Origin: Malacoraja senta
Taxonomy: Eukaryota
Assembly (NCBI GenBank): GCA_038087875.1
Contig: CM075987.1
Location: 18,974,001-19,038,000, forward strand
DNA length: 64,000 bases
Direction: 5' to 3'
A program made the translations under genes and the position numbers. Below the pieces are notes generated by a model. It was not told the DNA's origin and ran no database searches. It saw nothing but the letters and a program-made list of their open reading frames with translations. Below, piece by piece: positions 1-64,000 of the stretch; positions within the stretch are counted from its first letter, which is position 1; each line of letters starts with the position of its first letter.

Positions 1-2260
1 CCCCTGCCAGCATATTCCAGGCACTCACTCAGTTTGACCTCAAGTTTGATATCATCTTGCTTGGCTTTCAAGCAAACTGTTGCCATGTGTCTCTTGATAT
101 CAAAATTACATCAAAGACTCATTTGAATGTTGTGCTTCCACAATGACAATTATTCCTATTCTTGTTCTTTCCTTTTCTTGAAAATGCCACAGAGCTAGCC
201 CAGAACATGCTCACACTCTGATCTTTCATTGGGCGATTTCAAAATCCTATGCTTGTTTGACTGCTGCCTTCATTGCAAAGGCAATATCAATTGTTAGTGT
301 AAAATTCAGTTTCTTCCCATTGAACAGCCTCCTTTGTACTTACATATTCTGGATTCCACAAACAATTTTATCCTGAAATTTATTTTCTATTTGTAAGGTA
401 CACAATGTTCATCGAGCTGCTAAAATCTGATACAGCATCAGCAATAGCATCATGTGGATGTTGATCTCAGCCTTTTAACACATAGGACACTCAAGCTGGA
501 ATTTAAAATGTTTTTAATCAGCTTTCAGGTCTCAGCATGTAAAATGTAAAATAGACCTCTTCTACTCTGCAGTGTCAATTGTATCAGAAACAAAATGTAG
601 CTGAAATCCTTTATGCCTGAAATTTTAGTAAATCTCTTCAGTACCTTAGTAACACCTTTGCATAGAGGGTGACCAGAAATGTATTCAATACATACATCTT
701 CATGTTAGGTCTGCATTTGTTTTATGGAATTGTTGCATCATCTAAAAGACCAATGGAAGCAAAGATAGTTTACTTTAGTTTATTATTTTTATACGTACAG
801 AGGTACAGTGAAAAGCTTTTGTTTGCGTGCTATCCAGTCAAAGAAAAGACCATACATGAATACAATCAAGCTGTCTACAGTGCAGAGATAAAGGATAAAG
901 GGTGCAACATTTAGTGCACGAGAAAAGAAACAATTTTGTTTTCGATGATGCTTTTCACATTCCTTTCCAGATATCCGACACACTTTGCAGTTAACTAAGC
1001 TTTTCTGAGTTGTAATTGCTAACAAGCTTTTCTGAGTTGTAATTGTTCATTATAATGTCAAAATCAGAGCAACAAAATAAATTCGTAAAATATGCAAAGG
1101 ACTAATCCGTTTTTGTTTCATAATGTGGAAATAAAGATTGGCCAGACCAGAGCAGAACAAAAAAATTCTTTCACACTTCCACGCTCAGGACAAAATAAGG
1201 ACAAGCTGATTTCCAGCTGTTAACAAAACATTGCAAACTTTATTTCATTAAAATACGAACATGGTTTTAAAAATACAATAAGTAATAAGAACTTTCCAAG
1301 GGATATATATAGAATTTTAAAGTTTCCATTGTTATTATTTAAATGATTGCCTTGCCATAATTTGGACAATTAAATGACTCATTTGGAAGATTTCAGAAGT
1401 GAATTATCATGATTCGTTAATATGTATCATAGTCCAACTTTGTTAAAAAGTAAAATCTGAGTAATAAATATACAATACAAGCTCACTGCAAATCACCTTT
1501 GAATAACAAAACAGGAAAACTTATAACAGATCACTCAATGACATAGGTGCATGGTGAATAATTTAAAATTTAACGTTGATTATAATTTTCCTCAAAGCAC
1601 AATAATAGCATGCCGTCTGGTTCTTGCAGCAAAATGCTGTAGGAAGTTCATGTATTTCATCAGTGCTTGGGAAAAATTAAAATAGGAGGGGACTCAGCAG
1701 GTCAGGCAGCATCTGTGGAGGGAAATGTATGGAAGATGCTTTGGGTCAGGACCCTACTTCAACACTAGTTTTGAGCTTAATATTGTCTCCTTTGTATTAG
1801 ACTTTCCCCTAATAATCCGCACCAAGGAAAGACTGAGCTCAACATGAAATAACGGAATATTAATTTCCATTGATCTAAATAAAGTTACAAATTTGTCATG
1901 ATCATTAATCACCTTGAAAGTCAAGCCATTTTGTACCAAAGTTATAAAGTGCAACAAAAGTCAGTTTTCAGTTTTGAAATTGAGAAACTTAGAGCAATCA
2001 GGTCTGTTGGCTCTTCAACTCAAAAGGATAAATTTACCCAATGTTATCAATAGTAAAAAAGGAAAAAGGAATCATCCATTTTCAAAACATAACTGATGTT
2101 ACTGCCACACCATCAATTGCCTACAACTGAATATTTGTAATAATTAAGAATTGTTATAAAACAGCTTTTCCATTGAGATTATTACTATGTTTAAAATTAG
2201 ACATAATTCCACATGTATAATTCTAATTAACATTCATTCTAATTTCACAAAGGATTAAAT

Positions 2261-2468
2261 GTGTAGGAAGGAACTGCAGATGCTGGTTTATACCGAAGAT
2301 AGACAAAATGCTGGAGTAACTTAGCGGGAGAGGCAGCATCTCTGGGTAGAAGGAATGGGTGACGTTTCAGTCTGCAGAAGGGTCTCGACCCGAAACATCA
2401 CCCATTCTTTATATCCAGAAATGCTGCCTGTCCCTCTGAGTTACTCTAGCATTTTGTGTCTATCTTCA
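2261..2468. repeat. Palindromic dispersed repeat (Penelope-like derived family; many partial copies in the window)
   Basis: Inverted arms ~2290-2368 and ~2392-2463 (AAAATGCTGGAGTAACT...GCAGCAT / ATGCTGCC...AGTTACTC..GCATTTT). Confidence 0.7.
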
Positions 2469-4551
2469 TAAAGGTTTAAAGTTGTATAATTATTCCATTT
2501 TTTTGGTAAATCTCATGGTTATTGAGCCTTTACACTTATTGCTCTTATAGAACACAGAACAGTAGAAGCACAGGAACTTCCCGTCTCTAATGAAGGGTCT
2601 TCAACCTGAAACATTAGCTCCGTTGCTCTTCCCACAGATGAGGTCTGACCTGCTGAATATTTCCAGCATTTTCTAATTTTCTTTCAGACTTGGAAGGCAT
2701 GTGCTATAATGAATGCTTTCATTCTTCCCCCGCACAATTAAAGCATGGAATAATCTCCACCCTACTATAGTTACCCAACCAGATGCAACTAAATTTAAGG
2801 TAGCTCTTTCTTCCCAAAAACCCTTTCTGGCTTAAGTCCTCCCTCCACCATCTCCAGTTTAAATTCCATTTGGAATATTTTGGAGGACCAAGAAACCAAG
2901 AACCAAGAACCAAGAGTGGATCTCTGTCACTGAGGAGATTAGAGTCATGGCAACAGCATCCCAAGGCTCAGGAACTGAGGAGGGAAATAAAAAAACAAGG
3001 CACAGCCCTGATGTTTTAATTTACCTAATGCCTTGTGTCAATGCTAGCGAATTAAAAATATCTGAAACATTTCTACAGCTGAATAATTTTAATTATTAAG
3101 AGTTATTGTGATAGGTGGGTGCCTGGAATATATTGCCAGGGGTGGTGATGGAGTTAGATACAATAGTGGTGTTGTAGAGGCTTTTAGAGGGATATGTAGG
3201 GAACGGAGGGATATGGAACAAGTGCAGGCAGATTAGTTTAACTTGGCATCATTTTTGGCACAGCCATTGGGGACAAAAGGGCCTGTTCCAGTGCTGTACT
3301 GTTCTATGTTCTAGGTTTAACTTCCTTTCAATATATAAGTCACTTTAATCTCCAACTGAAGAATGTTTGAGGTGTGTAATGTCCAGGCTTTTTATGATGG
3401 TGAGTGCCTCTAAAAAGTTAAACATTATTTTGTTTTCTGGCAACGCGACACATGTTTACTAATGGTACATTCTGGCACCTTTTTGTCTAGTAAATAAAGC
3501 ACTGATAATGTCTGATATAAACAGTCACACTATTGGACAGCATTCAGAGAACATGTTGAGCAGATACTAAACAGCTGCCCAGCACCACAACAGATTCCTT
3601 GCCACTCTTAATATAGCCATGTTCTGCAGGATACCAATAAATATGAACCATTTACAGCTGTGAATGTATTTTACAGTTGCGAAGGTATTTAAAAGCTAAA
3701 TGTAAGAATTTATCTGCTGTGCTCCATACATTTCTTAAGGAGGTTTAACTGCCAACTAAAGTTGAGCACACAAGACTCTAGCATAGTCCAGCATGAGTAT
3801 AGTTCATATTTCAGTTCCATTTGTTTTACGTTCCACCATAATAGACTTCATTTAACACCTGTGTACAGAAAACAACCAGTAAACGCCTGCCTGACTAAAC
3901 ACTTAAGGCGAGCTACATGACTAAATTAAGTCACCCATCCAAAATGCATCTGTGGTAATGCTAATTTAGTGCCTTGGTAAATGATTCAGAAGAGAGAATA
4001 ATCCACTCAGCACTCATTTCTGTTCAATTTCACAGAAGAGTTACATCTCTCAAAAGGCCATTTAGACTGTCAGGTTCATACCAGTTCTACCCAAGAGCAA
4101 TCCTGGTACTTGCTCTCCTCGTAGCTTTGCACATTCTATTTCCTTCAAAATCAGATAATGTCTCTGTCCTTCTGGCATAAGTTTAAAATCCACGTGAAAG
4201 AACAGACTCAAAAACTGCACCTCTTGTACCACAACATTCCCTATATTCACATGGATTTTGTACAGTCCTTGTGACAGACTTGAACCCACAACTTTCAACC
4301 TAGAAGTGGGTGCTCTGTGCTATGGTAAGGCCACTGTAAATGGATGGCCATCACCTTGCTTGTCAACTTCCAAGTTATACTTTGTCCCCAGTGCAAATCA
4401 GGCCGTTATGTCCTTTTGCTCAGCGTTAACTAGATTCCCTGTATTTAATTTTGCACATTGTGGTGATTATGAACATTCTGAGAAACATTTTAACAACTGG
4501 TTCTTCATCTGGTGTTGCCAGTACATTGTCAATGATACATTGCCTGAAATT

Positions 4552-4731
4552 TCATGTGGAGGTGGTGATGAACTCTTGCTCGGCCAGCCTCTTGCTATAG
4601 ATGGTGCTGAGAATATTTGCTGTGTCCTGAACCAGGATGTTAAAGATGTCCTCAGTTAGTCTCATCTTCACTGTGAGCTCATCAGCAGCATACTCCACCC
4701 AGTCACCCTCTTCTTCATGCAGTTCCTGAAT
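4552..4731 (-). CDS. CCDC187: Terminal coding exon, DUF4378-like C-terminus (IQELHEEEGDWVEYAADELTVKMRLTEDIFNILVQDTANILSTIYSKRLAEQEFITTST*)
   Basis: Acceptor ctcctgtttag|ATT, phase 0, 180 nt ending in TGA at 4552-4554. Resembles the CEP350 C-terminus (QELHEEEAQWVNYDEDELCVKMQL). Confidence 0.92.
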   Translation of the reverse strand: MQELHEEEGDWVEYAADELTVKMRLTEDIFNILVQDTANILSTIYSKRLAEQEFITTST

Positions 4732-4761
4732 CTAAACAGGAGAGCATTGTGAGAATATCAA

Positions 4762-7700
4762 AAGTAAATGGTAGATAAGCTTGGAGATTAGAGAAGATTT
4801 ATTTAAATATAAAGATATGGCAGATACGGTAAGGCTGACACATAAAATTTGGCTTTGAATGGGTCCCAACTCCCTTTTGTAAGATTATTCAAGGGGACGG
4901 AGCTAAATGTAGATTAACAACTACGGAAGTCATTAATTGTGTAACTACCACCATTAGGTGGATAATTGGTCACAGTGTCGTCATTTTTAGACACTGTAAC
5001 CTCACTCTTTTGATTTTTTTTTAATGTCATAATAATGTACACTTTTTTGTTTCTTTACTTAAGGACAATTTTGAGAGGGATGTAATAACTGAATTTAATA
5101 TTGCAAATGCTCGCCCAACAGCCAGAGACCTAAGGTATTGTTTGCACCACATGTTTAAAAGGTAGTAAATAATTCAAAATGCAAGACGATATACAAAAGA
5201 AATTTGGAGGAATCACATTCTGTAGTTGGAATATTAGGGGTGCTCATGAACCAATTAAAAGGGGTACGATTTTTGCACAATTGAAGTCACTCAATACGGA
5301 CATAATATTCCTACAAGAAACTCATTTGAAACTGCAAGTGCAAGCCAGATTGAAGGCAAACTGGATAGGCCAAACATACCAATCTTCATATATTTCCAAA
5401 GCTAGAGGCACAGCAATCATTATTCGAAAAGGTATACCATTTAAATCGAAGAATATCATGACAGATAAGGAAGGGAGATACCTTATAGTTACCGGAGAGA
5501 TTCATGATACCCCAATCACCTTGGTAAATATTTATGCGCCTAATTTTGATAATCCTCAATTTTTTAATAAAATTTTGAATATAATTACAGAGTTCAATTA
5601 TCAAAATGTGATAATTGGGGGAGATTTTAAACTGTGTTTTAGATCCATATATGGATAAATCTTCACAACAGAGTAGGGGCAACACAAAATCTAAAACTAG
5701 GGAAATCTTAAATACTTACATAAAAAATACAAATATAACAGATGTTTGGAGGATTGCTAACCCTGTCGGAAGGGAATACTAATTTTATTCAATGGTACAC
5801 AAAACGTATTCACGTATCGACTATTTTTTAGTGGATACAAAACTAATTCCCTATACAATGAACCCAAAATATCACAATAGTATAATTTCTGATCATTCCC
5901 TGTTAACTTTTTTAAAAATTAGAAGGAATGCCTTCTAATAAATCGTTTTGGAGGTTTAATCCTCAAATCTTAAATGACACACAAGGGGAAATATATTTAA
6001 AACAACAGATGGAACTTTTTAAAAAGAATAATGATACCCCAGATATTTCACCAGTTCTGCTATGGGAATCATTCAAAGCAGTTATTAGAGGATCTATAAT
6101 CTCATACCAAGCCTTTTTAAATAAAAGGAATAAGAAAGAACAAAGGCAGTTAGAAGAACGAATTAGAGAATTGGAATTAGATAATGCTAAAGAGCCTACT
6201 ATAGACAAACATAATAAAATAACAATAATGAAATTTAAATTAAACAAAATATTATCAGCAAATGTTATTAGATTATTTCAAATCACAAAACAGGAAAATT
6301 TTGAATTTGGGGATAAACCACATAAGCTTCTGGCTCGACAACTGAAAAAACGGGAAAAGGACCACACGATTTTAAGGATTAAATCAAATAAAGGGGAATT
6401 GTTAACACTACCTAAGGATATTAATAAAAGATTCGCTCAATTTTATCAAAATGTATACACATCTAAAGCGGTAGCAGATAGTACTAAAGTTAGAGAGTTC
6501 CTGGATAATTGTAATCTCCCAAAACTCAATGTGAGTGAACAAGAGGAATTAGGTGCACAAATCTCAACTAAGGAAATAGAAGAAACAATAAATACATTAA
6601 AGAATGGAAAAACTCCAGGACCAGATGGTTTTAGAAATGAATTTTATAAAAGATTTTACGAGATAATTACACCACGACTACATAAAATGTATACATATGC
6701 TTTTAAAGAACATACACTTCCAGAAACACTGGCGGAGTCAACGATTACACTAATACCTAAAAAAGGTAACGATTTAGAAGATCCGGGCTCTTATAGAGCT
6801 ATTGCGCTGTTAAATACAGATCAAAAAATATTAGCGAAAACATTAGCTAGAAGGCTAAGTAACTATGTCAGTAAATTATAAATCCAGATCAAACAGGGTT
6901 TATACCCAAGAGATATTCAAGTAATAACCTGAGACGTCTGTTTAATATAATGCACTCACATAAAACCGAAGAGCAAGACTTATCAATTATTTCACTGGAC
7001 GCAGAAAAAGCATTTGATCAAGTGGAATGGGATTATATGGTTAAAGTATTGCAAAAATTTCAAGTGGGAGAGAATTTTATCGCTTGGGTAAAATTATTAT
7101 ATGACAGGCCTACGGCCAGAATATTAACTAATAATATCTTGTCCTCGAAATTTCAGTTATCAAGGGGAAATAGACAGGGTTGTTCATTATCACCTCTGCT
7201 ATTTGCTCTTGTAATAGAACCGTTAGCGGAAAGTATTAGGATACATCCGAATATTCATGGATACAATACAAAACATTCAAATAATAAGATATCTTTATAT
7301 GCAGATGATGTACTACTATATATTACAAAATCACAAACTAGTATACCAAATATATTAAATTTAATTGAGGAATTTGGATCCTTTTCAGGATATAGAATAA
7401 ATTGGAATAAAAGTGAAATTATGCCGATTAAACCTCAGGAATCGACACACCTGTTAAAATTCCCTTTTTAAATCGCCTCAGAAAAATTTAAATATTTGGG
7501 AATTGAAATTACTAGAAAATATAAATCTCTATTTAATGCAAACTATATGCCCTTACTCAATAAACTAAACACACTGATTAAATTCTGGAAAACCCTCCCG
7601 ATGTCTCTTATAGGCTGAATAAATGCTATAAAAATGATCTTTTTACCACAAATTCCAGTCAATATACTTACCAAAAAAATTCGTTTTTTTAAATTGGATG

Positions 7701-9274
7701 CTGATATTACAAATTTTATATGGGACTATAAATCCCACAGAATCCAAAGAAAACATTTGTGTAAACCTAAGGAATTTGGTGGATTATCACTCCCCAATTT
7801 TTTATATTATTATTGGGCCACAAATGTCAAAAATCTGATTCACCTGTTGGACAATTCGGCCCAGCAGGTGGATTGGATAGTAATGGAGAGAGAGGACTGC
7901 TCCCCTTTTAACACCAACAAAAATAAAGAATACAATATATAGTAAAAATCCAATTATTCACAGTACAATTAGAATTTGGAAACAAATAAAATTAACGTTA
8001 AAATTAAGAAATCTATCACTTCTTTCACCTATAATGAATAACCCTTCGTTTAAACCCTCTATGATAGATAGAGCTTTTATAAATTGGGAAAGAGTAGGAA
8101 TTAAAACGTTTGGAGATATGTATGATCATGGAAGTTTTTTAACATTTCACCAATTACAACTTAAATACAACTTGAATAATAATCAATATTTTAAATATTT
8201 TCAACTACGTGACTATTTGAAAAAGTATACACGAGATTATCAAAATATGTCTCCTGACTTATTAGATGGGATAATGAATATAAAAGCGGAATCAGCTAAT
8301 TTAATATCATACCTATATAATTCCATTTTAAATATAGAAATTCCATCATCAGACGGGATCAGAAGAGAATGGGAACAGGAATTAACTATAAAAATCTCGA
8401 AAGAGAGTTGGGATAAACATCTATTATATGCGCATAAATGTTCGATTAACGTAAGACATACTCTGATTCAATTTAAAATTTTACATAGATTATATTATTC
8501 AAAAGCTAAATTAAGTAAATTTTACCCAAATACCTCTAAATGTGATAAATGCCTAGTCCAAGAATCAACTATAGCACATTCTTTTGTTTTTTGTATAAAA
8601 ATTCAAAAATTGTGGAATGAAATTTTTGAAATTTTCACTAAATTATTTAAAATAAAACTGAAACCGAATGCAGAACTGATTATTTTTGGAACAATAGAAG
8701 CAAGTTTGGAGCTGACTTCGTTTCAAAGGAGTTTTCATAGTTATGGCTTAATAACGGCAAAAAAATTAATACTGAAATTTTGGAAAAATGCTCCTACGCC
8801 AACAATAAAAATGTGGACTTCTAATATGTCGGAATTGTTACATCTAGAAGATATGAGATTCCTCCTAGCAGGTAAACAAGACCAATTCCAAAAGATTTGG
8901 TCTCCATATATCGACTTATTACAAACATAGGGTGCAACAAAATGATGATAATAAATGGTTTTAGGTCCTGGCGAGGGGTGAGTAAAGATGAGAAGTAGGT
9001 GCATCCCTTTCATATTGTCCTATCTTATTTTCTTTTTTCTCTCTTTTTCTTTTCTTCTTTAACTACTTCATGTGGTTTAGGTTCACGTGTGTTCCTGGAC
9101 CACTTTTTCATTCACTCACTGACTGTCTTTGCTAGCTCTTTCTATCCTTTCTTTCTATTAAAGTTGAAAAACAGAAGTGGTACAAGAACTGTATAAATTT
9201 ACGTTATTGCAGATTACTGTAATGTAAAATACTTCTAATAAATTAAAAAAAAAAATAATAATAATAATAATAAT
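4762..9274 (+). mobile_element. L1-clade LINE, 5'-truncated, near-complete ORF2 broken by frameshifts
   Basis: ORF fragments 5179-8930 contain APE endonuclease motifs (SWNIRG, LQETH, NIYAPN, GGDF), RT motifs (GKTPGPDG, LDAEKAFD, RQGCSLSPLLF, YADD) and a C-terminal Cys/His region. AATAAA plus A/(AAT)n tail at ~9237-9274; putative TSD AATATCAA at 4754-4761 and 9275-9282. Confidence 0.93.
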
Positions 9275-9666
9275 AATATCAATACAGCACAGGAACACGT
9301 CCTTCAGCCCACCGTGCCCACACAGGACATGACTGATTAAATGATGCAGCATGGAAACAGGCCCTTCAGCACAGTCCCCACTGATCGTTGATCATCTGTT
9401 CACACTAGTTCTATGTTAACCCACTTTCCCCATCCACTCCCTCCCTGTAGGAGGAAACTAGAGCACCCGAAAGAAACTCACAGGTTCACAGGGAGAATGT
9501 GCATTAGTGCATCAGTCTACCCAGATAGCACCCAAAGTCAGAGTTAAACCCAGGTCTTTGGTGCTGTGAGGCAGCAGCTCTATCAGCTTTGCCACTATGC
9601 AACCCTTTATGACGCCAACCTGATTAATCCAATCCGCCTGCACGTTGTCAGTATCCCTGCCTTTTA

Positions 9667-11797
9667 CATAGATACATAGAAAATAGGTGCAGGAGTAGGC
9701 CATTCGGCCCTTCGAGCCTGCACCGCCATTCAATATGATCATGGTTGATCATCTAACTCAGTATCCCGTACCTGCCTTCTCTCCATACCCCCTGATCCCT
9801 TTAGCCACAAGGGCCATATCTAACTCCCTCTTAAATATAGCCAATGAACTGGCCTCAACTACCCTCTGTGGCAGAGAGTTCCAGAGATTCACCACTCTCT
9901 GTGTGAAAAAGTTTTTCCTCATCTCGGTCTTAAAGGATTTCCCCCTTATCCTTAAGCTGTGACCCCTTGTCCTGGACTTCCCCAACATCGGGAACAATCT
10001 TCCTGCATCTAGCCTGTCCAACCCCATAAGAATTTTGTACGTTTCTATAAGATCCCCTCTCAATCTCCTAAATTCTAGCGAGTATAAGCCAAGTCTATCC
10101 AGTCTTTCTTCATATGAAAGTCCTGACATCCCAGGAATCAGTCTGGTGAACCTTCTCTGCACTCCCTCTATGGCTATAATGTCCTTCCTCAGATTTGGAG
10201 ACCAAAACTGTACGCAATACTCCAGGTGTGGTCTCACCAAGACCCTGTACAACTGCAGTAGAACCTCCCTGCTCCTATACTCAAATCCTTTTGCTATGAA
10301 AGCTAACATACCATTCGCTTTCTTCACTGCCTGCTGCACCTGCATGCCTACTTTCAATGACTGGTGTACCATGACACCCAGGCCTCGCTGCATCTCCGCA
10401 TTTCCTAATCGGCCACCATTTAGATAATAGTCTGCTTTCCTGTTTTTGCCACCAAAGTGGATAACCTCACATTTATCCACATTATACTGCATCTGCCAAA
10501 CATTTGCCCACTCACCCAGCCTATCCAAGTCACCTTGCCGTCTCCTAGCATCCTCCTCACAGCTAACACTGCCCCCCCAGCTTAGTGTCATCCGCAAACT
10601 TGGAGATGTTGCCTTCAATTCCCTCATCCAGTTCATTAATATAAATTGTAAATAGCTGGGGTCCCAGCACTGAGCCTTGCGGTACCCCACTGGTCACTGC
10701 CTGCCATTGTGAAAAGGACCCGTTTACTCCTACTCTTTGCTTCCTATTTGCCAGCCAGTTCTCTATCCACATCAATACTGAACCCCCAATACCGTGTGCT
10801 TTAAGTTTGTATACTAATCTCTTATGTGGTACCTTGTCGAAAGCCTTCTGAAAGTCCAGATACAACACATCCACTGGTTCTCCGCTATCCACTCTACTAG
10901 TTACATCCTCGAAAAATTCTATAAGATTCATCAGACACGATTTACCTTTCGTAAATCCATGCTAACTTTGTCCAATGATTTCACCACTTTCCAAATGTGC
11001 TGCTATCCCATCTTTAATAACTGACTCTAGCAGTTTCCCCACTACCGATGTTAGACTAACTGGTCTGTAATTCCCCGTTTTCTCTCTCCCTCCCTTCTTA
11101 AAAAGTGGGGTTACGTTTGCTACCCTCCAATCCTCAGGAACTACTCCAGAATCTAAAGAGTTTTGAAAAATTATCACTAATGCTTCCACTATTTCTGGAG
11201 CTACTTCCTTAAGTACTCTGGGATGCAGCCTATCTGGCCCTGGTGATTTATAGGCCTTTAATCCATTCAATTTACCCAACACCACTTCCCGACGAACCTG
11301 GATTTCACTCAGTTCCTCCATCTCCTTTGACCCGCGGCCCCCTGCTATTTCCGGCAGATTATTTATGTCTTCCTTAGTGAAGACGGAACCAAAGTAGTTA
11401 TTCAATTGGTCCGCCATATACTTGTTCCCCATGATCAATTCACCTGTTTCTGACTGCAAGGGACCTACATTTGTTTTAACTAATCTCTTTCTCTTCACAT
11501 ATCTATAAAAACTTTTGCAGTCAGTTTTTATGTTCCCTGCCAGTTTTCTTTCATAATCTATTTTCCCGTTCCTAATTAAGCCCTTTGTCCTCCTCGGCTG
11601 GTCTCTGAATTTCTCCCAGTCCTCTGGTATGCTGCTTTTTCTGGCTAATTTGTACGCATCATCCTTTGCTTTGATACTATCCCTGATTTCCCTTGTTATC
11701 CACGAATGCACTACCTTCCCTGATTTATTCTTTTGCCAAACTGGGATGAACAATTTTTGTAGTTCATCCATGCAGTCTTTAAATGCCTTCCAATGCC
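9667..11797 (-). mobile_element. CR1-clade (HER1-like) LINE, 5'-truncated RT region with frameshifts
   Basis: [41 protein letters not shown] motifs; CR1 C-terminus and (TCTATGT)-type tail. Confidence 0.93.
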
Positions 11798-12449
11798 TAA
11801 TATTATACACCCCACGGAAAAATAACTATCCACCCAATACCACTTTATAATCTTTACTGGATAAGGAATATCAGTTTGCATTTGTTTCCATTAAGCTGGG
11901 GGCAGTTTATAACAGATGTCAGAAGATCTCTGGTACATCAAGTATCACTCTTCACTCTGTCAGCAAGTCAGTAATCCACACAGAGCTCCAGTTAGATTTT
12001 TGCCCTATGCCCATCTTGGCAAAACAAGAGCCAGGTACTCTGATTCACCCAGGTACTCATTCACCCAGGAATACTGAAGCCGATTGTATCCCACTTCCAC
12101 CAACCACACCCAATTTAGCATAGGTGTAGGAGTAATTTGATACAGACAGTCCTATTCAGTATGGGTCATGGGACACCAGATCGTTATATAACTGACCCAT
12201 CAGTGGCCATCTCTGACAATGGTCAACTCACAGAAGAAACTGAAAGTGTTCTTTTAGGACGTGGTTTGAGCAAGATTTCAATGCTTGCATATATTTGGCT
12301 GGAGAGGCAATAGAAGCAGAGTCAATCTTTCTGAAGGGGGGGGCGGTTCCTGATCTGAAACATTGTCTGTCCATTCCCTCCACAAATGCTGCATGTCCTG
12401 CCGAGTTCCCTCCAGCACTTTGCGTTTTGCTTGAGGCCATAGAGTAACT

Positions 12450-13356
12450 GGCGGCGGCGGCGCGCGACTCTCGTCAGTCGGCGGCGCGACTCTCGTCAGC
12501 AGCGGCCTCTACAGTCCGTCTGTCTTTTTTATTATTTTTGTCTCGTTTTTATGTAGTTTTTATTAATTTTTTTTGTCGGGGTATGTGTGTGGGGGTGGCG
12601 GGGTGGGGGTGGGGTGGGGGGGGAAACTTTAAAATCTTTCCCCTGCACGGGAGACCCGACCTTTTCTTTGTCGGGTCTCCGTTGTCGTTGGGGCTGGGCA
12701 ACGTGGAGCGGCCTCCAGCAGGAACGACCTGGGGCTCCAGTTGCAGAGCTGCGGACTACTCACCGTCACGTGGCTGGCCGAGTCCGGAGCGGGTGGAGCT
12801 GTGGTGGAAACAATCGCTGCTGCTACCCGACCCCCGGAGATTCGGAGGCTACAACCGCGGGTCTGGCAGACGGCAACACCGGAAGCCCGCGGGTCCCTGG
12901 GGGGAGACCACTTTTCGGGGCTTCCGCAGCGGCGACTTCTCCTGCCCGAGTTGCGGGGTTGAAGAGCACCTGGAGCGGGGCTTTACATCGTCACCCCGCG
13001 CGGCTTGGAGTGGCCGCGGTCCTTTGCGAGCACGCGCCGGGGCTCTAACACCAAGACCCGGTGCGCGACCTTGCATCGCCCGGCGTGGCTTTAATGGCCA
13101 CGGGATAATCACCATCGCCCGCCGGGGGCTTTGACTTTGACATTGGGGGGGGGGGGGGGGGAGTGCAGTGGAGAGATACGTTTTTTTGCCTTCCATCACA
13201 GCGCTGTGATGGATGTATGTGTAACTTGTGTTGTGTCTCGGGTCTTCTTCGTTTTGTAATGTATGGCTGCAGAAACGATATTTCGTTTGGACCTCAAGGG
13301 GTCCAAATGACAAATTTGTCCAAATGACAAATAAATAATAATAATAATAATAATAA
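12450..13356 (+). mobile_element. GC-rich non-coding retroposon, copy A
   Basis: GGCGGCGC start, T-rich then G-rich tracts, CpG-rich body, two 3' hairpins, AATAAA and (AAT)n tail; possible TSD TAACT. Confidence 0.7.
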
Positions 13357-16300
13357 TAACTTGCTCTTTTTATGGTTCAGGGTTACTGCCACTGAATAAA
13401 CTTGCTGATCATTAAGTACACGAAATAGTAGTATCAGTAGCACAGTACATGGAAACAGTTCTTACGGTCCAACAAATCCACATTATCCACCACCTGAGCA
13501 AACAGTTCTAATCACACCTTGTTCTTGTATTTCTTTAAATGTTTTTTAATTTTCCCCGAGCAGCCAATCTCCTCAAAAGTCAAAAATAACAAATACACAT
13601 CGTTATCCTTAACCCTGAACGCATGACGTACAAGATTATTTATTTTAATATATGGCCAGGCTGATTATTGTGTTGAGAACAGGTGCGACAATATCACCTT
13701 GTAACCAGCTCCACAAGAGCAGACGAATGGTGTGGCCTTGTCCATTTCCTATGCTTTGCTCGAGCCTTCAGCACAAGGCCAGCCACTAATCAAATTGATG
13801 CATTTAAAATGATTCCCAATGGCAAGACACATCCATCAATTCCAAAAATAGGATCATGTGTCAGATGGGACATCCATTCAAGGACAATGGCAGCCATCAG
13901 TTTACAGACATCTGTGTTTAAAGGTATTGTTTGTCAGTCAGCCTGGGGTGTAATTCTCTTTTTCCAGAAAATCAAATAGTTTTGAGCTGGGTATCTATGC
14001 TGTTATCAGTAAGAATAAAGGTAATTCAATGAAGCAGAATTTAGTGCTAAAAAAAAACTCACATTGAATTGAAATTGAATGAAGTCAGCATTTGTGCCCT
14101 TTTGAACTTGGACTTTCAGCATTTTGCGGGAGATGTAAATCCAATGTCACATTCTGAACTGAAGGTGGGGAGAGGGGAAGGGGGCTGCTCTTGCTGGGAG
14201 GGCAGAGGTAGTTTAGTGCAGTTTAGATTATTGTCACATGTACCAAGGTACATTGAAGAGCTTTTGTCCCGTGCTAACCTTTCAGGAGGAAGAATGGCCA
14301 CGATTGCAACCGAGCCACCCACAGTATACAAATACATGATGATGGGAATAATGTTTAGTGAAAGATAAAGTCCAGTATAATCCGATTTAAGATAGTCCGA
14401 GGGTTTCCAGTGAGGTAGAGAGTAACTCGGAACTGCTCTCTAGTTGTAGGGAGGATGGTTCAGTTGCCTGACAGCAACTGGGGAAAAAACTGTCCATGAA
14501 TCTGGAGGTGTGCCTTTTACACTTCTATACCTCTTGTTTGATGGAAGAGGGGAGAAAGAGTGGCCATGATTCTGTCCTCAAATTATAGTGCAGTATTGGG
14601 TCATCCATGTATTGAAAACTTCTCCGAAATGGCACACAATGGATAAAATAAATTAAGATCTATTTCACATGTAACTGAGCCAATACTACTTCCCACTATT
14701 GAACAAAATCAGCACAACTCCTTGCCCATTGCAATATTGCTCATTGGCCAAGGTTGATGAAGTTTAATTCCTATCTCTCTATAAATCCCAATCCTACACC
14801 ACAGCCACTTCTCCTGGTTGAGACTGTACACATATCAGCTGCTAGCCTTATCCACAAGAGTTGCGAGTATCCAGTTGAAGTTCTAAGATTTAGCAGAGAG
14901 GAACTGAAGATGGTTCTCCCTCCCATTGTTCAACAGTGCCCTTTAATGATTCATGGCGAGACCCTAGAAAAACATGGACCCCTTCCCATTTGTCCGGAGC
15001 TCTCTCTCAATGAAGGCAGCCATTATTGATGAAATTCATCACTGTCTTCATCACTATGGTTATATGGTTATATGGTTCAGTGTGTCGGCACATTCATAAA
15101 CTGGGCTTCTGGTACATAAATCATTTAAAATTTAGAATAGTGCTGAGAATCTCGAGTCCATGCACTGGGAGCACACAGAAGCCCAGCCAAAATGGTGAAT
15201 GGATACACCATCTCCCAACTCGCCCACTCAGCTGACATGTCAAAACCCACGGCAACACTCAGCGGATGTAAGCCCAAGATAGAAACCGGAGCTACAATTA
15301 CTTCATTGCAGTTTTTGAGGTAGAAATGGAAGCAAGCCATCCTTGTTCCTAGGGGTAAACCAATCAAGAAAGCTTCACCTCTGGCAACTGCAGTGTTCGC
15401 ACATTTCCTTTTCCTTCAAACAGAACCGTGCAACCCTTCTACCTTCAGTGAGGACTTCCCTTCAGGGTGGAAATAATTACCCCAGGAATTAGCTCAACTA
15501 ATATGCTGTGTTGTGCTGGATTGCACCAATGCTTTGGTGAAAAGTACACCTGGCTAAGCCTGAAATGCATTTCTATTATTTTTATTTAAATGCGAAGAGG
15601 AATGGGCAGATGAGTAGCCATTTGGCCTAGAATGATTCCTTTTGTGTTTTAGATAGGGTAGTTACATGCTGTTTTACACTGGGTAAATAGTACATTGTCG
15701 GCTCCAGTGTACTTTGTGTATCATGGAATACCAGTGAAATCCTTCATACTTCCCAGTAATACAACACAAAGCCACATGTATTTTATTGCAATTGGGAAAT
15801 ATACACAAGCAAGACAAACTCTTACTGCATTGTCAATTGTCCACAATTTACAAATAACTTTGAGAGTATGAATAGTTACAGATGGATCATGGCAAAGTTG
15901 GGGGGGGAGAGAGAAGCAAATGAATTATTTATTAGGAGGTACCGCTGCATTGATATCATAATGGACAATTCTCCTCACTACCAGCTGTTCCCAGAATTCT
16001 ATTACGCTACACAAAGGCGGGCGTCCACAGACTGTCTGACTGCCTGAAACCAACAGAAGGCACAGAGAAAAGACAGGAGGAGACACTGGTTAATGCATTA
16101 AAACCCCTTTTACAAGTCCGAGTGCACAATTCATTTGTGTATGCAAGAGGCAGTTCGATCAGCTGCAGCAGTTTTAGATTTGTGGCCACGAGTGTTTAGT
16201 TTTAACTAGTTTTCTTTCCATTAGAGACTGATAAATTTAAGGTAATTATGTAATGGAATCATAGGGCAGTACAACACAAAACAGGCATTTCAGCCCACTT

Positions 16301-16877
16301 TGACTATGCTGGCTCAGTAGGCATATTGGCCTGCGTTTGGCCGATATCCATCAAAAACCTTTAATCTCCAAATATATCAGTCTAAATGTATTTTAAAAGT
16401 CATTTGCACATAGTGTCAAGTCAAGTCCAGCAAAATGAACTGGGCCCTGCCTTCATGCAGCATATATTTACAGCAGATCAAGGGGTAATTCATTTGATTC
16501 TGTCCTCAACTGTCCACACAAGCCATCACGGAGGACATCATGTTAAAAGCTACAGAACCCAAATGGAATAAACTCACAGGATATTCCTTGTGCATGCTGA
16601 AAATCATCGCTGGTAATTTTTATTTCTATCAAACTTTGTTGCTGGCGAGATGGCGGCTTCTTTGAACTGATAACTGCAGCTGGACGAGCACTCGATGCTG
16701 ACCCATCACTGCTGCTTACAGTGTAGTCTCAAAACCACCTTTGACCACTGGGCATGATTGATCTGTTACACATTTGAGGGGCGAGTGTTTTCCCCGTGAG
16801 TTTTTACACCACCCCAGCAGCATGTCCAGTAAGCAGGATTATTGGTAAAACACACAAAGTTTGCATTTTAAAGGAAA

Positions 16878-17884
16878 CTAGATCAAGTGGGACCCGTTGG
16901 GTCCCTGTCACACGGGAGGGCTGGTGCCCAAACGCAATATTCCACCACTCACCCATAGCCCCCAACTGTGCAGGCATGGCCGACGGGTTCCCATTGTGAC
17001 CCCAGAGATGCCCGTTGTGACGCGAGTCATGGTAACCCTTCCCAACTACGCCTCGCCATCCTTCCTACCCCTATCCCCCCCCTTCATCCCCCAACACTCC
17101 CTCCCCCTCCTCTTCACCCTCCCCCTTCTCTCCCCTCTCACCCATAGCCCCCACAGGAGGCCTGGTCCCCCAATGCAACCTGTTCCCCAAGGCAATATTG
17201 CACACCACTCACCCGTTTCCCCAACGCAACTCATTCACCCAACGCAAGATTCCACCACTCACCCATAGCCCCCAACTGTGCAGGGACTGCTCAGTTCACC
17301 TTATTCAAAATTCAGTGTACGTTGACTTTAAAATATTTTTTTAAATGCACCCTCCTTCTATGCTGCCAGGATTAAAATAAAAGGATAGCAACATTCTAGC
17401 TTGCAATTGCACTCTCTAGTGCTAGCAGCCTGGCAAGACTGAGTGTGCTGAGATTGCTACAATGTAACATTGTGAAGCCATAACTGAAGATATAGCTGCA
17501 GAGTGAAGAATTCATTCACAAATCTTGACTTTAAGTATAAAAATGTAAAATGACTTGTGAAATATAACATCAATCTGAATGATCACAGGACAAAGGTGAG
17601 TAAGGCGGTGCAAAAATGTTTGCACTACCTTGCACCGTTTTGGTGTAGGAGACGGACGGACAGACGGACAGACGGACAGACGGACAGACGGACAGACGGA
17701 CAGACGGACAGACGGACAGACGGACAGACGGACAGACGGACAGACGGACAGACGGACAGACGGACAGACGGACAGACGGACAGACGGACAGACGGACAGA
17801 CGGACAGACGGACAGACGGACAGACGGACAGACGGACAGACGGACAGACGGACAGACGGACAGACGGACAGACGGACAGACAGA
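16878..17884 (-). mobile_element. Helitron-like non-autonomous element, 5' terminus not recognisable
   Basis: Minus-strand 3' end GGGACCC-AAC-GGGTCCC hairpin + ACTTGAT-CTAG|T, the same terminal motif as the 34849-35409 element; internal direct repeats and an 8-mer tandem array. Confidence 0.7.
17651..17884. repeat. (GACAGACG)n tandem repeat
   Basis: Directly visible 8-bp array of ~230 bp. Confidence 0.97.
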
Positions 17885-18784
17885 GCAAAACAAAGTGTTG
17901 GAGGAACTCTGTGAGGCAGCATTGATGGCGTTTCAGATCACCCTTCTGCAGACTGTTTGCATTTTAATATCTCTTCTAGACACCCAACCACAATAACACT
18001 CTCCAAACTCAACGAAGTTTATCTTTGGGAGACATTCGAATAAGCAAGTTCAGTGTACTGAAAATCGCAAGGAATCATGGGATTTGTCAAAGGTCATTCA
18101 CTATAAAGAAAAAACGAACGAAGTGCTAGCTGTATAAACTGTGTATAGATTCTTATCTTTATTCATAATTTATGTGTAAAAATATATTTAATCTGAGGAA
18201 CAGGTGTGCCAGGTAACGGGAGAGTGGGATGTAACAGCGAGAGAGAGGGGGGCAGATGCGAGTGGGAGACGGGGAGAGACTGGACCGGCGGAGAGACATT
18301 CTCGGCAGCTGAACTGCTGCGTGTGTACAGACGCATTTCAACCATAGTCAGGATAGAACCCGGGTCTCTGGTGCTGCAAGCACTGTTGAATTGCTACTGT
18401 ACCGTCCTCGTCCCCTCCTGAGTGTCCCATCCCTGTCCAGGGGCGGCCGGAGATGTCCGGGGTAACCCTAGATTGACGGGACACCAGCCCGGAGCAGTGG
18501 CAGTCCCAGGCTTACAGCCAGCGTGGACCGTCTGTCCAGGGCTGTCGGTTAACCCGGCGGGACAGGCAGAGTGGAGCTAGAGATATCGCTTCTTCTCCGC
18601 TTGTTTCTCCAAGCGCTTACTCTTTCTCTATTAGAAAGCTTTGCAACATTGAAATCATCAACTATTCCAATACTACAAGTACTTGGTGGTCCAACAAATG
18701 CAAATTTAATTTACATTTGAATGCGTTTCAATTAATTTACAGAAACTACATGAATAAGATAACAGCCAGTAGCCACTTCCTTAC

Positions 18785-18904
18785 CAGAATGATGTCCACT
18801 CTGTCCCTTTTGCTCTTGTATTTGGTCAGCTTTTGTATTCTTCTCTTTTCTAGGTCATTTCTGTCCAGATTTAGTAACTTGGTCACCTTATCTTGGATGA
18901 AAGA
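18785..18904 (-). CDS. CCDC187: Exon SFIQDKVTKLLNLDRNDLEKRRIQKLTKYKSKRDRVDIIL
   Basis: ttttcccccaag|TCT ... CTG|gtaa; 120 nt, phase 0-0; CEP350-like KRDRVD motif. Confidence 0.9.
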
Positions 18905-20332
18905 CTTGGGGGAAAAAAATCGAAATCAACAATATATAAATCAATCTTAAGGACACATTTCTACCTCAAAGTATCTTTGAAGCAAAGTGGCTCGCATCTG
19001 GAACGCAGTTAGGCATGAGCGTGGAGGCAGCATTCCTCCCAACATTTAAGAAGTGTTAGGACAAGTATTTAGATCACTAACACACAGAAGGATCCGGACC
19101 AAGTGCTGTAAATGGGATTAATAGAGATAGGTGTCATGAGCCCGGTAGGCCAATGGGCCTGTTTATGTGCTATACAACTCTATCACCAAGTTTTCTGCTG
19201 CATTTAATACATGCTCATGTGACAGAGCTGACTGAAATTCTTAACTGTTGCTCCCTATTTAATTACATTCACATACACAAATTTAGGACAAATCCAAAGG
19301 AACTAACTAAAGACCAGACAATTTATTCACAATCATCAAAGTGATGGAAGATGTCAATGAGATGGTATCAAGTGGCACACGCACCAATAAGCAGCTTCTC
19401 TTTGATAATCAGGGCTTCACACAATTTGGCTTCAGATCCCATCCCAGCCTTGGTCCAAACATGGAGCTATAAGCTGCATTCCCCAGCGAGGTGCGAGTGA
19501 CTACCCTGGCATCAAGCAAACATCTAACTGAATGTGGCATCAAAAAACCTTGGTAAAATGGAGGTTACAAAAAGAAGTTGGTGGTCAATTGTGGAAGCAA
19601 ATAACCCAGCCCCAGGACATCACTGCAGAATTTCCTCAGGGCTTCATTATCTTTGGCGAGTTCATCAATAACCTACTTCCATTACAAGTGGAGATGTTCT
19701 CTGAGGACAGCACAATCTTTAGCTCATGTAGGAAAGAACTGCAGATGCTGGTTTAAATCAAGAAGGGTCTCAACCCAAAAACATCTCCCATTCCTTCTCT
19801 CCAGAGATGCTGCCTGACCCGCTGAGTTACACCAGCATTTTGTGTCTATCTACAATCATTATCTCTATGGGTAACTCCTCAACAAATTAAACAGTCTCAT
19901 CCTACATTCAGCAAAAGCAAGACTTGGGTGGCACAGTGGTTCAGCTGCCCCCTAACAGCACCAGAGACCTGGGTTCGATCCTGACCTTGGGTGCTGTCTG
20001 TATGGAGTTTGCACTATTCCCTATAACTGTGTAGCTTTGTTCCGGGTGCTCTGGTTTCCCACAATATCCCAAAGACATGTGGGTTTGCAAGTTAACTTGC
20101 CTCTGTAAATTCTCTCAAGTGTATGTAAAAGTGAGAGAACATAGAACTAAAGAGAGGTGGGGGGGGGGGGGCAGTGGGGGGAGAGAACGAAGGAGAGAGG
20201 GGTGGAGAACATGGGAGAGTGTATGAGAGAATTAAGTTTCATTTATATTGTCTTGCACAACCACGGCCATTTTACAGCCAGCCACACATTTATAACTGGT
20301 ATTCTATTGTTGCAAAGAAAGCTAGTATTTAC

Positions 20333-20479
20333 CGTTACTTCCGTTTTATCCTCTTTATTGAGAGAATGACCAGGATAGATTATAGCTTGAGACCTGGTTT
20401 TCATCCATGGATCTAGTTTGGGCTTTTGTTCTTTTATCAAGACATTTTGGAAAATATCAGATGTCAAATCAAAAATGGT
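20333..20479 (-). CDS. CCDC187: Exon TIFDLTSDIFQNVLIKEQKPKLDPWMKTR...KTEVT
   Basis: ttttgttcatag|ACC ... ACG|gtaaat; 147 nt, phase 0-0; matches the CEP350 FDLT..IF...P.WMK block. Confidence 0.88.
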
Positions 20480-20617
20480 CTATGAACAAAAATGGAGATA
20501 AAATAAGATGAAGTCAACAAAAGTGCTGCTTATTTCAGATTATCAAAGTTCTAAAGAACTTTGAAAGAAACCAAGTCACATTCTAACTCACAAAGACACC
20601 AAGACACTCTTGCCATT

Positions 20618-21057
20618 AAGTGGAAAGAGTGCAGAAAGGATTGACGAGGATGTTGCCAGGACTCGAGGGTCTGAGTTAGAGGGAGAAGTTGGGCAGGTTA
20701 GGACTTTATTTCTTGAAGCGCAGGAGGCTGAGGGATAATCTTATAGAGGTGTACAAAATCACTGGGGGAATAGATAGGGTGAATGCACAATGTGCTTTAT
20801 CCAGGGTAGAGGATTCAAGAATCAGAGGGCACAGGTTTAAGGTGAGAAGGGAAAGATTTAACGGGAACCCAAGGGGCAACTTTTTCCACACAAAGGGTGG
20901 TGGGTATATGGAACGAGCTGCCAGAGAAAGTAGTTGAGGCAGGTACAATAACATCATTTAAAAAACACTTGGACAGGTAGCTGAGTAGATACAGTTTAAA
21001 GAGAGATGGACCAAAAGCGAGCAGAAGAGACTTGCTTTGATGGGGCATCTTGGTCCA
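20618..21057 (+). mobile_element. CR1 3' fragment, interrupted by a GC-rich element; its 3' UTR resumes at ~21920-21960
   Basis: RLGLYFLKRRRLRDNLIEVYKI...RGHRFKVR peptide. Confidence 0.82.
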
Positions 21058-21060
21058 CCT

Positions 21061-21918
21061 GGGGCGCCGTCGAGTATGGCTGCCCTGCCAGCAGCTGTTA
21101 GTCTTTTCACCCTTTTTTATTTTTAGTTAGTTAAAAGTGTTTTGTTTGGAGATCTTTTAGTCTTTTTACGTGGGGGGTGGGGGGTGGGGAAAGGGGGAAA
21201 CTATTCTTCTCAGTCCCTACCTGGTCGGAGTTGCGGCTTTTCTCCGAGCCGTATCTTCGCCCCTTCCTCGCGGCCTACGGGCAGACTGGAGCGGCGTTTT
21301 CCTGCCGGGACCGGCCAGGACTTCAGCTTCGGCGGCGGCACAGCGCTGAAGCACCATCGCGGAGAGGGCGATGCCTTACCCGGGTCGCCGTGCAGTAAGC
21401 TCCGGAGTGCTGTGACCGCCGGCACCAACATCGCGGAGCTGCGGTCTGCGGAGCTTCCAGCCGCGGGCGGCGCTGAACTTTAAACACCGTGGAGCCTGGG
21501 ATATCACGACGAGGTCGCCAAAGTCGGAGCATCGACCAGCGCGGCTCGTGGACTTCGGGAGCCGCGGTCTCCTGGGAGGAAGTGGCCGCTCCAGACACTC
21601 CGGGCCGCTGAGAGTGTTCACCCGACGCCAGAGCTCCATCATCCGGCGAGAGGACCTGAGGCATCGTGCTGCCGTAGCGGCGACTGCAGAGGCCTCAATA
21701 GGCCCCGACTATGGGTGAACTGGGGATGGGACTGGACTTTGCTGCCTTCCCCCACAGTGGGAACCATTGTGGGGGGATGTTTTTATGTTTATTGTTAAAT
21801 TCTGTTAAATTCTTTAATGTTGTGTATTATCTTTATTCATGTGCTGCATTGGCAAGTCGAATTTCACTACACCAAGTGGTGTATGTGACAATAAATGTCC
21901 TTTGTCCTTTGTCCTTGT
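21061..21918 (+). mobile_element. GC-rich non-coding retroposon, copy B, inserted into a CR1 3' UTR
   Basis: Same architecture as copy A; (TGTCCTT)n tail. Confidence 0.7.
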
Positions 21919-22365
21919 CAGCATAACATGGGTTGAAGGGCCTGTTTCTGTGCTGTATAACTTGATTCACATTCTCCTACCAGTATCCTGGCTGCTGAAA
22001 CAATGGTTGCCCCAGTTTGGTGTCATTACTTTTAATTTATGTGACTATTTCTTGTGTTTTCAGGTCTTTTCATTTGGCAGTAACAGAAGAGATCTTGGCA
22101 TCTGCAGCCAGTTTAGTCTTTGTTACTTTAGTCGCAGAGTTACTCCTAAACAGTTTATGTGGTAAAATATCAAGTGATGGAGGAGCTCAATGGATCAGGC
22201 AGCCTTTGCGAAGGATATGGATGGGGGGCATTTCATGTTAGGAATCTTCTTCACACTGAAGGGTTCCTTCAGGCTGAATCAGTTTGAAGAAGGGTCCCGA
22301 CCTGAAACATCATCTGTCCATTCTCTCTGTAGATAATACCTGACCCATTGAGTTCATCCTTAAAT

Positions 22366-22783
22366 CTAGAATTTAGAAGATTGAGGGGGGATCTTATAGA
22401 AACTTACAAGATTCTTATGGGGTTGGACAGGCTAGATGCAGGAAGATTGTTCCCGATGTTGGGGAAGTCCAGAACAAGGGGTCACAGTTTAAGGATAAGG
22501 GGGAAGTCTTTTAGGACCGAGATGAGAAAATCATTTTTCACACAGAGAGTGGTGAATCTGTGGAATTCTCTGCCACAGAAGGTAGTTGAGGCCAGTTCAT
22601 TGGCTATATTTAAGAGGGAGTTAGATGTGGCCCTTGTGGCTAAAGGGATCAGGTGGTATGGAGAGAAGGCAGGTACAGGATACTGAGTTGGATGATCAGC
22701 CATGATCATATTGAATGGCGGTGCAGGCTCGAAGGGCCGAATGGCCTACTCCTGCACCTATTTTCTATGTTTCTATGTTTCTA
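22366..22783 (+). mobile_element. CR1 3' fragment, same subfamily as the 9667-11797 copy
   Basis: LEFRRLRGDLIETYK...GEKAGTGY peptide differs at only 5 of 106 residues from the copy at ~9758-10075; same 3' UTR and tail. Confidence 0.92.
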
Positions 22784-23330
22784 TCCAGCAGTTGGTGTTT
22801 TGCGCAAGATTCCAGCATCTGTACTTCCTAGTGCCTCATTGTTTATATGGTGTCTGCTGAGAAGTAAATAACAGCTGGATTAAAGTCTACATCTTCATTT
22901 AAAACAGCAGCTTTGTAATTTTTAGAACCACACGAGATGGAAGGAAGCCTCTATTTAAGAAGGCCGCCTTTCTGAGAGTGGTTCAGTTTCAGTACTGCAC
23001 TGGGGAATCATCTCAAAATGTGCTCAGGTCCCTGGAGTGAGATGTACAACAACAACAACAAGAGGAGGAAGAGAGTCTTTACTGGACCACATCTCGACAG
23101 AGTCACCAACCTTGTACTTGTCTTTATTCCCAAGACAGAATATGTCTTATGATTCAACTCCTCAGAAACAACAGCACAATAGATAGTGTGGAAACTGGAG
23201 ACCATTTATTTTGTGGGGTTTTATTACACAGAAAGTCAAATATTTTTCCCAACTGATCTGTGACAATGTTTATGCTCCACATGAGCCACCTTCTACTCAG
23301 ATAACTACCTGCATTAGCATCTTCTTCTCT

Positions 23331-24125
23331 CGGCGGCGCTGTCGAACAGCAGCGGCTCGCCTGCAGTCCGTCTGTTTTTACTTTTTTTGTTGTTTTTTTT
23401 TGTCCTGTTTTAGTTAAATTTTAGTTTATTGGGATGTGTACATGTGGTGTGGGGTGGGGGGGTGAAACATGACTTTTGTCTCTTCCTTCGGGGGAATGCG
23501 ACTTTTTCTTGTCGTATCCCCCTTCTCTGCCTCCGTCTGCGCTGAGGCCAAAATGGCGGAGCTGCCGGCCTCCAACTCCAACTGCGACCGACCGACCTCG
23601 AGGCTCCGGAGGCAGAGCCAGGACTGGCCGGCTTCGGGCTGCGGTGGCATTCCGGCGGTGGCGACCGAGGACACTGGTGGCGACCTGAGTCCGGAGGCTC
23701 GTCCACGGGCCTGGTGGACGACATCGTCGGGAGCTCGCAAGTCACAGGTGGGTGACCTGTTTTTCTGGGGCTCCCGCAACTACAGCTGCGTCCGCTGGAC
23801 TGGAGGGCGGCAGCTTCGGCCACCCCGGGCCGCAGAGTTTGAACCGGCCCGTCGCGGACGGAGCACGGATTCAGCCGCGGGATTGACTTACCATCACCCG
23901 GCGGGGTCACAACGTCAGAAGCCTGGATCGCCTCAGCGCAGAGGAAGAACAAAGCGGGAAGAGACAGAGACTTTAAGACTTTTGCCTCCATCACAGTGAG
24001 GTGAACTCACTGTGGTGGATGTTAATTTGTGTTTATTGTGTGTCTTGTTATTTATTATTATATGTATGACTGCAGGCAACGAAATTTTGTTCAGACCGAA
24101 AGGTCTGAATAACAAATAAAGGAAT
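23331..24125 (+). mobile_element. GC-rich non-coding retroposon, copy C
   Basis: Shares the 5' motif GCAGCGGC..CAGTCCGTCTGT and the 3' motif TATG.CTGCAG..AACGA.ATTT with copy A. Confidence 0.7.
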
Positions 24126-24237
24126 CTCTACCTGAATTATCTGTGCATTTTCTATGTGATGTCTCATGTCCTCAGCCTGACCCAACTGCAAGAGGCTTTA
24201 GACCTGTGCAGATGCCACCCACCCTCATGACATTCAC

Positions 24238-24576
24238 CTGCTTATATACTCTCTTGCATTTTTCATCAGCATCCATTTCATCAGTATCCTTATGGCACTC
24301 CAACACATTGATCTCATTGCCAACCTGATGCTGGCCACGTTGGCTCCACAAGGCATCGACAGCGTTTCCAGCCAGATGTTGAACATCTGTGAAGTTATGA
24401 GGCACAACAAACACAGTTTCCTCCGTCCGCCTCTGGGGAACAGAACACCAACAGTCCAACAGAAACATCTGTCCATGGGTTTTAGTGCCCAGGAAGGGTT
24501 GTAGCGCATTCAGCTCTTGATTACCTATATCCTGGCTGCTTTCACAAATCCCCACGTGATGCATCATTTTGCATGG
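24238..24576 (-). CDS. CCDC187: Exon PCKMMHH...VFVVPHNFTDVQHLAGNAVDALWSQ...KCKRVYKQ
   Basis: ttttttaatatctcaatag|CCA ... CAG|gtgaat; 339 nt, phase 0-0. An alternative in-frame acceptor exists at 24432. VVPH and KRVYKQ motifs as in CEP350. Confidence 0.85.
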
Positions 24577-25976
24577 CTATTGAGATATTAAAAAATGCAA
24601 GAAACAGTAAGTCTGAATTGAATTGAAAGACAACATTAATAAAGGCATGTTTTCATGAACAAATGCAAGAATTGCAGGGGTGTGGATTACAATAGAGTGA
24701 GGAAGGGGAAATTAATAGGTAACAGCAGAGCAGTCAATGAGTGATGGTACAATCTAACGGCTGTGGAAATAATGACCAGAAAGTGTGTAATATCCAACCT
24801 GTTAGTTGAGATAATAAATATTGGTTGGAAAACAGGGGACAACACTCCTACTTTAGTTTGAAATTACACTCAGTATTTTTTTCATGTACCCCCGAGGAGT
24901 GAAGACAAGACATTAGTTTCATGTCTCATCTGAAAGCCAGACTCTCTGACTGTGCAGTACTCACTCAGGACCATACGGAGTCATACCCTAGATTGTGTGC
25001 TCAAATCCTAGGATTAGAGTTATCTTCGATCTGGAGATGGGAAATCACAGTTTATTTCAGTTTAGTTTAGAGATACAGCGTGAAAACAGGCTCTTCAGCC
25101 CACACCGACCATTGATCACCTGTACACTAGTTCCACGTCCTACACACTAGGGACAATTTACAGAAGCCAATTAATCTACAAACCTGCATGTCTTTGGAAT
25201 GTGGATGGAAACCGAGCGTACAAACTCTGCACAGACAGCACTGAAGGCAGGATCGAACACGGGTCTCACACATCCTGAGTCAGCAGCTCCACCGCTGTGC
25301 TGCCATAACTCAATGGCATGGTTTACGATGTCATATTGGTCCAATGAATATTTTAATTTTACATTTAATGGAAAGGCTCCAAATACTTTTATGTAGAAAT
25401 GCAGGGGAAAGTAACATCAAAGGCCAAATTAATAGTTTTATTGTACATAACAGCAGTTACAATGGAAATTAGAAACCTAATCCAAACCATCAGTTTCCTA
25501 TAAACAGCCAAACTGTTTTAAATTCAAGGGAAAATGCTAGGAAACAGAGATATCCTGGGGTTCTTGAGATCTTTTATGTCTACTTAAATCACTCTGAAAG
25601 ATTGAAAGGGTCTTGCTTGGTATACAGTCCAGGAGACAATAAAATATTGTTCAATAATATTCTGGAAGATTGCAAAACATTAAAGCATGCCACATGGAGG
25701 AAGAAATTAGTTCCACTCTGCCTTTGACAATTCTTTGAAAGGGCTGCTTAATTGGTCCAACCCACTTTCCTTCCCAACAGCATCAAATTTTTCATTTACA
25801 CAAGTTCACGTAAATGTTCTTTGAAGGTAACTGTTAAATCTGCTTCCAGTAATACCTTATGATACACAGCATTCCAGATTGTAAGTTGTTGTGTAAAAGT
25901 TTCCCTTCTCCCCTCTTGTGCAGTTAATTATTTTGAAACAAGTACTTATATTTATACAAATTATACCAGTACTCAC

Positions 25977-28726
25977 AGTCAAACATTCTCGTGCAGGCCA
26001 AGGGCAGAGAATTAATTTTGCTTCTCTGCTTCCAATGTGTTTTTCCTTGATTTTTTCGTATTCTTTCGTGGCTTCATCTATGATTTCCGTGATTAAATTT
26101 TGGGTCACTTTTTCTATGGATTCTTGGCTCCACCCTGTTGGTGCAATTCTAATTTTATCTTGCAGTTGCACACAGTCAATGCTGAGGTGGTCAGTAACAC
26201 CTTTGTTCATTTTGTCGTGACCTATCTGTCCTTTAACTGGTCGAGAGTTTTGCCAACTCAGTTCAGAACATAGCTTGATTTGATGCTTCTCTTGGGTGCT
26301 CTGCTTTTCCAGGTCTCTGGAGCTGGTCACTTCACCCAAAGTTCCTTCCACCAGATGTTCTGCGAGATACTCTTCAACATCATTCACTGACTGCTCACTG
26401 TCTTTGCCCACAAGGTGAAGCTGAACTAAAGTACAGACTAAATCTTCTGAATTAAGACGAGTATCTAAGTCCGAATTTGCCTCCACTTCAGCAGACAGCA
26501 AATTCTGAGAATCTGCAAAGGATTCTACTGCCTTCGCACACTCCAAAATTACCCGTTCCAGCTCAAGATCATTGCTACCACTCCAATGGTTGCCTTGGTC
26601 TGAAATCAGCCTGTTGTCACTTGCCTGAGAGGCAACACTTTTCTTTTTTACCTCCTTGGGTTCCTCTTCAAAAGAATGAGCTTGGCTCAAACTATCATCT
26701 AGACCTTTTAGGTTTTGCATAGGTAGCCCTTCAGAGAATGAGTCTTCACTATTAGAGACATCAGTATTTCCATCAGAATTATCCCATCGGTGGGGAAACT
26801 GCTCTGCAGTAACAAAATTATCACATTTCTCTATGCATTCCATGCATTCCAGCCCACAGGAGGTTTTGTCATGACCTCCTTCTGCTTTATCCAGTTCTAC
26901 AGCATCAAATAGCGTGTGTCCTTTAAACTTTAAGGAATCAGGCTCCTTATTATCTACCAGCATTTGTTCTCCTATAGTAAAACACCTTAAATGATTGACC
27001 AATTCTCCTTCTGTTTGAGATTGGTGGATACTTGAGGGCTCCAACAAGAGATGATCTCCACAAAATTGTGTGGAGGTTTCCTTGCCTCTACTTGTTCTGA
27101 GGGGGCAATTCACTGTATAATTGCCTTTCTTACCCTCCACTATTTCTTCAATAGGCGGAAGAGGAAGGCGATGGAGATCATCAGTGTCCATCCTGCAGTG
27201 TTTATCACTCAGCGAAGATTTGTATTTGAAAGAGTTGCCAGCAGATGATGGTGCTATGTCTTCAATGTAATTTTCTCGTGATGGAGATGGAAGCTCTTCC
27301 CTTAGGTAGATCATTTCTTCAGGTGGCGGAGGAAATTCTTCAGTTTCAAATGCGATATTAGCCTCAGCAGGAGGTGACGAGACTTCTGTTTCAAATAGCA
27401 TTAATTCGTCAAATAGAGAATTCAACTCGTTCATACTAAGCATTTTGTCTTCTTCCATTGGAGCTGGCAGATCCTCAGTTATGAATGAGATTTCTGCCAC
27501 AGGAGATACCTGTTGCTTCTGAGTCAGTGAGTCAATGAGTGGAATGGCCAAGAGTTCCTTTTTGCAACTGGGCTTTGAAACTGGCAATAAACCTTGCTGA
27601 CTGCATAATACTCCTTCAGCATTCAAAAAAGGCAATGCAACACTTCTAGATTCAATACCTTTAGCGAGAAGTGCCTGATCTTTGCTAGGCAAGGATACCT
27701 CTTCAACCACTTCACTTCTTAATGAATTTACTTCTTGTGGTAAAGATGGGAATGTATCATTTCCACACAAAGTATCTTTCACAAACAATTGCACTTCCCT
27801 TTTGCCCAGTTGGAGTTGATCCACGCAATTTGAATTATCTTCGGGGCTGGAAACGCCATCAATAAATGAAAGGAAGTTAGCTGGGGAAATTGCTTTTGCA
27901 GTGCTGGAATCTCTAATAGAAGACTGCTGACAACCTGCCAAACATGTATTCTCTTTCAGCAAGCAGCTGCTTTGCAATGATAATGAACCTAAAGCTTGCT
28001 CACAGATGGGTGATTGAGCAGCCATCATCTCCTTACTTACAGGTTTGTTTGGTCTTATCTCAAAAGCAGGCTGCTGAATAGAGGAAGGTGCGAAACCAGA
28101 CATATTGGCAGAAAGAATGGGAATTCCTAACTTATTTTCTTTGATGTCTTCTGCATTCACGACAACAGTACTTGGGTGATTTTTTTCAGATTCCTCCCCT
28201 TGGTCTGGTTTCAGTTTGGTATTGCTATTTACCATATGCCAACAGGAGGTCTGTGAAGAATGATCTGCTGCCTTGGTTGGAAGGTCGCTCCAAAAATCAC
28301 TTGTGTTCGATAGTGACTTCACTTGAAACAATGGTTCCCTCAGTTTTGATGGAAATATGGTTGCATTTTGATCAGTATAAAATGTTCTAGGTAATTGGTC
28401 ATTGTTGCTTTTGGTTCTATAGCAAGCTGAATAGTTGGACTCATTGCATTGTAGTGTCTCTTCCTTGGAGTTGGTGGGTGGGCCAGGTGGCTTAATGACA
28501 TTATCCAAACTGTCAGGTGACTCTGGATTGACACACAGTTGCACAGCTATGTGATGGTTTTCTTCACTCTGCGTCTTGTCGATGGGATTGGGAGGAGGAT
28601 GATGCTGGAGCTTGAAGCCATAAGTTAACTTTTTGTCAAAATCAGATCTACCAGGCAAGGGTAAATCCACAGCTCCAGCTATCTCTTGTGATTTCCATGC
28701 CTTTGCCACATCTCTAGCCGCCTCAT
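25977..28726 (-). CDS. CCDC187: Giant 2,750-nt internal exon (acidic/Ser-rich, contains decayed CAP-Gly)
   Basis: Corresponds to the 950-aa ORF; acceptor gtcatttcag|AT (phase 1), donor ACT|gtgagt (phase 0); open throughout. Confidence 0.9.
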
Positions 28727-30124
28727 CTGAAATGACAATGAGATGATGATAAAACCACGTTCAACCTCTGTACTCACCTCATCTGCGAGGCTCTTATAGT
28801 GCTCTAACACTAACTGTGGCCAGTTGGTTCAAACAGGTTTCCGTGCTGAATTCCATGGTCAATTTCTTCATTAAAAATAGCACATAAGTAACAATTGTTA
28901 CAAGAATGATTGGCTTGGAACTTGCTGGCCCAGCACTCAAACCTGACCTCAGGAAAAGCAGCCCAGAAAGGATTGGTGGAATTATGAGCACTGATTTATC
29001 CAATTTCACTGTTTCTCTGAATGCACAGCCTCAGAGAGCAGATGTGGCCTTAAGACAGATTTATTGCCAGATTGAAGATATCTCAAAGGTTGAACAACAG
29101 AAAATAACGAGGAACTATAGGCAGGCACTGGTTATTGATTGGGGACAATCAGCCATGATCACAATGAATGGCGGTGCTGGCTCGAAGGGCTGAATGGCCT
29201 CCTCCTGCATCTATTTTCTATGTTTCTATGCTCTTATATCTGAAATCATTGTTTGCAGATAAACTAAACATTATAAAGATGTTTGGACAGCTCCACGGAT
29301 AGGAAAGATTCAGAGGGATTCAAGTCAAATAAAGGTAAATGTGCCCAACTTAGATAGGTATCTTGGTAGGTGCGACAATTTGGGTCTGTTTCCGTGCTGT
29401 ACAACTCTAAATACCAAGAATGTCACATGGCACTGGGATCAAAGAGAAAACTGGAAACAAAGATTATACCACAAGATCTCCTTAAAAAAAATTAAAGCAG
29501 GTTTAAAATCTTAATTTGAGTGAATGAGACACACAAATGCAACAGGATATAGGAAAGTGCAGCTCAGGAACACGATCAGTGGTCCACAATTTCTCTGCCA
29601 AACATAATGCTAAAATAAACTAATCTCGTCTACCTGCATACGGTCCACACCCCTCCATTCCCTGAATATCCATGTTAATGTTCAATTTTCAGGGCTAGAG
29701 TTATTATTCAGCTGTAATTGTGAAATGGGACTCCATTAAAAATATAGTTTCTCAGGATAAAACAATGCTTAATATATTTTTTAAAGACACAAAGTGCTGA
29801 AATAACTCAGCAAGTCAGACAGCATTTCTTGAGAACATGGGTAGGTAACATTTTGGGTCAGGACCCTCTATCTCCTTTTTACCGTTAAATATTTTAAACT
29901 GCTTTTACAGCAAAAGTATACGATAAATTTACATCAAATAACTAATCCTGTGCTGAATGTATCTGCAGATTGTACACGGTCATGAAACAAACATCTAAGG
30001 CACCTTCCAACTTTGTGCTGAACTAAAACTCAATGCCAGAAGCTGCCAATGACTTAAATCAAGAATGGCATTGTGCTTCACAATCGAAACAACCACATAT
30101 TCCAGTCCACTCAGTATGCCCTAC

Positions 30125-30198
30125 CTTGTGTTGAAGCCAAGTCCTGTGACTCAACTATCGTAGCACCTCGTGTTACTGAACGCTGAAGGAGATTGGAT
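30125..30198 (-). CDS. CCDC187: Exon (R)SNLLQRSVTRGATIVESQDLASTQ
   Basis: cttccactcag|A ... CAAG|gtaggg; 74 nt, phase 2-1, exactly bridging the flanking exons. Confidence 0.75.
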
Positions 30199-31003
30199 CT
30201 GAGTGGAAGTAGAATTTTTTTCATTAATCACTGCTGAGAAGCATCTTCAGTTCCAGCTCAGTCTTGGTGTTATTTTGTTCTGGGCATAGGGATCATCATA
30301 GCATCATAGGGATGCTATGGCGCTATGGACGCTCATAGGGATAGCATCATAAGGATGCTAAATTTACTGCATTTGGGAGGGATGTGCAAGCAAACATCCA
30401 TTACATTATGAAACAATCACTCGTCCACACTATCCATTCTTTGAGTGTAGGGGGGGTGAGGGGATTGGATGGAGGAGGCCCATGTCTGACTGCCCTCGCT
30501 GTACTTGTCAAAGATAAATTGCAAAGCTTCAAGAAGACAGCAAGGGATTGGGATAGGTAGAGTGCTTAAAATTGTTTAAAGTTTTCTTGATGTGTTATAA
30601 TAATTCTGTGCTTTAAAGGAGGTTGGAACTGAGCATGTGTAACTTACACTCACTGCAGTCTACTTTAATCAGATTCTATTCTTTGCTGTCAAAGGACAAA
30701 TGGCAATGGTAAAATAATAAAATAAGGTCGAAAGGGTAACAGGACATTTGCTTATCTGTAATGGTGTGGAATTGGGCTGTGTTTACTCTGCTGTGTATTT
30801 CAGAGGTGCATGATTTATATTTGTTATAAGACCATTTGGAAGAAGGAGAATTTCCTAAAGTGCTTGCTACAGTAAAGGGAAATTCTGTATACAAGGAGCA
30901 GATGTGTTCTTGTTCATTGAACAATCTCCTAGGTTGCTCCTAGTGATCACTGTGTTTGGCGCTCTTAAATAAAGTCTTGATTGTCCAACCCGATCTTTGT
31001 GTT

Positions 31004-31502
31004 GTATTGAGGGAGTGCAGCGTAGGTTTACAAGGTTAATTCCCGGGATGGGGGTGACTGTCATATGCTGAGAGAATGGAGCGGCTGGGCTTGTACACTC
31101 TGGTGTTTTGAAGGATGAGAGGTGATCTCATTGAAACATATAAGATTGTTAAGGGTTTGGACACGCTAGAGGCAGGAAACATGTTCCCGATGTTGGGGGA
31201 ATCCAGAACCAGGGGCCACAGTTTAAGAATAAGGGGCAAGCCATTTAGAACGGAGACGAGGAAACACTTTTTCTCACAGAGAGTTGCGAGTCTGTGGAGT
31301 TCTCTGCCTCAGAGGGCGGTGGAGGCAGGTTCTCTGGATGCTTTCAAGAGAAAGCTAGATAGGGCTCTTAAAAATAGCGGAGTCAGGGGATATGGGGAGG
31401 GCAGGAACGGGGTACTGATTGGGGATGATCAGCCATGATCACATTAAATGGCGGTGCTGGCTCGAAGGGCCGAATGGCCTACTCCTGCACATATTGTCTA
31501 TT
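31004..31502 (+). mobile_element. CR1 3' fragment
   Basis: RGDLIETYKIVKGLD...RTRGHSLRIRG peptide and CR1 3' UTR. Confidence 0.88.
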
Positions 31503-32183
31503 TTTAAGTTTTCTTTAACACACTACACATTGCCACTAGTTTGAATTTTTGTTTTACTTCTCTTGTCCACTTTTTTTCCCTTTGGTTCTCTGTGCCTTTT
31601 TTGTCCCTACTCATTTTCTTCACTCATCTTTCTCATTTTGGTTCCTCCTGCTTTGCTACCTGCAAACCGCTCGTCAATTTTCAGCCAGGATGCAAATGGG
31701 AAGAGAGCAGAGGACCATAACATACAAAGACATCAAAGTCATGCTCAGGAACTTAAATATGCCCATCTTTGAAGAAGTGTTTTAAATGCACAACATCCTT
31801 CATGTGTTCAAAGATATCTGGGTAGTAGCCCATTTCTACTGACTCCATGCATGCCCCTGATCACAATCTGTGGCTTTTCAAGTAAACAGTTAAGGGACAG
31901 CAAGCTACGGCAGGAGTCCCAGCTGAATTTGTCCTTGGTCCTTTTTCCAAGGCAAGGAGTTAGACAGCACAGACAAGTCGCCATGGCAACTGGTAGCCGT
32001 GATCCCATGGTAGCACATGTTCCAAATGCAACACCATCAATTGCCCCCCTTACAGGTCAGATATCAATACAAAAATTGGATAAATATGATAGCTCCATTT
32101 GGGAATTAGTAATGCCTGCCACATTTTGAAGAAAAACTTAATCTATATGTAGCCTTTAATTATTTTTTCTATAATCTCTATAC

Positions 32184-32320
32184 CGCTGCAGCCAATGTAA
32201 ATCCACATGTGACTTGTACTGAGCTGCGGCAGGGATCTTAATTTGAGGTTTTTGAATCTGGTTGACATCAGTGTCCGAATTCAGTTCAGCTTTTGTCCTA
32301 CGGATAAACTCATCGTAAGC
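32184..32320 (-). CDS. CCDC187: Exon AYDEFIRRTKAELNSDTDVNQIQKPQIKIPAAAQYKSHVDLHWLQ(R)
   Basis: tttattacag|GCT ... CG|gtatag; 137 nt, phase 0-2; matches CEP350 SYDEFIKKTEAEL...KPQIK. Confidence 0.88.
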
Positions 32321-32499
32321 CTGTAATAAAAACAGCAGAAACATGACAGTCAGAATCACTGGGCAAGTTATCAAACATAGACAGAAGAAACAGTTCAGAG
32401 CAAATAAATACATCCGTCAGATGCCATTTTAAACAACTACTACTCTGAATCTGATTGGCTTTTGAATATTCGCCGCAATCACCCAATTATTAATTAATT

Positions 32500-32770
32500 A
32501 GACTTTATTAATCCCCTTATTCAGGGGAAATTCAGATGTCCTTGCAGCACACTAATAAAATACAACATAGTATTAAAAAGAAGTTCAACACCAAAACATC
32601 CCCCCACAGTGGTTCCCACTGTGGGGGAAGGCACAAAGTCCAGTCCCCATCCTCTTGTCCACCCAGAGTCGGGCCCACTGAGGCCTCCACTGTCGCCGCC
32701 ACGGCGCCCGATGTTCTCGCCGGGTGATGGTACTCCGGCATCGGGGAGAACCCCAAGCGGCTTGGGGTAC
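32500..32770 (-). mobile_element. GC-rich retroposon 3' fragment, copy D
   Basis: Reverse complement matches copy B at ~21680-21785 (GGACTGGACTTTG..CCTTCCCCCACAGTGGGAACCA.TGTGGGGGGATG). Confidence 0.7.
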
Positions 32771-33496
32771 CAAGCTCAAACTCAAGATCAAAGATCAAAG
32801 CCATTCTTACTAACTCAAAGCCATTCAAATCAATAAGTTCTAAGTAAGTAGGGAGTCTTAAATGCAATCTGCTTTGACCACATCACAGAAGTAATCAGCA
32901 AAATTAAGTGTTGGAGAAACCCAGCAGATCAGGCAGCATTTGTGAATGAAATGTTGATATTTGTTATACCTGCCTTAACTACTTTCTCTGGCAGCTTGTT
33001 CCGTTGCCTACAATTTGCCTACTGTGAAAAAGCTGCCCTACAGGTTCCCTATTAAATCCTTCCCCCTCACCTTAATCCTATGTGCTCTAGTTCTCGATTC
33101 CCCAACCCTGGGAAAAAGATCCTGTGCATTCACCCTATCTATCCCCCGTCTTCATTTCATACAATTCTACAAGATCACCCCTCAGCCTCTTGCTCTCCAA
33201 GGCATAACGTCCTAACCTGCTCAACCTCTCCCGAAAGCTTAGGCTCTCGAGACCTGCAACATCCTTGTTAAGGATTTGTTTGTTCCTGTTTTAGGCCCTA
33301 GCACATACCTCATCTAAAGGAGACCATGTCTTATGCTGCAGAGCATATGTGTGGCCATTATCAGACCACAGTGTGCAACTTATGCCCAGATTTGAAACAA
33401 GAATGCTATCCACCAAACTGCAGCTAATATTAATTCAACACATGGTTTCAGTAAGGGTCACAACAAAACACTTGCTCTCATTTGGCACATGCAAAC

Positions 33497-33647
33497 CTCC
33501 AGTTTGCCTGCACAGTTCAGCTTCCTCCATCTTTAACTTTTCCCTCTGTCGCCTCCTTTGCTCACTCTGTACACTGCCCATTACCTCCTTGCTGCTCGCC
33601 AGCTCACGGCTCAGTGATGAAGTGGTGGGTTCCTCTGTCTGCAGGAT
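33497..33647 (-). CDS. CCDC187: Exon ILQTEEPTTSSLSRELASSKEVMGSVQSEQRRRQREKLKMEEAELCRQ (boundaries/frame uncertain)
   Basis: ttccattacag|ATC; similar to CEP350 EQKKRQKERLKAQEASL. Donors at 33497 (GAG|gtttgc, phase 1) or 33585 (GAG|gtaatg, phase 0). See the frame-anomaly finding. Confidence 0.65.
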
Positions 33648-33715
33648 CTGTAATGGAAATTAATTCTGCATCATTCACAATGGCTTACGCAAGGTCCTAT
33701 TTTAGAGTCATAGAG

Positions 33716-34756
33716 TAGGTATGTTACAAAACTTACCTTCAGTCGCGCTGTAATTCTGCCACTGGCCGTGTGCGCGATTGTGGCGCCCTTTAAGGGGGGG
33801 CGGGGTTAAAACGCGGGTTTCTCCTCCCTTGTCCTGGTAATATTTTGTTGGAGTACAAGCGTTGGCTGAAGAATCGGTCCTAGTGGCCTTTTGTGCATTT
33901 TTTATTTTTTATTAAATCGTCAATGTCAGCGCTAGAGTAATTTTAAATCAGCTCCTGAAGCGTCAACGCCGATAACGGGGGACGGATTTCACACACGGGA
34001 CAGGTAAACGAAAGTGGTTTCTTTAAATGTATAAAAGTGCTTCTAAGAAGCTTTAATTCACATTTTCTTCATGCGACACGGTGATTTTATTCACCGAATT
34101 AACGGCAGTATTTTTCATGCCAATACGGGGTTAAATTCACCGCAAATGAACGTTCCAAAAGATCGCGTTCCAGAAATCCTCACTCACAAGATGATTTAAA
34201 TCCCCATTAATTTACAGGTATTAAACATTCAATTCCTTCCATTTGGCCTGTAAATTCATGAAAAATGAGATTTAAAAATTATGTTATATTGTGAATTATT
34301 GTGTGAATGTTATTTGGACACTTAGGCTATTTAAAAATGTTAATCTATTCTTAAGAAATTGATAGATGTTTAGATCTAGTAATTGAATTTTGTAATTAGC
34401 TACAATTAGGTAACTAACTAATTATATGCTTTACTTTCATGTCTTCTAAGTAAGATTGTTTCATATTTGTTTCAGAATGCTTCAATCTATAATAACTGAA
34501 AATTTCTTTCAGTTATCTTAATTTTAAGAAAGTTATGGGCTTTTAACTGTCCTCGATCACAGCTTTTGTGTTAAGTCAATGGAAAAGCAATAGGGAACAA
34601 GATGCTAATTTCCGAGTATGAAAATGGCCATAACCTCTTTAATACTGAAGATATGAAAGTGAATTAGGTGTCAAATTAAACTTCTTTTTATGCTTTATCT
34701 GATGGGATAAATTGCAGACTTTATTTTTAAAATCACAAAATTTTGTAACATTGCTA
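33716..34756. mobile_element. Non-autonomous TIR DNA transposon (1,041 bp)
   Basis: Imperfect 16-bp TIRs TAGGTATGTTACAAAA / TAGCAATGTTACAAAA (rc); direct repeat CATAGAG at 33709-33715 and 34757-34763; no transposase ORF. Confidence 0.78.
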
Positions 34757-34848
34757 CATAGAGGCACAGAGCTATAAAGCATGGAAATAGGCCCCTTCGT
34801 GTCCACGCTGACACATTGGTCCAGTTCCATTTATCTGCATTTGGCCCA

Positions 34849-34862
34849 TCTATCTATATATA

Positions 34863-34913
<51 letters not shown>

Positions 34914-35409
34914 GAGGTGTGTGAGTGTGAGTGTGAGTGCGAGTGCGAGAGCAGTTTCCGTTTGTGTTTTTCTACCTTTGTCAAAACGCTACGCGCTAGA
35001 GTTGAAATTTTTAAAGATTACTCGCATTAACCCGGTCAATGCAATAAACAAGGTTTCCTTCACATTTCATGCTATATTTCAAAAGTTATTGACGATTCAA
35101 GTTTAAAAAAAGGCAAAAACGGTTCTCGCACGCAGCCTTTTTCAGGACTTTCCAATGATGATGTCACAATGCCACTCACAGTGCACCAATCAAAATGGGC
35201 TCTCAAGCTGGGTTATTCATGGTTAAAGGTTAAAAAACAAAACCACCTTTTAAAACACAGCTTCCACTGACGTCACAATGCCCCCCCCCCCCCAACAGAA
35301 TATTCCACCACCTTCCAGTGACGTCAGGGGGAGGGCCTCATTTAAAAAACAGTTTAATCAGCTCCCCAACGCACACCATTGGAGGAGCAGACTTCTGCAC
35401 TTGGTCTAG
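34849..35409 (+). mobile_element. Complete non-autonomous Helitron-like element (561 bp)
   Basis: 5' TC start; 3' hairpin GCAGA/TCTGC then ACTTGGT-CTAG; inserted between A and T with no TSD, and removal restores ttggccca|tattcctctaaacc; internal (AG)n. Confidence 0.82.
34868..34950. repeat. (AG)n microsatellite grading into (GTGAGT)-like repeats
   Basis: Directly visible. Confidence 0.95.
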
Positions 35410-35828
35410 TATTCCTCTAAACCCTTCCAATCCATATATCTGTCCGAATGTCTTTTAAATTAAATGTTATCAATTGTTGTGGAATGGCAATGGTAGCTGG
35501 AACCAATCACCAGTTGTGTCCAATTGGGGACCTTACTGCTGCCTAAGACTGGCCATGGCAAATATGGTGATGTGGGTTGTGTGATTTGATTAATTATAAC
35601 TGTGCCATTATTTTAAAACTCATACTCAGTATTATTTAAAAATCAATACTCATCTACGTACATTTTGGGAAGAATAAATAATTATCAAACCTGTCAATTA
35701 GGCATTTATTGATGGTACCAACCAGATACAACCATGTATCAGCAGAACATCAACATAAACAGCTTCCAAAATCCATAACAACAACATAATCTCTCCTTTT
35801 CTAGGCATGTGGCAGATTTATTTCTTAC

Positions 35829-35934
35829 CTTTGATTCGGAAATTCTTCTCTGATTGAATCTTGGCTGCTTTCATCGCCAACTTTTCAGAAGGTTCTGGAA
35901 CCGTAGAGGTCGGTTTCGAAGTTTCAGCAGGTTT
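35829..35934 (-). CDS. CCDC187: Candidate exon KPAETSKPTSTVPEPSEKLAMKAAKIQSEKNFRIK
   Basis: ttttcatttacag|AAA ... AAAG|gtaaga; strong splice sites, 106 nt, open only in phase 0-1. Confidence 0.65.
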
Positions 35935-36962
35935 CTGTAAATGAAAAACCTTTAAATGTAAAATATATTATTGTAACAACAAATTTCATAACCCAATGTT
36001 CAATTCTAGAGAGGAGATTAGTCGGTCATAGTTGGGTAGCTCACTCATACTTTAACATCAAGAGACTTGCCATCATTAATCTTGGGGTATCAGGCATTGT
36101 GCTGTGTTGTTGCACGATGGTCTAAACTCTGGATTGGGTATGTGATGCTGGTGTGCTGAGATTGGAGGTGTCAGAATTGCATCAAACTGTTAGACCACTG
36201 CTCTACTATTCTCCCTGTTCCAAAGGTGCACATTCTGAGATCAACCTGACAATGAATTGCCTCTACTTGAAGAAGCATTCTCTAAATCAGCAGATGTTCA
36301 TAAATCCTTACAGGACAGCCAAAGTATCAACATCAATGAGCATAAGACTTGCTCTTTTTTTATGTTTATTTGTTACTGTTTCAAAGTTTATGACACCTCA
36401 ATCTTTCAGATGCAAACTTTCACCTATTGTATCATCCTTACATAAGCAAAGGTCTTAACTGTCAGGTAGTGGTGATGTAAAATTATACAAAAAATGACGG
36501 GAGATCTCATCAAAACATAAAAATTTCTTAAAAGGCTTTCCACGCCAGATGCCATGGGTTATTTTTCCGGTTCAGGAGGTTGGGACCACGATGCAGAGTT
36601 TCAGAATAAGGGGTATGCCAATTGAGGCTGAGATGGAGAAATGTCTTCATTCAGACAGTAGTAAACCTTCAGAAATCTCTACCCAAGATGTCTACAGAGG
36701 CTTAGGCAGATACGATAGTAGCGTTTGAGAGATTTATGGATAGGCATGTGGAGATGCATGAAATGGAGTGGTATGGGTTATGTGCCAGCAGGTAAGAGTT
36801 GGTCTAAGCATCATATTTAGCACAGACATTGTTCTCTGTTCTATTAGCCATGATCATAATGAATGCTATGGTAAGCTTACGGGCCAGTGGGCAATTGGTA
36901 TTCCCATTTCTTATACTCCTTGGATTTATTATAATTGTAGAGAACATTGAGATTGTGCTTAC

Positions 36963-37075
36963 CTCATTCTGCTTCTCTCCATTTAGTTCATCCATACCCC
37001 TCGTTACCACTTTGGTGATCTCAATGTGCTTTGTTGATTCTGGGGAATTTGAGCATTCTTTAACATTCGAGTTAT
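36963..37075 (-). CDS. CCDC187: Exon (D)NSNVKECSNSPESTKHIEITKVVTRGMDELNGEKQNE
   Basis: ctcccttatcgattag|AT ... GAG|gtaagc; 113 nt, phase 1-0. Confidence 0.72.
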
Positions 37076-40000
37076 CTAATCGATAAGGGAGAGATTCACA
37101 AAGGAGTATCATATCTAATGCCACTCTATACAGATACGAGAGATCTCAGCTTCAACAGCTGGTCAATGGCCATGGTTAAAGTACCAACACTGGCTGGATT
37201 AGCAAAAGTAGAATCAAAGAGATTCCCACCAGAATTGGCCTGTATTTATGGACGAATTTCATCTGCCTCCTTATACCTCAAGGTACTTCAAGGCCAATGA
37301 ACCGTTTAAAAAACACAAAAAAACGTACTTGCTGCTGTAATTTAGAAAATGCAGCCATTAATTTTCACTAAACAATGTGGATAAAGGCAAGATCATCTAT
37401 TTTACTGATCATGCTTGAAGAGCTAAATAAATGGCCAGTCATCTTGGAGAATTCTCCTGCCTTTCTTCAAAACAGTGCCAGGTGCTGCTTATCCATCTGA
37501 GGGACCCAGCTATATATTTTTTTCCTGGACTTTCCCGACAGCACTTCACAAAACCCTATACCATTAAAGACAAGGCAGCAGGCATTTGGGAATTGGAACA
37601 TAGCCACCATGCTTCTTTCCCTCCACTGTATGCTCATGTCCCATCTCTTTTATTGCCTTCTCTTTCTCCTTCCCCTGATCCTCTACCAGCCATATCCCTC
37701 CAGCTTGGATTTCACTGCTCACCAAACCTAAAACTCTTTTGTCTCCTCTTCACCTCTGGCATTTGTCACTTACTCCACCCATCTGCCAATCAACGTCCAC
37801 CCCCCCCCCCCCCACCCCCCCACATGTCTCCACCTATCACTTGCCAAGTTTTGTCCCACCTCTACCTCTCTTTTCCTGCTTTCTCCCTCCCACATCACCC
37901 TGAAGAAGGGTCCCGACCCAAAACAATGACTATCCATTTCCTCCACAGATGTTGCCTGACCCACTAAGTTCCTCCAACACTTGGTTCCCCTGCAGGTTGA
38001 TCTTTGCTTTGACTAGAATGTACCTGTTGTCCCTTCATTGTCACTGCCTCTAAATCACGGAACTCCCTCCTCAAAAGCAATGGGAGTATTTTCATTGGAA
38101 GAACAGCAGCATCTCACCATGAACTTCTCAAAGGCAGTTAATAATAGGCAATAAATACTGACTTCGGTAGTGACACTAAAACCCATTAGCTGATTAAAAA
38201 AAACTGCCAGCCACAAATACGTGTAAATGGATTTCAACAGAGATAAATGGAACCTGTTACATTTTGAGAAGAAGAAAGCTGCATATTCCTTGAGTAACAA
38301 GAAGTGAAGGAACAAAGTGATGCAAGGGCACAAATCATCAAAAATACCCATAAAGGTTTACATTGGAAAAACCAACTAAGCACTGGGCTCATCTCCAGAG
38401 AGATGGAATGAAAAGCAAGAAAAGTTAATGGGAATATGGGGCAGACATTGGGTGAAGTGAACGAGCTTGAATGGGGCATCTTGTTGGACATGGATCAATT
38501 GGACTGAAGGGCACGTTTCCATACTATTTGACTCAACGAATCTCCTTCCAACCTCTTCATTTAACCCCATCATTACCTTATGTTCTTTCTCCTTAAAGGA
38601 CTTATTCAGTTTTCAATTAAATACATCAATGCAATTTTTCTCAAATTGTTCTAATGGTCACACAAACTCCTTCCGAAACACCTTACAGGCAATTAGGGAA
38701 CTAATCAATCTCAAGGATCATCCCGAATTTCCAGCAATTGATATTTTTTTTAATGTAGAAGCTGGTAATCAGAAATAAAAACAGGAAATGCTGGAAACAC
38801 TCAACAGATCATCTGTGGAAAGATAAAAAGCAGTTCACGCTTCAGGCCAAAGTCCTTCATTCCAAAACTTTAACCATGATTCTTGTTCCAGAGATGTTGC
38901 TCGATCTACTGACTCCACCCAGCATTTCCTGTTTCACTATATTTTCAGCCCTGTCCCTTTCCACTTATATCCCTCTCTCAAGCTTTACACTTCACTCTTC
39001 CTCCCTCCTTATTTGACACACTTCTGTCTCCTTTTCACCTCTAGCCTTTGTCGCTTACTCGACCCACCTACCATTCAAAACCCTCCCTCATCTGTAGCCA
39101 CCTAAACTTGCCAGGCTTCCTCCTGCCCCTCACCTCTTTTCTTGCTTTCTCCCCTACCTCCACCTCTGTAGAAGGATCCCGATCCAAAATCTCACTTGTA
39201 CATTCCCTCCACAGATGCGGCCTGACCCATTAAGTTACTCTAGCATTCTGTGTTTTGCTCAAGATTCCAACATCTGCAGTTCCTGTGTCTCCCTCAATTA
39301 ATCTCTCAATGGGAGTCAAAATCTGCTAACAATCCGAGTGAGAAATGACCCTGATCAGGCCCTAATGAACAATGTGAAAACATGCCAAGCATATTGCTGC
39401 CTACTAAACCCATAATAGCTGGCAGCAATTGGCAAATACACAAATCACTGGAAGGTTTAGCAGCAATTAGTTTTGATTTGTTTACACTACAGCCGAGTTC
39501 AGAGTATTAAAATAAAATGTAAGTTACCCTCATCTGCTTAAGATACTTATTGAAAGCATCATCAAACTCTTGTTAATTAATTCTATGGGAGCCACTGAAA
39601 GGAAAGTTTCATTTTGAAACATAAGTTTTTGGCTTGGTATCAGCCAAGGTTCAATGGGAGCATTCTCAGTTGTGTCAGAATTTGAAAGCTTCAAGTTCCA
39701 CTCCTTAGTCTGAAGAAGGGTCCCGAGCCAAAACACGGTCAGTCCATTCCCTCCGCAGATGCTGCCTGACCTGCTGAGTTCCCCCAGCACTTTGTTGTTT
39801 GCTCAAGATTCCAGCATCTGCAGTTCCTTGTGTCTCCACTCATGCACTCTGCTGCCTCTCCCACATTGTAACAGCGACAGAAGCTCAAAGCGCAATTTAT
39901 GGATTTAATCTGTGTTTTAATGAGCAAAATGCATTTGGACAATGCAAGTGGTGTCTTTTCAACAAAAACAATTTACGGTGTGCAATATTGAGAAGTTACT

Positions 40001-40794
40001 ATGTAAGCATCTTCCCATCTACAATTAGAGGCATAGATAAGGAGGACAGACAGAATCTTTTTCCTAGAGTGAAAATAACAAAGACTAGAGGGCATAGCTT
40101 TAAGTGAAGGGGAAAAATTTAAAGGAGATGTGCATGGTGAGTTGTTTTTTTACACACATAGTGGGTGCCTGGAATGCACTGCAAGGGGTGGTGGTAGAGG
40201 CAGATATGATAGTGGCATTTGGATAGGTACATTGATGTGCAAGGATATGGATCACGTTGGCAGAGGAAATTTGTTTATCTTTGCATCATGTTCAATTCAG
40301 GGAATTGATGGCCAAAAGGCCTGTTCCTGTGCTGCACTGTAGTTTTTTTTTTTTTGGGGGGGGGGGGGGGGGTCCTACCTGCCCACCTGAAGTGAGCTGT
40401 TAATCTAAACCATTTTAGATTCTACTTTATGGTTATGCACACAAAAGAAATTGTAAACATGCAATTCTCTCCTTTGTACATCATCAGATCATGGACAAGG
40501 GCATCATCCCCTCATTCATGGCCAGTGGTGTTTGAGTTTGGAGTCATCGGTGGTGGGTTGTAAAATAGCAGGAGCTATTTTCCATGAAAGGGCAGAAAAA
40601 GAGAATAAATATCACACTTAACCCTTTCACACACTTCCTGGAAGACAGCCCGAGTTGCAGTTACGGGGCTGGTGTGGTCCTCCTGGTGAGTACTCTGAAC
40701 TCGGCTGTAGTGTAAAGGACCGAAGCGTGACTTGAGGAGAACTTGCAGGAGATCAAATTAAAAGTCCAACAAAGTAATTGAGCTGAAGGCATAC

Positions 40795-40976
40795 CTGTGG
40801 AAGGATCCCATGCGTCTGGAACTTGCTCCCTGATCCGTGGACTCCAGGTGGTCAAAACCTCCGTCTCAGTCCGGTGAACAACCGGTTCCTCTTTATCCAA
40901 AGGTCTCTTCCAGGCCAGCACGCCCATGGCCTGCTTCCGCCGTCTCACAAGCTCCTCCTCTCTTTGTAAAAGGATC
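40795..40976 (-). CDS. CCDC187: Exon (R)ILLQREEELVRRRKQAMGVLAWKRPLDKEEPVVHRTETEVLTTW...
   Basis: tttgcgtttcatag|G ... ACAG|gtatgc; 182 nt, phase 2-1; similar to CEP350 REQKLMQRRQHAEELLEWKRRLDAEE. Confidence 0.88.
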
Positions 40977-41685
40977 CTATGAAACGCAAAAGGAAGCCCC
41001 CCCGCACCCAGCTCAGTCATTCACAAGTCAGAGCTGCTGTAGAATTGGTCAGTTACAATGTGGCACTGATTCTGTGTCCCTGCACCTATCTATTAGCGAC
41101 TTCCCTCAATTCCCAACCAAATCTAGAGGACATTCAGGCAGTAAGGTGTTCAGCCTCAAAAAACAACTCTACTTGTCTCCCAGGATACATAGATACCCCA
41201 TTAATATTTTACCCACTCAGACGGGACAGGAGAAGGGATGGTGTTCATTCAGATGGAACAGCGGGAAGAGTGGCACCATAATACGACCCATCATGCATGG
41301 TCCCACCATAACCAGCCTGTCCCGCTGAGTTACTCCAGCATTGTGTCTACTTTTGATTTAAACCAGCATCTGCAGTTCTTTCCGACATATAAAATCTAGA
41401 TTGCAAGTATTTTTCCTTGCCTGTGACAGACGTAAAGCCTCAACTGGAGTTAAGGAACGGATCAGAGAGAATGCATGATTTGCATTTAATCGGCACTTAC
41501 TAAGACATCAGCAAAGTGCTCGAGAGCTGTTAGAATTATGAGCCATCTTAAAAACGGCTGAAGAGACTTGGAAACTGATTAGCCTTCTCTACCCTTCTGT
41601 GCAAGGATCTGAGATACATTTTTGCGAGCTTGCACTGTTCAGCTTGACTTGGGACACAGCAGCAAATATTGATGGGGCAGCTCAC

Positions 41686-41858
41686 CTTTCATCCAGCTTG
41701 CTGTGCGCATCCGCTGGTCGGTCTGTGGCTGCACTGTCCTCACTCCCTGAGAGCGACCAAGGGGAAGAGCTCCCCACACCTGGGTCAGGCTCAGGACCAG
41801 CCAGAAGTGTGGGCTCACCATCAGCTGTGGGTGGCAAGGCATCCTTCACTCCTGAAAA
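41686..41858 (-). CDS. CCDC187: Exon FSGVKDALPP...SSSPWSLSGSEDSAATDRPADAHSKLDE(R)
   Basis: gtttag|TTT ... AAAG|gtgagc; 173 nt, phase 0-2, fits both neighbours. Confidence 0.8.
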
Positions 41859-42445
41859 CTAAACCAGACCAAGAGAGCAGAGTAGTGATGGCCCAGGAGA
41901 TCCAGCAACAACCCAGTGCATGAACCACGCACTGGGAATGCAATCCCAGTCACTTTCACTTCTGGTGTATGCTCCTCCACTTGTCATAAGCAACAAAACT
42001 ACCCAATTTAAAGCATAGCATGCCACACTTTTGTTTACCACAGCATCCCTCCAATTGCAGGAGCTGACTTGTACAAATGTTGATGTTTCTGATCAGCTTT
42101 TCCGCCGAACGTTTCCTGACCATTGCACACATCCCACACCCCTTGGTTATTCTCTGGTGCAATAACTGAGTCAAGATGTTTCCCATGTCACTGAGAAAGT
42201 CAAACTGTTCCAACAGCATCACCTCAGCTTGTTCCATAATGCCACAGTCCAACCCAATGTGAACCTTAACCAATGTCTCGTCCCATGAAGTGTGGGAAGG
42301 GAGGCGAGATAAATTATTGCCAAACTGGGAGCCAATACAATGGAGAGAAATGGATGAAAGGGGCATGTTGCGAGCAGGAACGTGAGCTGAGATGTACTGA
42401 GGGTGTAGGGTAGAGTCTGCAGAAAGCGATGTTATGGCTTCTTAC

Positions 42446-42592
42446 CCAAGGGCCCGTTGCAGACAAGCTCAGCTGCCGTTGCAGGTTCGCCGTTGACTGG
42501 TGAATCCTAAAGATCTCCTGCTGCTGTTTGAGGAGGAGTTTCCTCTCCTCGTGGGCAACCCGATAGGCATTCTGGAGGTGCCTGATCTCCGC
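42446..42592 (-). CDS. CCDC187: Exon AEIRHLQNAYRVAHEERKLLLKQQQEIFRIHQSTANLQRQLSLSATGPW
   Basis: ttatttttccag|GCG ... TGG|gtaaga; 147 nt, phase 0-0; conserved coiled coil of the family. Confidence 0.92.
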
Positions 42593-43639
42593 CTGGAAAA
42601 ATAAACGGGTCTGTTAAACCAATGCAGGTAGCTAGGCAATTAGAGTTTAATTCAGTCACCAAATCCAACAAGACACTCAGTCTCTTCAATTTCAGGAAAG
42701 CAATTTAGATATTTGACATGTGGCGCCTTTCACCACTACAGGACATCATTTTACAGCACATCAGTGCTTTTTATAAATAGACAAAGAGGTGCCAGTTTCG
42801 CATATCATTCCTTGGCATCTATGCTAGATCACCCGTCCTAAAATTTGTTTAAGGGTCTGAGCGCCTAATTTAATTAATAATTTTTTTTTTCCCTTAAACT
42901 TTAGTCATCCTTTGGAGATATTTTTTAAATCTAAAAAAGTGAAAATCTTTTATTTTTTATTTTTTTTATAAATAAATGCCAGGATGCTGTCCTGATGCAA
43001 ACAGTCACAAAAACACTTCAGCTCATGAAATGTCTCCGAATCATATTCACTCCTCGGGTGTCAAAAATATAGCAGAAAACCATTTCCCAACAAGCTCCGA
43101 CAAACAAAGTGATATTGACCAGGTTATCAGCTTACTGATGGCAAAGGGAGAAGATAGAAATGGTGGGAGTGAGATGGTGATGGTCACGGAGGTCAGGGAG
43201 AAAGCCCTAGCGTACTCTCCAAATCATGTCTTCAAATCTCTTGGGATTTCATAGAGTCGACACAGCTTTGCCTGAATTGATCCCGGCATTAACCAGTACC
43301 TCTTAGAGTGAAGCATCCCTCATTGCTGCTGTTTCGGAAACCACCACATGCTGGCTCAAGCACAAGACACTGCCCACCAGGTCAGGGTTGACAGCAAGCA
43401 ATGGTGTGAGTGGGGCAAAATAGGCTTGATTGTGAGGGTCAATTGGGAAGGGACTACAGGGGCAATGGAGGAAGGGGGCAAGAAAGGGTGTTTACAAGGG
43501 GCAAGAATGGCTGCACTGGTAAGTGGAGTGAAAAAGGTATTTGATGGGGGAAGAGTGAGGGGTAAAGTGAAGTGATGGGTCAGGTGGATGAAAGGGATGT
43601 GAAGGTCTTAGTCAGGGAATGCACATCAGGATTCCTCAC

Positions 43640-43727
43640 CTTTTCCTTCTGTAGCCTCAGTAAAACCTCCCGCTGCTTCCTGATGACAGCAGGCCTTTTA
43701 TCATCTTGCCCTTTGTCCAAGAGATGT
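43640..43727 (-). CDS. CCDC187: Exon (I)HLLDKGQDDKRPAVIRKQREVLLRLQKEK
   Basis: aattccacag|A ... AAG|gtgagg; 88 nt, phase 2-0; similar to CEP350 HLRDKGEDDKMPPLRKKQRGLLLRLQQEK. Confidence 0.92.
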
Positions 43728-44230
43728 CTGTGGAATTTATCAATTCAATGAAAATGGAGGAGTCATGTTTAAAGCATTTTATAATCTGCATCCATGAATG
43801 ATAAAGTCAACCTATTACACCTGTAGTAGAAAGTCTGACAGCCTACATCGGAGTAAATAACGATATTTCCTCTTCCTGCTGGACTGCAGGCAAACCATTC
43901 TTGCTCTATGAAAGGTGCAAGATCCTGCCTGAATGGTCGCTTTCCCTGACGAACACGCTGCTCTATCACCTCTCCCTCTCCCCGTGACATTTGGACAGAT
44001 ATATCGACAGGAAGAGTTACAGGTTAAATGCAGGCAAATGGGGCTGTTAATGGGGCTGCGTTTAACCTGTTAAGCCAACTTGGTGGGCTTCGACAAGATG
44101 GACCGAGGGGCCTCTTTCTGTGCTATGGAGCTATGTGCCTCTGTGCTCGATGGGCAAAATTGCCATCTCTTGTTCCAATTTACTTTTCTCCTCTAAAAAT
44201 TGCATTAGCAAACCTGAAAAGAGGGCTCAC

Positions 44231-44421
44231 ATTTTCTGCTGCTCGAGCCAGGCCAGCTCAGCCTTGGTTTTCTCCTTCAGTGCTTTCTCCCTCAATCGGA
44301 AGAGAGCCGACTGGTGCCTGGCTCGGAGATCCTCTTCCTTCAGGTACTGGTGAGCCATCTCCAGGGTAAAGCGGCTGAACGTGTCCTGATTCCCGAAGAA
44401 GGGCCTCCCCATTTCCTCCCA
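44231..44421 (-). CDS. CCDC187: Exon WEEMGRPFFGNQDTFSRFTLEMAHQYLKEEDLRARHQSALFRLREKALKEKTKAELAWLEQQK
   Basis: ttttttgtctcag|TGG ... AT|gtgagc; 191 nt, phase 0-2; the most conserved CEP350/CCDC187 block. Confidence 0.94.
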
Positions 44422-45703
44422 CTGAGACAAAAAAACAAAAACAAATGTAAAATCCTCGACACCCAAGAGTCCCAATCTACACGTCCTTGGGCACTGTGGT
44501 AATGCTAACATCACGAGTGTCTCACTTACTCCATGTGTCCTGTCATTAAATGAATCAGTACAACACCAAATGGAATTGATATAACACCTTGAATGTACAA
44601 AGGTTCCCGAGGAATGTCACAGGAGTGCTACAAACAAATCATGAGACTGTGCAAACACTTGGTCTAAAAAACTGCTTCCAATAGTAGAGGTTTTTCAACC
44701 AATGAATCCTGCAGGGCTGCTAGTTGCTCAATTGGAGCTGCCTATTTCAACCTTATTCTCTTTTCTTCAATCTTCTACAAACCTCCAACATAAATATGTA
44801 TCAAATTCCTTTTAATTTTAATTACTTAGAGGTGAAACATTCAGCGCTCTAATCACCTAAGTGTAAATATTTCCTGTTATACTCAGCACTCAGTTTGTAA
44901 CACCAATATTCTAATATCCATCCTCACTTGAACATGCGAGTCTTTAAGTTTTAATCACTGATCACTGGTTTAAATCAGTGTTGTTTAGATTTCTCCTCAA
45001 CATTCTCCGTGTTCAAGGAAATGCCCAATGTTATCATGGTATTTCTCCCTCCTGGAAGAATGAGCAATCCTGCACTTCTTAGCTATAGACTACGCACCCT
45101 TCTGCTGAGCCATGTTGTCCTTTCCAATCAACTTCTCATTGGTGCCAGCTTATTAAAAATTATGACTGCCACCATTATTAATACTTCACGTTGACAATGA
45201 CTATATTGACTTGATTGGGCATTTCAAGTCACCAAATCAGGCAATTTTGAGTTCCACTGATATCTAAACAAGCAGCAATGTCGACCCCCCCCCACCCCTC
45301 TCTTACCCATGCCCCACCTGGATGCACGTGCATTTCTCCCATTATCCTGTCCCCTTCCCCTCCCACCACCCCATCCAATTATATCCCTTCCTCCGGTTTC
45401 ACATTTTGTGCCTCTTCTCTCCTATCTTAAGGCTTTTTGCCTTATTTTCATCTCTGGCTTTTGTCCACCCATATGCCAATCAACCGCCCCACCCTCCTCA
45501 CCTGTATCCACCTTTCACTTGCCAGGCTTTGTCCTGCACCTATCTCTCGCCTACTACAATGAGTCTGAAGAGGAGACCCGTCCTCCAGTGATGCTGCCTA
45601 ACCCACTGAGTTACTCCAGCACTTGGCGCCCTTTAAAAAAAAAAATCAACCAACATCTGCAGTTCTTTCCTTCCACATCTTGCTTTTGTCTCCACAGTCG
45701 TAC

Positions 45704-45873
45704 CTTGCTGAAAGAATTGCTCGGTGTGTGCCGTACACTGCAGTCCCCCGAATGCAAGCTCTTAATGCTTTCCATTGTCTGCCTATAATGGCTCTCAGAA
45801 GGCAACAGGGACCACGGCTCCATTGGCTTATCCTGTCTCAGTGATCCGTCGGTGACACAAGTTTGAGCAGCTC
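45704..45873 (-). CDS. CCDC187: Exon (G)AAQTCVTDG...WSLLPSESHYRQ...SNSFSK
   Basis: tctgttacag|GA ... AAG|gtacga; 170 nt, phase 1-0; SLLPSESH motif shared with CEP350. Confidence 0.87.
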
Positions 45874-47501
45874 CTGTAACAGATTCAACAGGTGAGTAAA
45901 CTGAACATTGACACAGTTACCTGTCACAATGGTTTGCTTGTCCAGATGTGGCTTCAATCTAGATTGTAATAAAAGTTCAAGTTTCTAATAGAAATTTGCA
46001 GCATGATAGCCATGATAAGTGGAGGGAGAATTTTCTGGGCAATGAGACAGCCGGGCCTCCCGAATACCTTTTGAGATAGGAGAACACAACTAAAAACGAC
46101 ACATGGTCACAGCAAGGGATGGGTAGGATTAGAAGAACATAAAGAGAAAACAAAATCAATCAGGTTGATGGTAGCTTTCTCTCTGAACCAATGCATTCAA
46201 TCTGGACATAATATCACCATGGGACAATTTACAGTGGGCAAGAATGTTTAATTGTCATATGTACCGGCAATGGAAGAATGGAATTCTTACCAGCTGCATC
46301 ATTAAGGCCCAATAACACACACAAATATATACAATCATCAATAATACAATAATATTGCAGACCCAAAGTACAGAGTGCAACCAAAGAAAATCCATAGCAA
46401 ATCATAGTTGCTGATCAGTTGTATACTGTTCAAGAACCTGGTGGTTGCTGGGAAGATGCTCTTGAACATGGAGGTCACAGTTTTCAGGCTCCTGTACCTT
46501 CTTCCCAACAGAAGCAGCAAGATGAGAGTGTGTCCAGAGTAGATGTGGGTCTTTGATGATATTTGACGCCTTTGAGGCAGCGCCTCCTGTTAATTTACCA
46601 ATCAATCAGCATATCTTTTGCAGGTGGGAGGAAACTGGAACACCTGGAGAACCCCCCCCCCCCCAGACACTGGGAGAACGTGCAAACTCTGCGCAGAGAC
46701 CCTTTTGAAATTAATGGCCATGCTCAATCATGCAGGTGTGGGGATACTCCACAAGAGGGAGGAAGAGTCAGTTAAAAGGAGAAAGGTGGAGACGCAAGGA
46801 ACTGCAGATGTTGGAACCTTGAGGAAAAACACAAGGTTGCTGGAGGAACTCAAAGGGTCAGACAGCATCTGTCGAGGGAATGGACTCACGTTTTGGGTCT
46901 ATGCCCTTCTTCAGACTCAAAAATAGAAAGGTTAAGCCTGAGCAGAAAATAAAAATATAGATCTTATATCGAGGTCACGAACACATGATCATGGGACTAT
47001 CAACATGGCAAAACTTTTTTTTATCAACAGCACCCCAGACATATGGCAGAATGAGCCATGGCAGGCAGTGTAATGTAATTGCCGTGAGCTGTTCATGAGG
47101 ATAGTCACTTGCTGCTGAACAACCTTCTTTTGTCATCTTCCCAATTCTGACAAAGAGTCTTCAGCCAAACTTTGACTCTGTTTCGCTTCCTGCAGATGCA
47201 GTCCGACCTGCTGAGTGTTTCCAACACTCTGTTTTTACTTTCAATTTACAACATCTGCAGTTTTTAAATTTTCAGTGCAAATAAATACTTTGGAACGACA
47301 GAAGAAACCAAAGACACATTCGGGGTATTGTGCATTCACAGAAAGGAAGAGAGAAAAACAGAGAGCGGTAGAGAGAGAGAGAACTCAGCCAACCTAATTT
47401 CCCAGCGTCATCAAAGTAGGTCTACCTTTCCCATCTCATCCCGCCCTGATCATACAATAATCTGGAGGTAAACTTTCCTGGCCGCTTGGTAGAATGTGTA
47501 C

Positions 47502-47641
47502 CTTTCCCATTCACTGAGCTCTCCACATCTGCCCAGCTCATAGTGTTCGCCAGATGTTTTGTGGACTCGGGTGATACCAGGGATCTATTCAGCTCCAAAA
47601 ATGAGTCTTCTTTCAGCGAAATATTCTTCCTGCAGCGGAAA
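47502..47641 (-). CDS. CCDC187: Exon (S)FRCRKNISLKEDSFLELNRSLVSPESTKHLANTMSWADVESSVNGK
   Basis: tttctctgtag|T ... AAAG|gtacac; 140 nt, phase 2-1. An alternative in-frame acceptor exists at 47629. Confidence 0.75.
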
Positions 47642-49149
47642 CTACAGAGAAAGCAGATATCAGAATAGATCTTTGCTCGCCATCAAGGACAGGGTGGAGT
47701 TTAGAATTTCCTGGCTTCTGGTGCATGTTAGCCGCATCTGTGCTTTTTAGTGATAGTACTCATCGGTACGGCAAACCAGCACTTCGAAAAAATAAAAAAG
47801 TAGATTTTCAAATGTTTGGAATTTTTTTAATATTGCAAATATTAATTTTTTTTTTTTTTTTTAAAGTTGATTTTCAAATGTTTGGAATTTTTTAATATTG
47901 CAAAAATTAAATTAATAAAAAATGAAAATGTATTAAATTAGGCGCATAGAGCCTTAAAGATGTTAAGCAGCTAATAGTAAGTTCTGCTATAGACACCAAC
48001 AGCAAGGAACGATATGTATATCGGCACCGTTCAGTTTACAAAAGAAAAAGCACTGCCCAATACCATCCCAGCACTGTCCAGTTTCACATGAAAATAACTC
48101 CCACTTTCCCCAACACAGGCACCAGACTCACACTATACATCCAGGGGATCTGCCTATCCCGCTGAGTTACTCCAGCATTTTGTGTCTACCATACATTCGG
48201 GGGATCTGTGAAAAGGAGGTGGTAATATTGTTTTGGGCTCCTTATTATCCATTCAGCAATCAAGGCTGCTCTATGTTATTTGTAAGATTAGTGAACAAAT
48301 GTAAAGCGATGGACCGTTCAAGGATCTTGTCGCTGTTGGAGGTCGACATGGGGTAAACAGGCACCTTGGCTTCCCCTGGAACACATGAAAGCCCTGATTT
48401 ACCTTCCGGGGCAAGTTATTGTTTTACACCCAAAGAGTGGTGGGTGCCTGGACTGTGCTGCCAGGGGTGGTGAAGGAAGCAGATTTGATGGTGGTGTTTA
48501 AGAGGTTTTTGGATAGGCACATGATATGCAAGGAACGGAAGGATATAGATCATGTATGAGAAGATGAGTTTAACTTGGCATTGTGTATGGCATAGACATT
48601 GTGGGCTGAAGGGCCTGTTCCCATGCTGCATTTTTTCTATGTCCACATTGCCCAGATAGAGAGGTAGATCCAGGTTCTCAGTATTCTGCATAAAAAGAAG
48701 CCTTTGTTCTCACTCTACATTTTGCCCTTTATTTGGAATCAGTCTATCTCAGTCCTTGAACAAACTGTGCAAGAGAACAGTTTAACTATTTAGAACCAGA
48801 CATTAGAACCACTATTCACTGTCAATTCTTATCAAAGTCAATCAAGACTTTTCACAGCTTTATCAAATCTCCTCTCAACCTCATTAATCCCAAGAACAAC
48901 CACTTCTTCAATCTAACTTTCACATCGTAATCCCTTATCCCTGGAACCATTCAGTCTGCAGAAAGATGCCAATCCAAACTGTCATCTGTCTGCCATTCCC
49001 AACCACAAATGCTGCCTGACCCAATAATTTCCCCCAGTATTTTGTGTTTTGACCTTTTAGGAGATTTTTTGGGGGGTACTGGCTTCAGGACCTTCACAAT
49101 GTGTGTTGGCCAGAAATGTCCACTTTACCGAGTTCTTAAACTCGGGAGA

Positions 49150-50928
49150 TAGGGGAGATATTGAACAATTTCTTTTCTTCGGTATTCACGAAGGAGAAGG
49201 ATATGGAATTATGTGAGGTAAGGGAAACGAGCAGAGTAGCAATGGAAACTGTGAGATTCAAAGAAGAGGAGGTGCGGACACTTTTGAAAAATATGAAAAC
49301 GGATAAGTCTCCAGGTCCTGACAGGATATTCCCTAGGACATTGAGGGAAGTTAGTGTAGAAATAGCAGGGGCTATGACAGAAATATTTCAAATGTCATTA
49401 GAAACGGGAATAGTGCCGGAGGATTGGCGTACTGCGCATGTTGTTCCGTTGTTTAAAAAGGGTACGAAGAGTAAACCTAGCAATTATAGACCTGTTAGTT
49501 TGACGTCAGTGGTGGGCAAATTAATGGAAAGGATACTTAAAGATAATATATATAAGCATCTGGATAAGCAGGGTCTGATTAGGAACAGTCAACATGGATT
49601 TGTGCCTGGAAGGTCATGCTTGACTAATCTTCTTGAATTTTTCGAAGAGGTTACTAGGGAAATTGATGTGGGTAAAGCAGTGGATGTTGTCTATATGGAC
49701 TTCAGTAAGGCCTTTGACAAGGTTCCTCATGGAAGGTTGGTTAAGAAGATTCAATTGTTGGGTATTAATGGTGGAGTAGCAAGATGGATTCAACAGTGGC
49801 TGAATGGGAGATGCCAGAGAGTAATGGTGGATGGCTGTTTGTCAGGTTGGAGGCCGGTGACTAGTGGGGTGCCTCAGGGGTCTGTGTTGGGTCCACTGTT
49901 GTTTGTCATGTACATCAATGATCTGGATGAAGGTGTGGAAAATTGGATTAGTAAGTATGCAGATGATACTAAGATAGGTGGTGTTGTGGATAATGAAGTA
50001 GATTTTCAAAGTCTACAGAGAGATTTAGGCCATTTGGAAGAGTGGGCTGAAAGATGGCAGATGGAGTTTAATGCTGACAAATGTGAGGTGCTACATCTCG
50101 GCAGGACAAATCAAAATAGGACGTACATGGTAAATGGTAGCGAATTGAGGAATGCAGTTGAACAGAGGGATCTAGGAATAACTGTGCATAGTTCCCTGAA
50201 GGTGGAATCTCATGTAGATAGGGTGGTAAAGAAAGCTTTTGGTGTGCTGGCCTTTATAAATCAGAGCATTGAATATAGAAGTTGGGATGTAATGTTAAAA
50301 TTGTACAAGGCATTGGTGAGGCCAATTCTGGAGTATGGAGTACAATTTTGGTCGCCTAATTATAGGAAGGATGTCAACAAAATAGAGAGAGTACAGAGGA
50401 GATTTACTAGAATGTTGCCTGGGTTTCAGCAACTAAGTTACAGAGAAAGGTTGAACAAGTTAGGTCTTTATTCTTTGGAGCGCAGAAGGTTAAGAGGGGA
50501 CTTGATAGAGGTCTTTAAAATTATGAGCGGGTTAGACAGAGTGGACGTGGATAAGCTTTTCCCATTGAGAGTAGGGAAGATTCAAACAAGGGGACATGAC
50601 TTGAGAATTAAGGGACAGAAGTTTAGGGGGAACATTAGGGGGAACTTCTTTACTCAGAGAGTGGTAGCTGTGTGGAATGAGCTTCCAGTGGAAGTGGTGG
50701 AGGCAGGTTCGATGTTATCCTTTAAAAATAGATTGGATGGGTATATGGACGGGAAAGGAATGGAGGGTTATGGTCTGAGTGCAGGTAGATGGGACTAGGG
50801 GGAAGTATTTTATTTTTAATTTAAATTAAAAAAAAAAAATTTAAAAAAAAATTTAAATGTTCGGCACGGACTTGAAGGGCCGAGATGGCCTGTTTCCGTG
50901 CTGTTATGGTTATATGGTTATATGGTTA
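49150..50928 (+). mobile_element. CR1-clade LINE, 5'-truncated, uninterrupted 545-aa RT/C-terminal ORF
   Basis: ORF 49161-50798 with [29 protein letters not shown]; (TATGGTTA)n tail at ~50905-50928. Confidence 0.95.
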
Positions 50929-51761
50929 AACAGTAACCTTGTCTCTTTTCAACCTTTATTTTCCCATTGTGAGCAGGCTCAGTTAATATGTGGTGAGGGA
51001 AGGGTTCATGGATCAATATTCTATGGAATCAATATGGGAAATTAAATCCAATTATAGCCTTTACCCTAAGCTTTTAAGAATGACTCACTGGATTCACTAC
51101 ACGAGAATGATAGCAATAATTCCCAGAGGGCATATTAACCAAACTCTCTGAGTGGGCAACATTCAGGATGGGATGGAAAGCTATTCTTTTGCCCAGCCAT
51201 TATAATTCTCCATGAAGACTGAAATTTGGTAGGCTGCAAAAGTAACATTGTGCATGGCCCTATCAACTGAGTGGCACAGTAGCAAAGCTGGTAAAGCTGC
51301 TGCCTCACAGCGCCAGAGACCCCAGTCTGATCCTCGTCTCTTGTGCTGTCTGTGTGGAGTTTGCATGTTCCCCCTGCGACAGTGAGAGTTTCCTCCGGGT
51401 GCTCCATGTGGGTATGTAGGTTAATTGGCCTCTAAAAAATTACCCCTCGTGTGAAGGGAGTGGATGAGAAACTGATCACCCATTCACACTAGTTCTATGT
51501 TATCCCAAAGTTTGGCATAGACTCAATTGGCTGAAGGGCTCGTTTCCATGCAGTATTGCTGACCTAAAGCTTGCTAACAGGCAGATTAAAGTAGTCACCA
51601 GGCCAGATGCCACCTCAGATTGCCACAGAACCCCAAAGTAGAGAATACAACATGGTGAACTCAGAGTATGCAGTCTGCTGACCAAAACAGCCAGACAAAC
51701 TGGGATCTGCTTAAGAGAGTAAGGAATCGGGTCCATGCTCCAAACCATGACCTTCCGTCAC

Positions 51762-51895
51762 CTTAACTCCTCAGTTTCATCTTGGAGTTGCTTCATCAGC
51801 TCAGTCAGCCTCTGGGTCATGGGGTTCTCCTTTCTCTTCGTCTCATTTGTGGTCACCTTCCGAATGCTGGCTGTAGGCTTGGAATCATCCAATGG
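51762..51895 (-). CDS. CCDC187: Exon PLDDSKPTASIRKVTTNETKRKENPMTQRLTELMKQLQDETEEL
   Basis: tttttcttttcag|CCA ... AG|gtgacg; 134 nt, phase 0-2; coiled-coil-like. Confidence 0.8.
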
Positions 51896-52671
51896 CTGAA
51901 AAGAAAAACATCACCTTCACTTAATTGAGTGTGCCTAAAGGAACATCAACTGTATTTGTACGGTGCCTTCACACTGGGAGACAGTCACAAGTGCCTCATG
52001 AAATATATCAGTCAAAATTTGAGTGAAAACCATGTCAGAAGATAATAGGACTGAAAAAAGGCCTGGAAATCTAAAAAACATCTTACAGAGAACAGAACAG
52101 GAACAGGCCCTTTGGCAATAATGTTGTTCGTTGAGAAGTTAGGCAAACTAGATCTCTTTGCAGCTTTGGAGGCTGAAGGGAGACCTGATAGAAGTTTATA
52201 AAATGATGAGAGGCATAGATAGGAAAGAAAGTCCGAATTTTTTCTTCCCTGGGTGGAAATGTCAAAGATTAGAGGCCATAGCACTAAGTTGAAAGGGACA
52301 CAGTTTAAAGGATATAAGTTTTTAAGGGTGGGCTAAGTTTTTTTTAAACAGAGTGAGTGGTGGGTGCCTGGAATGCACTGGCAAGGGTGACAGTGGAGGC
52401 AGATATGTGGAGAGTTTAAGAGGTAGGTACATGGATATGCAGGGATATTGATCACATGCAGATAGAACAGATTAATTCAACAACATCATGTTTGGCACGA
52501 ACACAGGTGTTCCGTTCCATGTTCTGTACAGTTTTATGTTAAATTTATTACAAAGAGAGCAGCCAAATCTAGAAAAAATTATGGGAAGAATGAAAGAAAG
52601 AGATAGGTTCACTCCTAATGTCGAATGTGTACTTTAAGCACAATCAGAGCCATTAATGAGGAAATTCTTAC

Positions 52672-52748
52672 CTTTCCACTCTGAGTGGAGAGACCAAAGC
52701 TTCTGGGGGGGCGAGTCGTCTCGTAATTATGGCTGTGTTCTACATTAG
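52672..52748 (-). CDS. CCDC187: Exon (A)NVEHSHNYETTRPPRSFGLSTQSGK
   Basis: aatttgtcag|CT ... AAG|gtaaga; 77 nt, phase 1-0. Confidence 0.65.
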
Positions 52749-53854
52749 CTGACAAATTACAGAATAATGATTGATTAATGGTAAAATCAAAGTGGTGACG
52801 TTTACGGTGAGACAATTTGGGAGCCTAAACTCAGAGCCATCTACAGCTGATAGCCAATGGAATACATGAGAAGTTTAAACCTACACAAGTAAATGGCCCC
52901 ACAAAACCATAATTTGTGATCAGACAATCTGTTTTCTGTGATAATGAATGAGGAATGAATATTAACAAGGACTATTGCATTTTAAAGTATATTATCATGG
53001 ATTTGGAAAGAGCAGGTGGGATCCCTGTGCTTCAGTACAGTCGTTCTAAAAGCCTCTACTTTTTTCATTTGGGTGACTTGCATTGAGATGTAAGTTTGTT
53101 TTGGGAGCAGTCTCCAATAACGCAGAAAGTCAAGACTCCTACATTGCCCAATGCCCCTAACACAAAATATTAATCTGGAGCAAACAGGAACAGGGGCCTG
53201 AAAACTGTTACGACCTGTTTAAGAACAGTTTCTTCCCAGCAACCACTTGATTAGTACGGGTGGAAGAGGCTATGGGGAGAAGGCAGGAGAATGGGGTTAG
53301 GAGGAAGAGATAGATCAGCCATGATTGAATGGCGGAGTAAACTTGATGGGCCGAATGGCCTAATTCTGCTCCTATCACAAGATCTTATTAATTTATGAGC
53401 TCATTCAATTCAATTCAATTCAATTCAACTTTAATGTCATTGCACAAATACTGAGTATGGGTACAACGAAATGCAGTTTTGCGTCAGTCCGTAGTAGTAG
53501 TGCAATATAGAAATTTAAAAAAAAAGAGGATACAGAATAATCAAAAATACAGAATAATTAACAATGGGGACGGAGGTGCTTAAAGAATCAATGAGCTCAT
53601 GAATACTGCACAACACTAACCACTACCTCAGTAACAATGATCTTCTCAGGACTTTTTTTGGTTGCACTTGAGACTTCGATTTTGGCTACCTAGCAATACA
53701 GTTATTAATTTATTGTATTGTTGATTAATATATATTTGAGCCTTATTGTGTTAAAGGGCCTGTTAAAGCAGCAGCAAGTAAGAATGTAATTGTTTCATTG
53801 CCAATGCATATAATTAACGCACTTGACCCATCTCCTGACATGTGTTGATATCTA

Positions 53855-54633
53855 GAATAGGGGACAGGAATACGGGAGAGGATGATTATTCATTAAAATA
53901 AATAGAAGAATTGTATAAAAATTAAAAATTACTGGGTGGATATTTTAAAAATAATCTCTTTAGCTGTTAATACTCAACTGGATCCCGATCCTAAATTAAT
54001 AATATTGGGCATATCAGAACAATACCTAAAACAAACCAAAGACATTTCCTTGATTACAGTATAATAATTGGGAAAAAATTAATGTTAAAATTTTGGAAAA
54101 ATCCTGCAACCCCCACAATTAAGATGTGGATTATGGAGATGTCGGAGACCTTACATTTGGAAAAAATTAGATATGTCTTAATTGACAAACCAGAATTATT
54201 TACTAAAATATGGTCTCCATTTATAGATTATTTGAAGGGGTAGACTGGGCCGGTGCGGAGGCCTGACTGAAGCCTGAACCCAGGACTAGATGAATAGTTA
54301 TGTTTTCTGACCTATGGGCCTATCTCCTAAGTTGTATTATTGATAGTTTATCTTATTTTTTTTCTAATTTCTTCTCTTTATTTCATTATTTTTCTTTTCT
54401 ATAAACATAAATAAATAATTAGAGGTAATGTTAATATGTAACCGATAAAGGAGGACCCCAGCTACTTTGGTAACTGGATCCCCGGAACCCTGGATACTTA
54501 ATACGTAATCGTTAAACAAAGCTTGTATTGGTTTGGACTATGATATGCAGATACATCTAATAAAAATTTAAATTAAAAAAATTAATACAATTTTTTTTTT
54601 TTAAACAATAAATAAATAAATAAATAAATAAAT
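53855..54633 (+). mobile_element. L1 3' fragment related to the 4762-9274 element
   Basis: Encodes KKLMLKFWKNPATPTIKMW..EMSETLHLEKIR...KIWSPFIDYL*, matching the end of ORF 8034-8930; A-rich/(TAAA)n tail. Confidence 0.85.
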
Positions 54634-54857
54634 AGAGGGATTTGAAAGACAAGGAGGTTTCTGCTGTGGAGCCTCTCTCAAGGTAAGGATATTTTGGATC
54701 TGCTGGAGCCCCTTGCAGGCTACGCAACAGCCTGTTTTTGCAAAGGGATTTTGATTTGGATGCAAATCCCTTACTAATATCCAGGGAATTGGTTGTGACT
54801 GGCTGCCATTTTATGTCACAGACATACATTTTTAGATTTAAAAAAATTATAATTAAC

Positions 54858-55170
54858 AGGTGGAATGGTGGCGCAGTGGTATAGTTGCTGCCTTACAGCA
54901 CTTGCAGCACCGGAGACCCAAGTTCGATCCCGACTGCAGGTGCTGTCTGTATGGCGTTCTCCCCATGACCGCGTGGGCTTTCTCTAAGATCTTTGGTTTC
55001 CTCCCACACTTCAAAGGCGTCCAGGTATGGAGGTTAATTTGCTTGGTATAAGTGTAAATTGTCCCTAGTGTGTGTAGGATAGTGTTAATGTGCGGGAATC
55101 GTTGGTCGGCGCGGACTCAATGGGCTGAAGGGCCTGTTTCCGCGCTGTATCTCATAACTAAAACTAAATT
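54858..55170 (+). mobile_element. tRNA-derived V-type SINE (HE1-like); other copies at ~19926-20155 +, ~51270-51470 +, ~9342-9600 -, ~25050-25303 -
   Basis: A-box-like TGGCGCAGTGG, B-box-like GTTCGATCCC, central GCTGTCTGT..GG.GTT domain, CR1-like tail GGGCTGAAGGGCCTGTTTCCGCGCTGTAT. Confidence 0.8.
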
Positions 55171-55576
55171 ATTATACTGCAAGTATTAGTGTGCATATTT
55201 TATTAAGAAGATGAATACATATAATGTGATTGCAAGTTGGCAGAGAGACAATGACAGACTTTTGTTTTTCCACTTGGCAGGTTGGCAAAGGTGAACAATC
55301 TCCCAATAAAAGCAACTTGAATTTTGTACTTATTTATCCCCTATGTGGACACAATGACATTACTTGTATCTGACGAATAAAGGACGGATGCGGTGCAGGA
55401 TTGATAAACCTCTGGTCTTTACTTCCCATAATTGCCTGGATGCTCTATCCTCAACCACCACAGGCTTCACATGAATGTGACCTTGATTTTCAATAGATTC
55501 TGAAGGTGGAGTTACCACACATCTCCTTCCATCTAAAGTACCCACAATCGCATTGATGCCAGAGATAGATACCCAC

Positions 55577-55725
55577 CAGACTCCTCCTCTCTGGCAGGAT
55601 GCTTCACTCTTGGAGGTGAGGTAGGCATCGTTCTGGATGGTGACCTGTGTGAACCCAATCTCCTACTCTTCTGCAACAAGAGGGATTTGTTGCCACCTTG
55701 CATTTTGCTTGTTTCACAAGTTCTC
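55577..55725 (-). CDS. CCDC187: Exon RTCETSKMQGGNKSLLLQKSRRLGSHRSPSRTMPTSPPRVKHPAREEES
   Basis: ctctgttccccatctcag|G ... TCTG|gtgggt; 149 nt, phase 2-1, open and phase-compatible with the next exon. Confidence 0.62.
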
Positions 55726-56034
55726 CTGAGATGGGGAACAGAGAGAACTGTTGAACAACAAAGCTTTATTATTCTTTAAAACATATAGAACAAAATAAAA
55801 TAGAAATGGGTCACTTAGCCCAATTGTCCAAGGTGGTCATTATGCTCCCGCACAAGTCCCTTCCCATCCAACGTGGACCAACTCCTGTTAGAATGTTAGA
55901 TAAAACCATGACAGAAGCAACTACACATAACAGCACACCATTATAACGACTTATTGTTATGGTCACACATTATATTACTAGATGCTTAATCGTTGCACAT
56001 ATATTACAAAATGGCAAACATTGGACTGAATGTC

Positions 56035-56565
56035 AGCTACTGACTGGATGCATCACGTCCTGGTTCGACAACTCGAACGGCCACAAGCGAAGGAGACTAC
56101 AGAGAATGGTCTACACTGAGCGGTCCATCACAGGGACTGACCTCCCCATCATCGAATGGGTCTACAGGAGGGGCTGCTGCAAATATCAGCTACTATCAAA
56201 GACCCACATGACTTTGGCCGCACTCTCATTTTTGCTCCATCAAGGTGGTGGCATAGGAGTCTGAAAGCCATGACCATCAGGTTCAAGAACAGCCACAAAG
56301 TTACTCCAGCACTTTTTTCCCCCAAGAATAGCTTCTTCCCAACAACTATCTTGAACACTAAACACCAACCTCAAAGTACAAACTTCTATAGATCACCTTT
56401 GGTTGAACTAAGGAAGACAGGTGTTTTGTGTGGTTATTAATCTATTGAATTTGTTTTGTTTTGTCTGTTATACATTATCTGTGTGTGTTGCGTTTGCAGG
56501 CCAGTTATGCTGCTGTAAGTAGGAATTTCATTGTTCAGTTGTCAGTACACATGACAATAGAACAC
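56035..56565 (+). mobile_element. Rex1/Babar-like LINE 3' fragment (related pieces at ~46236-46590 - and ~14212-14565 -)
   Basis: LTGCITSWF...RLQRMV...SITGTDLP and IKDPH...RSLKAMTIRFKNS motifs typical of Rex1/Babar C-termini. Confidence 0.72.
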
Positions 56566-56918
56566 TCTCGACAATTGGTGCTGTGTCACTTGACCACATT
56601 CTTATGGTTCCTGCAGAGGCAGACTGTTAGAAATGATCAATTCAGAGGAATCCTAAACACTGGGATTCATTGCACAGGCAGCATCTGTCAGATGCATGGC
56701 TAACATCATTGGAGTTGTCCACAAACTTATCAAGTATCCAGATGATACGTAGTTATTAACGGAAGAGACTATATAGATGCTGGAATAGAGCAACAAAAAA
56801 CCCCAACAAAAACCTGCTGGAGGAACTCAGAGCGTCAAGCAACATCTGTGGAGGGAAATGGACAGACAATGTTTTGGGCCATCTGAGTTCCTCTAGTTTG
56901 TATGTGTATGGGTGTGTG

Positions 56919-56920
<2 letters not shown>

Positions 56921-56953
<33 letters not shown>
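56921..56953. repeat. (TG)n microsatellite
   Basis: Directly visible. Confidence 0.95.
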
Positions 56954-56955
<2 letters not shown>

Positions 56956-57604
56956 ATATTTGGATTAGGGATAACCTGGAGAGATTGGAAGACAGAGCAT
57001 GTAAACAAACCCATTGGACCACTGACCCCATCTATTACTCGTTCACACTAGTTCTACGTTATCCCACTATTCCTGACACATTAGGGGGAATTAAAAATGG
57101 CCAATTAAGCTACAAACTCTCATTTATTTTGATATGTTCTGTGAGGCAGCTACTGTGCCCTGTGCAGTGGTGTCAGCTATGAAGATAGTATCTGAGGTGG
57201 GTATTCAATCCTCAGCCTGAAACCCAAGAGGTGAATTAAAAGGGCATTAAGGATGAATATTCCCTGAAAGGAAACTCTGGTCCGCATAAACCTTGGAGCG
57301 ATCTTCTGGGGGAAGAACATTTCTTGCCTACATTGGCTCACACTACGGATGTATAATTGCATGGGAACACAGCTGTCAATGTGCTTTACTCCACAATCAG
57401 CTTATATAAATCTCATTGCAATGCTGCAGTAATAAGCTGTTCATTTTCCTGGCAGGGAATAACAGAAAAACAGCCAAAAGAGCTTAGCAGATTGTGCATT
57501 GTCCCAAATATATAGAAATAGCAACATTATAACATGGGACAAGGTCTAACCACCCCCAGGAGTTTCCACCAAACATAGCAGCAAATAATTCTAATCACAT
57601 TTAC

Positions 57605-57696
57605 CCATTCTGTTCCAGTTTTACTTCCGCCCCATTCTTTGTCTGCATGTTTGGTCTCCTTCTGAATTTTGTTAGTTTCTGCTTCGAACACCAACC
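57605..57696 (-). CDS. Tentative upstream exon GWCSKQKLTKFRRRPNMQTKNGAEVKLEQN(G)
   Basis: atttttccag|GGT ... GG|gtaaat; 92 nt, phase 0-2, compatible with the 55725 exon; no homology support. Confidence 0.35.
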
Positions 57697-59444
57697 CTGG
57701 AAAAATATTTGGCTGCCCCACAACTTTGCCTGAAGATCTTTCTCCAACTCTCATTTCGAAAATCCCGCATTCCATTCTTTTCCAGCTCCCCAACCCCCCC
57801 CCCCCCGGAAACCTTATCTGTCTATTCCCACCACAGGTGCTGCCTGACCCACTGAGTTCCTCCAAGTCTCCAATCTCTCAATTTCTGCAATCACAGATTC
57901 CTACCAAAAGGTTATCATTTATATCTAATCTGCTGCAAACCCATGAGTTTCAACAATTCTACCACCTCCAGCGATTTTTCGACAAAAGAAACCCAAATTT
58001 TCAATGTCTATATATTTTATCGAATCAGAGAGCATTCTAGTTAATTGATGCTCTACGTTCTCTTAAAACCTCATCATGTTTCTAAGAGAAATAAATTTAA
58101 ATGGCTCACATTTATTTTTAAATCAGAGGATACATTGCATAGTTTTGCTTCAAAATGTGGACTAAAGGCTTAGTTTACAACAGGTCATCACTTTTGACAT
58201 TGCAATGAACAGATCCTAAAGAAAGGTCTTGACCCGAGATGTCACCTATTCCTTTTCTCCAGAGATGCTGCCTGACCCGTTGAGTTACTCCAGCACTTTG
58301 TGTCTTTTCTTGTAAACCAGCATCAGCAGTTCCTTTTACAAGTGGCCTTCCTCCTCCCTTCCCAGCCACATCTCTCAGTGCCTTGTTTACTCCCCACCAC
58401 CCTCCCTCTCAGAAGTTAAACTGCTTTAAACCCAAGCGTAAATTGCACACCAAGACTCTGTCTGGGAAGTGCATTGGGGAGGGGGGGGGGGTGGGGGGGA
58501 ACAGATTGTTTCTGAAATAAACTACAAAGCGAGCAACCTTGATCTCTGAAGAGAGTTAAAATCTAGGGCAAGTGTTTCAACTGTCTAATCCAATTGCAAT
58601 TGGGAACTACCAAACAATCTCCTTAAAACGGATATCCTGCTGTATTAAGCATCACTGTATCTATTGTTTGGGGGAGTATGCATTAAAAATATTAATAGAT
58701 AGAAAAAAATCTGCATGAAATTATTGTTGCCTGAGGAATCCAGCTCCAAGTGTTTAGCAGATTAGTAGAAGAACCTTTCACTTCAGAGCCTCTCTCACTG
58801 AAATTAATTTGATGATATAAGCCCTTGAGATATAGACCATCATCAGTTCAGGGAAGTAGTCTGTGATGTTAAGATTATTAAGCTCTTTCCTCAACCCTGA
58901 CTCATCTGCCATTAAGTAGTCTTTAGGTTCAAAGAAAGATTATGCTGTTTTCCAACAATTAAAAAAAGCAATATAGTAACAATGCACATCCACTTCAGAT
59001 TGTGGAAGTGCCTTTGTTCTAAGGCTCTGTCTGGTTAAGTCAACCCTTTTATGGTTTGGACAATTTCTAGACTCGACCCCTCAGCCACACAACCTCATCA
59101 TTCGGCCCCACAGGCCCATGCCAGCTGTTGAAGTGGAGCACCCACCAGGCCATTTGTGGAAGCAAAGTTTGATACTGCCACTCGGAGGCCACTTGGGCCA
59201 TAGTGTCTCTGATGGGGTTCCGTGGTGAGGCTATCTACTTGACTGTTGGGTGTTATGCTAATCGACACTGGTCAATTCAACAAGCAAAGAACAAAGTATT
59301 GGATGAATCCAACAGATCAGACAACATCTGTGGAGGGAAAAGGACAGATGATGTTTTTGGTCAGGACCCTCCTTAAGTTCCAAAATGGAGTCTGTCCATT
59401 TCCATCCACAGATGCTGCCTGATCTGCAGTGTTACATCTTGGAA

Positions 59445-59965
59445 CAGTACAGCACTGGAACAGGCCCTTCGGCCCACAATGCTTGTGCCAAACATGATGC
59501 CTAGCTCAACTGTTCCATATTCCTGCACTTCTAAAAGCCTCAAGCGCCACTTTCGTATCTGCTTTCACCACCACCCCTGTCAATGTATTCCAGTCCCCCA
59601 CCACTGCATAAAAAGAAACTTGCCCAGCACAGCTCCATTAAACTTCCCCCCTCTCACCCTATAGCTGTGGCCTCCATTCGTAGGCATTTGCACCCTGGGA
59701 AAAAGGTTCTGACTGTCTACCCTATCTATGCCTCTCATAATTTTATATACTTCTATCAAGTCTCTCCCCAACCTCTGATATTCCCGGGAAAACAAACCCA
59801 ATCTATGCAACCTCTCCTTGTGGCTGAAACTCTTTAATCCAGGCAGCATTCTGGTGAACGGGTCTGCAACCCGTCCAAACCCTCCATATCTTTCCTGTAA
59901 TGGGGTGACCAGAATTGCACCAACGTGCTTAAGCTTACCCAACATCCAATACAGTTGCACCATGA
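59445..59965 (-). mobile_element. Degenerate CR1 3' fragment
   Basis: FTRMLPGL...ERLHRLGLFS...DLIEVYKIMRGIDRVD peptide. Confidence 0.82.
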
Positions 59966-61629
59966 CTTCTCCAACATGTTGTCTTTTACTCAAGAATCCA
60001 GCATCTGCAGTCTGACTTGCCTTCTGCAGTCATTTTAACAAACATCCTTTTGTTTCAGTAAAAATATTTAAATAAAGAACAGTGGATACAAAGACAGGAA
60101 AACACCATCAGGTGGGTAGGGATGTAAATGTACAGCACAACTAGCCGATGCTCTCGATGACCCTCATGGACTGGGAAAGCACAAGGACTTTTTCGTTTGG
60201 GACACTGCATCAAGGGAGCACATTAAGAGTAGGACAGATTGCCAGATGGCAGGTAATTTGGCACATGGATAAGGATGGAAGCCAGGTAACATTCCAGAGA
60301 CTGGAAAGGTAGTGAGTTGGAGCAATGGCAGGTCACAGGGAAGGTTCACTCCACAACCTCACATCTTGTGGACACATCAGAACCAGAGGCCATTTTGAAT
60401 GCTGGAGACCACACCAGAATGTTGACAATGCACAGATTGAAACATTTGTTTCCCAGGCAACTTGTCGGAGATTGCAGCTCTGAGTGACTACAGACAAAGC
60501 AGAGAGACACCAGAGTTCAGGAAAAACCACTCTGCCTTCACCACAGCCATGAAACGTCTCCTAATTTTTCCTACAACTCAACAGTTCAGAACCATGATCT
60601 GATCAGCTTGATTGTGTAGATTTCAGACCATTAATTTCCTTCATAATAGTAGCCAGGGATTGCGGAAAACAAAGTTTCCCTCATTTTTAGTGCCTAAAGC
60701 AACAAATAACAACAATACAATTCATCGTGAAGCCACAAGCCACCTTTATAAAACATAAACCACCACATACTAACAATAAAATGATCGCTCCAAGGCACAA
60801 CTGCTATTGTGTCCAGCCTGATAATCTCCAGGCAGAAAAAAGGCTTTTTCATTAAATAGATGCAAATCCACTTCACTAGTACAGCCTCAACCTTAAGCTT
60901 CAGATTAATCCACCAGAGACATTCAATCTTGTCGCACTTTCAGCAATAAAGGAAGACCACAGACAGATAAGCTGAATTTATAACATGGAAAAGTACAGTT
61001 CAGGAACAGGTCCTTCAGCCCACAATGTCTGTGCCAAACACAATGCCAAGGTGAACTTCAGGGCTACTGAATGGGAGGTAAATGTTTGAGGATTGTTAAA
61101 GTGAATATGGGAGTCACACAGCAAGATCTCAGACAGCTGTTCGCTCATCGTGATTGCTTATGGTATAAATGTTAACACGAGGATATTGGGTATAATGCAT
61201 ATTTGCATATTTGCATATTTGCAGAAGGTTTGCAGATTGGTTGTGCGATTTCTCTTGTACCCACCTCAAAGCCTTGACATCTCATCCGAAAAATAACAGG
61301 TCAGACAGTGCAGCACTCCTATAGTGCTGCAGTGGTCCAGCAGTCTTAGATCTGTGGGAGACTGGCATTGCACCCATAGTCTACCAATTGCGACACTAAG
61401 CATCATTAATAATCAGACCTGCAGTCAAAAGCAGGTAAATGGGATAAGATTAGATGGGGCATCTTGGATGGCATGGACAAATTGAGCTAAAGAGCCTGCT
61501 TCTGTCCTGTATGACTTCATGAGGTTGCAATCAGTGCTACCCACAGCAACACGCAGACAACCAATTTCTGGGCAGCTTCTCCAGTTCCCCACCTCACCCC
61601 CACATCCCACTGTGCCTCAGAAGGCAATT

Positions 61630-61922
61630 TTGAGCACAAGTCAGGAAGTCATGTTGCAGCTTGATAAGACTTTAGTCAGGCCATAATGGAGTATTGCGTG
61701 CAGTTCTGGTCGCCCCAATACAGGAAGGATATGGAGGATAGACATAAAATGCTGGAGTAACTCAGCGGGTCAGACAACATCTCTGGAGAAAACGAATAGG
61801 TGACTTTTCAGGTCAAGACCCTTCTTCAGAAGATGGAGGCTTTGGAGACGGTGCAAAAGTGGTTCACCAGGATACTTCCTGGATTCGAGGGCATTAGCTA
61901 CAAGGAGAGATTGGACAAACAT
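61630..61922 (+). mobile_element. CR1 fragment with an embedded palindromic-family repeat piece (~61738-61830)
   Basis: Encodes KTLVRP.MEYCVQFWSP.YRKDM and later TVQKWFTRILPG-like sequence. Confidence 0.75.
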
Positions 61923-62935
61923 TTGTAATTCATAATATTTGGAAATCGATCAACCAACACAGAGAAAAAGCTCATGATAAATGGCACAGAAATAGAAAGA
62001 GTCTCTGAAATAAAATTTCTTGGAGTATTAATTGACAATAAATTAACTTGGAAATCTCACATAAATTATATTAAAGCCAAAACATCCAAATCAATTGCAA
62101 TACTGAATAAAGCCAGAGACCTACTAAATCAAGCCTCCCTGTATATGTTGTACTGCTCCCACATACTCCCATACATGATCTACTGTGTGGAGGTATGGGG
62201 GAACACATACAAAACAAATACACATCCAATCTTCATCCTCCAAAAAAGAGCAATACGAATTATACATAAAACCATCTACAGACAATCAACAAAACCATTA
62301 TTTATCAGACTAAAAACATTAAAATTTCAAGATCTGACAGATTATAAAACTATCCAAATTATGTTCAAAGCAGCAAATCAACAATTGCCTTGTAATATCC
62401 AGGGGTTGTTCCAACAGAGAGAAAGCAAACACAACCTGAGAGGAACCTATATATTCGAAAAAACGGCAATAAGAACTAATGCAAAACTCCATTGTGTTAC
62501 AGCAAAGGGTGTTAGTCTCTGGAATAACTGCCATGATGAGCTGAAAAAATGTAAGACTCTATTCAAACTAAAAACACTCTTCAGAAACAAAAGATTGAAT
62601 GGTTATGAGCTGGACCAGTGATTTTCTTTTCTGTTTGGTTATTTCTTGTTTGTGGACCGTTCAACAGATTTTGGGTCCATTTGTTTCCATTATTTTGTTT
62701 TTCCATGAAAATGTTTAGAAAATAAGAGGGGGTAGGACCAGATAAGTTTTCAAACTTCTTCTTACCCCTTTTGAACATGAACGATATTATTTGTATTATT
62801 TGAGTTACTTATTTGTTTGTTTTCCTTTGTGTTTTATTTTCTTTTTTATTGCTTATAAGTTTATTTGTGTTTGTATATTTTTTTTAACATGTTCAATAAA
62901 TTAATTTAAAAAAATAAAAAAAAAATAAAAAAAAC
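61923..62935 (+). mobile_element. L2-group (Crack/Daphne-like) LINE 3' end
   Basis: Open 215-aa ORF with KFLGVLIDNKLTWKSHI, LYCSHILPYMIYCVEVWG and LQKRAIRII; AATAAA and poly(A) at ~62895-62935. Confidence 0.82.
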
Positions 62936-64000
62936 AGGCGATGGCAGGAATATTATGGAAGGGGTATGCAAGTGACCACACAGCAGCCCACCTACAGATG
63001 GCCAGAGTTAATGAGAAATTCCCGTTCTCACCCACAATGAAAGGTGAACACGAGCCAATATTTATACGGAGAAGAGGCGAAAACAAATAGAAAATGATCA
63101 ATGGACATTGGGATATTCATTAAAACTTGACTGGTTGAGTTACTTCCAGTTAATCAATTTCCAATCGAACATAGCACAAGAACAGATCCCACGATGTCAG
63201 TGCCGAACATGATGCCAAGACTAACTCCCATCTGCCTGCACATAATCCATATCCCTTCGTTCCCTGTACATCCACATGCCTGTGTCATAATGTCGCAAGA
63301 AACTTTTCTGCCCCTTATTGGCCGAGCATCTCTCACACAGATGATTGAAGCTCTATTAAGGTCATAAGGTCAGAAGGCAGAGGATTAGAATTAGGCCATT
63401 CGACCCATCAAGTCTACTCCGCCATTCAATCACGGCTGATCTATCTCTCCCTCCTAACCCCATTCTTCTGCCTTCTCCCCACAACCTCCGACACCTGTAC
63501 AAATCAAAAATCTTTATTGAGCAGAGATTTCAGACAGAAACTGTGTTGAAGGTGAAGAGTTCACCAACCATTGGTTTTTACAACCCCATCTTATGGCTTT
63601 CCCAATATCGATCGATCGATCGATCAATAGAACATGGAATCCGAACCTTTGGCCCACCAAATCACTTTTTCACACTAGTTCCATGTTATCCCATTTTCGC
63701 ATCCACTCCCTACACGTTAGGAGCAAATTAGCAGCCAATTAACCTACAAACTCACATGTTTTTAAGAACATTTAACATAGAAAAGTACAGCACAGGAACA
63801 GGCCTTTCGGCCCTCCAACATTTGACATTTCCACGTTTGGAAAAAGGAACTGACCATCTACACTATCTATGCCTCATAATTTTTTAAGCTTCTGTCAAGG
63901 TCTCACCTTAGCCTTCAAATTGCAGAGAAGACAGTCTACATTTGTCCAAACATAAGTAACAATATTTTTTCCTTAGCATTCGTAACTCAACCAAGACAAT

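Follow-up and report, generated by a model that had tools for sequence, protein, structure and literature searches.

The window considered here, a stretch of 64,000 nucleotides from the skate Malacoraja senta, contains an unusually large coding exon of a CEP350-related gene, within which a preliminary description had noticed what looked like the vestige of a CAP-Gly domain. The locus therefore raises the question of whether this segment is a genuine CAP-Gly remnant, to which of the CEP350-related genes it belongs, and in which lineages the domain has decayed. CAP-Gly domains are characterized by a G-x-W-x-G-V strand with a core tryptophan and by a loop of the G-K-N-D-G type that contacts EEY/F tails. 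Taken as a whole, the explanation that we consider probable is that the window carries a skate CCDC187 whose CAP-Gly domain has decayed in place since the elasmobranch stem.

Homology of the segment to CAP-Gly domains

When a 126-residue segment of the open frame was used as a phmmer query, all nine PDB sequences matched at E ≤ 10 were CAP-Gly domains. The best match was the CAP-Gly domain of human CEP350 (2coz_A; E = 3.6e-11, 46.2 bits), and the remaining eight followed at E = 0.027-1.7. Against the intact CAP-Gly domain of the Callorhinchus protein P0007, a member of the CCDC187 clade described below, the remnant scored 70.7 bits (E = 8.9e-22); its sequence similarity to CAP-Gly domains is far above chance. 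The preliminary description had expected a weak or partial CAP_GLY match in Pfam, an expectation that failed, as hmmscan at E ≤ 10 returned no family for either the window ORF or the 126-residue segment. The remnant stays below the gathering cut-off of CAP_GLY (PF01302; 26.5 bits), and its locus is absent among the 17 matches to PF01302 in the skate's own genome.

To describe the losses, 27 near-invariant columns were defined by requiring the same residue in 15 or more of 16 non-elasmobranch rows. Of these positions, 15 survive in the window and 12 are lost, which, together with the 2coz_A match and the missing Pfam match, upholds the original view that the frame contains a degenerate CAP-Gly domain; the span first assigned to it (26795-26990) encloses the peptide mapped in Table 1. 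In the G-x-W-x-G-V strand, the deletion takes out G40, W42 and A43, and alanine stands in place of G44, all four belonging to the near-invariant columns; the five-residue gap falls exactly on G-F-W-A-G of 2coz_A. The loop corresponding to G-x-x-x-G reads G-G-H-D-K, with lysine in place of the closing glycine (G56), and the loss of about five residues of the strand and the replacement of loop residues are thus as originally noted. The C-terminal half carries the substitutions Y63C, F64M and G71D and retains C66. The likeness to CEP350 extends over about 87 residues of homology with 2COZ, the long architecture of the protein and the position of the segment, which some 270-300 residues separate from the DUF4378-like domain at the C-terminus, whereas the window differs in its paralogue clade, the deletion of G-x-W-A-G, the lack of a PF01302 match, and the replacement of the closing loop glycine, of Y-F and of G-x-F. 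Judged by these residues, the remnant would have lost the ability to fold as a CAP-Gly domain and to bind EEY/F tails or microtubules. An AlphaFold2 model of the window segment contained no strands (pLDDT 39.8, pTM 0.17), and the intact Callorhinchus control, run with the same 22-row alignment, was itself of low confidence (pLDDT 46.9, pTM 0.41, three strands) and thus no usable positive control. A zinc knuckle, considered for the C-x3-C-x2-C-x3-C pattern of the window, was ruled out, since one of the cysteines is missing in Leucoraja.

Gene structure and expression

The mapped features are collected in Table 1. The frame that had been described as a 950-residue ORF is indeed open, although its size needs correction, as it runs from stop to stop over 967 codons (25857-28760, minus strand) and encloses the 2750-nt exon. 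Upstream of this exon, tblastn yielded 12 HSPs with residues 899-1553 of Narcine P0003 and 10 with residues 1015-1727 of Scyliorhinus P0004; the gene continues past the high end of the window, and the proteins of its relatives comprise about 2500-2960 residues.

Table 1. Coordinates of the gene and of the CAP-Gly remnant, counted from the first letter of the window
Feature	Position	Strand	Evidence
Upstream exons of the long isoform (at least 12)	32183..55727	-	tblastn of Narcine P0003 and Scyliorhinus P0004
Giant internal coding exon (2750 nt) with the remnant	25977..28726	-	tblastn, P0002 residues 13-921; AG acceptor, GT donor; RNA contigs
CAP-Gly remnant (62-residue peptide)	26799..26984	-	Exact match; ORF residues 593-654
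Junction of the skate-specific 5-residue deletion (Q-G-Y-W-A of the G-x-W-A-G strand)	26903..26904	-	Alignments
Next coding exon, start of the conserved C-terminal region	24235..24576	-	tblastn, P0002 residues 922-1037, 87% identical
Exon of the C-terminal DUF4378-like domain	20333..20479	-	tblastn, P0002 residues 1037-1085
Exon of the C-terminal DUF4378-like domain	18776..18904	-	tblastn, P0002 residues 1086-1128
Last coding exon, end of the C-terminal domain	4555..4731	-	tblastn, P0002 residues 1126-1184

Contigs from two sequencing runs of two related species, X22 and X6, which were presumed to be RNA (neither run is recorded as such) and contain intron-skipping contigs, join two of these exons. 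Record 11 of X22 and record 24 of X6 splice position 25977 straight to 24576; record 11 of X22 also spans the giant exon, and record 25 of X6 covers 26850-28726. RNA contigs further span 24243-24576 of the next exon, whose low-coordinate edge is approximate. The earlier claim that the frame has remained open is strengthened by this splicing of the exon into RNA contigs. The C-terminal DUF4378-like domain is encoded by the four 3′ exons of the window and matches the C-termini of CEP350. PF14309 gives weak matches in relatives, the nearest ESM Atlas clusters of the C-terminal domain are DUF4378, mostly from plants, and a Pfam scan of the Leucoraja protein P0002 at E ≤ 10 returned no family, neither CAP_GLY nor PF14309.

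One might suppose that in skates the gene as a whole is decaying as a pseudogene, its open frame being a leftover, as the giant exon changes rapidly (the two skates differ at about 10% of its amino acids) and the exon with its flank differs from a related species at 145 of 3572 nucleotides, a proportion similar to that of intronic pieces (3-6%). We regard this as very unlikely, given that 967 codons are free of stops, that all five mapped exons are intact, that the splice sites are canonical, and that two related species have spliced RNA contigs whose net differences in length, -15 and +3 nt, preserve the reading frame as multiples of three. The rate of the C-terminal DUF4378-like domain is no higher than in other lineages (path length 0.82, compared with 0.67-1.64), and NCBI models the orthologue as protein-coding. 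The openness of the frame is better accounted for by the position of the remnant upstream of this conserved domain in the same transcript, because of which any frameshift in the remnant would destroy the domain.

Assignment of the gene to CCDC187

In a careful IQ-TREE analysis covering 33 rows of the C-terminal domain, the window belongs to a 16-row clade with support of 100/99, which includes the NCBI-named CCDC187 of Microcaecilia, Carettochelys and Ammospiza and from which 16 rows of CEP350 proper, with the other copy of the same species, are separated at the same support. A quick tree of 76 rows places the window in a clade of 22 rows (SH-aLRT 100). Genomic context points the same way: the ERV-domain exon of QSOX2 lies on the same strand 58.7 kb from the last exon of the gene (C11:18919702-18919869, minus). 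Among the 17 matches obtained with this exon as query, 15 named rows (63-89% identical) outrank the two QSOX1-type rows (61-64%; one QSOX1 and one Latimeria 'Sulfhydryl oxidase'), and 13 of the 15 are named sulfhydryl oxidase 2, the other two being a mislabelled Lhx3 and an unspecified row. QSOX2 and the CCDC187-clade gene also lie on equally long contigs in Narcine, Callorhinchus, Stegostoma and Latimeria. We take human CCDC187 to adjoin QSOX2 at 9q34.3 and human CEP350 to adjoin QSOX1. Because of the C-terminal tree and the presence of QSOX2 about 59 kb away, the gene is placed in the CCDC187 clade, and its identity as skate CCDC187, in the sister clade of CEP350 proper, is supported, in agreement with the initial proposal that it is a CCDC187-type duplicate of CEP350.

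With the CCDC187 proteins of chimaera and bony vertebrates (Callorhinchus P0007, Microcaecilia P0010, Carettochelys P0014 and Ammospiza P0012), the window shares not only the clade but also an H-D type loop and a K/N-C-G signature, which separate this clade from CEP350 proper, as well as the linkage to QSOX2 (seen in the skate genome itself and, through equally long contigs, in Callorhinchus and Latimeria); unlike the window, these proteins have a canonical CAP-Gly domain. Mammalian CCDC187 is, as we assume, a short protein of about 1000 residues listed as a CEP350 paralogue. It was not identified among the 150 matches listed, for 30 of which names were looked up, and the ESM Atlas gave none.

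CEP350 proper retains PF01302 in all 25 chondrichthyan rows listed, and both CEP350 proper and a CCDC187-type gene occur in two other skates, Amblyraja and Rhinoraja. In a coarse first pass through the M. senta assembly with PF01302, the CEP350 CAP-Gly domains of Narcine and Amblyraja and the Narcine CEP350 C-terminal domain, CEP350 proper was absent from the matches. These searches returned other CAP-Gly genes or the window locus, whose last exon was the sole own-genome match to the Narcine CEP350 C-terminal domain. A second QSOX gene was likewise not found in the assembly, the other Evr1_Alr locus looking like GFER, and because of this second absence we do not read the missing CEP350 as gene loss; the searches rather suggest that a region is missing from the assembly. 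By analogy with the other skates, CEP350 proper is expected to be present in M. senta.

The absence of CEP350 proper from the assembly might also be cited in favour of an assembly or annotation artefact, or of the gene being CEP350 itself, readings that we hold to be extremely improbable. The Leucoraja erinacea orthologue (P0002), which was independently assembled and is 89-90% identical, carries the same five-residue deletion and most of the substitutions, and of the 31-mers sampled from 26400-27400 a fraction of 0.96 recurs in run X2, which derives from another sample of this organism, so that an artefact, which had initially been named as a potential refutation, is unlikely. The exon is moreover covered by the RNA contigs cited above (X22 record 11 and X6 record 25), and identity with CEP350 is at odds with the 100/99 split of the tree, with the co-occurrence of both genes in Amblyraja and Rhinoraja, and with a neighbour that is QSOX2, not QSOX1.

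Decay of the domain across elasmobranchs

The PF01302 profile was scanned against 26 proteins, of which 20 pass (69.9-81.4 bits), three remain below the cut-off and three have no match, two of the latter being unnamed models in which the domain is not covered. All six shark and ray orthologues lie below the cut-off of 26.5 bits: besides the window, these are Leucoraja P0002, Narcine P0003 (20.4 bits), Scyliorhinus torazame P0004 (21.7), Stegostoma P0005 (17.9) and Chiloscyllium P0006 (no match), so that the domain is sub-threshold or undetectable in each. The CAP-Gly domain of CCDC187 is canonical, at 72-81 bits, in chimaera, birds, crocodile, turtle and amphibians. The near-invariant positions give a similar picture, with 13-15 of the 27 retained in the six elasmobranch rows and 25-27 in the 16 other rows, a range that also holds for the CCDC187 of chimaera and nine bony vertebrates, with ray-finned fishes, coelacanth and lungfish.

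Only R18, an arginine replaced by glutamine in the G-D-R-V strand, is lost in all six elasmobranchs, followed by G27D in five of them, whereas the remaining losses, like the indels, vary from lineage to lineage. The five-residue deletion is shared by the window and Leucoraja, and by no other elasmobranch orthologue; it is absent in Narcine, and Chiloscyllium has its own, different five-residue deletion in the core. The acceleration is specific to the domain, since the path-length ratio of CAP-Gly to C-terminal region is 1.05-1.48 in the five elasmobranch rows with both regions, compared with 0.18 in Callorhinchus and 0.34-0.73 in nine bony-vertebrate CCDC187 rows. Within elasmobranchs, identity in the interval 601-660 does not exceed the background of the exon; the Scyliorhinus-Stegostoma value there (33%), for instance, is the lowest of that column's 31 intervals. 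On present sequences, from six species sampled, the decay appears to be elasmobranch-wide rather than skate-specific, with only the five-residue deletion specific to skates. Because the CAP-Gly domain of CCDC187 is canonical in chimaera and bony vertebrates, the decay is not a direct sequel of the duplication; of the originally proposed domain loss after paralogue duplication, the decay itself thus stands, and its immediate connection with the duplication does not.

The retained residues could instead be taken to mean that the segment still works as a strongly diverged CAP-Gly domain, or as a module re-purposed with altered specificity. Half or so of the family-invariant positions (13-15 of 27) are kept, the N-terminal half and V-E-L-D-K-A-E-G are well preserved in skates, Narcine and Callorhinchus, and an acidic E-D-S-F just downstream is kept in most rows of both paralogues. 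The losses nevertheless strike domain-defining positions and differ by lineage, as do the core deletions of skates and Chiloscyllium; between the two skates, 9 of about 91 residues have changed, in line with the average rate of the exon, and among elasmobranchs the region is no better conserved than its flanks. The V of V-E-L-D-K is changed in Leucoraja, where conservation does not extend to the window's extra cysteines either. We accordingly consider a functional domain of this kind improbable and retain decay in place as the preferred reading. The remnant is not fully eroded: as about half of the invariant positions are kept and few differences separate the skates from Narcine in the N-terminal half, a residual or new constraint is possible. 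The segment drifts like its flanks, though not demonstrably like neutral DNA.

Proposed course of the decay and its implications

According to the explanation favoured here, the window contains the C-terminal two thirds of the skate CCDC187 orthologue, a fast-evolving sister gene of CEP350 derived from an old vertebrate duplication. The ancestral CCDC187 would have been a full-length counterpart of CEP350, the second protein of this kind, with a CAP-Gly domain that worked; among the vertebrates examined, this form probably persists in the chimaera, ray-finned fishes, coelacanth, lungfish, amphibians, reptiles and birds. From the elasmobranch stem onwards, this domain may no longer have been needed; a reason for such relaxation may lie in CEP350 proper, which keeps a canonical CAP-Gly domain in chondrichthyans and whose direct binding to microtubules has been reported for the N-terminal domain (CAP350; PMC4357431). 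The segment would afterwards have drifted at approximately the rate of the surrounding, poorly conserved exon, with each lineage losing different core elements (the tryptophan, the last glycine of G-x-x-x-G, Y-F or G-x-F) and acquiring independent in-frame deletions, including the five-residue one in skates, while the DUF4378-like domain downstream in the same transcript presumably kept the frame open.

CCDC187 is almost unstudied: it appears in no title among the literature matches listed, and its co-mentions with CAP-Gly or CEP350 bear titles on unrelated subjects. The present example of a domain decaying in place is a modest one, apparently undescribed. Going further, it may be, although we think it rather doubtful, that an ancestrally complete second CEP350 lost its CAP-Gly domain by in-place decay in elasmobranchs, possibly in parallel with the short form that we assume for mammals, and that the batoid-conserved N-terminal half M-L-V-D-N-K-E-P-D-S-L-K-F-K-G-H of the remnant was retained because it serves a new role, other than that of a CAP-Gly domain. 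If so, sharks and rays would provide a natural multi-lineage 'mutagenesis' series of dispensable CAP-Gly positions in a protein whose remainder still works.

Outside mammals, CCDC187 resembles CEP350 over its full length and has a canonical CAP-Gly domain, which one large vertebrate group appears to have let decay while keeping the gene. This would offer a datable, multi-lineage case of slow in-place erosion of a domain as opposed to exon loss, which may help in judging which CAP-Gly residues matter and opens no major question. It may also be of use in the annotation of proteins now labelled 'uncharacterized', 'CEP350-like' or 'CAP-Gly domain-containing'.

Gene Identity and Orthology

The open reading frame carrying the remnant CAP-Gly peptide is 89-90% identical to the Leucoraja erinacea "uncharacterized protein LOC129712017 isoform X2" (P0002, 1184 aa), a short isoform model whose mapping on the window, together with the other features, is listed in the table. 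At least 12 upstream exons, matching residues 899-1553 of the Narcine protein, reach position 55727, so the gene is long and continues outside the window on its high side. When 1.84 billion representatives were scanned in full with HMMER, 303 relatives came back at E≤0.001, the closest of which are long proteins whose last ~1200 residues align with the query. These include proteins of Narcine bancroftii (2516 aa), Scyliorhinus torazame (2960 aa), Stegostoma tigrinum ("CEP350-like", 2013 aa), Chiloscyllium punctatum (2732 aa), Callorhinchus milii ("CEP350-like", 957 aa), and Crocodylus ("CEP350-like", 2611 aa), as well as those named CCDC187 in Microcaecilia (2714 aa) and Carettochelys (2764 aa).

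Features of the CCDC187 locus (window positions unless stated otherwise)
Feature	Position	Strand	Remarks
Open reading frame	25857-28760	minus	stop to stop, 967 codons
Giant exon	25977-28726	minus	2750 nt; acceptor ...TTTCAG|, donor |GTGAGT, both canonical
P0002 exon 1	28730-25977	minus
P0002 exon 2	24576-24235	minus
P0002 exon 3	20479-20333	minus
P0002 exon 4	18904-18776	minus
P0002 exon 5	4731-4555	minus	last exon of the gene
Upstream exons	55727-32183	minus	at least 12; match Narcine protein residues 899-1553
Remnant peptide	26799-26984	minus	62 residues, ORF 593-654
Cysteine cluster	26850-26880	minus	C-x3-C-x2-C-x3-C
Acidic motif	26739-26760	minus	E-D-S-F type, just past the remnant
Conserved block	27231-27500	minus	ORF residues ~421-510
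Intronic repeats	19702-20202, 22207-23208, 28720-29220, 30724-31725		high-copy, interspersed
QSOX2 exon (Evr1_Alr)	18919702-18919869 of the contig	minus	58.7 kb beyond the last exon, 54 kb ahead of the window start

In a quick IQ-TREE analysis of the C-terminal domain (76 rows), the window protein and the CCDC187-named proteins form a 22-row clade (SH-aLRT 100), sister to a 23-row clade of CEP350 proper. A more careful tree was built from 33 chosen rows, with both copies from Scyliorhinus torazame, Stegostoma, Chiloscyllium, Callorhinchus, Latimeria, Protopterus, Crocodylus, and Lepisosteus; one branch with support of 100/99 parts 16 CCDC187-type rows, including the window, from 16 CEP350 rows, with a treekit warning of long branches within the CCDC187 group. 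When the tree is rooted on Lingula, the CEP350 rows come out as an unresolved grade, which leaves the placement of the root uncertain.

Gene order supports the CCDC187 assignment. The neighboring QSOX2 exon has 17 database matches, of which 15 named rows (63-89% identical) rank over the QSOX1 rows; 13 of these bear the name "sulfhydryl oxidase 2", another carries the erroneous label Lhx3, and the last is left unspecified. Identity falls to 61-64% in the two rows of QSOX1 type, namely one called QSOX1 and a Latimeria row whose name is just "Sulfhydryl oxidase". In Narcine, Callorhinchus, Stegostoma, and Latimeria, the contigs with QSOX2 are exactly as long as those with the species' own CCDC187-clade protein. 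In human, CCDC187 presumably adjoins QSOX2, and CEP350 presumably adjoins QSOX1. Trees and neighbor thus concur with the preliminary description, which had taken the gene for a CEP350 duplicate (CCDC187). The alternative that it is CEP350 itself, or that the finding is an artefact, appears scarcely credible. The mislabelled row is a shark (Carcharodon) cluster of QSOX2 protein called "LIM/homeobox protein Lhx3 isoform X2"; the gene model appears to be either wrongly named or a fusion, and it gives a hint that LHX3, QSOX2, and CCDC187 lie in one neighborhood.

CEP350 proper carries a precomputed PF01302 match in all 25 chondrichthyan rows listed, including the skates Amblyraja radiata and Rhinoraja longicauda. 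Searches of the whole 1.94-Gb assembly of the window's own organism did not find CEP350 proper, which other skates have. QSOX2 is also the only QSOX-type gene found there (a second Evr1_Alr locus, on contig C5, reads like GFER); given this and the presumed human neighborhood of CEP350 and QSOX1, a missing chromosomal region seems likelier than gene loss.

Homology and Decay of the CAP-Gly Domain

When a 126-aa piece around the peptide was compared with all PDB chain sequences by phmmer, all nine matches at E≤10 were CAP-Gly domains. The best was the human CEP350 CAP-Gly (2coz_A, E=3.6e-11, 46.2 bits), followed by eight from CLIPR-59, CLIP1/restin, and CLIP4 (E=0.027-1.7); therefore, the proposed likeness to the CEP350 CAP-Gly reflects real homology. 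The 2coz_A alignment leaves a 5-residue gap in the window segment exactly opposite G-F-W-A-G. Hmmscan at E≤10 returned no Pfam family for the whole ORF or the segment, and a six-frame PF01302 scan of the genome gave 17 matches elsewhere, the remnant locus not among them. The degeneracy is thus real and goes somewhat further than anticipated, a weak or partial CAP_GLY match having been expected.

Among 26 proteins scanned against Pfam CAP_GLY (cut-off 26.5 bits), 20 pass, three fall under the cut-off, and three have no match, two of the latter (P0008 and P0011) being unnamed models that do not extend over the domain. The Callorhinchus paralogue scores 81.4 bits and the CCDC187-type proteins of Crocodylus, Microcaecilia, Carettochelys, Apteryx, and Ammospiza 71.9-78.2 bits; Narcine (20.4), Scyliorhinus (21.7), and Stegostoma (17.9) are sub-cut-off, and Chiloscyllium has no match, nor do Leucoraja and the window in separate scans. 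A 22-row alignment has 27 columns in which at least 15 of the 16 non-elasmobranch rows share one residue; those rows keep 25-27 of them, and the six elasmobranch rows 13-15. The window has lost D8, R18, V19, G27, G40, W42, A43, G44, G56, Y63, F64, and G71. R18 (R to Q) is the one loss common to all six elasmobranchs, and G27D occurs in five; the remaining losses vary by lineage. The core tryptophan is deleted in skates, replaced by cysteine in Narcine, Stegostoma, and Chiloscyllium, and retained in Scyliorhinus, while skates and Chiloscyllium each carry a different five-residue deletion. This pattern of elasmobranch-wide decay fits a single early relaxation and, after it, independent erosion.

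AlphaFold2 with the same alignment gave no strands for the window segment (pLDDT 39.8, pTM 0.17); the intact Callorhinchus control was weak too (three strands, pLDDT 46.9, pTM 0.41), too weak to serve as a positive control.

The cysteine cluster of the remnant was rejected as a conserved pattern, since Leucoraja has C-x6-C-x3-C, and is probably a by-product of drift. The acidic motif trails the CAP-Gly in most aligned CEP350 and CCDC187 rows and is retained in skates despite decay of the preceding domain.

Rates of Change

On a fixed species topology (LG+G4), the path from the CCDC187 ancestor in CAP-Gly columns, divided by that in the C-terminal domain, is 1.05-1.48 in the five elasmobranch rows with both regions, 0.18 in Callorhinchus, 0.34-0.73 in nine bony-vertebrate CCDC187 rows, and 0.50-1.00 in four CEP350 rows. 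Elasmobranch C-terminal paths (0.79-1.00) are no longer than those of other lineages (0.67-1.64), so the acceleration is specific to the CAP-Gly region.

It is possible, if unlikely, that the segment is still functional or re-purposed, as about half of the invariant positions survive and the N-terminal half is well kept in batoids. In 60-residue sliding windows across the giant exon, identity among elasmobranchs at the remnant (601-660) is at or under the exon background: 44% between the window and Narcine (33-68% elsewhere in the exon) and 33% between Scyliorhinus and Stegostoma, the lowest of 31 windows. Compared with Callorhinchus, where the ancestral state persists, this segment has 46% identity, the highest of the exon windows. 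Between the two skates, 9 of ~91 aligned positions in the remnant and the stretch after it are different, matching the 10% seen over the whole exon.

Expression and Proposed Mechanism

In runs from related species, one contig of X22 (organism E) joins 24243-24576 directly to 25977-28726, and one of X6 (organism D) joins 24243-24576 to 25977-26663; in each the intron is missing, as expected of spliced RNA, and from this their RNA nature is inferred. Over the exon, X22 record 11 has a net length difference of -15 nt and X6 record 25 one of +3 nt, each divisible by three. In X2, a second sample from the same organism as the window, 0.96 of the words sampled from 26400-27400 are present. The gene is alive, and its frame, 967 codons without a stop, is as open as first described; that the whole gene is a pseudogene is very improbable.

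Published work on CEP350 (CAP350) places direct binding to microtubules in the N-terminal domain (PMC4357431) and mentions the CAP-Gly as a further, possibly plus-end-directed module (PMC4357431; PMC2586089). An accessory CAP-Gly could become dispensable in one paralogue, CEP350 proper retaining its own; constraint would have relaxed early in elasmobranchs, with erosion following lineage by lineage, and the remnant would stay in frame because the conserved C-terminal domain lies downstream in the same transcript. We consider it likely that the CCDC187 CAP-Gly became dispensable and decayed in elasmobranchs in this way; the three alternatives stand well below this reading. Of 44 papers that mention CCDC187, none of the 25 listed names it in the title, and the papers that combine CCDC187 with CEP350, CCDC187 with CAP-Gly, or CEP350 and paralogy with CAP-Gly concern other subjects, going by their titles and abstracts. 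Among these, neither an intact CAP-Gly in CCDC187 outside mammals nor the elasmobranch decay of this domain was found described. That one domain of a paralogue comes under relaxed constraint is nothing out of the ordinary.

Other Features of the Locus

The public orthologue models each lack a part, at opposite ends: that of Leucoraja begins just before the giant exon, and the Narcine model (P0003) stops at it, without the C-terminal domain. Across chondrichthyans, no part of the giant exon is better conserved than the block at residues ~421-510, where sharks show 38-51% identity and Callorhinchus 43-44% (~25-35% in the rest of the exon); acidic, proline-rich, and without a Pfam match, this block may be a binding motif. 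The intronic repeats are shared among related species; in all four runs their contig depths add up to 10^5 to 10^7, and joints and loose ends are frequent there.
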